Assembly (NCBI RefSeq): GCF_963921235.1
Contig: NC_086108.1
Location: 24,614,001-24,678,000 of the forward strand
Source: Mobula hypostoma
Taxonomy: Eukaryota
Reading direction: 5' to 3'
Length of the DNA: 64,000 nt
How positions within the stretch are numbered: the first letter of the stretch is position 1; every line of letters starts with the position of its first letter. The notes under the pieces are model-generated. The model ran no database searches. It had not been told where the DNA came from and saw only the letters and a list, made by a program, of their open reading frames with translations. Made by a program: the position numbers and the translations under genes. This document shows, piece after piece, positions 1-64,000 of the stretch.

Positions 1-134
1 CTGTGCTTCTATATTCAGTAGATTTGTTTATTTTTGTGGTACTTTATTAGATTATGGTATCTGTAAGTACCTCAGGTCATGTGTATAGCATCAGGCCATA
101 TATCACAAGCAGGTATGGCTACAAAAACAGAGAT

Positions 135-450
135 GGGCAGCAGAGTGGCACCATAGTTAATGTTATTACAGCACAATTCCAATGAATTGGGTTCAAACCT
201 GACCTCAGGTGTGACTGTATGGAATGAGCTCTGCAGATTTCTAAAGGTGCTCCAATTTTCTCCCACATGCTAGGGATGTACTAGTAGGTCAATTTGCTGC
301 TCTATCTTGCCTGTAGAGTTAATGAGAGGCAGGCAAATTGGGAGAGAGTTGATGGGAAAATTGGTTTACAGTGAAATGAGTGGGAGAAATGGAACTGCTT
401 TGAGAGCTAGCAAGACTTAATTGGCTAAATGGACTCCTCTGCATAATAAA
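135..450 (+). mobile_element. Old V-SINE/HE1-like SINE
   Basis: tRNA-like head (GGGTTCAAACC) and GGTGCTCCAATTTTCTCCCACA core. Confidence 0.55.
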
Positions 451-554
451 GGAACATGATTACATTTCCAAATAGAATGCGAAGATATACCATAGAAACA
501 AATAACAGACTATTCAGACCCTTGCCCTGCTTTGCTCAAGTGATATATTTACAT

Positions 555-1022
555 TTGGTGCACAGTTGAGAGCATCCTGACTGGCTGCATCATTGCCTGG
601 TGTGGGAACTGTACTTCTTTCAATCACAGGACTCTGCAGAGAATGGTGCAGACAGCCCAGCGCATCTGTAGATGTGAATTTCCCACTGTTCAGGACATTT
701 ACAAAGACAGGTGTATAAAAAGGGCCTGAAGGACTCACCCTAACCACAAACTGCTCCAGCTGCTACCATCCAGGAAGTAGTACCGCAGCATTGAAGCCAG
801 GACCAGCAGGGTCCAGGACAGCTTCTTCCACCAGGCCTTCAGACTGATTAATTCACACTGATAGAATTGTATTTCTTTGCTATATTGACTGTCCTGTTGT
901 ACATATTACTTATTACAAATTACTATAAATTGCATGTTCAGATGGAGATGTAACATAAAGACTTTTACTCCATACGTACAGTATGTGAAAGATGTAAGAA
1001 ACAAAGTCAATTCAATCCAATT
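555..1022 (+). mobile_element. Rex1-like LINE 3' fragment
   Basis: Decayed ESILTGCIIAWCGN...LQRMVQTAQRI...LLPSRK.YRSI.ARTSRVQDSFF, ending in an AAAGTCAATTCAAT tail. Confidence 0.7.
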
Positions 1023-1549
1023 ATAGCATGCTCCATTCTCCCTTTTCTTAATTCACTCCTGCTTTATCTCACACTTTCAACAATGTCTACTACCATTTAT
1101 CATTCATTCTCTCTTAGATTCCTGTGTTTCATTACCAACATTGTCTTTGACTTTCTACTCTTTCCACTTCCCTGCACTTGAAAAAAAGTAGAGTTCTAAT
1201 TTTGCCCGGATCTGGTAAGAGGTCATTGACCTAAAGCATTATCTCTGCATCTACCTAACGTTGCCTGACCTACTGAGTGTAGCAGCAGCATGAACAAACT
1301 TACACTGCTGCTGGAGATCTCACACAGGTTGTCAACCTGGGTGATGCACCTTCTGGTCAATCCAGTAAATTACCTTCCAAATACTCAAAGAAGTGTATTC
1401 GATCCTTTATTAGCAGCTAGCAAAACATACAGTCTTGAAGCGATGAAACTTAAAACATACTTGAGCAGACTTAAGCAAAGTTAAGCAGTCAACAAAAGAT
1501 ATGACACCCAACGTTTCCCAGCTCGAAACTGTCCAGAACAAATACATTG

Positions 1550-1632
1550 GCAGGGGTCCCAACCTGGGGTTCACAGACCCTTTCCTTAATGGTATTGCTC
1601 CATGGCGTAAAAAAGGGATGGGAATACCAGGT
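1550..1632. mobile_element. Short hAT-like MITE remnant
   Basis: CAGGGGTCCCAACCT at the left with a decayed inverted copy (AGGGATGGGAATACCAG) at the right. Confidence 0.4.
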
Positions 1633-3404
1633 TTAAGGGGGAAAAGAGCAGTAGTTCTACCACGAGTGGAGTCATGGCTTCATTATAATGGGTAGAATGT
1701 TAAGTTCCATAAAAGTAAAAATATGGAACTTAGCTGTTTATAATGTCACTGGTTTACTGGCTCATAGTCCTCAACATGGTTAACAATAGATGACAGGATA
1801 ACGGCTGACTTTTGCACAGTCAGTGAGAGCAGGCAACCAGCATGATTGATGATACTGTTTATAAGTGACAGGGAAACCATTCCAAAAGATAACATGGGCA
1901 TCACAGAAAGTAATAGAAAAAGCATTGTTCCAGCAGTCTGAATAAAATGACATTATTGTAATGGTGCTGACTGCAAGGTGATTGGATGCCAATTTTCATG
2001 GTCCCTTTGCACTGAAGTGTTCGCGTTTATCTAAATTGTATGTAGCAAGCTTCAGTACATCTGAGTCTAACAGGGTTGGAAACTGAAAATGCTAGAAACT
2101 TTTGACAGCTGTTGAAGTACCTGCTGGCAGAGTGATAGTGTTGACACTCTGGGATGAAGATCCTTCATTTGAACCACAGATCCCATAGTTCAAATTAGAA
2201 CTGAGAAAATAGAGCAATTATCTGCTTCCACAACTAACCATGATAAGGCTGAGCACTTGGAGATAATGCAGGGCAGTCGATCACTGCTGCAGGTCAGAGA
2301 AACCTGAGCAGCTGCTTTGGCGGCAGGAGGAATAAAAAGCTTTATTAGAAGAGGATTTGAGTGAGGATCAAAGATCAAAGTAAAATTTATTATCAGGGTA
2401 CATACATGTCACTACATACAACCCTGAGATTTTTTTCTTTGGGCATACTTAGCAAGTTGCAATTAATTAGCAATTAAGGATCTTTTAGGCTTTGGTGCAA
2501 TGAATTTGTGGTATTGTTTATTTTAGTCTCTTTCCCCAAACAAAGGGATGCACTTATCATGGAGAGGGTGCACTGAGCTGTTTGAGAAGAGAATGCATTG
2601 ACCAATTCAGAAGAGTTCAGTGGAATGGGAAGTGATCTCAATGAAATGTGGATAATATTTGCAGGTCTCGATGTATGGAGGCTGAGGAGTCTAGAACCAG
2701 GGACACAACAACTCTCAGAATACAGAGAAGACTATTCAAGATCAGAAGAGAAGAAATTGCTTCAGAGAGGGTGGTGAATCTTTGGAATTTATTGAGTAGG
2801 GTTGGTCACTGAATTCATACGAAACAGAGATTGTCAGATTTCTGGAACTTAGGGAAATATAGCGATAGTGGGGAATAATGAAGTTGAGTTGGAAGATCAG
2901 CCAGTTAACGTTGAATGGTGAAGTAGATGAGGAGCTAATTGACTTATGCATCCTCCTAATTCTAACAACAGCAAGAGTGTGCCCACCTTTCTTGTCAGAA
3001 AACCACCTTCCCTATCTGTGGAAGAGACTCTTACTCCCTCTTTAGCCACCTCAGATTTCTCAAAACTGGAGAAGAAGCAGGTCACCTTCAGTCTTAAGAG
3101 TTGCCCAAGTCAGAACAAGCTTTTGGCCTTGGTTAACAATGACAGACAATCCTTCCTTCTTTTGTACCTGGTTCTCTGATCTTCCAGCTGGAAGATACTG
3201 AACATACAGTTGAAAGCCTGATTCTTCTGGGACCACTTATGGCAAACTAAGAACAAACTTGCCATGGGAAATCTGGAATTACCATCAGCTAACACTTTGA
3301 ATGCTCTCTGACTTAAAAGTTACCTCTAGTTACAGGTGGGTTGCTTTCGGTCAACAAGCCACATTCAATCTAGGACATTTCATTTAAAATGTCATTTAAA
3401 AATA

Positions 3405-4035
3405 ATTATTTAGATTATGAAGACACACAGTCCTCTTTTATTGTCATTTAGTAATGCATGCATTAAGAAATGATACAATATTTCCTCTGGTGTGATATCA
3501 CAAAACACAGGACAAACCAAGACTGAAAAAACTAACAAAACCACATAATTATAACATACAGTTACAACAGTGCAACAATACCATAACTTGATGAAGAACA
3601 GTCCATGGCAAAGTAAAAAGTTCAAAGTCTCTCAAATGACCCACATCTCACGCAGACAGGAGAAGGGAGAAAACTCTCTCTGCCATTCCCGACCACAATC
3701 CAACTCTGAGTCATCCGAAAACTTCGAGCCTCCGATCAGCCCTCCGATACTGAGTACTGAGCACCATCTCTGTTCGAATGATTCGACCTCAATCTCGGTC
3801 GCCAGCAGCAGGCAAAGCCGGGGATTTTGGGGCCTTCCCTCCGGAAGATTTCTCAATCGCGCATTAACAACGGCAGCGAACTAGTGTTTCAGAAATTTCT
3901 CCAGATGTTCCTCTGTGCTTTCACGTCTGTCTCCATCAAATCAGAATTGTCCACGGCCCCTATTTAATGGATACGATATCATTTTCACCGGATGGCTGCA
4001 CGCTCACGGCGCGCTGCTATCTCCTCCTCCTGCCT
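3405..4035 (-). mobile_element. Non-autonomous SINE-like / internally deleted LINE element
   Basis: CpG-retaining 5' part (GGCAGGAGGAGGAGATAGCAGCGCGCC...) joined to a Rex1-type 3' tail (ATGACAATAAAAGAGGAC...ATAATCTAA). No coding homology seen. Confidence 0.55.
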
Positions 4036-5149
4036 AATTTAAGTACATAGCAAATTTAGGCACGGCAGAAAACTAAAGCATGCTCAATGCATTAATGAAT
4101 GCAATATGAGACCAGATATCTGAATATTTTGATAGACAACTGATGATTAATACAGTCAATATGAATGAATGATATAGGGAACGGTTAAGAACAGAAATAA
4201 TGGTAGGGGTCAAGTAAAGTCAATTTGAATGGGAATATTAATAGAAATCACAGTGGGAAGAACAAATATGGAATAATATGAAAGAGAGAAACGTAACTGA
4301 CTCAAAAGTGATGATGATGCATACAGTGACCTTGATAGTTTTTGTCTGACATAGAGAAGACTGTTTTATTTTAACATAATGATTGAAACAGGTATGAAAC
4401 AAGCTGAGGAAAATGGGACAGAACTGGGGTAAAACAGCACATTTTGAAGAACATCGGGAAATGGTAGAAAGGGGAACTGAGTGGCATTCTACAATATGCA
4501 AAGCGTCAGGACTGAACATGCAAACAATGATAGTAGTTAATCCCCTTTAGCACTTACCAACTGACAGTTGATATGATGTTAGAAGAGATAGGTAAAATCC
4601 AAAGACACTTAAGAAAGAGAATGGGGAGACCATTTTTTTTACATTAATCAAATATTTAAGTGATAAAACCCTTGGACCTTATGGATTGTCTGGATTGATA
4701 GAGATATCAGATGTAAAGCTGCATTGACACATAAACATTCATCAGAAAATGGAATGATGCCAACAGTCTAGCAGATAATTGGAGCAATCCCTACTTTCAT
4801 AAAGGGAGAAGTTTAGTGAAGAAAGATTCTGCTAAATTAACATTGGAATGACAAGAGTCATCCCAAATCAAAAGTTTTTGCAGAAAACTATATAGAAACT
4901 GAAAATATAATAGAGCTGTCAGTCAAGTTTTGATAGAGAAAATCACACTTTTTGAACAATATTGAATTTTTTGAAGAAAAAGAGAGCCGTGTGATCAATA
5001 CAAGTTGCTTTGCAACATAATCTTGTAGAGGAGATTCATGACACAGGCCAGAATATGTGCAGTTAGTTGGCCTCAGAAAAAAGAATTTGAAGCAGGGGTT
5101 AACAATAGTCACTTAGGAAAATGTGCTCAATACTCCAGAGTTCCTTTGT

Positions 5150-7727
5150 TTTACATGTGATAGAGCAGGAGGGGTAGCATCACTGGTCAGGGAAAATGTC
5201 ATGGCAGTGCTCAGTGTGGAGAACTTTTATAGTGAGGTTTTATGGGTGGAATTGAGGAATAAGAAAGGTATGACCATGTTAATGGAGCTATATCATACAC
5301 CAGCCAACAGTTTGCAGCATTTAAAGGAAGAAATTTGCAGAGAAATCACAGACTGTTGTAAGAAACATAAGGTTGTGATAGTAGGTGATTTTAACTTTTC
5401 ACATATTGCCGGGAACTCTCATAAAGGGACTAGATGGGATAGTTTGTCAAATGTGTTCATGAAAGTTTCCTTAATGAGTATGTAGAGGCCCCAATGAGAT
5501 AGTGTGCAAAACTTGATCTCCTATTAGGGAATCAGACAGGGCAGGCAATACAAGTTTGTGTAAGGGAACACTTTGCATATAGTGATCATAAGGCCATTAG
5601 TTTCAAGGTAACTACGGAAAAGGAGTGGTCCGGTTCTCAGGTTGAGATTTTAAATTGGATCAAGACCAATTTTGATGGTATCAGAAAGGATCTGGCGAGT
5701 GTGGCTTTTTTTTCTGGAAAAGGTGTAAGTATGAGACTTCAAAAGTGAAATTTTGAAAGCACAAAGCTTGTATGTACCTGTCAGAATAAAAAGGCAAGGA
5801 TAACAGGTTTAGGGAATCTTGGTTTTGAGAGATATTGAGTCTCTGGTTAAGAAAAAAATAAGGAGGTGGCGAGCAGGTATAGGCAGGTCGGAAAAAATAA
5901 GGTACTTGAGCATAAGAAATGCAGGAGAACATTTAGAAGAAAATCAGGAGGGCTAATAGAAGACTTGAGATTGCTCTAGCAAAGTAAAGGAGAATCCTAG
6001 GAAATTCTACAGCTACGTTAAGAGCAAAAGGATTACAAGGGACAAAATTGGTCCTCTGGAGAATCAGATTGGTAATCTATGCATGGAGCTAAAATAGATG
6101 GGGAAAATCCTAAAAAGATTTCTTTGCACCTGTATTTATTCAGGAGATGGACATAAAGTCTGTAGAAGTGAGCAAGGCAGCAGAGACATCATGGACCCTA
6201 TATTGATTACAGAGGAAGAGGTGTTCGCTGGCTTGAGGGAAATTCAGATTCTGACAAGATGTTCCGCAGACACTGTGGGAGGCAAGTGCAGAAATTGCAG
6301 GGGCCTTAGCAGAGATATTTATAACATCCATAGCAACAAGTGAGGTACTGGAGTAATAGAGGGTATCTGATGTTGTTCAGTTCTAAGAATAAACCAGGAA
6401 ATTATAGGCCAGTGAGCCTGACATCAGTAGTGGGAAAGTTATTGGAGAGTATTCTAAGAGACCAGATATCTGAATATTTTGATAGACAGGGATGGATTAG
6501 GGATTGTCAGCATGGGTTTGTGCATAGTATGTGATGCCTAATCACTCTGATAAAGTTTATTGAAAATGTTACTAGGAAAGTTGATGAAAGATGATGATGG
6601 ATGATGTCTACATGGACTTCAGCAAGACATTTGACGAGGTCCCACATGGGAAGTTGGTCAAGGTTCAATTGCTTGACATTCAAGATGAGGTACTAAATTT
6701 GATTAGACATTGGCTTTGTAGGGGTAGCCAGAGTGATAGTAGATGGTTGCCTGTCTAACTGGAGGCCTGTGTAGTGGAGTGTTGCAAGGATCCGTGCCGT
6801 GTCCATTGTTGTTTGTCATCTATATCAACGATCTGGATGGTAACATGGTTAACTGGATCAGCAAATTTGTGGATGACACCAAGATTTGAGGGTATAGAGG
6901 ACATCGAGGAAGACTATCAAAGCTTACAGTCGGATCGGGACCAGCTGGAAAACTGGACTGAGAAATGGCAGATGGAATTTAATGCAGACAAGTGTGTGGT
7001 GTTGTACTTCAGTAGGATCAACCAGGATAGGTTTTGCACAGTGAGTGGTAGGGCACTAAGGACTTTGGAAGAACAAAGGGATCTGCGAATACAGGTCTAT
7101 AGTTCATTAAAAATGGTGTCACAGGTAGGTAAGGTCATAAAGAAAACTTTTGGCACATTGGCCTTCATAGATCTTGTGTTGAAGTTGTATAAGACTATGT
7201 ACAAGACACTTAGTTTGGGGTATTGTATGCAGTTTTGGTCACTTACCTACAGGAAATATGTAAGTAACATTGAAACAGTACAGAGAAGTTTTACAAGGGT
7301 GTTTCTGGGTCTGGAGGACCTGAGTTAAAAGGAAAGACTGAATAGGTTAGAATATTATGCCCTAGAATGTAGAAGATTGAGGGAAGATTTGAGAGAGGTA
7401 TACAAAATTATGAGAGGTATACATAGGGTAAATACAAGTACGTTTTTCTCCCCCACTGAGGTTGAGTGAGAAGTCATGGGCTAAGAGTGAGAAGTGAAAT
7501 GTTTAAAGGGAATTTCTTCACTGAGAGTAGGCAAGAATGTGGAACAAGCTGCCAGCACAAGTAGTGGATGCGATTTCTATTTCAACATTTAAGAGAAGTT
7601 TGCATGGGTGCATGGACGGGAGGGATATGGAGGGCTACGGTCCCAGTGCAGGTTGATGAGACCAGGCAACTCAAATGATTCAGCCCAGATTAGATGGGCC
7701 AACAGGCCTGTTGTCTACCACTCTATG
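5150..7727 (+). mobile_element. CR1 LINE ORF2 (endonuclease to 3' end), decayed
   Basis: WVELRNKKG, VGDFNF, NYRPVSLTSVVGK, WQMEFNADKC, LYKT...YCMQFWS and CR1 3' UTR. Confidence 0.85.
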
Positions 7728-10700
7728 CTAAGATATGGGGAATGACATTCTGCAGAGAACAACCCTGGGATGACATTTGGTCCTCACTTGTATGAAAAAA
7801 AAGAGCCAGAAACAAAATGCCAATGCAGCACTAAAGTGAGCAGTATCATTAAGGCAGAAAGATATAGGAAAACATTGGGAAGTTTGTAGGCCATGGGCAC
7901 TTAAGTGCAATTAAATAAAGATCTGAGAATTAAAGAAAATTTCTACTTATTTTGAAGGAAGTGTGTATCAAAGAAAGGGTTTGCGGCCATATTTGGTCAG
8001 ATCATTAGGGATGTATAATGATGGCATAAAAATTAAAATAGACATCAGTGGGTGCAGGTTCATTATTAGAGAGATGCAACAAAAAATCAGAATTTATATT
8101 TAACTTTGTAGACCAACTTAGTTAGACCAACATACTCCAACGCAACAAAATACATGGCTCATGAATAAGTGGACATCCTGTAGTTTTGTCAATCATTCTG
8201 AATCCATACCACCATATGGGAGCACTGAGAAGGTGCTTTAAATATTTACCAAATTGATACCAAAACAAGTATAATTGCTGGGAAACCAATTAAATGGGGC
8301 TTTCCTTTTGAAAAGGGAATATTTCAAGTAATAAAATGGCATGGCAGTGTGAACATTTTCAAGGGAGATCAAAGTAGCAATCAAGGGAGAGTCAGCAATG
8401 AGCCCTTCAAGGAAATAAGAATTCTAGAGAAAAAATATTCTACCACAGTGTGGTTAGAATGCAGATCTGGTTTCTGTACAGACTACTGAGCTGTGCTTAA
8501 GATGTGGTGAGATGAGGACAAGGAGGCGGAAAAAGGAAAGAAGATTTTGTTGATGGCATGAGACAGATCAAGCTTGTGTGGAATTGAAATTGAAATTAAA
8601 ATTATTGACCCTGAAGGACTACTTCCTCATTGTTCACACTTTCAAATGCAATTTAAAACTGTTCATTAAATGAGACATGCTACTGCCAAATTGGGAATGG
8701 TGGAAAAGCAAATATACAAATTATATATCCACATTAATTAGCTGCAGCTTTGTCCTTGAGTTCTTAGTACATGGAAGTGATGACTTCTCTGTTTCACACT
8801 TTGCCCATCTGCAAAAGTTACATTACAGGCTTTCAGAGCTCTGGAAAAATACTGGTGATAGGTTTCCATCTGTCATTCTGTTAGCACTACTATGTCATCA
8901 CCAAGCACGTTAACATAACCAAGACAGAATTTCTGCTCTTTCTACAGAATTTAATCACTATAATAGGCACGAGGAAGTCTACAAGGAATACTTCTGCAGT
9001 CCTGCTCACCACTTGCTTTGTCGTCAGAAACTAAGGAGGAATGCCTGCTGATATTCAGGCTCCCAAAAGACTTACAAATAACATTGATGTGATGTAGCTC
9101 CGTACATGAAATAAGGCCAATGTGAGGGAGTGGCATTCCTGGTTTGCGTGAGAAGCTTACATGATAGAAGTCCAGTTCTGAAGTTATTATGGAAAGCAAG
9201 AATTAAAATCCACCTCAAGGATGACCATTCCCAATTTTGTAGTTTATAAATTCTTCAACATCATTATTGACAAAAAGCTCATTGACAAAATAAAACAAAA
9301 AAATATTTATTTTTTATCCTCAGCAAGATGTATAAGATTCACCCAATGATAATGTAAAAAGGACCATGCAACTTGCTTAGGCTGTCTCTGCTCACCTAAC
9401 TGTATGTAGCCATTGGATAATAAGAATATGACAATACAATTAATAGGACAGCTATAATTTACTACAGCGGCTCAAAGATGCCAATTTGGATTCCGGGCCA
9501 CATAGTGGAAAGAAAAAGAATCTCAAATTTTAACTGAATTGACACGAGACTTTCACCACAGAGAAATCAAATCACAGGTGAAATATTCCATGTTATTTCA
9601 GTAAAAGCAGTTTTTTCTAAAGCACATCAACAACTGCAGGCAACATAAGACGAGTAGTACATTACATACAACCAGCTGGAGAAAATCATTACCGCTTCAT
9701 TTCCACGGGCCTTTCAAATGGTGTTCTTTCCTCATTGATGTTCACTAATAAAAACTAAAGCAGGTTGTGTACATCAGCATTATTCATAAAGAAATTGAAT
9801 CAGTAGATTTGATCAATATTAACAATGCTGCTGATGAGATTAGTACATTGTGGAAATAGTTCATTGATCGCATATCACTGAATATCCTTTCGGCATAATC
9901 TGACTTTGAAATAAATGTTATAATTCATTTTCATAGTCATTTGGCAAGGGGTCCATGAACCTTAGTAAAATCTGGGGTTTATTTTCTAAATGCATTTCAC
10001 TTAATTAATCCTTCACGTAACATATTATATTTGTTTGGAATCAGTATTTAACACCAAGTGAGATTTTTTTTTAAAACAACAAATTCAAAGAAGAATAAAA
10101 GCTTCAGTTCCATTTTGCAGAGGGAATAATGTGCTAAACACATCACAGCGATACAATTAGACTTCTACAATAAAATTGCAGGATTGAAATTTAAACCTGA
10201 GGCATGTGGCTGAGCAAGGTCTAAATTCAAGATCCATGTATCTCTGATGGACAGTGCATAATCAAGAGATCATGAAAACATCATCCAAAGGGAAGTGAAA
10301 ATATAGGATGCAGAGCAAGGTGATAAAATGGAGAGCCTTTGAAAATGGGCTTGGGGATTACAGTCATGCAAAACAGTGCAAGCAGCTTCATAATTTAGTA
10401 CTCATGACTTATCAGATTGGTTTTTGCATCACTGAGTACTAACTTTATCAGGAAAAGCAATAGCCAGCACTAGTTAAAGATTGCTAATTAAAAGACCAGT
10501 GCACAGTGAATACAGAAGTGAGCAATTGGTCAGGAATGAGTAGGAACTGGAAAATGGTGCAGAACCTGTGAGCTATCAGATGTTGTATTAAGGGGTGGTA
10601 GGACAAGGTAAGGGACAAACTAGCAGTTGTTACTCAGGAAGACAGTACTCAACTTGTCTTCTTCAGATTATCTGTCAGCCAGTCAGGCCAGCCTGATGAT

Positions 10701-12634
10701 CATAGTGTTGAGATAGATTGCACACTCAAGCCACAGTGCCATTCTCCAAAGTGGCCTGGAGGCTCTTTTTGTCCATTGAATGTTTTGCAGCTTTCCAATA
10801 TCCAGCTGCAGTGATTGCACTGTTTTATGAGTGTGTAGAAAGACACACAGGAGCCAGGAATCATGAATATTGTATGCAATGAAACACTGGTCTTTATTTG
10901 TCCTTTGATGGTCTGTGGAAAAAGATAAACTGTGAGGTTACTGGAAATATCTTGCATGCAGTTCCTGGTATGCTTCTTCAGATGACTAATTCAAAAATTC
11001 ATTGGGCGTCCATCTCCACCAACCAGAGACTTGTTGGCAAGGCCATGCTACATTTTAATGGCATTGCACAACATGTTTACTTCTATTCTTATAGTAGACT
11101 CCTCTATCAAGACTAAACCTGCAGAAGCATCAGCAGGATCTTCATTACAGAATGGTCATTTAAAATACATATATAAAAATTAGAGAGCACACTACACATC
11201 CTGTTCACATTTGGGAGTGTTGCAGTTTGGAATCACCAACCATACTGTGTTGTTCATCCCACTTGCCACCCACCAGCTCACTGCAATAACTGAACAGCAG
11301 CTGACACAGCAAACTGTCTCAGAAAAAGGCACTGCAGCATCACAGCTTCTGACCTCCTCTTTTTATAAGATCATAGAATCCCTTTGGCTCTGGTGGTAAG
11401 GTAGAGTTAATAGAAGATACTTCCAGAGTGATAGAGTCAACAAAATCTAAAGTAATAGGGAAACTGCAAGGGAAGTTAAATGCTATTATCTCTCTTGGAA
11501 AAGAGAGCCACAAATGACTTCCTTATGAAACAGCAGTGAGGCAAACTGTAAAGAGTTACAAACATCATCAGCCTGCAAGAAACCGATAGCAGTTAATTTC
11601 ACTGCCGCATTCACAAAGATAACCACTGTCAGTCCAGAGCTTGTCCTCTGGGGGAAGTACATGGTAGATTTCAATGAGGAAAATCTGACTGAAGTGGAGA
11701 TGTCTTTCTCATTGTTCAGCATTAAGGCTACATTAGGATGATTTCTCCCTGAACCTTCTGAGTGAAGTGATCACCTGGTGAGAGCTGCTCACTTTTTCAC
11801 CAGCTTGTCTCTGCTCATTTTCCCGTCATACAGTTATATGAGGGAAATGCCTTCTGATGCACTCTTACTAGGAGGAACGGGGTTTAATGAAAAAGCTCGG
11901 GAAATAATCCATTGGCAAATCCAATATCGAGTCGCGCAGAAATCATAGGACATCTGGAGAACTGTAACAACAGATTTTAAGAAATCAAGCAAAATTTAAG
12001 TAGTTGATCTTTTTGAATCATGCTGGCAGAGATACTTTCCTGCTACTGAAATCATGCTCTGCTGTGCGAAGCATAAAGATGCTGGCTGGTGCATTGAGAT
12101 CCAAAACAGTAGTATCTGTATAATTGCACAGCGATCTATATGTTCCATCAGCCAGATGTTCACTGGACATCTCTCAGGCTATCTTGCTTCACCAAAGGTG
12201 CTTGGCATCTAAATGATTTATAGAGCTCTAAATGCCATGGATAACATTTTGGAGTTCTAAAAATATAGCAGTACTAAAACAAAAATTGTATGCTAATAAT
12301 CCAAAATTTTTGCTATACATGCCAGCAGAAGAAATAATGGGACAAATCCATTTGGTCTTTTCAAAACAAAGTGGGGGATCCAGTTTCAAATCAAAGATCC
12401 TTCACTAATTCTGATGAAGGATCTTCTAGATGAAATTCTGCTATTTCAGTTTCTCTTTCCACAGATACAGCCCGCATTGAGTGCTTCCAGCTTTCTACAT
12501 TGATTTTAGATTTCTAGCATCAGCAACAGTTTTGATTTTCAGATCCTTCCAAGAGCTAGTCAGTAGGAGAAGCAGAATACTTCCAAAAATACTGATTCTA
12601 CAACATCAGAAAATTGCAGAATACAGAATACTTA

Positions 12635-14115
12635 CTTACTTATATTTACTTATACTTTATTGTCGCCAAACAATTGATACTAGAATGTACAATCATCATA
12701 GCAATATTTGATTCTGCGCTTCCCACTCCCTGGAGTACAAATCAATAGTAAATATTAAAAATTTAACTTATAAATCATAAATAGAAAATGGAAAGTAAGG
12801 CAGTGCAAAAAAACCAAGAGCCAGGTCTGCAAATTTGGAGGGTACGGCCCAGATCCGGGTCAGGATCCATTCAGTCTTAATTCAATTTAAAGTGGTTCAT
12901 AGAGCACATATGTCCAAAGATAAGTTAGCGCGTTTTTACTCGCATATTAATCCTTTCTGTGATAGATGTTCGGGGCAGATAGCCTCTTTAACTCATATGT
13001 TTTGGTCTTGCCCTACTTTGGAAACTTTTTGGAGAGATATTTTCAATATTATTTCTAAGGTATTAAATATAGATATCTCTCCTCACCCTATTACTGCTAT
13101 CTTTGGACTACCTAAAATTTCTAGTAATCTTTCCCCTTCAGCCCGTAGAATGATTGCATTTCTTACTTTAATGGCGAAAAGATGTATTTTACAACATTGG
13201 AAAGAGCTTAATGCTCCAACTACCTTTTTTTGGTTTTCTCAGACGATTTTATGTTTGAATCTGGAGAAAATTAGAAGTAACCTTTATGATTCTTCATTTA
13301 AATTTGAACAGATTTGGGGACCTTTTATTCGATATTTTCATTTAATGTAATATTTACCCTTCTTGTTTTTTTTTCACTGTTTTAATGGAGGTCGGGATTG
13401 AGGACGTGATTTTAAGTTTAACTCTGTTTGGTTTCAAGTTAGCCCATTGCTTTGCTTTGCTTTTAGGTAGTTGCACGGTGGGTTTTTTTTTGGGGGTTTT
13501 TTTTTTCTTTTTTTTTTCCATTGATATATATAAAATCTAGTATACTATTATGTTATCTTGGTTTCTTATGCTTAAATTACATTGTTTGTAGTATTTTCTT
13601 TTTGGTATTGTTATCTTTTGGAATTTTATTGTACTTTAACATTGTATTAATGTTTATATGGCTTACCTTTTTTGTATACTTACTCAATAAAAAGATTTAA
13701 AAAGAAAGAAAGGATCCATTCAGTCTTATCACAGTTGGAAAGAAGCTGTTCCCAAATCTGGCTGTACGAGTCTTCAAGCCCCTGAACCTTCTCCTGGAGG
13801 GAAGAGGGACGAAAAGTGTGTTGGCTGGGTGCGTCGTGTCCTTGATTATCTTGGCAGCACTGCTCCGACAGCGTGCAGTGTAAAGTGAGTCCAAGGACAG
13901 AAGATTGGTTTGTGTGATGTGCTGCGCTGTGTTCATGATCTTCTGCAGCTTCTTCTGGTCTTGAACAGGACAACTTCCATACCAGGTTGTGATGCACCAT
14001 CAAAGAATGCTTTCTACGGTGCATCTATAAAAATTAATGAGGGTTTTAGGGGACAGGCCAAGTTTCTTTAGCTTTCTCAGGAAGTAAAGGCGCTGGTGGG
14101 CCTTCCTGGCAGTGT
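12635..14115 (-). mobile_element. Rex1-like LINE 3' part, interrupted by L1 12880-13710
   Basis: AQHITQTNLLSLDSLYTARC...THPANTLFVPLPSRRRFRGLKTRTARFGNSFFP. The 3' UTR continues left of the L1 to a TAAG-repeat tail. Confidence 0.75.
12880..13710 (+). mobile_element. 5'-truncated young L1 (ORF2 C-terminus + 3' UTR)
   Basis: CDRC...LTHMFWSC Cys-rich L1 domain, AATAAA then (AAAG)n tail. 18-bp TSD AGGATCCATTCAGTCTTA at 12862-12879 and 13711-13728. Confidence 0.9.
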
Positions 14116-16237
14116 AAGAATAGTATTCTTCTAGCTTTTCATGTCTAGACTGACTCTTTCTACTTGCTACCAAAGCCAATAGAAGTTACTAGCTTAAACA
14201 ACATCTACAATTGTGACATTACTTGCTTGAAAATTAACTTAGAAATACAGTTAATCAATGCTAAAGAGAAAACTGAAATTGACTTAGATGTCCAGAGATT
14301 CTGCACACACTCTACAAAAGATTTAAAATTTAGCTAGCTGTAACCATATTTACATGGAGCCTTCTCAGGCAAGAGAATGACAAATTAGACCCATCTCATA
14401 TTAAGTGGATATTAGGTGTCTGTGATTTGCTTGAAATACTGCTCCAGGATGTCCATCAATACTATTGAATAGAAACAATGTGGAAAACGGCCAAGCTTAG
14501 AATTAGCATTTGTTCCTTCTTGATTAATGGAGTAATCCACAATTCTTCATCCAGTGGTTCTGTGGGAGCAGAAAGATCCCACTCTACAGTTGTCAATCAA
14601 TAATCTTAGCTCCTGAACATGAAATTTCTCATTTTTTTCAGACAAGTTTGCAATCACTGTGACACCAAATGACAGCTGACATGGTTTAAATTGGATTGAT
14701 ACAGAACTTATTGACCGATTCTGTCTTTCCACAGTTCGAAAGGCTCAATAGTGGTACCTAAGCATCAGGAAGAAATACAATCTGAAATTCTCTCCACAAG
14801 CAAGGGGAATATGCTGAGGATTATTTGACATAGTGACTACAAATATTATATTTCATAAGTAACAAGGTGAAAGTAGGTGGGTCCCTCAGGTACAGATTTG
14901 GACAAAAATGAATATCATATCCCAGCTGCAGAAAATATTTCCTCTGATTGAGTTGCTAAATTAGTCATGCTGGTAATATTAACAATTCAAACTGTCTACT
15001 CATTTTAATTCCTGTTGCACACGTTAGCCTGCTCTGATTTGTTGAACTAATTGGCTAACATCTGTTCTACCTGTTTGTGAATAGTCCACCACAGTTTATG
15101 GAGAACTAGGCTCCAAAATAATTTCAAAATTCTGTTCTACAAAAATGCTGAGATACATAAAGTGGGAGCTTTTAATCTTTTCAATGGCTACAAATATACA
15201 GATAAAAAGACCATTTTCTTAAATTCAAAGATTGAAAAGGTTGAGCAGCACAAGGTAGTCTTTAAATCAAAACCTGGAGATTTCTAAAATACACTTTTTT
15301 TTCAATAATTGTATTATCACCAAGCATGAAGGGTCATTCTTTTAACATACTTAACATTTTTTTAAATTTTTTAACTAAATAACAAACAATTTTACAATGA
15401 AAAACCTGGACAGTTTTTTAAACTTGAATTTCAAAAACAGGACCTTTCTTTGTTTGAGACCAAAAGAGGAAATGATACACTACTTTCAGAGAACACAAAT
15501 AAGATGGAGTTTATTAGGATAAAGGACATTCAAATAACATGTTAATAGCAGGTAACAAAAGACTGAAAAGATATAAAATCATAACTAAGCCATCATTTCA
15601 AGGTCATATATTCTGGGATGTCAAATACCAATAGGACATACGCACTAAATGGTAGAGACCTCAGGTTTGTTGAGCAATAAACAATTGGTGGAGATTAGTG
15701 TCTGCAGTCTTGTGTTGTATAGAGTGACCTTGGGAAGCAAGTTAGTAGCTCTCTGAAAAATGGTGACACGGGTGCAAAAAGGAATTTAGTATACTTGCTT
15801 TCACAGGCAAAGGCATTACTTTTAAGAGTTGGGTCATATTTTGCAGCTGTACAAAACATAGGTCAAGCCACACTATTGTTTACAACTCCGATTGCCGCAT
15901 GACAGGAAGGAGATGGCAGCAGATAAGATTCACCAGGATGTTGTCTGGAATGAAGGACTAGGGATGAGTTGCCAGAGGTAGTGGTAGAGGTGGGTGCAAT
16001 TACAACAATTAAAAGACACTTAAACAGGTACATACACAGGAACATAGTAAAGGAGTATATAGGCCTAATGCAGAAAAATGCGATTACCATAGATAAGCAT
16101 CACAATTAACATGTTTTTTTTTCCGTAATCACCAACTGTTTTCTTGTCAATGAATTGAGCTGAAGTATTTGCTTTTATTTAATTTATATACATAATTCCG
16201 TCATGGTGTGTTATTAATATCATCTATACTACAAAAT

Positions 16238-16981
16238 AGGACATACATGGTAAATGGTAGGGCATTGAAGAATGCAGTAGAACAGAGGGATCTAGGAATA
16301 ATGGTGCATAGTTCCCTGAAGGTGGAATCTCATGTGGATAGGGTGGTGAAGAAAGTTGGTCTTTATAAATCAGAGCATTGAGTATAGGAGTTGGGATGTA
16401 ATGTTGAAATTGTACAAGGCATTGGTGAGGCCAAATTTGGAGTATTGTGCACAGTTTTGGTCACCTAATTATAGGAAAGATGTCAAAAAAATAGAGAGAG
16501 TACAGAGAAGATTTACTAGAATGTTACCTGGGTTTTATCACCCAAGTTACAGAGAAAGGTTGAACAAGTTGGGTCCTTATTCTTTGGAACATAGAAGGTT
16601 GAGGGGGAATTTGATAGAGGTATTTAAAATTATGAGGGGGATAGATAGAGTTGACGTGGATAGGCTTTTTCCATTGCGAGTGGGGGAGATTCAAACAGGA
16701 GGACATGAGTTGAGAGTTAAAGGGCAAAAGTTTAGGGGTGACATGAGGGGGAACTTCTTTACTCAGAGAGTGGTAGCTGTGGGGAGCAAGCTTCCAGCAG
16801 AAATGGTTGAGGCAGGTTCAATGTTGTCATTTAAAGTTAAATTGGACAGCTATATGGACAGGAAACAAATGAAGGGTTATGGGCTAAGTGCAGGTCAGTA
16901 GGACTAGGTGAGAGTAGGAGTTCGGGATGGACTAGAAGGGCCGAGATGGCCTGTTTCCGTGCTGTAATTGTTATATATGTT
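16238..16981 (+). mobile_element. CR1 LINE 3' fragment, relatively young
   Basis: LYKALVRPNLEYCAQFWSP...FFTQRVV open over about 180 aa, with CR1 3' UTR. Confidence 0.88.
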
Positions 16982-18030
16982 AAAATTTCCCACCTTTCTG
17001 GTCTATGGCAATTAAATCCACACAGATTATCCACAATTCATTTGGAACTCTATCTCCATAGAGCATCACACAGTGTTGTCACCTCTAAGGCACGTGGCTC
17101 AGTTTTGCTATCACTGCCTTATGACTGGAGACTTGCATCAAGAAGAGATTACACATTTCTCCAGAGAAATTTAATTGGTTTTCCTTGCATCAACATCCTA
17201 GCATAAATACATTTAACACATGCTACTTCTACAGAACTGGCTTTGCTGGGTACAAGGTCCATTGTGTTCAATCAATACTCTGAACCTGACTCGATTTTTT
17301 TTGTCCGTGACAGGCAATCTGACCCATCCTATAAACTTCTGATCTTCTCTTTCCACTACACTGCTTGCAGAAATGCATTTTGAATCCATATTGCAGCATT
17401 CTTTCCCATAATCAGTAGTAATTTTTGCTTACCATGCTTATAAGTTCCTGAGCTGTCCTTATTCTGACCTTGCCTCATTCTTCCTGTTAGCTATGCCTCA
17501 CTTCAGGACAGGATAGATCCACAGACTGACACACCTGTGGGAACTTTTGAAGAATTATCTCTGCTTTACATAATAGCCATCCCCTCAAGCTGGACTCATA
17601 GCCTCCACAAATAATCTTTGATGAACAAATCCTTTAAATATGCAACAATTGCATTATTAACTTCTGACTTGCGTTTCACTGAGAATGTAACAATGTTCTG
17701 CCTGCACTCCTCAACTCATCAAAAGAACTGGTAACAGTTTCATTTTCTTGAAATGCACTTAATGTGTTTTCTTGCACCTTAAGTTTAATACTATGGTACA
17801 ACTTTCTCCTCTTCTGAGCAAAAAGTTGCAATAAGCCAGTGCAACTTTTGTCCATTATCATTTGAGTTTTATGGCCAGGTTAATATGCAATGTAAACTTC
17901 CTTTCAATTGTCTTCATTATTTGGACAGGTTCCTTGGCTGGAAATTCAGCAGCCTGACAGGGTTTATCTATTCTCTTGTGTACCATCAAGGTGTCTCTTG
18001 GCACATGTCCAAGCAGAGCAGTAGAGCTAC

Positions 18031-18582
18031 TTGGGCTTGATGTTTCAATCCCTATGGTAAGTCAGCACTCTCGATGTTGGCAGTGGGCTTGGAGTGGTGA
18101 CAAAGAGGGAGGGTAGGTACATCATCGGGGTCATCAGGTGGGCACCCTCCTTCTTTGATGTTTCGTTGATAAGCCCACGACATCTTCAGAGGGCTCAACG
18201 GTGCTTCCTGGCGTCCCAGATACACCCCCCTCAGTTCCATACCCTCCTGTCGTCATCTTGCAGCCCAGTTGTTGTCTTTCCTTTTAATCCAAATCCAATT
18301 GCTGCTTTCTTCTGCTGCATTTGACAAGGACTTGATTGCTTGTTGGAGGGAGTGACCCCTCATCCCCATCTTCCTCAATAGACTGGTTGTAGACATAGCA
18401 ACGAATCCCCTGCATCCCACTTCTACAGGGAAAATCTTGGTCTTCCAGCCATTCTGGGCAGCTTCATTTGCCAGTTCAGAGTACTTGGTCTTTTTCCTCT
18501 CATAAGCTTCTTTGACACCATCTTCCCGTGGTACTGTCAATTCCACAACATATGCCATCTTGGCTGTTGTGGACCACAGGAA
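18031..18582 (-). mobile_element. Hero-clade (restriction-like endonuclease) LINE 3' fragment
   Basis: LWSTTAKMAYVVELTVP.EDG..EAYERKKTKY...PVEVGCRGF...AEESSNWIW, followed by a GC-rich 3' UTR. Confidence 0.8.
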
Positions 18583-19224
18583 GTTATGCCCAACATCTGA
18601 TATTCTGAGGTACTTCATCTCAATGTCACAGTTTCATCAACCTGCATTTCTGACCCCACACCCCAGTGTGCTTTCAAACCTCCAACTTACTTAAGAATAA
18701 CTAATAAATTAAACTAAAAAGATATTTTGTTGATGAAGAATTTAGAGCCAAGTTAGCATTTGTACTGCATGTTTACTCCACATATGCAGTCAGATTTCTA
18801 TAAAGTACCACGATAAATAATATTACAGGGGGTGAGAGAGAAAGTGAGAGAGCGCAGTTGGTAATATGATACAACAAATAATACTAACCAATATTACATT
18901 TCATATGTATATAACAAGCTTGTTTTTCCATTCAGTAACATCAAGTTTGGTCCTCAAGAATTTTATAAAAGCTGGTTGAGAAAGTGAGTGGTTAAGAAAA
19001 GAAATAGGATCCTGGGCTGTATAATTAGGAGTACAGAGTATTAGAGCAAGGAAGTCACAACAAACCTTTATAGAATATTGGTTCAGCCATAAGTAGAGTG
19101 AACAAATCCATCTATTTACCATTCAGACATATAGCTTGAAAACAGCCGCTTAAGCGGAGTAAACCATCAAGCATTATTTTACGCTTCTCCATAACTAATC
19201 CAATTTTAAGAAAAAATATATTTT

Positions 19225-19510
19225 TTTTATTTATTTATTGAGGTACAGAGCAGAATAGGCACTTACTGCCCTTCGAGCCACGCCACCTGCAATCAATTCC
19301 CAAATTCCAGCGTTCACTTACTGTACAAATTACAATACTGGGGCAAATTGCAATAGCCAATTATCTTACCAATCTTCATGTCTTTAACATATGGAAGGAA
19401 ACAAACCGCTAGGGGAAACACACATGGCCACAGGGAGAAAGTGTACTCTACACAGAATCAGGATCAAACACGGAGCAGCATGCTTCTATTAGTTGCTCTA
19501 TTATAGCTGC
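19225..19510 (-). mobile_element. SINE (V-SINE-like)
   Basis: Reverse V-domain-like motif (GGAAACACACATGGCCACAGGGAGAA) and AATAAA-repeat tail. Confidence 0.5.
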
Positions 19511-20837
19511 CCTTTCCTAAGTACATTTCTTTCATTCATATTTAAAATCCCAGAGTTTGGGCAGGTAGAGAGAGGCATTTCCTATTGGAATTAGGATTGA
19601 GATTTGGTGAACATAGGCAACAATGGGCAAAAGAGCTAAATGTAACATGAAAAACATTTGTTGATAAAGTAACTTCTCCAGGTCTGGAATACATTGTCAG
19701 AGGTGGCGTTGAAGTCGGATTCAGTTGTATTCTATAAAGCTAGATATGATAAAGTGGTGGTGGAGGCAATATGCCAATAGAAGTGACACTAGTTAAAACT
19801 TCTCCTACATCAACCTTACTCAACAGGTTAAATGGCCTCGTGTTTTTGCTTTATAATGTCTATCCTTCCAAGCTGATTGAGAATCCATGTTTCTGGATTC
19901 TCAAGCCTGAGGATACAGGCTCTCAATGTTTCTACAAGAATAGTTGGAGATTGCCAACTGGATTTTAGCATTAATAAATTTACCTTAACATAAGCAAAAT
20001 TTGGAACATGAATGAGAATGAGAAGGAGAACTTTTATGTGATTAATGGCCACTCATTGAATTCAGTTACATGAAATTCATTGATAATGCTAATCAAATGT
20101 TTGTGCATGTCTTCTAGATATTTGATTAGGTTGAATGAATGTGACATCTCTTAGATTTCACTTAAAAAAAAATCATGGTAATGGTACAGTGGATTCTGAG
20201 ATGAACTTTTCCAGGATTTTTTTCTGGCAGTTTTTGGAATTGTAACTTCCTGCTGTGAGCACTGGTCCAGGCAACTTGTCATTTATTTTAGAGGTCAGGG
20301 CCAGGTGTAGATATATTCCCCTTACCGCAGAATCTTGCCAATTAACTAGTTCCAGAAAACAGAAATTCTCTCTGCACTCTTGGCAACATTGACATTAAAG
20401 TAAATGCACACAGAGTTGTTCAAATTACTACCAACTTTGCCTTGCCAAATAATTTGCTTAATTGTTTGAGAACTGAACTTGCTAACCAAGAACATAGTGG
20501 TGTATATAAAATAAATAAAATTGTGTGTCTCTGTCTTTTCTGTTTCAGTCTCTGGTTTCCAGTCAAAAATAGTGGGATCAGACATGATGGTAAAATAATT
20601 GTGCAGCAGAGATATGTGGTGAATCGACCAGTATCCGGAGGCCTGAGATATTGGTTCAGACACATGTTCAAATCACAAATGGAAGCTGGAGAATTTATAT
20701 TCAATAAAATGATTACATTTGTAATAAAATAAAGCTAGCATCCATAACAATGACAATGGAACAACTTGATTATTGTGAAAACTCATCCTGGCTCAGTAAA
20801 TTCCTTTAAGGATTTAGCACTGCCCTATCCAGCTCAA

Positions 20838-22760
20838 CCTATATCAAATTTGTTGGTGGCACAACAGTGGTTGGCCTCATCAGCAATAATGCTGAGTTGG
20901 CATACAGACGTAGGGTAGAGAGGCTTGCCAAATGATGTGAGAACAACAGCCTAAGTCTCAACTTGGACACGGCAAAAGAGATGATTGTGGACTTCAGGAA
21001 GGCGCAGGTTGACCATGCTCCATTGTACATCAATAGCTCTGCCACGGGAAGTATGAAGAGCACCAAGTTCCGTGGTATGCACATAACAATTTACTCAATC
21101 TGGACCCGCAATACCTCTTAATTAGATAGAAAACAGAGCAGCATCTACACTTTTTGAGGAGATTGACGCATGCAAGGCTCCCCAATCCCATTCTATTAAC
21201 TTTCTACAGGAGCACCATCAAAAGTATCTTGCCTGGCAGCATCATTGTGTAGTACAGAAAATCAAAGGTATTGTACCGCAAGATCCTGCAGAGAATTGTT
21301 AAAAAACAGCTGAGAGGATCACGGCATCCCCTCCAACCTATTTGTGGCATTTACTGGGAGCATTGTTGAGGATCCCTATGTCATTGTCCAGTTCGTGAAG
21401 TCCGTATTCCGGTTCATGGTCCGGTCCATCGACCCTTGCTCCAGGTTTTCCTGTCTATCCTGTTTCTGTTCTTGTTGAGCTCTAATTGAGGCAGCTGATG
21501 CTCGTTGGGGCTGGCTGCATAAATACCTTCAGAGACCAGGGCGTGGCTGCTGGATTGTTCTTGTCCTACTCCTTGTATCCTTTCCTCTGCCTTCTGTTTC
21601 TTCGCCTGAAGCCTTGCCTTGTCTTTCTGGTAACTCTCGCCTCGCCTGAAGTTCTCGTCTTGCCTTGCATTGCCTGAAGCCTTGCCTTGTCTTGCTGGTA
21701 ACTCTCATCTCGTCTCGCCTGCAGTCTTGTCCTGGAGCCACCCTGTACCTAGCTCCCTTCCTGTCCCTTGCCTCCGCCCAGGTAAGCCAGGCCGTCTTAT
21801 CATTACCTGCGGTTGGTTCTGTCCCTTCCTGTCCGTTGCCTCCATTGAGTAAGCCAGGCCGTCTTGCCGTTACCTGCGATTGGCTCTATCCCTTCCTGTC
21901 CCTTGCCTCTGTCGGGTAAGCCAGGCCGTCTTGCCATTACCTGCGGTTGGTTCTGTCCCTTCCTGTCCCTTGCCTCTGTCGGGTGGTGATCCACGCCCTG
22001 CCCAGGAGTACCACGCCCTGCCCAGGAGGAGCCTGCCTAGCCTCAAGCCTGAAGACTCCAGCCTCCTGCCTCCTGCCAAGCCTCACCTCAATTCTCTAGC
22101 CTCTAGCCTCAAGCCTGAAGACTCCAGCCTCCTGCCTAGCCTCAAGCCTGAAGACTCCAGCCTCCTGCCTAGCCTCAAGCCTGAAGACTCCAGCCTCGTC
22201 CTTGCCTTGTTCTGGGATCCGAGCCAGAGGCAAGACCCAGGTAGTGGGTCCTTGTCCAGTCTCTGGCTCAGAGTCCAAGCCCGGGCTCCTAGCTCTTTTG
22301 TCCAGTCCTGTTCCAGGTTCTTGGTTTTCCTGTCCATGTCCTTGCCATCGCCCTGTATCCTAGTCCTGTCCCTAGTACCTCAGTGTCTGTGTTTGCACTT
22401 GGGTCCGTCCAAGCCACTGCCGTATGACACCCTACCATCCATCCCACTCTCTGACCCACTACCGTCAGGAAGTAGATACAGGAATATCAGGACTAGGACT
22501 GCTAGATTAAGTAACAGCTTCTTCCCATAGGCTGTGAGGCTAATGAATACACTGCCACAAGGACACTGTGCTATTTACTGTACTGCTTACCTGAACTGCA
22601 CACTTCATATGCATTTTGAATTTTATATTATTAACTTATTTGTGAACATTTTTCATTATTTGTGTATGATATATCTATGTGGGTGCACTGTGATTTGGAA
22701 AAATGTTGTTTTGTTTGCTTGTATACATGTACAGTCGGAATGCAATAAGCTTGAACTTGA
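20838..22760 (+). mobile_element. Rex1-like LINE 3' fragment, host of the solo LTR
   Basis: KFVGGTTVVGLIS, KEMIVDFRK, FYRSTIKSIL on the left; PLPSGSRYRNIRTRTARLSNSFFP on the right of the LTR. Confidence 0.7.
21379..22429 (+). mobile_element. Solo LTR (Gypsy-type) with internal tandem repeats
   Basis: TGTCAT...ATGACA termini, 5-bp TSD CCCTA (21374-21378 and 22430-22434), TATA-like CATAAATA near 21518, TGCACTTGGGTCC near the 3' end. Interrupts a Rex1-like LINE whose two halves rejoin. Confidence 0.8.
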
Positions 22761-23762
22761 TAAAGAGGTAAGCTCTTTGTTTGGGTGCCCTGGTCTGGAC
22801 ACTTTTAAAAAAAAAACATAGGTTATCAGAAATGCTGTTAAATAAGACATCTACATGTACTAGAGGAAAGAACTTTGTAAATCTATTTCACATGCAGTAA
22901 GATATATTGGTCCACTTGGTTAACTTTATTATGAGATTGGCAGAATCTTGTTAGCCATCAGGTATTAAGGAATATGGGTAAAAGGCAGGAGAAGCAGTTA
23001 GGCCACAGATCAGACACGTGAATAGCAAAACATGAAATGTGCTAAATAGTTTAAGTCAATTCTTACATTGGGGCTGATGGACATTCCGTTACTTAAAGAT
23101 GTCAGTAAATATTCATTCTTTTCAGCCTCAGACGATAATTTAGTGTTCTATCCACACTTTGAATCAATTAATAGAAAGTCGGAAGCAGGCCGCAGTTTGA
23201 AACCCATTGAAGATCTTTAACCCGCTATATGAGGGATAGTATGCACAAACTACAGGTTGGATTCTAATTGCGGTACTCAAGATTTCCAACCTAATTAGGA
23301 TATTCAGAAGATACAGAAGAGCTCTTGGGATGGAACCTTATGATAAACATTGCATGATAAGTAGAGCACTTTGTCGTGTACAGAATAATTGTGTAGCAAA
23401 ACATTTGGCAGAGTAATTTAATCTGACTGTTCTAGCATCTTTGCAAACAAGTGAAGCTGAAGTCTTCCAATTTAGTTACTCATCATAATCCATCAAGTAA
23501 ATGACTGCTTTATAATTCATTGTTGGCCAGTTGATAATCTTAATACAAAACAAAGAACAATAACTCAATAATCAAGAAATGAAATTTTATTTTTTGTTAG
23601 TTTTTTTTACAGCAGACCTTCAGAAATCGTATTTAAGTAGACTCAGGCAATTGAGGGGCTCTATTACTTTTGGTTCTCATTATCAATCATTGTATGTCTG
23701 ACTGAGAAAATGAATGCAGATACATTCGTTTAGCAATATTACATCCACAAATCTCAAGGAAC

Positions 23763-24540
23763 CGTTGGCCAGTAGAAACAACAGTATGCAAGTAGTGGAT
23801 TTGATGAATCAAGGACAGGGGAAGCAGACAAACCAGTTGTCTTTGTTTCCCCCCATTTTGTGGATTCTGAACTGATTCTTCCTCTGGGACAATCCAATCA
23901 GAGCATTTGAATGTGGACATAAGGAGCTTTAGGTAACAACCTGCTGAATCTGAGGCCTCACTTGGAGGAATAGCTGTTTATTACGTAAAGTTCTGGACCT
24001 ACCAAAGAAGCCATCTGTAATCTCATTAGACTCGGTCTGGTTGCCTCATTGAACTGGTTTGGACCAGTCAGAGTTTAAAGACACAAATACACAAGACTGG
24101 GATGGGCAGAGCACAAAACAATGTTGGTTGTAGCCCTGTACAATGACCAGTAAGAAGGTGACCCAGGTAGATCAGGTGACCTTGAATCAACAGGATAGAG
24201 ATCCAACAATTCAATTGATGCGAAATAGCAGGGGTGATAACTCTCCAGTAACCAGAGACCAACCATTGCAGATAAAGTTGACACAGATATGGTTAACTCC
24301 ACGGACATGTAGAGATTGGGACCACAAGGAACACCTGGCCAGCACAGACTCCTTTTCTGGGTAATATGTTTTCTCTTCGTTGACTGCTCATGGAAGGTAA
24401 GGGATTCTAGTAGGGTGCACACAGGTAGTTAGTTTGTGAACCCACCTGTTTTTTAGTTGAAACAATAAAAGTTACTTGTTGGTAAATACAGATTCTCTGT
24501 GCCTCACTGATCATTATTACAAGGGGTGATTCTTTTAACA
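23763..24540 (+). repeat. 5' LTR of provirus
   Basis: Starts CGTTGGCC (TG decayed) and ends TAACA. Homologous to 30449-31212. Contains AATAAA near 24464 and is followed by the PBS. Confidence 0.9.
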
Positions 24541-24544
24541 GAAT

Positions 24545-24562
24545 TGGCGTCCCTGGGTGGGC
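24545..24562 (+). promoter_or_regulatory. Primer binding site complementary to the tRNA-Asn(GUU) 3' end
   Basis: TGGCGTCCCTGGGTGGGC(T), 4 nt after the LTR end, is the reverse complement of the vertebrate tRNA-Asn 3' end ...AGCCCACCCAGGGACGCCA. Confidence 0.88.
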
Positions 24563-24660
24563 TGGAGGATAAATCTCCTTCAGCGGGATATTTGAGTTGG
24601 ATCACGTAGATGAGGTACAGAGAGAGCTGGGGCTGGGTAGTTAACGGTAAATAATCCAGA

Positions 24661-26466
24661 ATGAATAATTCAGGAAATTCAAAGGACTTGGGATTGGTTT
24701 GATTGGAGGGGTACCTCCAGAAATACGTGTTGGGGAAGTGACCGCAATATAGGGAGTTTGTCGGTCACCCTGGCTGTGAAGGGAAAACTGCTGGGGATGC
24801 CCTGTGGAAAAGGGTCCAAAGGAAGCTGTTGAGCAGGAAGTTTAAGTAATTACAAAAAACAGTAGCAGTTGGCTGTTTAATTGAGTATTTGATAGAATTA
24901 CCACAAAGTTCTAAGACAAGACGCCACAGATTAGAATCAGAAGTGTCGACATAAAACAGAAGCCGAGCGAGATAGGTTACAGCAGGAAATCCTAGAATAT
25001 CAACAAAAAGCTGAAGCCAAGCGAGATAGGCTACAATAGGAAAATCTAGAATACCAACATAAAGCAGAAGCAGACTGAGAACACAAAAGGCTCCAAAAGA
25101 AGGTAGAAATCTTTAGAGAGAGGGTTACTGATTTACAGGATCAGAGAGATATGGCCTCGATCCATGTGAAACTGTTTCAGCTGAAGTGTGAGCAGCTGAA
25201 CTAGCGAAGGATCAAGTGGAAAGATTAAGAAAACAGTGCAGTGATTTAAAGACGGCTATAAATGTGATTCAGAAATCAGCACAGGAAAGGAGTAGTAACA
25301 CTGGTGATCATGTAAAGTGTTTAAAGCATAATCAAAACAGACTGGACCAACATGCTGCACAGCAAGGCATAATATGTGCTTTTGGATCTGAAAAAGGGGA
25401 GGAAGGTGAATACGGAGACATTGATTGGCATGATTTAGCAGATGAAGCTACTAGATACGGTTACAATAATTATGGAGCACGGTTTCCTGAGGAACTCCCA
25501 CCGATACCCAACCAACTGCAGCCGGTGCTACCATCTGCACGATTGGCACCGCTAGTTACTATCAGAGAGGAGGGAGCGGGGGAGCAAATCAAAATCTGAA
25601 TATAGCATACAGCACTTCGTTCGGGATACAGCAGCCTAGAGATATTACTTAGGATATCGGAACACGTTTGCTTGGAGATGATCCTTGAGAGCTTTTCCAA
25701 GCAACTAGTCATCAGAGACTAATACATGGCCTAGATGACTTGAGGATTATAATGTATTTACATCCAAATATACACTCAGCTTTGCCAGATGTACAATGAC
25801 ATGGTGGGGGAACAAGTGAGGAACTGAAGAATGCAATAATGACTGTTACGGGTGTTAACAGAGGGAGACTGGTAGACGTGCTAGCCAGAAGTTACCAGAG
25901 GAGAGGTGAACGTCCCACTGCATTCACATCCTGTTTATGGACTGTGTTCCAAGGGGTGTATGGAATAGCATTAGAGCAGGACCATTTTGAACCAGAGGTC
26001 TCAAATAGATGGTTGAGGACCCTGGTGTCTCACTGTACTGATGAATCTAAAAAGGCATTGGAAATGTCTGATCCTTCTGAACCCACACATACTGAGGCAT
26101 GGGTACTGAAGAAAATGAGTAGAGCATGGGAAAAGGAGATACAAAAGGGCAACTAAACTCTCTAATGGGAAGGTGATTCCTATTAAAAGTCAAGCACATG
26201 CCTGGAGAAATAAGGGTAGGGGACCCACGCCAAGAACCTCCATGCCATGCTATCAAAGGATAAGGAAGGGCAGAGGAAATGGAACAGGTGGAGTAATTAA
26301 ATGCTACAACTGTGGTCAGGAGGGACACATTAAGAGAGAATGTCCAAACCTGAGATGAGAAAGAGCAGAGCAATGTGGTTTGCCCTTGGAGGGGCCAGAA
26401 AGACTGAGCCAACAAAATAACATGGTGGACACCACCATCCAAGGAATTGTACCTGAGCCTCAGTGA
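24661..26466 (+). pseudogene. gag: gag-like pseudogene (coiled-coil N-half, capsid-like middle, one CCHC knuckle)
   Basis: ORF fragments 25216-25599, 25839-26156 and 26173-26358. Zinc knuckle CYNCGQEGHIKREC at 26302-26343. Many stops and frameshifts. Start codon is tentative. Confidence 0.75.
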
Positions 26467-29415
26467 TGGGGTCAGGCCTCATCAACATGGATGTGTAACA
26501 TAAGGTGGGATGAAACTGGAAGTCCTCTAGTGAGTGGTAGGGTCCGCAGCCATCCTGTTATGGGACACTGGGGGATCTCGAACCACAGTCAACACTACTA
26601 ATGTAAATAACACAAATTGGGAAATACAAGGTAAAATTATTCTAAGTGTATTCACAGGACCTTCATGAGTGGGACATGTGAGTGTACCATTGGAAGTAAG
26701 GACAGGAGACATAGCATTGGATCATTCAACAGTGTTTAATTACCCAGGGACCAGGAACATACACTGGGGAGTGATTATATGGCCAAACTGGGGCTTTGTT
26801 TTGACCCAGTCAATTGTATAACTTGGCAGATGCCAATGATATGAATAACATGCATCACATACAGATCCCAGCAGGAGAATATCAGGATAGAATATGCACA
26901 GTGGGTGAAATGTGGATAAAACTGTAGCTGAGCAACGATCAGAAGGTGCAGCAAATTATTTCACAGAACACAGGGACATTTGCAAGGCACAGGCATGACT
27001 GTGGAAAGATGGCTGGCAGTGTGAGCATAGAAAATCCAGACCCCAAACCACAGAAGCAATATGGGTTTCCTCAAAAAAGTAGAAGATGTAGGTAAGGTAA
27101 TACAGAGTTTGGTACAACAAGGGATACTGTGGCCAGTAGCCTCCACTAATAATTCACCCATATGGCCAGTGAGGAAACCAGAGGGTAGTTAGAGGTTGAC
27201 AATAGACTATCGACAGCTGAATAAAGTAACTCCATTAACAGCCCCAACTGTAGCAACTAACCTGGAGACAGTGGTCAAACAGAATGAAAGAGCTCAATGG
27301 TTCACAGTTTTAGATATAAATAATGGCTTTTGGTCTATCCCACTAGATCAAGAGTGTCAATACAAGTTTGCATTTACGTTTCAGGGACAGCAGTATACAT
27401 GGTCTTCCCAACCCCAGGGGTTCCATAATTCCCATCTTTATTTCACCAGTGCTAGGAGAAGGGTTAAAACAGTTTTCAAAACCCAAGTGCTTGGTACATT
27501 ACATAGATGATCTACTCCTGCAGACTGAAACCAAGCAGGAACATTATCAGCTATCGACAGAACTGCTGCAATTATTACATGCATTGGGACTGAAGGTAAA
27601 CCCTAAAAAAGCACAGGTAATGAAACAATAAGTTAGTTATTTGTGAATGATCTTGACACTGGGAAAAAGAGAAATTGATAAGCAAAGTGTAGAATCTGTT
27701 ATGAAACTCCCTATTTCCTGAGACCTGAAAGGGCTGTGGTCCTTTCTGGGGCTGGTAGGCTACTGTAGGGATCACATTGATGGGTTTTTCACTCAGGCAG
27801 CTCCTTTAATGGAGTTACTGAAAAAGAATGTGACATGGGAATGGAAATCAGAACATATTCAGCCCATCACAGCTCTGAAGCAAGTGTAGGCCACTGCACC
27901 TCTTTAAAAACACCAAATCCAAATGAGCCATTCTCATTGAATTCTCATTGGACGTGGCTACAACTGATACCACCCTCTCAGCAATGCTGTTACAGGAGGT
28001 GCACGGGAAGTTAAGACCAGTAGCGTATGCTCTCATCAGCAGAACAGGGGTATACTGTATGTGAAAAACACTTGCTAGTGGTTTTCTGGGCAGTACAACA
28101 TTTTGCCTACATAGTGGGACTTAATCCACTTAAGATACTGACAGAACACACCCCCATACAATTACTGTTAGATGGAAGAATTAAAGATGGTGCAGTAAGC
28201 CAAAACAGAATTGCTCGAATATCATTGCTGTTGCAAGGGAGAAATATGAGTGTAAAGCGAGTAAACACTATGTCAATGGCAGTCGATATCCTGGTGTACC
28301 AAGGAGGTGAACATCAGTGGCGTTATGATAGCAAATGATTCCAGGGTCCATTTGTATCAAAACAAAAAGAAAGGGGCGGAAGCAGATCAGGTAAAGTAAT
28401 GACTGAGAACAAAGACACAAAGAAAAGAGGAAAAAAAACATTTTACAAAAAATATAAAATTTTTGTAGATGTCTCCTCATCAGTACAGGATGGTGAGAGG
28501 AAAACTGGCTGTGGCATATATGTAGAGGATGAACATGGCCAGGAAAGGTATAGTATAGCTTTAAAGTGACCCAAAACCTTGAGTGCAAAGGCAGTAGAAT
28601 TGGCAGCTGTAGCATATGTGGTTAGCCACCCAGAACGTTTTCTGCCAGGTTCAGTCATACACTCTGATAATATGTACGTTTGTAACAGCCTTACAGAACA
28701 TTTGCCTCTGTGGGAAGCCGGAGGGCTTGGTTCAGCTGATGGGAAGCCCCTCCCATCTGCTGCTTTATTACAATATATATTTGAGGAGGCAAAGGGAAAA
28801 GAACATGTAGTCATAAAGGTGAAAGGCCACTCTAAGTTTTCTCCTGACAGAAATAGAAAGGTTGGCGAATTGGCACAGCAAGGTGCCTTGGGCATATGGG
28901 CATGAATGGCAGTCACCGATTGGGAAGATTGGAAGGCAGAAGGAACAACAGATTAAGGTTATGGATTCAACAGAGGAGCAGAAGATAAAGAATTTAAAAA
29001 AAAACTGACAGAAGGTACAGGGTCTGAAGTATACAAAGAGCACAAGGGAGTGTTTGTCAAAGATGGAGCTGTCCTTCATGAAGGAAAGCTTGTGGTTCCA
29101 GAGGCAGGAAGAAACCAGATGATCCATTGATACCATTATCTATGGGGATACCAGGGGTGCAAAAGTACCCTGGAAAAGATCAAGGAAGTGGGCTGGTGGC
29201 CTAACATAAAGGATGATGTGGAGCATTATGTCAAAAAGTTGCTTGAGTTGTACACAATATAATCCTGACAGAAATGTAAAGAAAGGATCCCTTCAACACA
29301 GCAGACCAGTGGAAGGGCCTTGGACTAATTTGCAGATATATTATGTTGGTCCCTTACTGCCCACCCCAGGAAAGTTCAAGTATATCCTGGTAGTAGTATG
29401 AAGTGGGTGGATTTT
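26467..29415 (+). pseudogene. pol: pol pseudogene: protease, RT, tether RNase H, second RNase H, N-terminal part of integrase
   Basis: PR LWDTGG...LGSD. RT PKPQKQY, TIDYRQLNK, LDINNGFW, FAFTFQGQQYTW, PQGFHNS, YIDDLLL. Tether RPVAYA/CEKHLL/TEHTP. RNase H IFVD.SS/ELAAV/IHSD/KVKGHS. IN WWPNIKDDVEHYV, CLSC, GPWTNLQIYYVGPL, KYILVVV, KWVD, after which homology ends. Confidence 0.88.
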
Positions 29416-29664
29416 CAGTTCCCTCATCCTGAGAACCAGGGGAGTTTTGTCAAAAAATCAAAGGAAAAGGAAAATATGCCAGTGCTTATCCCTCTTGTCC
29501 CAAAACAAAATTGGGTGAGGAAAAATGGACGACTTGAGTCCAAGAGCAAAGGGAAGTCTGGATTGGATGGTCTAGATAAACAAAATATGGACTTAAAATA
29601 ATTTAAGATTCAAACTAGAAATAAGAGTAGATATTACCCTCGCGTGTTACAGGTTCAACTCAAC

Positions 29665-30272
29665 ATGGAGAGAATAATGTATTTTGTTGCGGTGGCACTA
29701 ACCATGACTGGGGCCATGATCTGTCTTGTTCCAGAGCGAGGACAGCAGACTAACATTTCAATTGTTTGGAAAACACTCAGTGAACAAAATAAAACATATC
29801 TTCTTAACGACACAGGTATTACAGTCTAACAAAGGTGAAATGGAGGACTCAGATTTGTATTATACACAATAATGAAGGAGATCTTCAAGATTCAACGCAC
29901 TGATACAGATGAATATCTGCTGACTATGTTGTTACTGAGTGGCTACCAATTCGTCACTTGACTGCAGACTGGGCACGTGCTGTGGGATGGCGAGGGAGAT
30001 CATCCATCAATGGACTAAACACACTAAAGTAATTAAAACATGCTGGTAAGGCAAATGAAATATTGAGTGACCCAGGCTTTTGGAGTAAGTTTTGGAATTG
30101 GGGGATAAATGTACAAATACATCCGTGGGTAAGAATAGTATCACATGCTGTAGTAATACTAATTTTATGCGCCCTGATAATTATATAGCTCGATGTATAT
30201 CAACTAAGAAGATAGAAGGCTGAAATATTGGAAAAAGTTGAGGATAATTCTTTCATTAAAAGGCAGGTATGA
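29665..30272 (+). pseudogene. env-like membrane glycoprotein remnant (probably internally deleted)
   Basis: Strong-context ATG (caacATGg) just after a ttacAG acceptor-like site. Signal-like MERIMYFVAVALTMTGAMIC, sequons NIS, NKT and NDT. In another frame, Trp-rich PGFWSKFWNWG followed by hydrophobic IVSHAVVILILCALIII and a short charged tail. Confidence 0.6.
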
Positions 30273-30435
30273 TTGTCAGTTTCAAGTGGGTGAATTTAGT
30301 TATTTATATTTAGTTAAATGTTAATATTATTTACAGAAAGTAAGTGTTGAACACCTACTGGGGTTCCATGACAGTTCATGGGCTGTCAATTAAATGAGAG
30401 GAGGATAATGATCCTAAGATAAATATCTTTGGATC

Positions 30436-30448
30436 AAGAGGAGGGAGA
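30436..30448 (+). promoter_or_regulatory. Polypurine tract
   Basis: AAGAGGAGGGAGA immediately before the TG start of the 3' LTR. Confidence 0.85.
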
Positions 30449-31212
30449 TGTTGGCCAGAAGAAGCTACAGTATGCAAGTAGTGGATTTGATGAATCAATG
30501 ACGGAAAAGCAGAAAAAACAGTTGTCTTTGTTTCCCCCCATTTTGTGGATTCTGAACTGACTCTTGCTCTGGGACAATCCAATCAGAGCAATTGAATGTG
30601 GACACAAGGAACTTCAAGTAATGACCTGCTAAATCTGAGACCATTCTCTGAGGAGTAGCTACTTGTTATGTAAAATGCCAGAACTACCAAAGAAGCAATC
30701 AGCAATCTCATTAGACTCTGTCTGGGTTGCCTCATTTAACTGGTTTGGACCAGTCAGAGTTGAAAGAACAAATACACAATACTGGGGTGGGCAGAGTCAT
30801 GAAACAATGTTGGTGGTAGCCCTGAACAATGACCAGTAAGAAGGTGACCTCGAGCCAATGTGATGGAGATCCAAGAGTTCAATTGACGAAAAACAGTATA
30901 AGAGTCAGGAACTCCAAATATGCAGGGGAAATAACTCTCAAACAGAGAGCAAACAGAGACCAACCATCGCGGATAAGGATGACCCCACCGTCAGGTGGAG
31001 ATCGGGACGACGAGGACTGCCCAACCAGCATAGGCTCCTCTTCCGGTTAATATCTTTTCTCTTCATTGACTGTTCATGGAGGATAAGGGATGCACACAGG
31101 TAGCTTTTTTTGTGAATCCACATACTTCTTAGTTGAAACAATAAGTTACTCGTCAGGAAATACAGACTCTGTGCCTCACTGATCATTATTACAAAGGGAG
31201 ATTCTTGTAGCA
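30449..31212 (+). repeat. 3' LTR of provirus
   Basis: TGTTGGCC...TAGCA, homologous to the 5' LTR with substitutions and indels, followed by the GAAC TSD. Confidence 0.9.
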
Positions 31213-31529
31213 GAACCAAAAGGGAAATTGTATTGTGTTTTTAAGGCATCTTGCTCAGAAGCATCATAGAAACTAGAAGGTTGCCTCACTTCAATCTTCC
31301 TCCAATTCATTGTGGAATGCGATATATTTCTCCCTAAAATGGGTTAGAAACCAAGATAGAAAAAATTCTATGGGCTGGGAACAATTATTAACAATGTAAA
31401 TAAATAAAAGCATGCATTTACCATCAAGCATGAATATATTTTTGGGAATTATTCCAAGTTCTAATTACTTATTTGGAAATCTACTAACGTTTTTGTAGGC
31501 AGTTTGCATTCATCAGTTACACACAACTG

Positions 31530-31980
31530 AGCAGGTAGATCAGTAGATTAACAAGTTCAGTTGCAAGGAGAAACTGGAGAAAAGAGGTCTTTTTGCCCTG
31601 CAATGTACGAAGTTTATAGAAGATATGATTGAGGAAAATAAAACATGAGGAATTATAAGGGGCGTAGATATAATGGTCTGCAAGAAACTTTGTCCCACTC
31701 AGGTAGATAAAACTAAGGGCATAGTTTGGGGTAAGGTGGAAGAGATTCAAGGGAGATAGAATAGGTCTCTTTTACCCAGAGAGTGTTAAGTGCCTGTAAT
31801 GCACTGCCTGAAAGTGGTTGAAGCTGGGCTATTGACAGCATTTAAAAAGTATCTAGGTGCGTACTTGAATGGCTGAGGCATAGAAGGTTATGGACCAAGT
31901 GTTGTCAGTGAAGTTAATACGAAGGGGCCCACTGGTTGGTGTTGATGAGTTTGACCAAAGGCCTGCTGTTACTCTGTTGA
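31530..31980 (+). mobile_element. Old CR1 3' fragment
   Basis: Decayed TTTTACCCAGAGAGTG...GCATTTAAAAAGTATCTAG...CAAAGGCCTG CR1 3' motifs. Confidence 0.6.
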
Positions 31981-32079
31981 TACAAAGAAACAAAGTTGGT
32001 AGAAAGTTAGTAGAAACCTGTGACATTCCTGAATTGAACTGTGTCAGAATACAAAACATACGTGTTTTATTTTAAGCAG

Positions 32080-34415
32080 AATTTCCAACGACAATTTGGC
32101 CAGTCAATGGGAATCAGAGTGATAGCACAGAGGATGAGGTGGTTGGTTTACAAACAGAGGTAGAGAAACTGCCAACAAGAGTGGCTGATCATAGGGCAAA
32201 AATGCAGTCAACAGCTTGAGTTGCAAAGTAAAAGGTGGACAAGATTGAAAAGGGTAAATACAGGAATGAAGGTGTTATATTTGAATGTGTGCAGTATACA
32301 AAATAAGATAAAAGATAGCTCAGTTAGAGATTGGCATGTATGATGCTGTGGGCATCACTGAATTGTGGCTGAAAGAAGATTTTAACTGAGAGCTTAACAT
32401 CCAAGGATACACAAGTATTGAAAGGACAAGCAGGTAGGCAGAGAGGGTGGTGTGGCTCTGTCGGCAAAAAATGAAATCAAATCATTAGAAGGAGGTGTCA
32501 TAGGGTCAGGTGTTAAATCGTTGTAGGTAGAGCTAAGGAACCACAAGGGTAAAAAGACCCAGATGAGAATTATATACAAACAGCACTAAAGATGTGGTCC
32601 ACAAATTCCAATGGAAGACAGAAAACGTATGCCAAAAGGGCAATGGTATAATAGTCATGGGGAATTTCAATATGCAGGTAAATTGAGATAATGACGGTAG
32701 TGCTAGATCCCCAGAGGGGGAATGCCTACGAGATGGTAATGTAGAGCAGCTCGTGATTGAGTCCCACTAGGGGATCAGCTAAGCTGTATTGGGTGTTATG
32801 CAATGAACTGGAATTGATTAGAGTGTTGTTTAAGGTAAAAGAACCCTTAGGGACCAGTGATCATAATATGACAGAATTCACCCTGCAATTTGAGAGGGAG
32901 AAGCTTAAATCAGATGTATCAGTATTACAGTGGAGTAAAGAGAATTACAGGGGCATGAGAGAGAAGCTGGCTGAAACTGACTGGAAAAGAACACTGGAAG
33001 GGATGATGGCAGAGCAGCAATGGCTAAGTTTCTGGAAGTAATTTGGAAGGCTCAAGATATACATATTCCAAAGAGGAAGCAGCAATCTAAAGGCAAATGA
33101 CAAAATTGTGGCTAACAAGAGAAGCCAGAGCCAACATAAAAGCCAAAAAGAGGGCATAGAATAGAGCAAAAGTTAGTGATAAGCTGAAGGATTGGAAAGC
33201 TTTTAGAGACTAAAAGGAGGAAACCAAAAAAAAAGACATTAAGAAAAAAATGGAATGTGAATATAAGATAGCCAATAATATTAAAGAGGATGCCAAAAGG
33301 TTCTTCAGATACATAAAGTGTAAAAGAGAAGTGAGAATAGATATTGGATCGCTGGAAAATTATGTTGGAGAATTAATAATAAGGGAAAAGGAAATGGCTG
33401 ATGAGCTGAATAAGTATTTTGCGTCAGTCTGCACGGTGGAAGACACTAGCAGTATGCCAGAAATCCGAGAGTAACGGGGGCAGGATTGTGTAATGTTGGC
33501 ATTACTAGGGAGAGGGTTCTTGGAAAACTGAAACGTTTGAAGGTAGATGTCACCTGGATCAGATGGTATACATGCCAGGGTTCTGAAAATGGTGGCTGAA
33601 GAAATTGTGGAGGCAGTAGTAATCATCTTTAAGAATCAATTGATTCTGGCATGGTTGCAGAGGAATAGAACATTGGAAATGTCACTCCACTCTCCAAGAA
33701 GGAAGAGAGACAGAAAAGAAGAAATTATAGGTCTGTTAATCTGACCTCAGTGGTTGGGCAGATATTGGAAATGATTGTTAAGGATGTAGTTTCAGGGTAC
33801 ATGATGAAGTAAGTCGTAGTCAGCATGGTTTCCTCAAGGGTAAATTTTGCTTGATAAATCTACTGGAATTTGTTGAAGAAATAACAAGCAGGCTAGACGA
33901 ATGAGAATCAGTGAAAGTTGTGTATTTGGATTTGCTGACATTAGAGTGGGTTCAGAGGAGGTCCACGAAAATGATTCTGGGATTGAAAGGCTTATGAAGA
34001 GCATTTGATAGCTCTGGACGTCTAGTTCAAAGGAGTAAGTAGTAACCTCATCAAATGTTGAAAGCTCTTGTTAGGATGTGTAGATGGTGTTTCCTGTGGT
34101 GGGGGAGTCTAAGACCAGAGCACACAGCTTCAGAATAGAGGGGCATCCTTTTAGAATGAGGATGAGGAGGAGATTCTTTAGCCAGAGAGTGGTGAATCTG
34201 TGGCATTCATTGCCACAGGTGGCTGTGGATGCCAAGTGATTGAGTATATTTAAGGCAGAAGTTGATAGATTCTTGATTAGTCAGAGCATGAAGGGATACA
34301 GGGTGAAGGCAGGAGATTGGAGCTGAGAGGGAAAATGGATCAGCCATGATGAAATGATGGAGCAGACTCAATGAGCCAAAGGCCTAATTCTGCTCTGATA
34401 CCTTATGGTCTTATA
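32080..34415 (+). mobile_element. CR1 LINE with internal deletions
   Basis: EPLGTSDHNM, KRFFRYIK, ELNKYFASV, SPGSDGIHARVLK and CR1 3' end. Confidence 0.85.
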
Positions 34416-34739
34416 ATGCTGAGTCTCAGTTATTCACTTTGGGTCAATAAGCAATGCAAGCCTGTCAAAACTCATGATCTATATTCAGCGCAGAATGTGG
34501 AGAGAACAGAATAGGGTTAGTGCAGAACTGGTGCAAACAGGTGCTCAATGGTGTGTACAGGATTAGCCTCTTTCTGGCCTGTAAACCCATGATACACGTA
34601 AAACTGAATCCTTAAGAGTTCTGAGCGTGGGCCAGATGTGGGAACAGTTCAGCAAAATTAGTAAGAGGTGTCACATTAAAGGCTTTGCTAATCAAGAATT
34701 CTGAGTAACAAACTTGAGCGTTCAGACATTCGGGCTGTA

Positions 34740-35190
34740 CAGGAATTAATGCTGATGAAATGTTCCAGAGTGGGCAACAACAAGAGGAAGATAATGTCAA
34801 ACAAAGCCTAGAAGTAAATATAATTGACAAATCAAAGTTCAATGATCTAATGATCATTATTGTGCCAATAAATGTGAAGAGAAACGCTTCAATAGAGAAA
34901 GAAGTAGAGAACCATTTTAGAAATGAAGAGGAAATTACTGGTAAGGTAGCAACTCTTTTGTTGCTTATTAACAAAAGAACTGCACAAGGAGAAGCTTCCT
35001 CGTAGATCAGCAGAGCACGCTCAGTTTCAACGATAAGCCAAATCATCATGAAGGCTTCGCATTCAGTTTTCCTCCTTTGATTGTCAGTGAAAGAGATCCA
35101 GGAATATTGAATAACACACCAAATAAATTATCCAGAACATTGTCCAAAACAAATTTACAATGCAAATGAACTGAAATGGTATTTCAATTT
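34740..35190 (+). mobile_element. Ancient Tigger/pogo-like transposase remnant
   Basis: CPKQIYNANE at ~35141-35170 resembles the pogo/Tigger IYNADE motif. Upstream SLEVNII is HTH-psq-like. Confidence 0.4.
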
Positions 35191-38100
35191 GATAAAATGA
35201 TGCATCTCACACCATAACAATAACCTTTTCTTGATGATTGTGGATGTGCATAAGATACCAGACGATGCTTTACTAATGGATGAAGTCATCACCATGAATG
35301 TGTATAATATTTTCGCCACAGTATCCAGACTAATTACTAGATTCCTGACAAGCCATGGATATGCAGAGTCTGTGCCTGCTTTTAGTAACTTGTTTGCCCT
35401 TCACAGACAACTAAAACTATAACAATATCAAGTTATCAAATATCAAGTTATTAAATATCAGAAGGATTGTCACTCTAATATAAGTTTAAGATGGCACTAT
35501 ATAAATATTACAAGCAGTTTTCAATAAAATGAAACCTAGCAATTCGGTTCTGCCTTTGCTTTCTTTCTTTTTCAAACTATCTCAGTTTTTAAATCTATAC
35601 CATAAAGCCTGTTCTCAGGGAAGTGATCTCACTTACCTACATTGGGAAGAGGACAATGAGACCTATAAGCTTAATTTCCAGCCCATTCTTCCATACTGAA
35701 TTTTGGCTAGCTGCTGAACCAGTCTTTAGTGTGAGGGCATAAATGATCATTCCTTCTGATAAAGTTAAAGACATAAAAGCCAATTCTGCCTAGTCTGCAC
35801 AAGTTTAATGCACCAGTAGCTGATTCCAAACATCCTGTTAAGTGTAAGCAACAAGAATAGGCACAATTGCAGCCATCCATCAATGGAACAGACATGACAT
35901 AAAGAACAGAAACAGCTCACAAATTCAGCAGCTCAGTACTGCTCTTTGCAGCACATGGCAATAAAATAATCTAACTTTCTCCTCCAAGGGGAATGTGATT
36001 ATGATGATTTCTAGGTTGAATTATGCCACACTGGATATCTGACAAGATTGCATTTACGATTACTGCATTTTCCTACCTCAGATAGAAACAGATTTAATGC
36101 TGCCATTCTAAATGCAATGCTCAGCTGAAAGGTTGTTGAAGAAAGGAGGTGAGCAGCACCATTTAAAGAGGATCTCTTTGAGCAGATGCAGCTTGGAACA
36201 GAGAACCTGGCTCAGGAGACCCTCTAAAACTTTATTAATCACCTGTACTTTTCTGGCACTGCCACCTTCCCCAAACAGAACCCTGCTCACTATGTTCAGT
36301 CAGCTCTTCCAATTGACTGATCTCAGGCTCTGACCTGACAGCCTCTCTTCATCTTTGAGCTTTAATGCATAATTTTCTCTGATCTTGATCTGATAGCCAC
36401 TTTTGTAACAACCCCACAACTTGAAACCCTGGTGAGGATTAGTCCTGACCACCTCCAGACCACAATCCCAACACCCAACCTTTGTAACCCAAAGCTGCCC
36501 ACTCCTGAACATATCTATTATCCATTCCTTGAAATGGTACAGTATAGAAAGGAATTTGGTAGATTATTTCAATCATGCTTTGTTGACACCTATGAATATG
36601 CAAGTTGTGGCATCCTTTTCACAAATTTGCTGTTGTTTTTAAAGATAAAATTTTCTCCGAAATTGAATGGAGTGTTTTTATCTGTTTCAACACCAGAATC
36701 AAATGTTGCTGAATTAAAATAACAGTGTTTTGTTCTAATATTTCAGTATAAAATATTTCTGGCAATTTCAGAACAATTTTGGCAGAAATTAGCAACTGTG
36801 CCAGAGGCAAGCAGAACATAAAACAAGTTACATCAGGAACAGTGGACAACTGATTAAATCTGAAAACAAACTCACAGTTAAAATAAACAATTTTTCAAAA
36901 ACAATTTTACAGCATAATTTTGTCATTTCTTCAAATTATATTGCTTTGGAATTTAATATTCATTCATTTGTTACATTGTAAGATTGTCAGAGTGAACAAA
37001 CAGTGAGTATGTACAAGGCAATCCACCCTGCAATGTATTAATTTCTATGTATGTTTCAAATGTGACATTACTGGTTTCACAGAATGATGAAACTCCATGT
37101 TCCCAAAATTGTAAGGTTGTGGTGGAAAATAATAAATCCTCTGTGAGTTTGAACCAGCTGCAGAGGTCAGACAAATGGAACATTATTAATATAAAAGATG
37201 ACTTGGAAACAACAAATGCTAAAAAAGGATAGGTTTAGTATTGTAAACATTATTCTTCACAGCCTTTGTCTCTGCGCACAGTTGGTACCAGTCACTGTCC
37301 TGTGGAATTTCACACTGTGCCAGAACAAGGTAACAGGAAGAGAACTGAAGATAATAAGGCATATTTCAATTGTTTCATTTTTATACATTGTGTCATTATT
37401 TTTATTGCAATACTTTAAGATTCATTTACAGGTAAATAACATTTAGAATGACCTGGGAAATTGGGGATTAACATAGTGCATTGGGGAGAACAGAGACAAA
37501 GTGCTTTAAATTTAATTTGTACTTTCCTTTTAAAATATGAAGAATGGTATATCTAATGAGCCAAAGTTCACAAACATGTGGCAGCGTAAATCATGGTCAG
37601 AAAGTACACACAACTTCAATCCATGAAACAGTGCTAATCTCTGAAATTCTGTTCTCTTTTATCCCTGGCATTCTTGGAATACAAACAGAAGTCAATGTAA
37701 AAGAGAAGTTGTTTTTAAAAAAACTCTATCTCTCAATTCTCAGGACCTTTTGGTATGCCTTAACAAAGGCCAAAGGCAAAACATCACAACAGCAAACATC
37801 TGACAGAAATTTCCACTAGCCAATGTTTGTGTTAGAGTCAGCCCAGTGACAGTATTCTCATCCACGAACTACATGGCTGTAAATCACAAGGTGATTTTAC
37901 AAGTTCAGGCCTATAGTCATGCATGAATGCTGCACTGTTGGACCATTTCAACACTAACACTAAATCAAGGCTCCAAATCAGCCCGACCTAAAGATTTTTC
38001 AAAGGACGCAGTGTTCAGCAACCTGGCCAACTTTCATCTCTCAGCAAAGTATTCTGAAATGTATTTTTTGCTCATTTAACTTGTTGCAGTTTGATGGAAA

Positions 38101-38844
38101 TTACGGTTCCCATGTGGACCTTCATGTGTCCTGATAACAATACTGACTGCAATTCAAAATCACAATGAGATCTCTAGTTGTTCAATAGTGTTCTGTTTAA
38201 ATATAATTTTATTTTTAATTCAGGAGTGAAGCAGTACTCAAGGATAAGATAGGATAGAACACAATCGATCCAGCTGGAGTAAGACTCTAAGGCATAGGAG
38301 GTGAATTAGGCCATTCAACCCATTGAGTCTGCTCTGCCATTCAATCATAACTTATTTTTTTTGCTCTCAACCCGGTTCTCCTGTCTTTTCCCTGTAACCT
38401 TTGACACCCTTACTAATCAAGAACCTATCAATCTCCACATTAAATATGCCCAATCCCTTGGCCTCTGCATCTGTCAGTGGTAATGAATTCCAGATTCATC
38501 ACCCTCAGGCCGATTCTGAGAAATAAAGCAATTGTTTCCCTGATTCTTCTTAATTTCACAAGGTTTTACTGCCTATCCGTTCTCTCTACTGACTAGAGCT
38601 TTGAAAGTGGACATAAGCTGATACTGTTCATTAAAAATGGAATCCTCAACTGGTCCAAAAACGAAGTGGTTGAAAACATAATAGCAAACTTGAATGTAAG
38701 GACACTAAAGCTATCCAGATTTTGAGGCTACTAGTGTCACACAGCTTGTCAAAATAAACATTAACTTCCCTTCCAATATTAGAAAGCCACTTGGTAGTGT
38801 TCAGTCAGGAACATCTCCAGGAATGCCACACTTTTATTGGATCT

Positions 38845-39120
38845 TTTTTATAAATTGAGATACACCGTGGAGTAGGCCCTTCCGACCCTGCATGCCGCAC
38901 CACCCAGCAACCCCTGATTTAATCCTAACCTAATCACAAGAAAACTTATAATGATGAATTAATCTACCAACTGGTAGGTCTGAGACTGTGGGGGGAAACT
39001 GGAGCACCCAGGGGAAACCACACAGTCACAGGGAGAACGTACAAAGTCCTCCCAGGCAGCGGTAGGGATCAATCCTGCATCGCTGTGTTGTGCTAACCAC
39101 TACACAATCGTGCTGTAGAC
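38845..39120 (-). mobile_element. SINE (V-SINE-like)
   Basis: GTGGGGGGAAACTGGAGCACCCAGGGGAAACCACACAGTCACAGGGAGAACGTACAAA is the reverse V-domain. Confidence 0.65.
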
Positions 39121-40469
39121 ACTGAAAATAGACATAATGAAACACAAAGATGACACTTCCTCTGACATGTGTGGATAAGACCTGAAGTAGTAAAGAACGG
39201 AAGGGTAGAGTAGGTGTGTTCAGCAATTTAGTCTCCCTTGTATGCTCAAGACTCACAAATTCAAAAATATCCTAGAAACCTTATTATTAAGTTGTGATTG
39301 GCAGCAAAATTCATTCTCAGATATTAAAAAGACTGGTTAATTGATGGCAACAAATCTTATCTTTAAAGATAACATATAAAGATTGGCAAGTTACTCAGCT
39401 GTCACACCAGCCTTGTCAGATTTTATGATTCAACTTTGATGATCGGGAGATACTTTTTTATAGTTCACCTCTTCAGGTAGTCTCTTCACAGCAGATGTAG
39501 AAATAAGCCTTCGCAAGATTTGTTTATCAGGACAGTCATAGGTTATTGATTCAAACTGTTCAGTTACATAAGTCAATTAATGTGTGTCAACTAGCCATTG
39601 AAGTGTTTGAGAACAGGAGAGTAGGGAGCACATTGTGTTTTTGTGTGGGAGTGGACTCAGAATTGAGGATTAAATTGAAACAGATAAACTACATTGATTC
39701 ATTAGCAACATCTACATTTCAGAAAAGTGGACAGCCAAAACACAGAACACACAAGAACAAAATTCTGTCAGCCCGTCACTTAATTTATGAAATAATTATG
39801 CTCATTAGTCTCATATTATTCAACTATTAATTCATCTTTCATGGTGATTATTTCCAGCACTGAAGCATTCACAAACAATTCCTGATTTCATTTAGAATGT
39901 GGTGGTGAACCCAATTCATAAACTGCTCTTGTCCCAGTGCAAACACTCCTTCAGTGCTCTACAAAATGAAATTCCAGGATGCAGAACCAGCAAAAAGGAA
40001 GAAAGAAAAATGAAATTTGTAACACACGGTCACAAATCAGGAGAGTCTGACACACTACTTTTATCATTCTTAATGTTCAGAAATTGTGGGCTTGAGAGGT
40101 ACTGCGGAACTAACCCAGTTGATAACTAGGGTGTGATGACTGAAGGAATTAGAGTGGTGGATAGAATACCTGCTTGGTACTGGATGACATACAGCTTAGC
40201 ATATTGTGAAAACTGCACACACCTGGGCAAAAGGAATCTACTCTCCTCAACTGTGTCTGGTAGAAAGTGGAACAATATTATGATGTCAAGCAGGTGACTC
40301 ACTCACCTCTGCCCTGTACCTGTAACCTAGTATTTGTGTGGCAATTTGAGTTTACGGTCAATAGTGTCCCCCAAGATGCTGATGCTGGGGTAGATATGGA
40401 TAGTAATCACTTCGAACACCAAGGGTGGGTAGTTAGACACTCTAACAATATTGAGATATACTGTATCAG

Positions 40470-41270
40470 TTAGTTGAGTGGTTTTGCAGTGTCAGCAAGA
40501 CCAAAGAGCTGATTGCAGAATTTAGAAAGGATAAGACAAGGGAACACAAACCAATCCTCATAGAAGGATCAGAAATGGAAAGAGTTAAGTGAGCAATTTC
40601 AAGTTTTTGTGCGTCAATATCTCTGAGGACCTAATCTGGCCTCAACATATTAATGTAGCTATAAAGAAAGCAAGACAGTGCCTATATTTCATTCAGAGTA
40701 TTAGGAGATCTGGTTTGTTAACTAAAACACTCAAAAACTTCTACAAATGTACCATGGAGAGCATTCTGACGGGCTGCAATCGTTGTCTGATATGGGCGGG
40801 GCTACTGCACAAGATTGAAGTAAGTTGCAGAAACTTGTAAAATTAGTCAGCTCGATCATGGTACGTCATATCCAATACATCTTCAATGAGTGGTGCCTTA
40901 GGAGGCGGCATCAATTATTATGGACTCCTACCACCATCATGCCCTCTTCTTGTTGTTACCATTGGGAAGGAGGTACAGAAGCCCAAAGAAACACACTCAG
41001 CAATTCAGGAACAGCCTCTTTCCCTCTGCCATCCGATTTCTAAATGTACATTGAAATCATGAACACTACCTCACTACTTTTTAATTTTTATGTCTTTTTA
41101 CTACTTTTATGTCTTTTATTTTGCAATAATTATTTTAACTATTTTATACATATATATATTTACTGTAATTCAGTTTTTTTCTCTATATTTATTTATCATG
41201 TTCTGCTGCTGTGAAGTTAATGAATTTCATGACATATGCCAGTGATATTAAATCTGATTCTGATTCTGAT
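40470..41270 (+). mobile_element. Rex1-like LINE 3' fragment
   Basis: SNFKFLCVNISEDL.W..HI...KKARQCLYFI...KNFYKCTMESILTGC, ending in a (TGATTC)n tail. Confidence 0.7.
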
Positions 41271-43431
41271 TTTTGCAAATGATTCTTATATTTTGCAGTA
41301 TAAATGTTACTTGCTACTTTGTAGCTGATGCCTAGATTTTGTCCAAATCTTCTGAGTATTTCCAGGATTTCAAGACCAAGATCCACAAGCTGCCCAAATT
41401 CCAGAACCAGTCCTTCACTCTTAAAACCCAAGTGTCTCATTCTTAGCAAATTAATGCCTGAACCTCCACAGCTACTTAGGATACAAAAGATTCACAGTCT
41501 CGAGAAGGAATATCTCAATATTTCAGACCTAATTGATCTAGGCTTTATTTTGAGAATGGTGTTTTTTTTCAGTTCTTAACTCCTTAGCCAGAGGCAACAT
41601 CCTTTCTGTATCTACCATGTCAAGCTCCCAAAGAATTTTTCTTATGTTGGAATGAGGTCATCCCCTATTCAAAACTCTGAGTGGATTAAGCCTCCATTTA
41701 ACTTCACCTTTGGCATGTAACAGCATTCATGGACGTGGTATACCATTAAACAAGGAGCTTTTCAATATAACTGGATCCTAATCATGAGGACTAATTTATT
41801 ACTTGTTGTTTTGGATACTTATGTTGTGCTTAAAACAAAGTGATCTCTCACTAACATTTCAATTTCCACATCTAAAAGCTGAATATTTATTCTACCAAAA
41901 AGCAAGCTGCTTACTAATGCAAACAGAATTACTATCAGAATAAGCAGTTTAAATGTACAATTCTATGGAGCTTCAAGTTTCAAAAGTCAAAAACAAGATA
42001 TCTTCAAATGACATATGGCAATCTGCAGCATATGCTTCCTGAGATTTTTTTTAAACACGTCATCTAAAAAAGATACGAGAGGCATAATTTGCATGAAACT
42101 ACACACATACTGTTGTAAACTGGTTTTACTCTCTTTGCCCACCAAGTTAGTGGTGAGGAACAAGTGAGAAATTCTGGTTTCCAAGTTGCTGAATTTCATC
42201 AAGTGATTGTTGTAGGCATTCATCTCTCTGTGGTGCCCAAATAGATTCTGCACAAAAAGCTGTCAAACTACTTTCCTAACCTTTTGGCATGCACCAGCTT
42301 ATGTGTGTATTGTGGAGATATAGCTTGTTACACCAAACTCTGCAAAGCTGGCAAATTGTTATTAGTCAATTTCACACAGAGACACAATGGGTGCACAATG
42401 ATTGGGATTACTAAATTAAAGATTCAATTGGAGAATTTTCAGCCTGGGTCCTGAAACTAATAACAAATTCAGCATTTTCAGCCAACTTTGATTTGAGATG
42501 TCACTTCTGCTGCCCAACAAAGATAAACACCCTGCCAAGACACATACATGAAAAATGTCCACTTGAGTGGGAGTCCACATGAAGATGCAGCCTGCAAAAT
42601 AACCTTCAGAAGAGGATAACAGAAAATTAGATGTACTTCATTTATAGTGGGGGTAGGTGGTTGGGGAAAAGTGGGAATGATGTCTGTCCAATACCTGGCT
42701 TGCAAACACCAAACTGAAATATAGAAGATTTGAATCCAACACTTCTAGTTGCCAGCCTTCTTCCCATTCAATCCTATCTTGCCATGGCTTTGCACCTTAC
42801 TGTCAACTTGCAGTGTACCTTCAGTAACAGTAACAGTTTATTCTGGATTTTGTTATTCTTTCCTATTGTACTACCTCAATTTATTGGTTTCATGAAATGA
42901 TCAACTTGGATGGCATGCAAAGCTGCTTTTTCCACTGTACCAGGATACATGTGATAAAATTAAATAAATTTCCCAATCCCTGCAGACACTGGAAACTTGA
43001 AATGAAAATAGAAGATGCTGGAGAGGCCCAGCAAGACAGGCAACATCTGCAGTGAGACAGTAACAGACTGAAATACTATTAACTAGCAAATAATGTACCA
43101 AGGCATACAGTATGTCGATGTAAAGGGAAAGTTTATAACCGTGCACTTTTGGAACATATCTGCCAAAACTTCCCTAATTGCAAGCCTACATTCCAGAACT
43201 ACTGGCACAAATAGAAAGGAATTAAACATTTGAAAGCTATGCAAAATTTACAGTCCAGAATTGTTATTTTTACAACAGAAACCAAATGGAAAGGATGATA
43301 GAACAAAAGATTGTATGCTATCTTTACGCTCTCAAACTGCCTTGTCCTAGAGATTCATGATAACCACCATCGTGATCATGAACAAGGTCATGATAAACTT
43401 TATAGCAGAATAATAAATGAACTCCACTTAC

Positions 43432-43582
43432 CACACAACCACTTGAATCAAGCTTGCGATCAGAGATACAGCAGAAGTTTCTGCTGCAGCCCCCATTATC
43501 CTTGGTGCAATCTCTTACAGGACCGAAAGAATCAAGAAGGACCTCAAGGCTATCGAAGGAAGCAGAGATCATGGCTTCTTCT
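43432..43582 (-). CDS. ASTN1: Internal coding exon of astrotactin-1 (start of an EGF-like domain)
   Basis: 151-bp exon flanked by polypyrimidine/ctacAG acceptor and GTAAGT donor. Translates (R)[50 protein letters not shown], matching recalled human ASTN1 [51 protein letters not shown] better than ASTN2. Confidence 0.93.
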
Positions 43583-44479
43583 CTGTAGAAAAAAAATTAA
43601 ACCAGAAAAGATAAATAACATGGCATTGAATATCGATCGTAAAGTAAAAGAAATGAACTGACATTGTTTTAGTCTGTGTTTATTGTGAAAAATTGAGTTT
43701 TCTCTCCACTTTCAGACATGCAATCAATTTTCCATTCAAAATAAAAGGGAAAATAGCTGGAAATTCTAATATAAGCAAACTCACCAACCCCTTATTGAGG
43801 TTTGTGCTTACTTTTCCTTCAAATCAGAACTTACGCTGAAAGAAAATTAAGCATGTGTAAATGTACTTGAATAATTACATTGTAAATTAAATTGTTTTAA
43901 ATATAAATGAAGGTCTGGGGTGTAGTGAATCTTCAGACATAAGTTATTTTGTCTGGGTTATATCTCAGAAAGTAGACAAAAGATTTCTTTTAAAATTCTG
44001 TTTCTTGGTGATAACTGTTGCAAATGAATACGGTGAATTTCTATAGATATTTTGAAATGTTAAAAAGAATTGTCAAGGATTTTAGTATTACATAGGAACA
44101 ATAAGTATCCAAAATAAATATTCATCACATTGTTGTATTTGAAGTATTTAATGTTCAAAGGAATAAATCTGGTTAAAAGGGTAGGAACAGCAACAGAGTT
44201 TGATGCCCAGAGACATTGTTTATTCAGCAGTCCAAGGTCAATCTGAAGCTGTAAAACAGATACACACTGAAAAGAAGTTTATGACAGGTTGTTCATGAAA
44301 CTTTGACAGTTCTAGATCCTCTGTGCTAACTCCAGCTAGGGAAGCTTCAGTCTTAGACTTCCCTCTTTCCTGCATAACTGATGCTGTGCCAGTATTACAA
44401 GGTCCGGGATCGTTGACAGAGCACTTAACAGCATCTAATCTAATTCCTGCAACTCTGCTCTCACCCGTTTATTCTTACC

Positions 44480-45370
44480 TCACAAAGAGTGGGGATAGTG
44501 TCTATGTCCAGAGGACCATGCTGTGCAATTTCTGGCACCTTCCTTTCCCCTTATTGCACTCTGAGTGGATCATTCCTTTCTTGCTTCCTGGCAAGTTCTT
44601 CCTTTTCCACCAACCAATCCCTTTCTCACAGCACTTTCTCATTCAATGACAAAAGATGAACCACCTGTCCTTCTTACCTTTTCTATTTCCATCATTCAGG
44701 GGCCTGAAAAGTGTTTCCAAGTGAACAAGTGTTTCATTTACATTTGCATCAATCTCCTGTTCTCGTTGTGACTTTCCCTTCTTTGGAGAAACCATACACA
44801 AAAGCAGTAACCACAGCGGTGACCTAGAACCAATTTAATTCCCTATCTCAGTCCTACTCTAACCTGCCTGTAGCCACCTTGTACTTGTTATAATGAAGCC
44901 TAAGTCAGCTTCAGGAAATGTACCGCATTTTGCAGCTGGTCATATCACAGCCTTCCCAAATTGATTTCAACCACTTCAGCTATTTTGCTTTCTGTTTTTG
45001 TATCAGGGTTGGCTGGTTCTCCTGCAGAACATCCTTTTGTATGATTAGGTCAGTTTTTCTCCTTCCACTAACAGAGCCTGACCTGCTCTGCAATTAGTTA
45101 ACTTTTTCATTTCTTTGCTTGTGTTTTCTCCATCTATTCTCATGAATCAATCAACCAGAAATTTTCACCTACAGCTCATCACCATGGCAACCATGGCCTC
45201 ACCTTTCTCTTTGCCCTGTGCATCCTCTCACCAGCTTCCAACAAATTAAAAGTAACATCTTCTCTCTTCCCCTGTTATGAACTTGAATCTTTGATCTGAA
45301 ACAAATGCCACCTGACCTGAGTGTCTGCAATACTTTTGTTTTTATTTCAGATTGCAATATTTCTGTTATT
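44480..45370 (+). mobile_element. Old Penelope-like element remnant (GIY-YIG region and terminal repeat)
   Basis: IQGPEKCFQV..CF...FGET resembles the PLE GIY-YIG segment. Degenerate ...CTGAAAC...GCCACCTGACCTGAG repeat at 45280-45350. Confidence 0.55.
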
Positions 45371-45729
45371 AGTTTTATTGCAGTGGCCATTCAATTTAAA
45401 TAAAATTATAATGTTCATAAAAAATTAACGATGTATCTCATAATTAAACTTATTCAACAATACATAATTATTACTTGTACATAGTAACCATTTAATCAAA
45501 ACATTCCACTCCTTTTCCAGTCCAAATGGGTTCAACCTCTGACTGACAACTTTTGAACAGAATGTCAGCTCTGTTTAGTTGAAATGAAATTATAAGCTTT
45601 TATTCTCCCTCATAATCAACTTTACCGAGCCATCTTTCAAGGCTGTTTACCGGGTTAGCAAGTAAAAAACTGTGGAACAACCAAGTTTTAATAAGACATC
45701 GTCTGCATCAGAGTCTAACATTTGGATGG

Positions 45730-45970
45730 AACTGTGGCACAGCTAGCAGAGCTGCTGTCTCAAAGTGATGGTAACACCAGTTCAATCCTCACCTTGGGTG
45801 CAGTGCATGTGGAATTTGCATATTCTCCCTATGATCATGTAGATTTCTTGTAGGTGCTCCTATTTCCTCCAACATTCCAAACACATGTAAATTGTTAGAA
45901 TAATTGGCAGCTGTAAATAGCCCCTAATATGGTGGAATCTACAGTGCATTGAGAAAATGTAAGGGAATGG
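45730..45970 (+). mobile_element. SINE (V-SINE/HE1-like)
   Basis: CAGTTCAATCCT B-box-like site and GTGGAATTTGCATATTCTCCC...GGTGCTCCTATTTCCTCCAACA core. Confidence 0.65.
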
Positions 45971-47150
45971 AAATAATGAAGTATTAAAAGCAGTTGACTT
46001 TATGTTTTATATGTTTCTGGTTACTCCTTTCATTATTGTTGCTATCTTATGTTATTTTGATCAGGGCGGACTGGATCTGTGGCTTACAGTCAATGAATGA
46101 CAGAGCACTAAATTGAACTGACATTCCTGGACTGTTTCAAGGACTCTGTAGTTTGATGTTTTATATTCTGCGAGTTCTCCATTCGTTCTTTTCTGTTTGC
46201 GCGATTTGTTCTTCTTTTGTGCATTGGGTGTTGATGTTTTCTTTGAACGAGGTACATGGTGTTTCTTGTTTCGTGGCTGTCTGTGGGAAGGAGAGTGTCA
46301 GGGTTGTATACTGCATACATACATTGATAATAAGTGTGCTTTGAATCTTTGAATATTTGTTTGGTTTAAATGTGTGGTTCACAGTCGATGCAGACACAGT
46401 GAACCAAAGGGCCTAATTCATGTGCAACTAACAAACTATTTCTATATACTAGTGTGGCAAGAATCCATTCCGAGTAATTGTGCTTAGTACTGAGCACGGT
46501 ATAGCGACACTGCCATCTCCAAAGTGAGCAGCTTTCTCAGCTTTAATAATGCAAAAGCTACCTGCTGATCTAGTAACATGCTTGATGCAGTGGCGGGGGG
46601 TGGTTTTAGTTGATGAATTCTACCAATGCCACAAAAAACTGCTTCCCTTCCAATTAATTTGCAGGTAAAGTCAACTATTTTTAAAATTTGTGAGTCCTAC
46701 ATAGCTGTGCTACAATGATTAGATCCAAGCACAAGGGACCTGAAAGTTAGTCATTGAGAAATTAAGCACAGAAACAGCTCATTTGGCTAATGGAGTCAAC
46801 ACCAATCATCAACCTCCTGTTTACATTAATCCTTCCTACATTAATCCCATTACTTATTCACCCACCATTCCCATCAACTCCCCTGAGATTCTACCACTCA
46901 ATTACACCAGGGTCAGTTTACCATGGCCAATTAATTTACTATTCTGCACATTTGATTGTGAAAGCAAATCAGAGCACCTGGAGGAAATGCACACAAAAAT
47001 GTACAAATGTGCAATCTCCAAACAGATAGCACCAGTCGATGCGGTTTGGGCTGTTGGGCCTTGATGCATGAATGTGGTTTGGAAGTTGTTGAGGGAAAGA
47101 GAGTGGGGAAGGAATGGGATTTGCTGGGAGGGGGTTGTGTGGGTCCGGAA

Positions 47151-48382
47151 ATGGCGGACAAGATGGGGGGGGGCGTTGAGGAAAAGAAAGTGGAGAAGGA
47201 GCGGGATAGGGATTTGGGATCAGAGGTAGGCAGCTGGGGAGAGATGGATTATTGTGAAGGGAGAAATAAAGGGAATGAGGAGGTAGTGAGGGGATGGATG
47301 AATGAAAGCCAAGACAAAGGGAATAAAAGAATAAGAAATGATGGTGGAGAAAGCTCTGAAAGTGAGGAAGATGAACAAGCTCAGAGAGGAGGTGTTGTCA
47401 TAATTAGGTTTAATGAGAAGGCTCAGGGACATATGAAGAAAATTAACCCATCTGTGCTAACAACAACTCTGGCAAATAAGGTAGTGGAAATAGTATTTGC
47501 AAAAGTCCTTAATGATGGCAACTTATTGGTAAGATATGCGAATAAGGAACAACTTGAGAGAGCACTCAAGCTAAAAAAGATAGGAAAATGCAAGGTGGAA
47601 TACACAGGGAGGGTGGGAGTACAAAATAGTGGTTGTAAAGGAGTGATCATGGGGGTACGAATGAGTATAAATATGGAGGCGTTAAAGAGGAATATCAAAG
47701 GAGGGAAAGTAATGAATGTTCAAAGACTGAAAACAACAAAGGAGGTAATGAAAAAGGAAAGTGAATCAGTATTGATTGAATTTGAAGAAGCAAGAGTGCC
47801 AAGGAAGGTGTTCCTGGGTTTCATGAGTACCCAGTAAGGGTGTATGTTCCAAAGCCACTGAGGTGCTATAATTGTCAAAGGTTTGGACACATAGCTAAAA
47901 ACTGTAAAAGGCAGAGAAGATGTGCTAGCTACGGGGGTGATCATGAATATGGAAAGTGCGGAACAGGAGTGCAACCAAAATGCTGCAATTGTGGAGGATC
48001 TCATAATGTGGCATATAGTGGGTGTGAGGTTATGAGACGGGAGAATAAAATTCAAGAAATAAGAGTGAAAAGAAAGGTCACTTATGCAGAAGCTGTAAGA
48101 ATGTCAAGAGAACAGAACAATGCTCCTAATGAACAGGGAGCAATAGGGATACGAGAGATGCAACAAAGAACAAATGACAGGATTTATGTAGACAAAAAGG
48201 CTCTAGTAACATTTATTGCAGGAGTGATTAATAGTACAGCTGAGGTAAAGTCAAAAAGTGACAAAATTCAGCTGGTGTTAAAAGCAGTGGTAAACCATTT
48301 GGAGTTAGTAGGACTGACATGGGAGGAAGTGAGGGAGAACCTCACTAATCAGTCAAGCCAGGAAGTGTCATGTGTTGGTTAA
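47151..48382 (+). pseudogene. LINE ORF1 (gag-like, three CCHC knuckles), one frameshift near 47828
   Basis: PKPLRCYNCQRFGHIAKNC, CASYGGDHEYGKC, CCNCGGSHNVAYSGC. A one-base loss breaks FMSYPVRVY. Confidence 0.85.
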
Positions 48383-48390
48383 TACTAATT

Positions 48391-51300
48391 ATGGTGATTC
48401 TTTTACAATGGAATGCAAGGAGCTTACTGGCCAATAGCCAGGAATTCAAGCACTTTATTAAAGAAATGGTTGTAAAACCGGATGTAGTGTGTATTCAGGA
48501 AACTTGGTTGAAACCAACTTTAGACTTTGTGGTATATGGGTATACAATGATAAGGAAAGATAGAAATCTAGGGGGAGGAGGGGGTTGTGCTATGTTAATC
48601 AAGCAAGGTATACCATATAGGGTACTGGAAAAAGGAGATGATCAGGAATACATAGTGGTGGAAGTGTGGGGGGAGAGGGGAGGGAGTGGTTATAATTAAC
48701 TACTACAATCCATGTAAAAGGTTGGATTTGGACAGCCTATTAAGGGTATAAGGACAAAACAGACAGAAAGTAGTGTGGTGTTGATTTCAGTGCTCATAGC
48801 ACAATGTGGGGGGATCAGATTACAGATCCAAATGGAAAGGTAATTGAAGATTTGATGGAAGAAAGGGATTTGGTGTGTATGAATGATGGTAGAGGCAGAA
48901 GGATAGACATAACAACAGGAACTGAGTTAGTGTTAGATATTACGTTAGTGTCTAATACCTTGGCTGGTGTAAGTAACTGGGGTGTTTGGACTGCTTCAAC
49001 AGTAGGCAGTGATTACTACCCAGTTTTATGTTCAGTGGGCGAAAGAGTTGAAGTAAGACCAGGTGGTGGAATCCCAAAGTGGGTGTTTGGAAAAGCAGAT
49101 TGGGGGAAGTTCCAGAAGTTGAGTGAAGAAGTATTGACAAAGATTGACATTTCTGGAAATATAGATGAATTAAAGTCAGGTGACTTCAGCAATTATTATG
49201 GCAGCAGAAGGATCTATACCCAGGAGTAAAAATAGGATGAATAGGAAACTGGTACCATGGTGGACAGAGGAATGTTGTCAGGCTGTAAAAAACAGAAATA
49301 GAGCATTCAGGCTAGTTAGAAGAACCCATAATATGCAGCATTTGGTTCAATATAAGAAAGCACAGGCAGTGGTGAGAAGAACTATACATCAAGCTGAAAG
49401 GGCAAGTTGGAGGGGTTTTTGCAACAAAATAGGAAGAACAACACCTGTGGGAGAGATATGGGGAATGATTAAGAGGATGGGAGGAGATAGAAGGAAATGG
49501 GAATATCCAGTAATGATATCTGAGGAGGAAACAGCAGTCTCCAGTAGGGATAAGGCTGAGATCATGGCCAAGTCATTTGTACAGATACACAGTTCAGAAA
49601 ATTTGTCTGAAGGAGGGAGAAGGAGAAGGGAAAGAACAATGAGTCAACACCCAGGTGTGTTAAACAGGAGGGAAGGAACAGATGATATAATTGATGATCC
49701 ATTTACGTTAGCAGAAATGGTGAGAGCAATAAAGAGATCGAGACCAACCTCCCCAGGGAAAGATCTGATATGCTCTGTGATGCTAAAAAATTTAGGAGAA
49801 GGAGCGCTCTTGAAGTTGCTGCATTTTTGTAACAGAGTGTGGGAGGAGGGAAGATTACCAAGTGCATGGAAAGAAGCAGTAGTAATTCCAATAAGGAAAC
49901 CTGGCAAGGATCCGTCAAAACCCACTAGCTACAGACCAATAGCATTAACATCAAATATATGTAAGATAATGGAAAGGATGATAACAGAAAGGTTGTCGTA
50001 TGAGCTTGAGAAGAGGGGGATGCTGGCAAGTTATCAGAGTGGTTTTAGAAAGGGAAGGAATTTCATGGACTCAGTGATAAGGTTAGAGACTGAAATAAGG
50101 AAGGCCCAGACAAATAAAAAATCGGTAGTTGCAGTGTTCTTTGACATTGAAAAAGCCTATGATATGATGTGGAAGGAAGGATTATTAATTAAACTGCAAA
50201 AGATGGGTGTTGGTGGGAGAGTTTTTAATTGGATTAAAGATTTTTTGTTTGGTAGAAAAATTCAAGTTCGGATTGGATCAGAATTATCAAAACAGTACAT
50301 AGTGGAAAATGGCACACCTCAAGGTAGTGTGATTAGCCCGTTACTTTTCATCATTATGATAAATGATGTCTTCACAAAGGTACCAGTGGATGTAGATAGG
50401 TCACTGTTTGCGGATGATAGGGCCTTGTGGAAAAGAGGCAGGAACATAGAGCATATAATCGGGAAACTACAAGAAGCAATTGACGAAGTGGTGGAGTGGG
50501 GTTATGATTGGGGATGTAGATTTTCAGTAGAAAAAACTCAAACTATGTTTTTTACCAGGGAAAGAATTGAGGTAGGGAAAAAGTTAAGGATGTATGGGAT
50601 TGAATTAGAAAGGGTTGGATCATTTAAATTTCTGGGAGTTATATTTGATTCACGATTAACATGGGCGGACCATACCAGGAAAGTTGAGGAGAAATGTAAA
50701 AAAGTAATAAATGTGATGAGATGTTTGACTGGTAGGTAGGGAATGGGGAGCAAGTTGTTCAGCGTTGAAGAGAATGTATGTGGCTTTAGTAAGATCTGTA
50801 TTGGATTATGGAAATATAGCATATTGATCAGCAGCTAGGTCTCTTATAAGGAAATTGGATGTGATTCAGGCTCAGGCTTTGAGAGTGTGCAGTGGGGCTT
50901 TTAAAACGTCACCGGTGTCAGCCCTACAGGTAGAAATGGGAGTAATGCCTTTGGAACTAAGAAGGGTGCAATTGATGGCAAACCACTGGGCTAACTTCCA
51001 GGGGCACAATGATTCTCACCCTACTAAAGGAGTGTTGCAGGAGTGCTGGGAAAATGGGAGGTTTCAGAGGGATACCTTTAGTCAGGTAGGGAATGATATT
51101 GCTAAAGAATGTGGAGTGTTTGATCTAAGGATAAGTCCTTCAGTAGTTTATCTGGTTGGAGCTCCATGGAAGCTTGTATGGCCTGACATAGACTGGCATT
51201 TGTTAGAGGTAAAAAGGAAAGGAAGATATGAAACTGATTTGGTAAATGCATTTAGCTGTCATGTGATTATACTCACATTTATACGGATGGTGCGAAGGAA

Positions 51301-52131
51301 CCTGAAACAGGAGTGACAGTGTTTGGGGTGGTTATACCAGCAAAAGAAATTGGAATCAGCAGAAGAACATCTAATAAGTTAGGGGTGTTTACAGTGGAGA
51401 TGCTGGCAGTGTTGGTTGTGTTGCAATGGGTGTAGAAAGCCAGACAAGTCAAAGCATTGATATGCTCAGATTCATCCTCAGTTCAAGCAAGTTTAAGGTC
51501 TTTTCACACAAACAGTTGGCAAGATGTACTTTATGAAGCCCTTCAGTCAGTCACAAGAATTGCAAATCAGGAAGGTCAGGTAAAATTTCTATGGGTTCCA
51601 GCACATGTAGGTGTGAAGGGGAATGAGAGGGTGGATGAGTTGGCAAAGAGGACATTAAAGAAAGAAAACATAGAAATGCACATTAGTATCAGCAAAGCAG
51701 AGGTTAAGTGTGTAATCTGGGAAAAAATCAACCAAATGTGGCAAGAAAGATGGGACAGGGAGGGGAAAGGGAGGCATTTATATCAAATACAAAGAAGTGT
51801 TGCAGGTACTAGGGTAGGTAATGGATACAAAAGAGAGGAAACTGTGCAGACTAGGTTAACGCTGGGGCACTGTGCATTAAACAAAACGTTAAAAATGATA
51901 GGGAAACACCAGACAGGATTGTGTGAGGAATGTCAGGAAGAGGAGTCAGTAGAACATGTAGTTCTGAGTTGCAGCAAGTATGGGGTACGGAAAGAGATGA
52001 TGAGAATTAAACTAAGGGAATTGGGGGTGCAGGAATTGACATTAAAAGGGTTGCTGGGCATGGGTGAGAGAGCACAGGTTAGGGTATTTTTAGCTTTTTT
52101 AAGGGGTACAGGGGTTTTTTATAGGATATGA
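48391..52131 (+). pseudogene. LINE ORF2 (APE endonuclease, RT, RNase H, C-terminal Zn finger), disrupted
   Basis: LQWNARSL, CIQETWL, GSDYYP; YRPIALTS, FDIEKAYD, GTPQGSVISP, FADD; IYTDG, ICSDS, WVPAHVGVKGNERVD; CEEC..ESVEHVVLSC. Several stops and frameshifts. Confidence 0.88.
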
Positions 52132-52192
52132 TGGATAAACAGGAATAGGGTACTAGGATGGTCAAAAATGGGAGGATAAAGTATAGGTTAGG

Positions 52193-52194
<2 letters not shown>

Positions 52195-52260
<66 letters not shown>
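52195..52260. repeat. (GT)n(GA)n microsatellite in the Nimb 3' UTR
   Basis: Seen directly. Confidence 0.95.
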
Positions 52261-52741
52261 TTGGGTGAAGGGATTTAGAATGTACGTCTATTGCACACTC
52301 CGGAGCAGAAGGTGGCGGTAATGCACCATTAAGCTGGATGCCAACCGCCGTAAAACAAGACACAGACAGACAGACAGATAGCACCTGAGGTCAAGATTAA
52401 CCTGCTGCAGAGCTGCATCATTGAACTGCTGTGCAAAAGCATGTGGTGTATATATTTGAGCACCATGTACAGTTAAAATGAGTTTCAACTTGCAGAAGGG
52501 TGAATAAACTGAATTAAACATCAGATTTCTTTTGTTGGAAAACATAAGGTAAAACAAACTCATTTCAATGGAAAAGTTACTGCTCAAAAACTTAAGCTCG
52601 GTTACAGACGCTAAATACTTTAAACAATCTCTTTAATCTTTTGTACTCTGCCTTCGATAACTTTGGAGACTGTACAAGATCTGCCATGACAATAGCATTT
52701 CTAACAGGGGATATATTTGCTGATTCTACATCATCACTTAC

Positions 52742-52980
52742 ATAACATATCCTTCCCAACCACTTGGCTTTACCTACCACCTTCCAGCTAGCCTCCTTCC
52801 ACTCCCCGCACCTTTTTATTCATGGCACCTTTCCCCTTCCTTCTCAATCCTGAAGAAGAGTTTCAGCCCAAAACATCAACTATCTATTAATTTCCACAGA
52901 TGCTGCCTGACCTGCTGAGTTCCTCCAACATTTTGCAAGTGTTGCTTTGGATTTTCAGCATCCAAAGACTGTCCCATGTT
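52742..52980 (+). mobile_element. Penelope-type terminal repeat fragment with degenerate hammerhead
   Basis: CTGAAGAAGAGTTTCAGCCCAAAACATCAACT...GATGCTGCCTGACCTGCTGAGTTCCTCC, homologous to 61437-61524. Confidence 0.65.
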
Positions 52981-53119
52981 TATATCATAACATATATCAA
53001 TAATTAAACCTACAACTTGGATAGTCAAGGCCTGATCAGACATGCTTTTGTGCGTGTGTGGGCGGGGGGGCATGTCTAATGAACCTTTCGAAGTCATTTA
53101 AGAAAAAAGATAACTGAGG

Positions 53120-54270
53120 AGATAATTGAAGGTAGGACAGTGGATGTTGTCTATATGGACTTTAGTAAGGCCCTGAACAAGGCATTGCATGGCAACCTGA
53201 TCTGGAAGTTTATGTCTCATTAGATTCAGGATGAGCTAATGAGACAGGTTGAGAAATGGCTTGATGATAGGAAGCAGAGGGTGATGCTTGAAGACCAATT
53301 CTCTGACGGGATGGCTGTTACTTTTGAAGTGCCATTGTGATCAGAGCTAGGACCTCTGCTATTCATTATTTATTAAAGTGATTAGCATGTGAATGTTCAT
53401 GGCACAATTAGTAAGTTTGGTGATGATATTGAAATAGTGGGGTCGTGTTGCTAGTGAACCAGGTTACAATGAACCTCAAAGAGATCTTAATCAGTTATGG
53501 AGATGGGCTGATGAATGGCAAATGGATTTCAAATTGATAAGTGTGAGGTGATTCATTTGGACAGTTAAACAGGAGTAGGACATATAAAAAATGGCAGGAC
53601 ATTGATCAGTGTTGTGGAATAGCGGAGCCTGGGAATACAAGTGCAGAGTTCTCTGAAAATGGCCGTCCACGTAGAGAGGGCAGCGAAGAAGGCATTTAGC
53701 ATGCTGGTCTTCATCGGTCAAGGTGCTAAGTTCAGGAATAGGGGCATTATGTTGCAGTTATATAAATTATTGGTGAGGCTTGGAGCACCAAGTATGATTT
53801 TGGTCACCCCTTGATAGGAAAGTCATTGTCAGGTTGGAGAGAATGCAGAAGAGATTTGCAAGGATGTGGCCTGGATCAGAGAGCCTGAGGTATAGGGAGA
53901 GGTTGGCCACAGTGGATCTTTATTTCCTGGCATACAGGAGAATGAAGCGTAACCTCATAGATGTTTATAAAATCAGGAGGGGTATGGATAAGGTGGACAG
54001 TCATAATCTTTTCCCCAGGGTTGGGAGTTCAATCCTAGAGAGAACGGAGAAAAAATGGGAGAGACTTAAAAGAGGCAAGGTAGCTTCTTTACACAGAAGG
54101 TAGTGAGCATCTGGAAAGAGTTGTTAGAGGAAGTGGTTGAAACAGGTATAACCACTATATTTAAGAGGGATTTGATACGTACCTGGAGAAGGAAAAGCTT
54201 GGAGTGTTATGTGGCAAACATGGCAGCTGGGACTAACAGGAAGGATGCTGACTTGGGTTATGGATGACTC
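53120..54270 (+). mobile_element. CR1 LINE RT 3' fragment, decayed
   Basis: VDVVYMDFSKA, WQMDF, ERMQKRFARM. Confidence 0.8.
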
Positions 54271-54653
54271 TTCTTGCATTGCAAACTTTTAAGTGTGAGA
54301 ACAAACATGGTTTTACTCCATGCAATCCGTAAGATAATGGAAAATCAACAACAATGATCAAAACCGACAGTTAAGTGATGCACAGTAACAATTGTTGTTA
54401 TAAGAGTTACATGGCCACAGTGTAGAGTAGAAATGTAGCTGAAAGCAATGCTACATGTATTGATAGTAAATCACACCCCTGAATGATTAGAAAAACAGAA
54501 TTTGGGAGACCAAGAATGCCAGATCCTTTTACTAAATACCATGAAGCTAAGTAAATCTATGGAAGAGATGCAAAAGCTACAGAGTCTCTTCAGTGACGTC
54601 ACTAAGAGAAACTGTAACACCATGCCTGCATATTATACAGTACTGTGCACCCT

Positions 54654-54655
<2 letters not shown>

Positions 54656-54716
<61 letters not shown>

Positions 54717-54746
54717 CACATACACACATATAAATACACACACACC
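54656..54746. repeat. Compound (CT)n(TA)n(CA) microsatellite
   Basis: Seen directly. Confidence 0.95.
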
Positions 54747-56440
54747 TAACTTTTTTTGCACAGTACTATATAGACAGTCCTCCAAGGAACAAATAACAAA
54801 ATCTTCATATTTCACATCATACCCAATAATAATCTAGCAATTTGGCCAGTATGAATCACTGAAAGAAGTAAGTCAAGTCCTGCAGAATTATATCGAAGAA
54901 TATTCAGTATTCTGTATAGAAAGGCAAAATTATTACAGCAAGATTAAGAGGATATCTATCCCTCCAAAGACTGAATTTGACTGTGTAGGAAGATGAGCAA
55001 ATGTGTTTTCTAATTTCTTTGGTTGTGTTGATTCAGTGATGTGTATAATTATGGATGAAATCACATCCCTGTTATTTAATACAAAGATAATGGCATAGAA
55101 TTTTGAATCAATAGGGTGGGGGATTAGATTATTGCATGTTACCTTGCATTTCTGAAAGTGAATTGTAAATAAAGTCTGTCTTACAATTCACAGAAGAGTG
55201 CAGTTGCTGAATTTTCATGACATCACTTCGAAAGATCCAGGTGTATGTGCAAACAGTAACATATGGGGAATGCCCTTTTTCCAAGCCCACTTTACAAAGA
55301 AATATCAATTACACATCTGGATTCTATATTCAAAATGGTGTCACCTAGTTTTACAAGGCTATCCAAGAATCTTTAGGTATGTGGTCTTACAACAGATGCA
55401 AAAAGAATCCGAGAAAATGTCAGCAATTTTAACAAAAACGTCTCTGTTTTCAATTTTGGATATAAACAAAATATTCCAGATAGGATTATTACAAATTTCC
55501 AATTCAACATTCCCAACATTTTTCTAATCTTCAAATTCTGGCAACTCAGTGCACAAAAATTGAGAGGAATTAATGAAGTTTGAGCTGTGATCAGATATAA
55601 ATGAATATTATGCACCAGGAAACAGAAAAATTTCCAATTAACATATATAGTTTACTTTTTATAAAATGCCCTGGACCAAGATACCGCAACACGCTGTTGC
55701 TTTCCACCACTAACTGTAAAAAGTTTATGTGTGTATCTGTGATTGTGTGGGTTTCCTCTGAGTGCTCTGGTTTCCTCCCACAGTCCAAAGGCCTACTGGG
55801 TGATAAGTTAATTTGTCATTGTAAATTGTCCTGTTTTTAGACTAAGGTTATATCCATAAGAGCATAACACAAAGGAGTAGAATTAGGCCATTAGTCCTGT
55901 CATGTTTCTCCACTATTTCATCATGGAAGATCCAAATTTCCTCTCAGCCCCAATCTCCTGCCTTCTCCCCGTATTCCTTCTTTGCTGACCAATCAAGAAT
56001 CTTTCAACTTCTGCCTAGTATACATAAAGACTTGCTCTTCACTGCTACCTGTGGCAAAGAGTTCCACAGATTCACCTGGCTAAAGAAATTCCTCCACATC
56101 TCTGTTCTAAAAGGATGCCCCGCTATTACAAGGCTGTGTCCTCTGGTCTTAGCCTCCCCGACCGTAGGAAATATCCTCTCCACATCCACTCTATCAAGAC
56201 CTTTCAATATTCGATAGGTTTCAAATAGGTCACCCTTATTCTAGTGAATACAGGCCCAGAGCCATCAAATGCTCTTCATAGGACATGCATTCAATACTGG
56301 AATCACTTTAGTGAACCTCCTTTGAACACTCTCCAGTTTCACCACATCCTTTCGAATATAAGGGGCTCAAAATTGTTCCCGGTACTCAAAGAGAGGCCTT
56401 ACCAGTGCTTTGTAAAATCTATTTATTACTCAACCTGCAA

Positions 56441-58232
56441 ACTAGCAACAGAGGAGCTGATGGCAGTGTGGACAGGGCCAACGAACTTAGCCTATTCTTT
56501 AACAGATTTGACATTGTGACCCCTGCCCACCCCCCACATGAGCCATCTGTTGTCTGCCCCCAACCAACACATATTCCATTCTCCCCTCCTCACGGTCCCC
56601 CACCCTGCTCTGATGACTATACCCCTTCCCCACACAAAACCACCACGGTGGGCTTCACGGCTGAACAGGTGAGAAGACAGCTGAAACGTCTCAACCCAAG
56701 TAAGGCTGCAGGACCGGATGGTGTCAGTACCAGGGTGCTGAAAGCCTGTGTCCCTCAGCTATGTGGAGTACTTCGCCATGTATTCAACCTGAGCCTGAGG
56801 CTCCGGAGAGTTCCTGTACTATGGAAGATGTCCTGCCTCGTCCCTGTGCCGAAGACGCCGCGCCCCAGCGACCTCAATGACTACAGACCAGTGGCATTGA
56901 CCTCCCACATCATGAAGACCCTGGAGAGGCTTGTTCTGGAGCTGCTCCGGCCTATGGTCAGGCCACACTTAGATCCCCTCCACTTCACCTACCTGCCCTG
57001 ACTAGGAGTTGAGGATACCATCATCTACCTACTAAACCGTGTCTACGCCCACTTGGACAAGCCAGCGAGCACTATGAGAGTCATGTTTTTTGACTTCTCC
57101 AGTGCGTTCAACACCATCCGCCCTGCTCTGCTGGGGGAGAAGCTGACAGCGATGCAGGTGGATGCCTCCCTGGTATCATGGATTCTTGATTACCTGACTG
57201 GTAGACCACAGTACGTGTGCTTGCAACACTGTGTGTCCAACAGAGTGATCAGCAGCACTGGGGCTCCACAGGGGACTGTCTTGTCTCCCTTTCTCTTCAC
57301 CATTTACACCTCGGACTTCAACTACTGCACAGAGTCTTGTCATCTTCAGAAGTTTTCGGATGACTCTGCCATAGTTGGATGCATCAGTAAGGGAGATGAG
57401 TTTGAGTACAGGGCTACGGTAAGAAACTTTGTCATATGGTGTGAGCAGAATTATCTGCAGCTTAATGTGAAAAAGACCAAGGAGCTGCTGGTAGACCTGA
57501 GGAGAGCTAAGGTACCGGTGACCACTGTTTCCATCCAGGGGGTCAGTGTGGACATGGTGGAGGATTACAAATACCTGGGGATACGAATTGACAATAAACT
57601 GGACTGGTCAAAGAACACTGAGGCTGTCTACAAGAAGGGTCAGAGCCGTCTCTATTTCCTGAGGAGACTGAGGTCCTTTAACATCTACCGGAAGATGCTG
57701 AGGATATTCTACGAGTCTGTGGTAGCCAGTGCTATCACGTTTGCTGTTGTGTGCTGGGGCAGCAGGCTGAGGGTAGCAGACACCAACAGAATCAACAAAC
57801 TCATTCGTAAGGCCAGTGATGTTGTGGGGATGGAACTGGACTCTCTCACGGTGGTGTCTGAAAAGAGGATGCTGTCTAAGTTGCATGCCATCTTGGTCAA
57901 TGTCTCCCATCCACTACATAGTGTACTGGGTGGGCACAGGAGTACATTCAGCCAGAGACTCAATCCTCCGAAATGCAGCACAGAGCGTCACAGGAAGTCA
58001 TTCCTGCCTGTGGCCATCAAACTTCACAACTCCTCCCTTGGAAGGTCAGACACCCTGAGTCGATAGGCTGGTCCTGGACTTATTTCATAATTTACTGGCA
58101 TAATTTATGTATTACTATTTAACTATTTATGGTTCTATTACTATTTATTATTTATGGTGCAACTGTAACGAAAACCAATTTCCCCCAGGATCAATAAAGT
58201 ATGACTATGACTATGACTATGACTATGACTAT
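56441..58232 (+). mobile_element. Rex1/Babar-like LINE, 5'-truncated, near-intact RT
   Basis: KAAGPDGV, NDYRPVALTS, FFDFSSAFNTI, GAPQGTVLSP, KFSDDSAIVG, KYLG. One in-frame stop near 57000. AATAAA then (GACTAT)n tail. Nested in a minus-strand CR1. Confidence 0.88.
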
Positions 58233-58768
58233 AAATTAACCTTTAGGGATCCTGCACAAGGACCCCCAAAGTCCTTTTGTGCCTCAGGTTTTTGTATTTC
58301 CTCTCCATTTAGAAAATAGTCTGCCCTTTCATTTCTTCTACCAAAAGGCATAACCATACACTTCCCGACACTATATTCCATCTGCCACTTCTTTGCCCAT
58401 TCTCCTAATCTATCTTAGTCCTTCTGTAGTCTCTCTAATTCCTCAAAACTACCTGCCCCTCCATCTATCTTCATTTCATCTGCAAACTTGGCAACAAAGC
58501 CAAAAATTCCATCATCCAAATCATTGACATGTAAAAGGAATCAGTCCCAACACAGACCCTTGTGGAACACTACTAATCACTGGCAGCCAACCAGAAAAGA
58601 CTCCTTTTGTTTCTACTTTTTGCCTTCTGCAAATCAGTCACTGCTTTATGCATGCTTGAATCTTCCCTGCAATACCATGGGCTTGTGTTTCTTAAGCAGC
58701 CTCATGTGTGGCATCTTGCCAAAGGCCTTCTGAAAATCCAATTACACAATATCAACTGATTCTCCTTT

Positions 58769-60224
58769 AGGAGGCGAGGGAGAAGATTGCTGAGCCTCTG
58801 GTGATGATCTTTGCATCATCAACGGGGACGGGAGAGGTTCCGGAGGATTGGAGGGTTGTGGAAGTTGTTCCTTTATTTAAGAAAGGGAGTAGAGATAGCC
58901 TAGGAAATTATAGACCAGTGAGTCTTAACTCAGTGGTTGATAAGTTGACAGAGAAGATCGTGAGAGGCAGGATTTATGAACATTTGGAGAGGTATAATAT
59001 GATTAGGAATAGTCAGCATGGCTTTGTCAAGGACAGGTCGTGCCTTATGAGCCTGATTTAATTTTTTGAGGATGTGACTAAACACATTGATGAAGGAAGT
59101 GCATTAGATGTAGTGTATATGGATTTCAGCAAGGCATTTGATAAGGTACCCTATGCAAGGCTGATTGAGAAAGTAAAGTGGCATGGAATCCGAGGGGACA
59201 TTGCTTTGTGGATCCAGAACTGGTTTACCCACAGAAGGCAAGGTGTGGTTGTAGACGGGTCATATTCTGCATGGAGGTCGGTCACTGGTGGAGTGCCTCA
59301 GGGATCTGTTCTGGGACCCCTACTCTTTGTGATTTTAATAAATGACCTGGATGAGGAAGAGGAGGGATGCATCAGTAAGTTTGCTGATGACACAAATGTT
59401 GGAGGTGTTGTGGATAATGTGGAGGGATGTCAGAGGTTACAGTGGGAAATTAATAGGATATAAAACTGGGCTGAGAAGTGGCAGATGGAGTTCAACCCAG
59501 ATAGGTGTGAAGTGATTCATTTTGGTAAGTCAAATATGATGGCAGAATATAGTATTAATGGTAAGACTCTTGGCGGTGTGGAGGATCAGAGAGATCTTAG
59601 GGTCTGAGTCCATAGGACACTCAAAGTGGTTGCACAGATTGACTCTGTGGTTAAGAAGTCTAACGGTGTATTGGTCTTCATCAATCATGGAATTGAAGTT
59701 AGGCGCCGAGAGGTAATGTTACAGCTATACCCTGGTCAGATCCCACTTGGAATACGGTGCTCAGTTCTGGTCGCCTGACTACCGGAAGGATGTGGAAGCC
59801 ATAGAAAGGGTGCTGAGGAGATTTACAAGGATGTTGCCTGGATTGGGGAGCATGCCTTATGAGAATAGGTTGAGTGATCTCAGCCTTTTCTCCTTGGAGC
59901 GACAGAGGATGAGAGATGACCTGAATAAGATGATGAGAGGCATTGATCATGTGGATAGTCAGAGGCTTTTTCCCAGGGCTAAAATGGTTGCCACAAGAGG
60001 ACATAGGTTTAAGGTGCTGGGGAGTAGGTACAGAGGAGATCTCCAGGGTAAGTTATTTACTCAGAGAGTGGTGAGTGCATGGAATGGGCTGCCGGCAACG
60101 GTGGTGGAGGCGGATACGATAGGGTCTTTTAAGAGACTTTTGGATAGGTAGGGACATGTTTGGTACAACTTTGTGGGCCGAAGGGCCTGTATTGTGCTGT
60201 GGGTTTTCTATGTTTCTAAGTTTC
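58769..60224 (+). mobile_element. CR1 LINE, 5'-truncated, nested in the minus-strand CR1
   Basis: VPEDWRV, NYRPVSL, YMDFSKAFD, GVPQGSVLGP, KFADD, EYGAQFWSP, ending in a TTTCTATG-type tail. Confidence 0.88.
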
Positions 60225-60876
60225 GTTAACCTGCTTGATATTTCTTCAAATAATTGCAACAGAATTATCAGGCAAGATTTTCCCCTGAGGAAACCATGCT
60301 GACTACGGCCTGTTCCATCATGTTCCTCCAAGTACCCTGAGACATCATCCTCAATAATCAACTCCAAAATCTTCCAGACCACTGAGGTCAGACTAACTGG
60401 CCTATAATTTCCTTTCTTCTGCCTCTCTCCCTTCTTGAAGTGTGGAGAAACATTTGCAATTTTCCAGTCTTCCGGAACCACTCCAGAATCTAGTGATTCT
60501 TGGAAGATTAGTACGAATGCCTCCAAATTCTCTTCAGCCACCTCTTTCAGAAGCCTGGGCATAAAGTATCTGGTCCAGGTGACTTACCAACCTTCAAACA
60601 TTTGTTTCCCAAGAACCTTCTCTCTAGCAATGGTAACTTCACATACCTCATGACCCATGACACCAGGAATTTCCACCAAACTGCTAGTATCTTCTATCCT
60701 GAAGACTGATGCAAAATACTTTTTCAGTTCATCCACCATTTCCTTGTCCTCTATTACTACCTCCTGAACATCATTTTCCAGCAGTCCAATATCCACTTTC
60801 AGCTCTCTTTTATAATTCATTTATTGGCAGATTACTGGGAGTTGTGGCTTGAAGAGCCTATTCCACAATATGATCT

Positions 60877-60964
60877 TAATAAATAAATAAATAAACAAAC
60901 AAACAAACAAACAGATAAATACATAAATAAATAGATAAATAAATAAATAAGCAAGCAAGCAAGC
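60877..60964. repeat. Compound (AAAT)/(AAAC)/(AAGC) tetranucleotide microsatellite
   Basis: Seen directly. Confidence 0.9.
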
Positions 60965-61436
60965 TCCAGCAGTCGAAGAATGAAGTCAATAGGTCTAGAC
61001 CAATCCTACATTATAGGGGCTTTGTGTTTCTAGAAAATGGGCCATGTCATCTGTGCATGCATCAAGAACGGAAGTTGAAACAACAAAAATTGTGTTGGTT
61101 TATTTACTTCTCCACCCAACCCCACCCTCACAAATTCTGTGAGAGCAAATTTTCATCCATACCTCAAAATGTTGGATAATGATATATGAATCCTGCAAAA
61201 GTGAATTTCCATAACCTAAACAGCTATAACACAGGGTCACCTGTATACTGATCTTAATGAATCAGGTGGCCAGTAATTATTTCAATTCACCTTTAAAGCC
61301 ATACTGGACAGAAGGTTTGTGATGTGTTCACTTTGTCAAAACATAGCACAGACTGGAACACCTTGTAGTCTTGAATGAGATTACTATATTTTTTAATGAA
61401 CCTAATTTTCAACATAAAGTCATGCACTGATGCGCT

Positions 61437-61472
61437 AGTCCTGACGAAGGGTCTCGGCCTGAAACGTCGACT
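61437..61472 (+). ncRNA. Minimal type I hammerhead ribozyme motif
   Basis: AGTC-CTGACGA-AGG(GTCTCGG)CCT-GAAA-CG-TC^GACT: conserved CUGANGA and GAAA boxes, stem I AGTC/GACT, stem II AGG/CCT, palindromic ACGT stem III, GUC cleavage triplet. Confidence 0.7.
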
Positions 61473-61524
61473 GTACCTCTTCCTAGAGATGCTGCCTGGC
61501 CTGCTGCGTTCACCAGCAACTTTG

Positions 61525-63707
61525 TCTTTCTTTCTTTCTTTTTAAATCTTTTTATTGAGTAAGTATACAAAAAAGGTAAGCCATATAAACATTAATACAA
61601 TGTTAAAGTACAATAAAATTCCAAAAGATAACAATACCAAAAAGAAAATACTACAAACGATGTAATTTAAGCATAAGAAACCAAGATAACATAATAGTAT
61701 ACTAGATTTTATATATATCAATGGAAAAAAAAAAGAAAAAAAAACCCCCCAAAAAAAAACCCACCGTGCAACTACCTAAAAGCAAAGCAAAGCAATGGGC
61801 TAACTTGAAACCAAACAGAGTTAAACTTAAAATCACGTCCTCAATCCCGACCTCCATTAAAACAGTGAAAAAAAAACAAGAAGGGTAAATATTACATTAA
61901 ATGAAAATATCGAATAAAAGGTCCCCAAATCTGTTCAAATTTAAATGAAGAATCATAAAGGTTACTTCTAATTTTCTCCAGATTCAAACATAAAATCGTC
62001 TGAGAAAACCAAAAAAAGGTAGTTGGAGCATTAAGCTCTTTCCAATGTTGTAAAATACATCTTTTCGCCATTAAAGTAAGAAATGCAATCATTCTACGGG
62101 CTGAAGGGGAAAGATTACTAGAAATTTTAGGTAGTCCAAAGATAGCAGTAATAGGGTGAGGAGAGATATCTATATTTAATACCTTAGAAATAATATTGAA
62201 AATATCTCTCCAAAAAGTTTCCAAAGTAGGGCAAGACCAAAACATATGAGTTAAAGAGGCTATCTGCCCCGAACATCTATCACAGAAAGGATTAATATGC
62301 GAGTAAAAACGCGCTAACTTATCTTTGGACATATGTGCTCTATGAACCACTTTAAATTGAATTAGGGAATGTTTAGCACAAATAGAGGAAGTATTAACTA
62401 ATTGTAAAATCTGCCCCCAATCATCCACAGAAATGGTAAGCCCCAATTCCTGTTCCCAATCTACCCTAATCTTATCAAATGGAGCTTTCCTAAGTTTCAT
62501 AATAATATTATAAATCATAGCCGATGCACCTTTCTGACATGGATTAAGGTTAATTATCGAATCTAAAATATATATAGGAGGAAGCATTGGAAAGGAAGAA
62601 AGTATAGTACTTAGGAAATTTCTAACTTGTAAATATCTAAAAAAATGTATTCTTGATAAGTTATATTTATTAGATAATTGTTCAAAAGACATAAGGGAAC
62701 CATCTAAAAATAAATCCAAAAACCGTAAAATACCCTTAGTCTTCCAAGTTTGAAAAGCGCGATCCGTAAAAGAGGGAGGAAAAAATATGTTGCCTAAAAT
62801 AGGAATCGCTAACCCGAATTGATTAAGATCAAAAAATTTTCTGAATTGAAACCAAATGCGCAAAGCATATTTAACTATCGGGTTAGAGACCTGCTTAAGG
62901 CGTTTCGAATCAAAAGGAAGAGAGGAACCTAAAATAGAACCAAGTGTATAACCCTGAACAGATTGTAATTCCAATGCTACCCATTTAGGAATAGATAGTA
63001 TGTCCCGGTCAAGTAACCAAAATTTCATATGTCGAATATTAATAGCCCAATAATAAAATCTAAAGTTAGGTAATGCTAAACCTCCATCTCTCTTAGCTTT
63101 CTGTAAATGTATTTTACCCAGTCTCGGATTCTTATTCTGCCAAATAAATGAAGAAATTTTAGAGTCAACTTTATCAAAAAAAGATTTAGGAACGAAAATT
63201 GGTAATGCCTGAAACACATATAAAAATTTTGGCAAAAAAAACATCTTAACTGCATTAATACGACCAATCAAAGTTAAATATAAGGGAAACCATTTAGATG
63301 AAAGTTGAGTAATATGGTCTATTAATGGTAAAAAGTTAGTCTTAAATAAATCTTTATGTTTACAAGTAATTTTAATCCCAAGATATGAAAAGTAATTATT
63401 AATCAATTTAAATGGAAATTTATAATATAAGGGAAGATGTTTATTAATCGGAAAAAGTTCACTCTTACTAAGATTTAATTTATAACCTGAGAAAAGACCA
63501 AATTGTGCTAATAACTCTAAAACAGCAGGAATGGATCTCTCAGGATTAGAAATATATAAAAGTAAATCATCAGCATAGAGTGATAATTTATGGGACTTTA
63601 ATCCCCGAGTTATCCCAGTAATATTTGAAGATTCTCGAATAGCAATTGCAAGAGGTTCTAATGCAATATCAAATAATAGGGGACTAAGAGGACAGCCTTG
63701 TCGAGTA
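61525..63707 (-). mobile_element. 5'-truncated young L1 (RT C-half to 3' UTR, ORF2 uninterrupted)
   Basis: TRQGCPLSPLLF, LYADD, GGLALPN, CDRC..HMFWSC open to the stop at 61892. (AAAG)n tail. TSD CAGCAACTTTG at 61514-61524 and 63708-63718. Confidence 0.92.
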
Positions 63708-63941
63708 CAGCAACTTTGATGTGCGTTGCTTGAATTTCCAGCATCTGCAGAATTCCTCGTGTTTGCACTTGCAAAATCTGGCATTTGGACTTCATGCTGA
63801 ATTGCAGTCATTGGAAATGATGCTCAAGAATTTCAGCATAAACATTTAATATTTCTCACATTTCAATGTGATATAAGGAGGAGGTAGCCATTTGGCCCAT
63901 CGAATTTACACTAACTTTTAGTACAATCCCTTAAAACGCAT

Positions 63942-64000
63942 TCATAGTCATAGTCATACTTTATTGATCCCAGGGGAAATTAGTTTTCGTTACAGTTGCA
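63942..64000 (-). mobile_element. 3' end of another copy of the same Rex1-like family, running off the window
   Basis: Reverse complement matches 58157-58215 (TGCAACTGTAACGAAAAC...GATCAATAAAGTATGACTATG). Confidence 0.8.

Follow-up and report, generated by a model that had tools for sequence, protein, structure and literature searches.

A decayed provirus in the ray Mobula hypostoma from a probable SnRV-related retrovirus group with a predicted paramyxovirus-F-type envelope

The 64,000-nucleotide stretch of Mobula hypostoma DNA analysed here (the window) contains a real provirus at 23763..31212, with the order LTR-PBS-gag-pro-RT-tether-RNase H-IN-env-PPT-LTR. With good though incomplete confidence, we regard it as a simple retrovirus of the snakehead-retrovirus (SnRV)-related group, or clade Huo, to which elephant-shark CmiERV lineage I belongs by its Pol; it is predicted to have carried a paramyxovirus-F-type Env. 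Taken alone, the window copy is one dead provirus from a basal retrovirus group that is known but has been poorly classified, and SnRV-related chondrichthyan ERVs were already known; what is new is the predicted F-type Env in this Pol clade, together with an open env in a sister provirus outside the window (G000:C2, hereafter C2).

Structure and decay of the provirus

A complete LTR-to-LTR layout inside a 4-bp target-site duplication had been proposed in the first-pass annotation, which was made from the letters of the sequence, and this was borne out: the letters GAAC flank the element on the left (23759..23762) and on the right (31213..31216), and both LTRs, the PBS and the PPT were located, all on the forward strand, as are the other features given below. 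The 5' LTR (23763..24540, 778 bp) begins with CG rather than TG and ends with CA, and the 3' LTR (30449..31212, 764 bp) runs from TG to CA. The pair has the same base at 622 of 728 aligned positions (85.4%; K2P 0.164), corresponding to 37-373 My at rates of 2.2e-9 to 2.2e-10, a span too wide for dating. The PBS (24545..24562) is that of tRNA-Asn(GTT), being complementary to CCA together with the final 15 nt of the host's tRNA-Asn genes; ARAGORN called tRNA-Asn at three of the four loci examined. We take the primer site of CmiERV-I to be tRNA-Ser, unlike that of the provirus. The PPT is a 13-nt purine tract (30436..30448). About 180 bp separate the end of env from the 3' LTR, with no bel-type ORFs, and an Rfam scan of the 64-kb window gave no matches.

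The broken gag (24751..26466) has a coiled-coil-like N-terminal part, called from sequence and weak Pfam matches only, with a 54-bp tandem repeat (24949-25071), followed by a single CCHC knuckle (26302-26343; Pfam zf-CCHC, E 4e-9), which six siblings of the provirus also carry, and a TGA at its end. Behind it lie the protease region (26467..26812), with a DTG motif at ~26564, and the frameshifted RT (26944..27904), in which RVT_1 was found in two frames (E 8e-14 and 2e-10) and YIDD occupies 27500-27511. These are followed by a tether, i.e., a degenerate first RNase H (27933..28240; RT_RNaseH, E 7e-9), the RNase H itself (28450..28890; PF00075, E 4e-12), and the integrase zinc finger with the start of the core (29095..29410; Integrase_H2C2, E 2e-9). 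All of the Pol motifs quoted in the first-pass annotation are present. Pfam was run on 14 single-frame pieces with stops read as X, and no significant family was obtained for the protease piece, four gag pieces, or both env pieces. In siblings L027 and L028 the protease follows the gag stop in an unchanged frame, unlike in the window copy, where the pol frame is shifted relative to gag; because of this in-frame arrangement, the sibling sequences suggest that Pro-Pol of the ancestral virus may have been made via readthrough of the gag stop codon.

The gag-pol of the window copy contains 20 internal stops across 12 frame segments. Its integrase catalytic core is deleted at 29398/29410, where six siblings have 0.8-1.1 kb (Pfam found rve in L023 and L028), and env has lost ~1.45 kb at 29864; with the two deleted stretches added, the element would be ~9.7-9.8 kb long. 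Near-full-length LTR copies elsewhere are 77-81% identical (40 scored among 2427 first-look candidates), and every family copy examined is broken. The provirus is thus dead and very old, one among many old copies.

Reverse transcriptase and the position of the family

RT trees were built from 43 rows under two models; 37 rows were chosen from 75, and six of the 12 foamy RTs were then added. Reference rows were assigned from their motifs, by comparison with Dataset S2 of Wang and Han, and by Pfam, and CmiFLERV, XtrFLERV, ZFERV-2, AciFLERV, ERV-L/S, ERV4, and the class II viruses are absent from the trees. The family falls within the canonical retroviruses (support 100/95 and 98/98), and Gypsy rows are split from it at 100/99, which refutes a position inside an ordinary Ty3/Gypsy clade. 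The original view that the provirus is retroviral, branches deeply, and lies outside Ty3/Gypsy is upheld, as is that of a likely ray host. An env-carrying Ty3/Gypsy retrotransposon is hardly tenable: errantiviruses also have a CCHC Gag and an F-type env, but, apart from the split in RT, the family possesses the tether and a second RNase H. A gamma/epsilon-like clade excludes the family (99/97, 99/92), and its RT instead joins frog, coelacanth, and other elements in a clade of 12 rows (84/93, 82/92), the frog and coelacanth members of which outscore loki for every domain. The trees do not join the family to SnRV, and the base of the canonical retroviruses is an open fork; joining with SnRV was not rejected in two AU tests (0.31 and 0.18).

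In the N-terminal half of RT, SnRV scored 127 bits, as against 80-95 for 12 foamy viruses, and SnRV/clade Huo (PMC12193657, PMC6001957) is the best named reference for this half. SnRV Gag likewise combines a coiled coil with one zinc finger (zf-CCHC once in each), and SnRV resembles siblings L027 and L028 in having pol in-frame behind the gag stop. However, beyond the RT N-half other references score better than SnRV, whose tether, RNase H, and integrase are distant from those of the family: the tether gave 16 bits vs 32-45 for loki, the integrase core 84 vs 157-164 for loki, and the RNase H 20 vs 21-28. SnRV is also complex, with accessory ORFs and a 1134-codon env frame with a long tail, whereas the provirus family looks simple. 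Chong 2014 described Ovex1/SnRV-related ERVs with a zinc finger and/or GPY, and a GPY motif is carried by the sibling copies. ERV3/ERV4, which in Chong 2014 have a 5-bp duplication, no zinc finger, and no GPY/F, were considered and rejected, as the duplication here is 4 bp and both CCHC and GPY occur.

The first-pass annotation had called Pol foamy-like, and this did not survive the bit scores just given or the AU test, which rejected family+foamy (p=0.0015); 12-row clade+foamy was also rejected (0.024), and the six foamy rows formed their own 100/100 clade with the family outside. We consider it unlikely that the family represents, in rays, the basal foamy-like group known from elephant shark and frog (CmiFLERV/XtrFLERV), i.e., a spuma-related lineage in which a CCHC Gag was kept. 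The best PDB matches are indeed foamy RTs (96.7 bits vs 60 for Ty3 and 54 for MLV), but PDB is without an SnRV-group RT, and SnRV, once included, beats all 12 foamy RTs. Xenopus tropicalis proteins lie in or near the 12-row RT clade. Foamy viruses and FLERVs share with the provirus a 4-bp duplication, a tRNA-Asn PBS in some of them, and an F-like Env fold (PMC5512871, PMC5210030, PMC11468914). The published accounts give fish foamy-like Gags without Cys-His boxes and a PPT/LTR junction of GGGTG, neither of which holds for the provirus, which further differs in its signal-peptide Env, the absence of bel ORFs from the short env-LTR gap, and the position of its RT. PF03539 (foamy protease) had no match in G000, and the control likewise lacked any match. 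What the first-pass annotation said of a non-foamy Gag and Env did stand, since the CCHC is present and the Env start is short and hydrophobic; its mosaic layout stood in part, in that the CCHC Gag is real, but the mix is not special, a coiled coil plus one CCHC being the SnRV pattern.

Assignment to the lokiretrovirus lineage, also put forward at the outset, has to be given up. Loki rows are apart from the family in the RT trees (100/100, 100/99), its RT, the trait that defines the lineage, was outside the loki clade in four of four trees, and AU tests rejected family+loki twice (p 4e-10 and 3e-6, with three loki rows) and 12-row clade+loki once (0.006). Lokiretroviruses do resemble the family in their dual RNase H, Mononegavirales-F-like Env, coiled-coil Gag region, and relatively similar integrase (Wang and Han 2021, PMC7947760), and a true lokiretrovirus would be the first in cartilaginous fish, as that paper reported none from six chondrichthyan genomes. 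Nevertheless, we regard this as very improbable: RT motifs of the family differ from those of every loki row examined in Dataset S2, and the family has a gag/pol stop and, compared with loki Env, an extra N-terminal Env domain of ~200 aa. The 'NYNRIN-like' names of top matches had hinted at loki and were ruled out by motif and tree tests. A recombinant combining an SnRV-group RT with loki-derived tether, integrase, and Env is distinctly unlikely. Tether and integrase core do obtain higher scores against loki than against SnRV or foamy, and the Env core, compared by eye, runs collinear with Loki-Xtr Env from the Wang and Han supplement; however, because frog and coelacanth members of the RT clade score still higher for every domain, a swap, if there was one, would have to be ancient and shared by the whole clade. 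The poorly resolved integrase tree, in which SnRV sits on a long branch that lowers its scores, does not join the family and loki, and an F-type Env can be ancestral because it is common to foamy, loki, and likely SnRV.

Envelope of the family and an open env in a sister provirus

In the window copy, the env remnant (29665..30266) consists of a hydrophobic, signal-peptide-like start and a C-terminal transmembrane part; a pyrimidine tract plus CAG at 29631..29652 is the likely env splice acceptor. Over 78 aa the remnant is 51% identical to stingray protein P0068, which in turn is 48% identical to sibling Env (E 1e-81); in the siblings a basic furin site is followed by a hydrophobic glycine-rich peptide. 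P0068 scored 0.91 to Fusion_gly clusters by Atlas features, and its TM scores against models of baculovirus F, F0, and foamy Env were 0.45-0.53. An env profile aligned with SnRV Env over 200 columns, furin site on furin site (P 2.5e-4; hhalign probability 43%), and with foamy Env at P 0.007, against 0.79 and 0.31 for the controls SnRV Pol and SnRV Gag; SnRV Env is thus likely homologous to the family Env from the furin site onward. In hmmsearch with this profile, SnRV Env did not rise above 300 shuffles (1.3 bits vs 1.7), and, among 59 real ORFs, the nine with the highest scores were Env proteins without exception, but at 1-8 bits. Pfam (including PF00523) and PDB sequence searches returned no significant family for the env pieces, for P0068, or for the env alignment, and scans of viral contigs with alignment A1 and loki protein P0112 gave no matches. 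A CX6CC and an ISD-like motif are absent from three intact Env relatives. From the modelled structures and profiles, a fusion protein of the paramyxovirus F type is predicted for the family Env.

The elephant-shark CmiERV lineage I was grouped with SnRV in Han 2015 (PMC4422223), and because an SnRV-related chondrichthyan ERV is thereby in print, the possibility, raised at first pass, that the element matches a described family is half realised: the Pol clade was known, but the family and its Env class differ. By eye, and on scaffold 2 of CmiERV, this element of another cartilaginous fish resembles the provirus family in its RT motifs, repeat-bearing coiled-coil Gag, one CCHC, gag-stop context, integrase start, and length (~9.6 kb). 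Its LTR pair is 3.3% apart vs 16% in the provirus, and its Env, again read by eye, is gamma-type, with an LQNRMALD-type immunosuppressive motif and CX6CC, both absent from the family Env. Because the Env class differs, the provirus does not belong to the CmiERV-I family itself, and Env class varies inside one Pol clade, with the predicted F-type here and the gamma-type in CmiERV-I.

The sister provirus C2 retains an env open for 733 codons (G000:C2:126459313-126461511), which is 93% identical to two stingray proteins; 54 (Hypanus) and 51 (Hemitrygon) of 733 residues differ. All three share an upstream exon of nine codons, which lies outside the 5' LTR. This exon lies inside an old repeat, other copies of which are 67-83% identical, and its nine codons are absent from both of the other repeat copies checked. 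C2 pol is wrecked (six pieces, three frames, and five stops within 324 aa), and its env shows no stops vs 11-14 expected under neutrality, an indirect sign of selection. Changes number 22/472 in the fusion core vs 18/150 in the N-domain (p 0.003), again an indirect sign. A search of sequencing runs for C2 env listed no RNA run; nine of its 13 rows matched a small share of words and carry no evidential weight. On these sequence comparisons, C2 env, which is without ISD and CX6CC motifs, is likely a co-opted host gene, with conservation across at least three ray genomes. We lean towards the reading that rays domesticated a sister-lineage F-type (class Ib) env at C2, spliced to the upstream exon, and that the F-type Env was ancestral in retroviruses, with the gamma-type acquired later by recombination.

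A precedent for C2 env is Ovex1 of birds (PMC2717909), a basal element, neither class I nor class II, with an env-like ORF intact across species and no ISD/CX6CC; Ovex1 also keeps gag-pol open, without a zinc finger, whereas C2 keeps env alone. Among the structural neighbours of P0068 are 874-aa chordate clusters, which from their length may be Ovex1 ORF3. Chondrichthyan syncytin-like Env candidates (bioRxiv 10.64898/2026.05.06.723177) resemble C2 in having an open env beside a decayed pol in sharks and rays, but the screen demanded ISD and CX6-7CC (gamma type), so C2 env would fail it. No description of the provirus family or the ray env was found in the literature covered, outside of which were Wang and Han 2020 (retroviral gene co-option) and a 2023 J Virol cartilaginous-fish foamy virus paper.

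Implications for retroviral envelopes and for rays

The ancestral virus would have primed reverse transcription with tRNA-Asn, packaged its RNA by a Gag that combined a coiled coil with a single zinc knuckle, and obtained Pro-Pol by gag stop readthrough. Its Env, with a variable N-terminal domain, would have been translated from a spliced mRNA, cleaved once by furin before the fusion peptide, and have driven membrane fusion in the F-protein style. The family would have reached many loci long ago, with stops, frameshifts, and the two deletions then arising in the window copy; a sister lineage presumably left the C2 provirus, whose open env likely became a ray gene.

Wang and Han 2021 left undecided whether the F-like Env of loki was ancestral or separately acquired. 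Foamy Env has meanwhile proved to be F-like, and a third lineage, this one canonical, for which an F-type Env is predicted, bears directly on that question; the gamma-type Env of the elephant-shark relative would imply class switching. If the prediction is true, an F-type Env would be common to loki, foamy, and the SnRV group, and would likely be the ancestral retroviral envelope. C2 env would then belong to the fusogen class but differ from the gamma-type syncytins that have so far been looked for in sharks and rays; this intact, conserved env of live-bearing rays, which screens based on the ISD would miss, is a concrete candidate gene whose possible functions include cell fusion, reproduction, and antiviral defence.

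The provirus and its copies in the host genome

The element in the window has the bounded layout that the first-pass annotation described. Across 728 aligned bases its 5' LTR (23763-24540) and 3' LTR (30449-31212) show 85.4% identity (K2P 0.164), the outer flanks of both are the same four bases (GAAC), and the primer site exactly complements the 3' end of host tRNA-Asn(GTT) genes; Pfam hits run in order from a CCHC knuckle through RT, tether and RNase H to the integrase zinc finger. The provirus is dead: gag-pol carries 20 internal stops across 12 frame segments, and two deletions, recognized against 20 sibling loci in the same genome, removed the integrase core and most of env.

In the 3.48-Gb genome, a search with an 80-residue RT piece listed 4517 first-look candidates, of which 150 were scored matches, and the best 19 other RT copies are 74-90% identical; an LTR search gave 2427 candidates, 40 of them scored, and near-full-length copies among these are 77-81% identical. 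The family is old. Published rates put the LTR age anywhere from 37 to 373 My, and no single date can thus be given. All 20 siblings fetched are broken or interrupted; the less-deleted copies for which a search of the source genome had been suggested were found, with siblings L023, L028 and L040 retaining more of env. Four equal-scoring RT matches on contig C9 (G000:C9:199417871, 200385432, 200409233 and 200433034), three at 23.8-kb spacing, are either a tandem segmental duplication or an assembly repeat carrying a family copy.

The window contains no host genes. A fairly intact non-LTR retrotransposon at 46962-52131 (+), presumably I/Nimb-like, has a CCHC ORF1, endonuclease, RT and RNase H, and related copies lie inside locus L033. 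Further non-LTR RT elements occupy 56315-58066 (+; RVT_1) and 61892-63823 (-; RVT_1, zf-RVT and a 643-codon open frame), the 3' part of the latter being found again at 12799-13350. Tandem repeats of 67, 33 and 7 bp cluster at 21754-22197, 1.6 kb upstream of the provirus, within a 225-codon open frame that has no Pfam match.

Placement of the family

The database proteins nearest to sibling RT were unnamed elements and "NYNRIN-like" proteins from frogs and coelacanth (50-56% identity). Reference labels were assigned by motif against Dataset S2 of Wang and Han: P0114 is snakehead retrovirus (SnRV), backed by a 10,688-base viral contig, while P0146, P0111 and P0112 represent the lokiretroviruses and 12 viral contigs the foamy viruses. 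The RT trees comprised 43 rows, without fish foamy-like ERVs, ERV-L/S, ERV4 or class II viruses. With LG+G4 and with a site-mixture model alike, it fell within the canonical retroviruses, separate from the Gypsy rows, and joined none of the loki, foamy or gamma/epsilon-like clades. The clade that does contain it has 12 rows and moderate support, its other members being frog, coelacanth and unnamed elements. The lokiretroviral and foamy readings are not supported, AU tests rejecting the family with loki (3e-6) and with foamy (0.0015). For the 12-row clade, grouping with loki was rejected (0.006), with foamy weakly rejected (0.024), and with SnRV not rejected (0.18). The RT trees leave an open fork at the root of the canonical clade, so kinship with SnRV is allowed rather than shown; by score, tether and integrase core are nearer to loki than to SnRV, which counts against that kinship, and the integrase tree gave no resolution. 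The element probably belongs to a new family of basal retroviruses in rays, related to SnRV and with an Env predicted to be F-type.

The element had also been called a mosaic. Its CCHC Gag is upheld by Pfam, and a Gag of this kind is the SnRV pattern: SnRV Gag is described as a coiled coil with one zinc finger (PMC2717909), in agreement with Pfam, and in SnRV, as in siblings L027 and L028, pol is in frame after the gag stop. The elephant shark has an SnRV-related ERV lineage (Han 2015, PMC4422223), whose CmiERV-I scaffold-2 agrees by eye with the window family in RT motifs, CCHC box, integrase start, repeat-bearing Gag and gag-stop context. By this resemblance, a cartilaginous-fish member of the Pol clade is already in print. 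The match to a described family stops at Env, however: that of CmiERV-I is by eye gamma-type, with an immunosuppressive domain and CX6CC, both absent from Env of the window family type. Wang and Han reported loki in none of six chondrichthyan genomes (PMC7947760), a count that the window element, once suggested as a chondrichthyan lokiretrovirus, leaves unchanged.

By eye, the gene model of P0006, a Pyxicephalus "NYNRIN-like" protein, continues from integrase, in its last 140 residues, into a signal-peptide-like stretch and immunoglobulin-like sequence; a host domain may have been captured where env would lie.

A predicted F-type envelope

The env parts retained in L023, L028 and L040 comprise a signal peptide, basic furin site and glycine-rich hydrophobic peptide, followed by a heptad region, cysteine-rich core and transmembrane anchor. 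The sole long database match was P0068, a 745-residue Hypanus sabinus protein (48%, E 1e-81); a representative library added 13 matches, mostly partial, and Pfam and PDB sequence searches returned no named family. In the Atlas, a low-confidence model of P0068 residues 215-700 placed Fusion_gly clusters top (0.91), with baculovirus F, F0 and foamy Env models at TM 0.45-0.53; full-length P0068 scored under 0.9. We predict that the Env is an F-type fusion protein, class Ib as PMC11468914 uses the term.

The env profile was collinear with SnRV Env over 200 columns starting at the furin site (P 2.5e-4) and weakly matched foamy Env (P 0.007), the controls SnRV Pol and Gag giving 0.79 and 0.31; plain hmmsearch placed SnRV Env no higher than shuffles. 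SnRV Env (L066:6131-9535) has no Pfam family, and is likely F-type too because of this alignment from the furin site; our literature search found no statement to that effect. Loki-Xtr Env is also collinear by eye. The window family and the P0068-type sub-family have different first 200 residues, suggestive of a receptor-binding domain that can be swapped. Protein P0075 (880 residues) joins, by eye, an env fragment of the window family to an ankyrin-repeat channel-like protein and is probably a gene-prediction chimera.

An open env frame on contig C2

Searching the genome with P0068 listed 77 matches (60 scored of 1147 candidates), and among those scored only C2:126459298-126461511, at 92% identity, is stop-free and near full length. 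Its 733 open codons, 93% identical to Hypanus XP_059838750 and Hemitrygon XP_072911529 (both database predictions), lie in a sister provirus (G000:C2:126449848-126462600; L054, L055 and L041) with LTRs 76-81% identical and a decayed pol in six pieces and three frames, with five stops in 324 residues. Given the LTR divergence, 11-14 stops would be expected in a neutral env frame; none was seen, and all 11 other env loci fetched carry 4-35 stops in their aligned parts. A full-length env at L042 (G000:C5:147373031-147375181), which belongs to the C2 sub-family, has no frameshift and 35 stops; this TAA/TAG-rich pattern could reflect hypermutation.

At C2, the codons for the first nine residues shared by both stingray proteins lie 9.4 kb upstream, beyond the 5' LTR, in an exon whose following GT donor matches in phase an AG acceptor ahead of env. 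The exon sits in an old repeat, and two other copies checked lack the nine codons. This arrangement points to one insertion common to three ray genomes. The furin site and 15 cysteines are conserved in all three ray Envs, and the fusion core changed less (22/472) than the N-terminal domain (18/150; p 0.003). By its sequence, the C2 env is likely a co-opted ray gene. The host itself is probably a ray, as it has this orthologous-looking gene in common with two dasyatid stingrays at 93% identity. In the cluster of P0068 are also a full-length protein from Hemitrygon akajei and P0083 (XP_059837273), a near-duplicate of 319 residues in Hypanus sabinus whose contig equals that of P0068 in length; it is either a truncated copy or an artefact of assembly or annotation.

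Neither the window family nor the ray env is described in the literature searched, a scope outside which lay Repbase/Dfam and two papers that may bear on both novelty claims, a 2020 survey of co-option by Wang and Han and a 2023 paper on a foamy virus of cartilaginous fish. A chondrichthyan syncytin-like screen, as its preprint outlines it (bioRxiv 10.64898/2026.05.06.723177), demanded an immunosuppressive domain and CX6-7CC and so would not include the C2 env; in a term search, a 2026 teleost env paper did not mention cartilaginous fish. Related literature includes PMC9040795, PMC5512871, PMC5210030, PMC12193657, PMC6001957, PMC13524379, PMC10699275 and bioRxiv 2024.03.17.585361. The interest of the window family rests mostly on the switch in Env class and on the intact C2 env.
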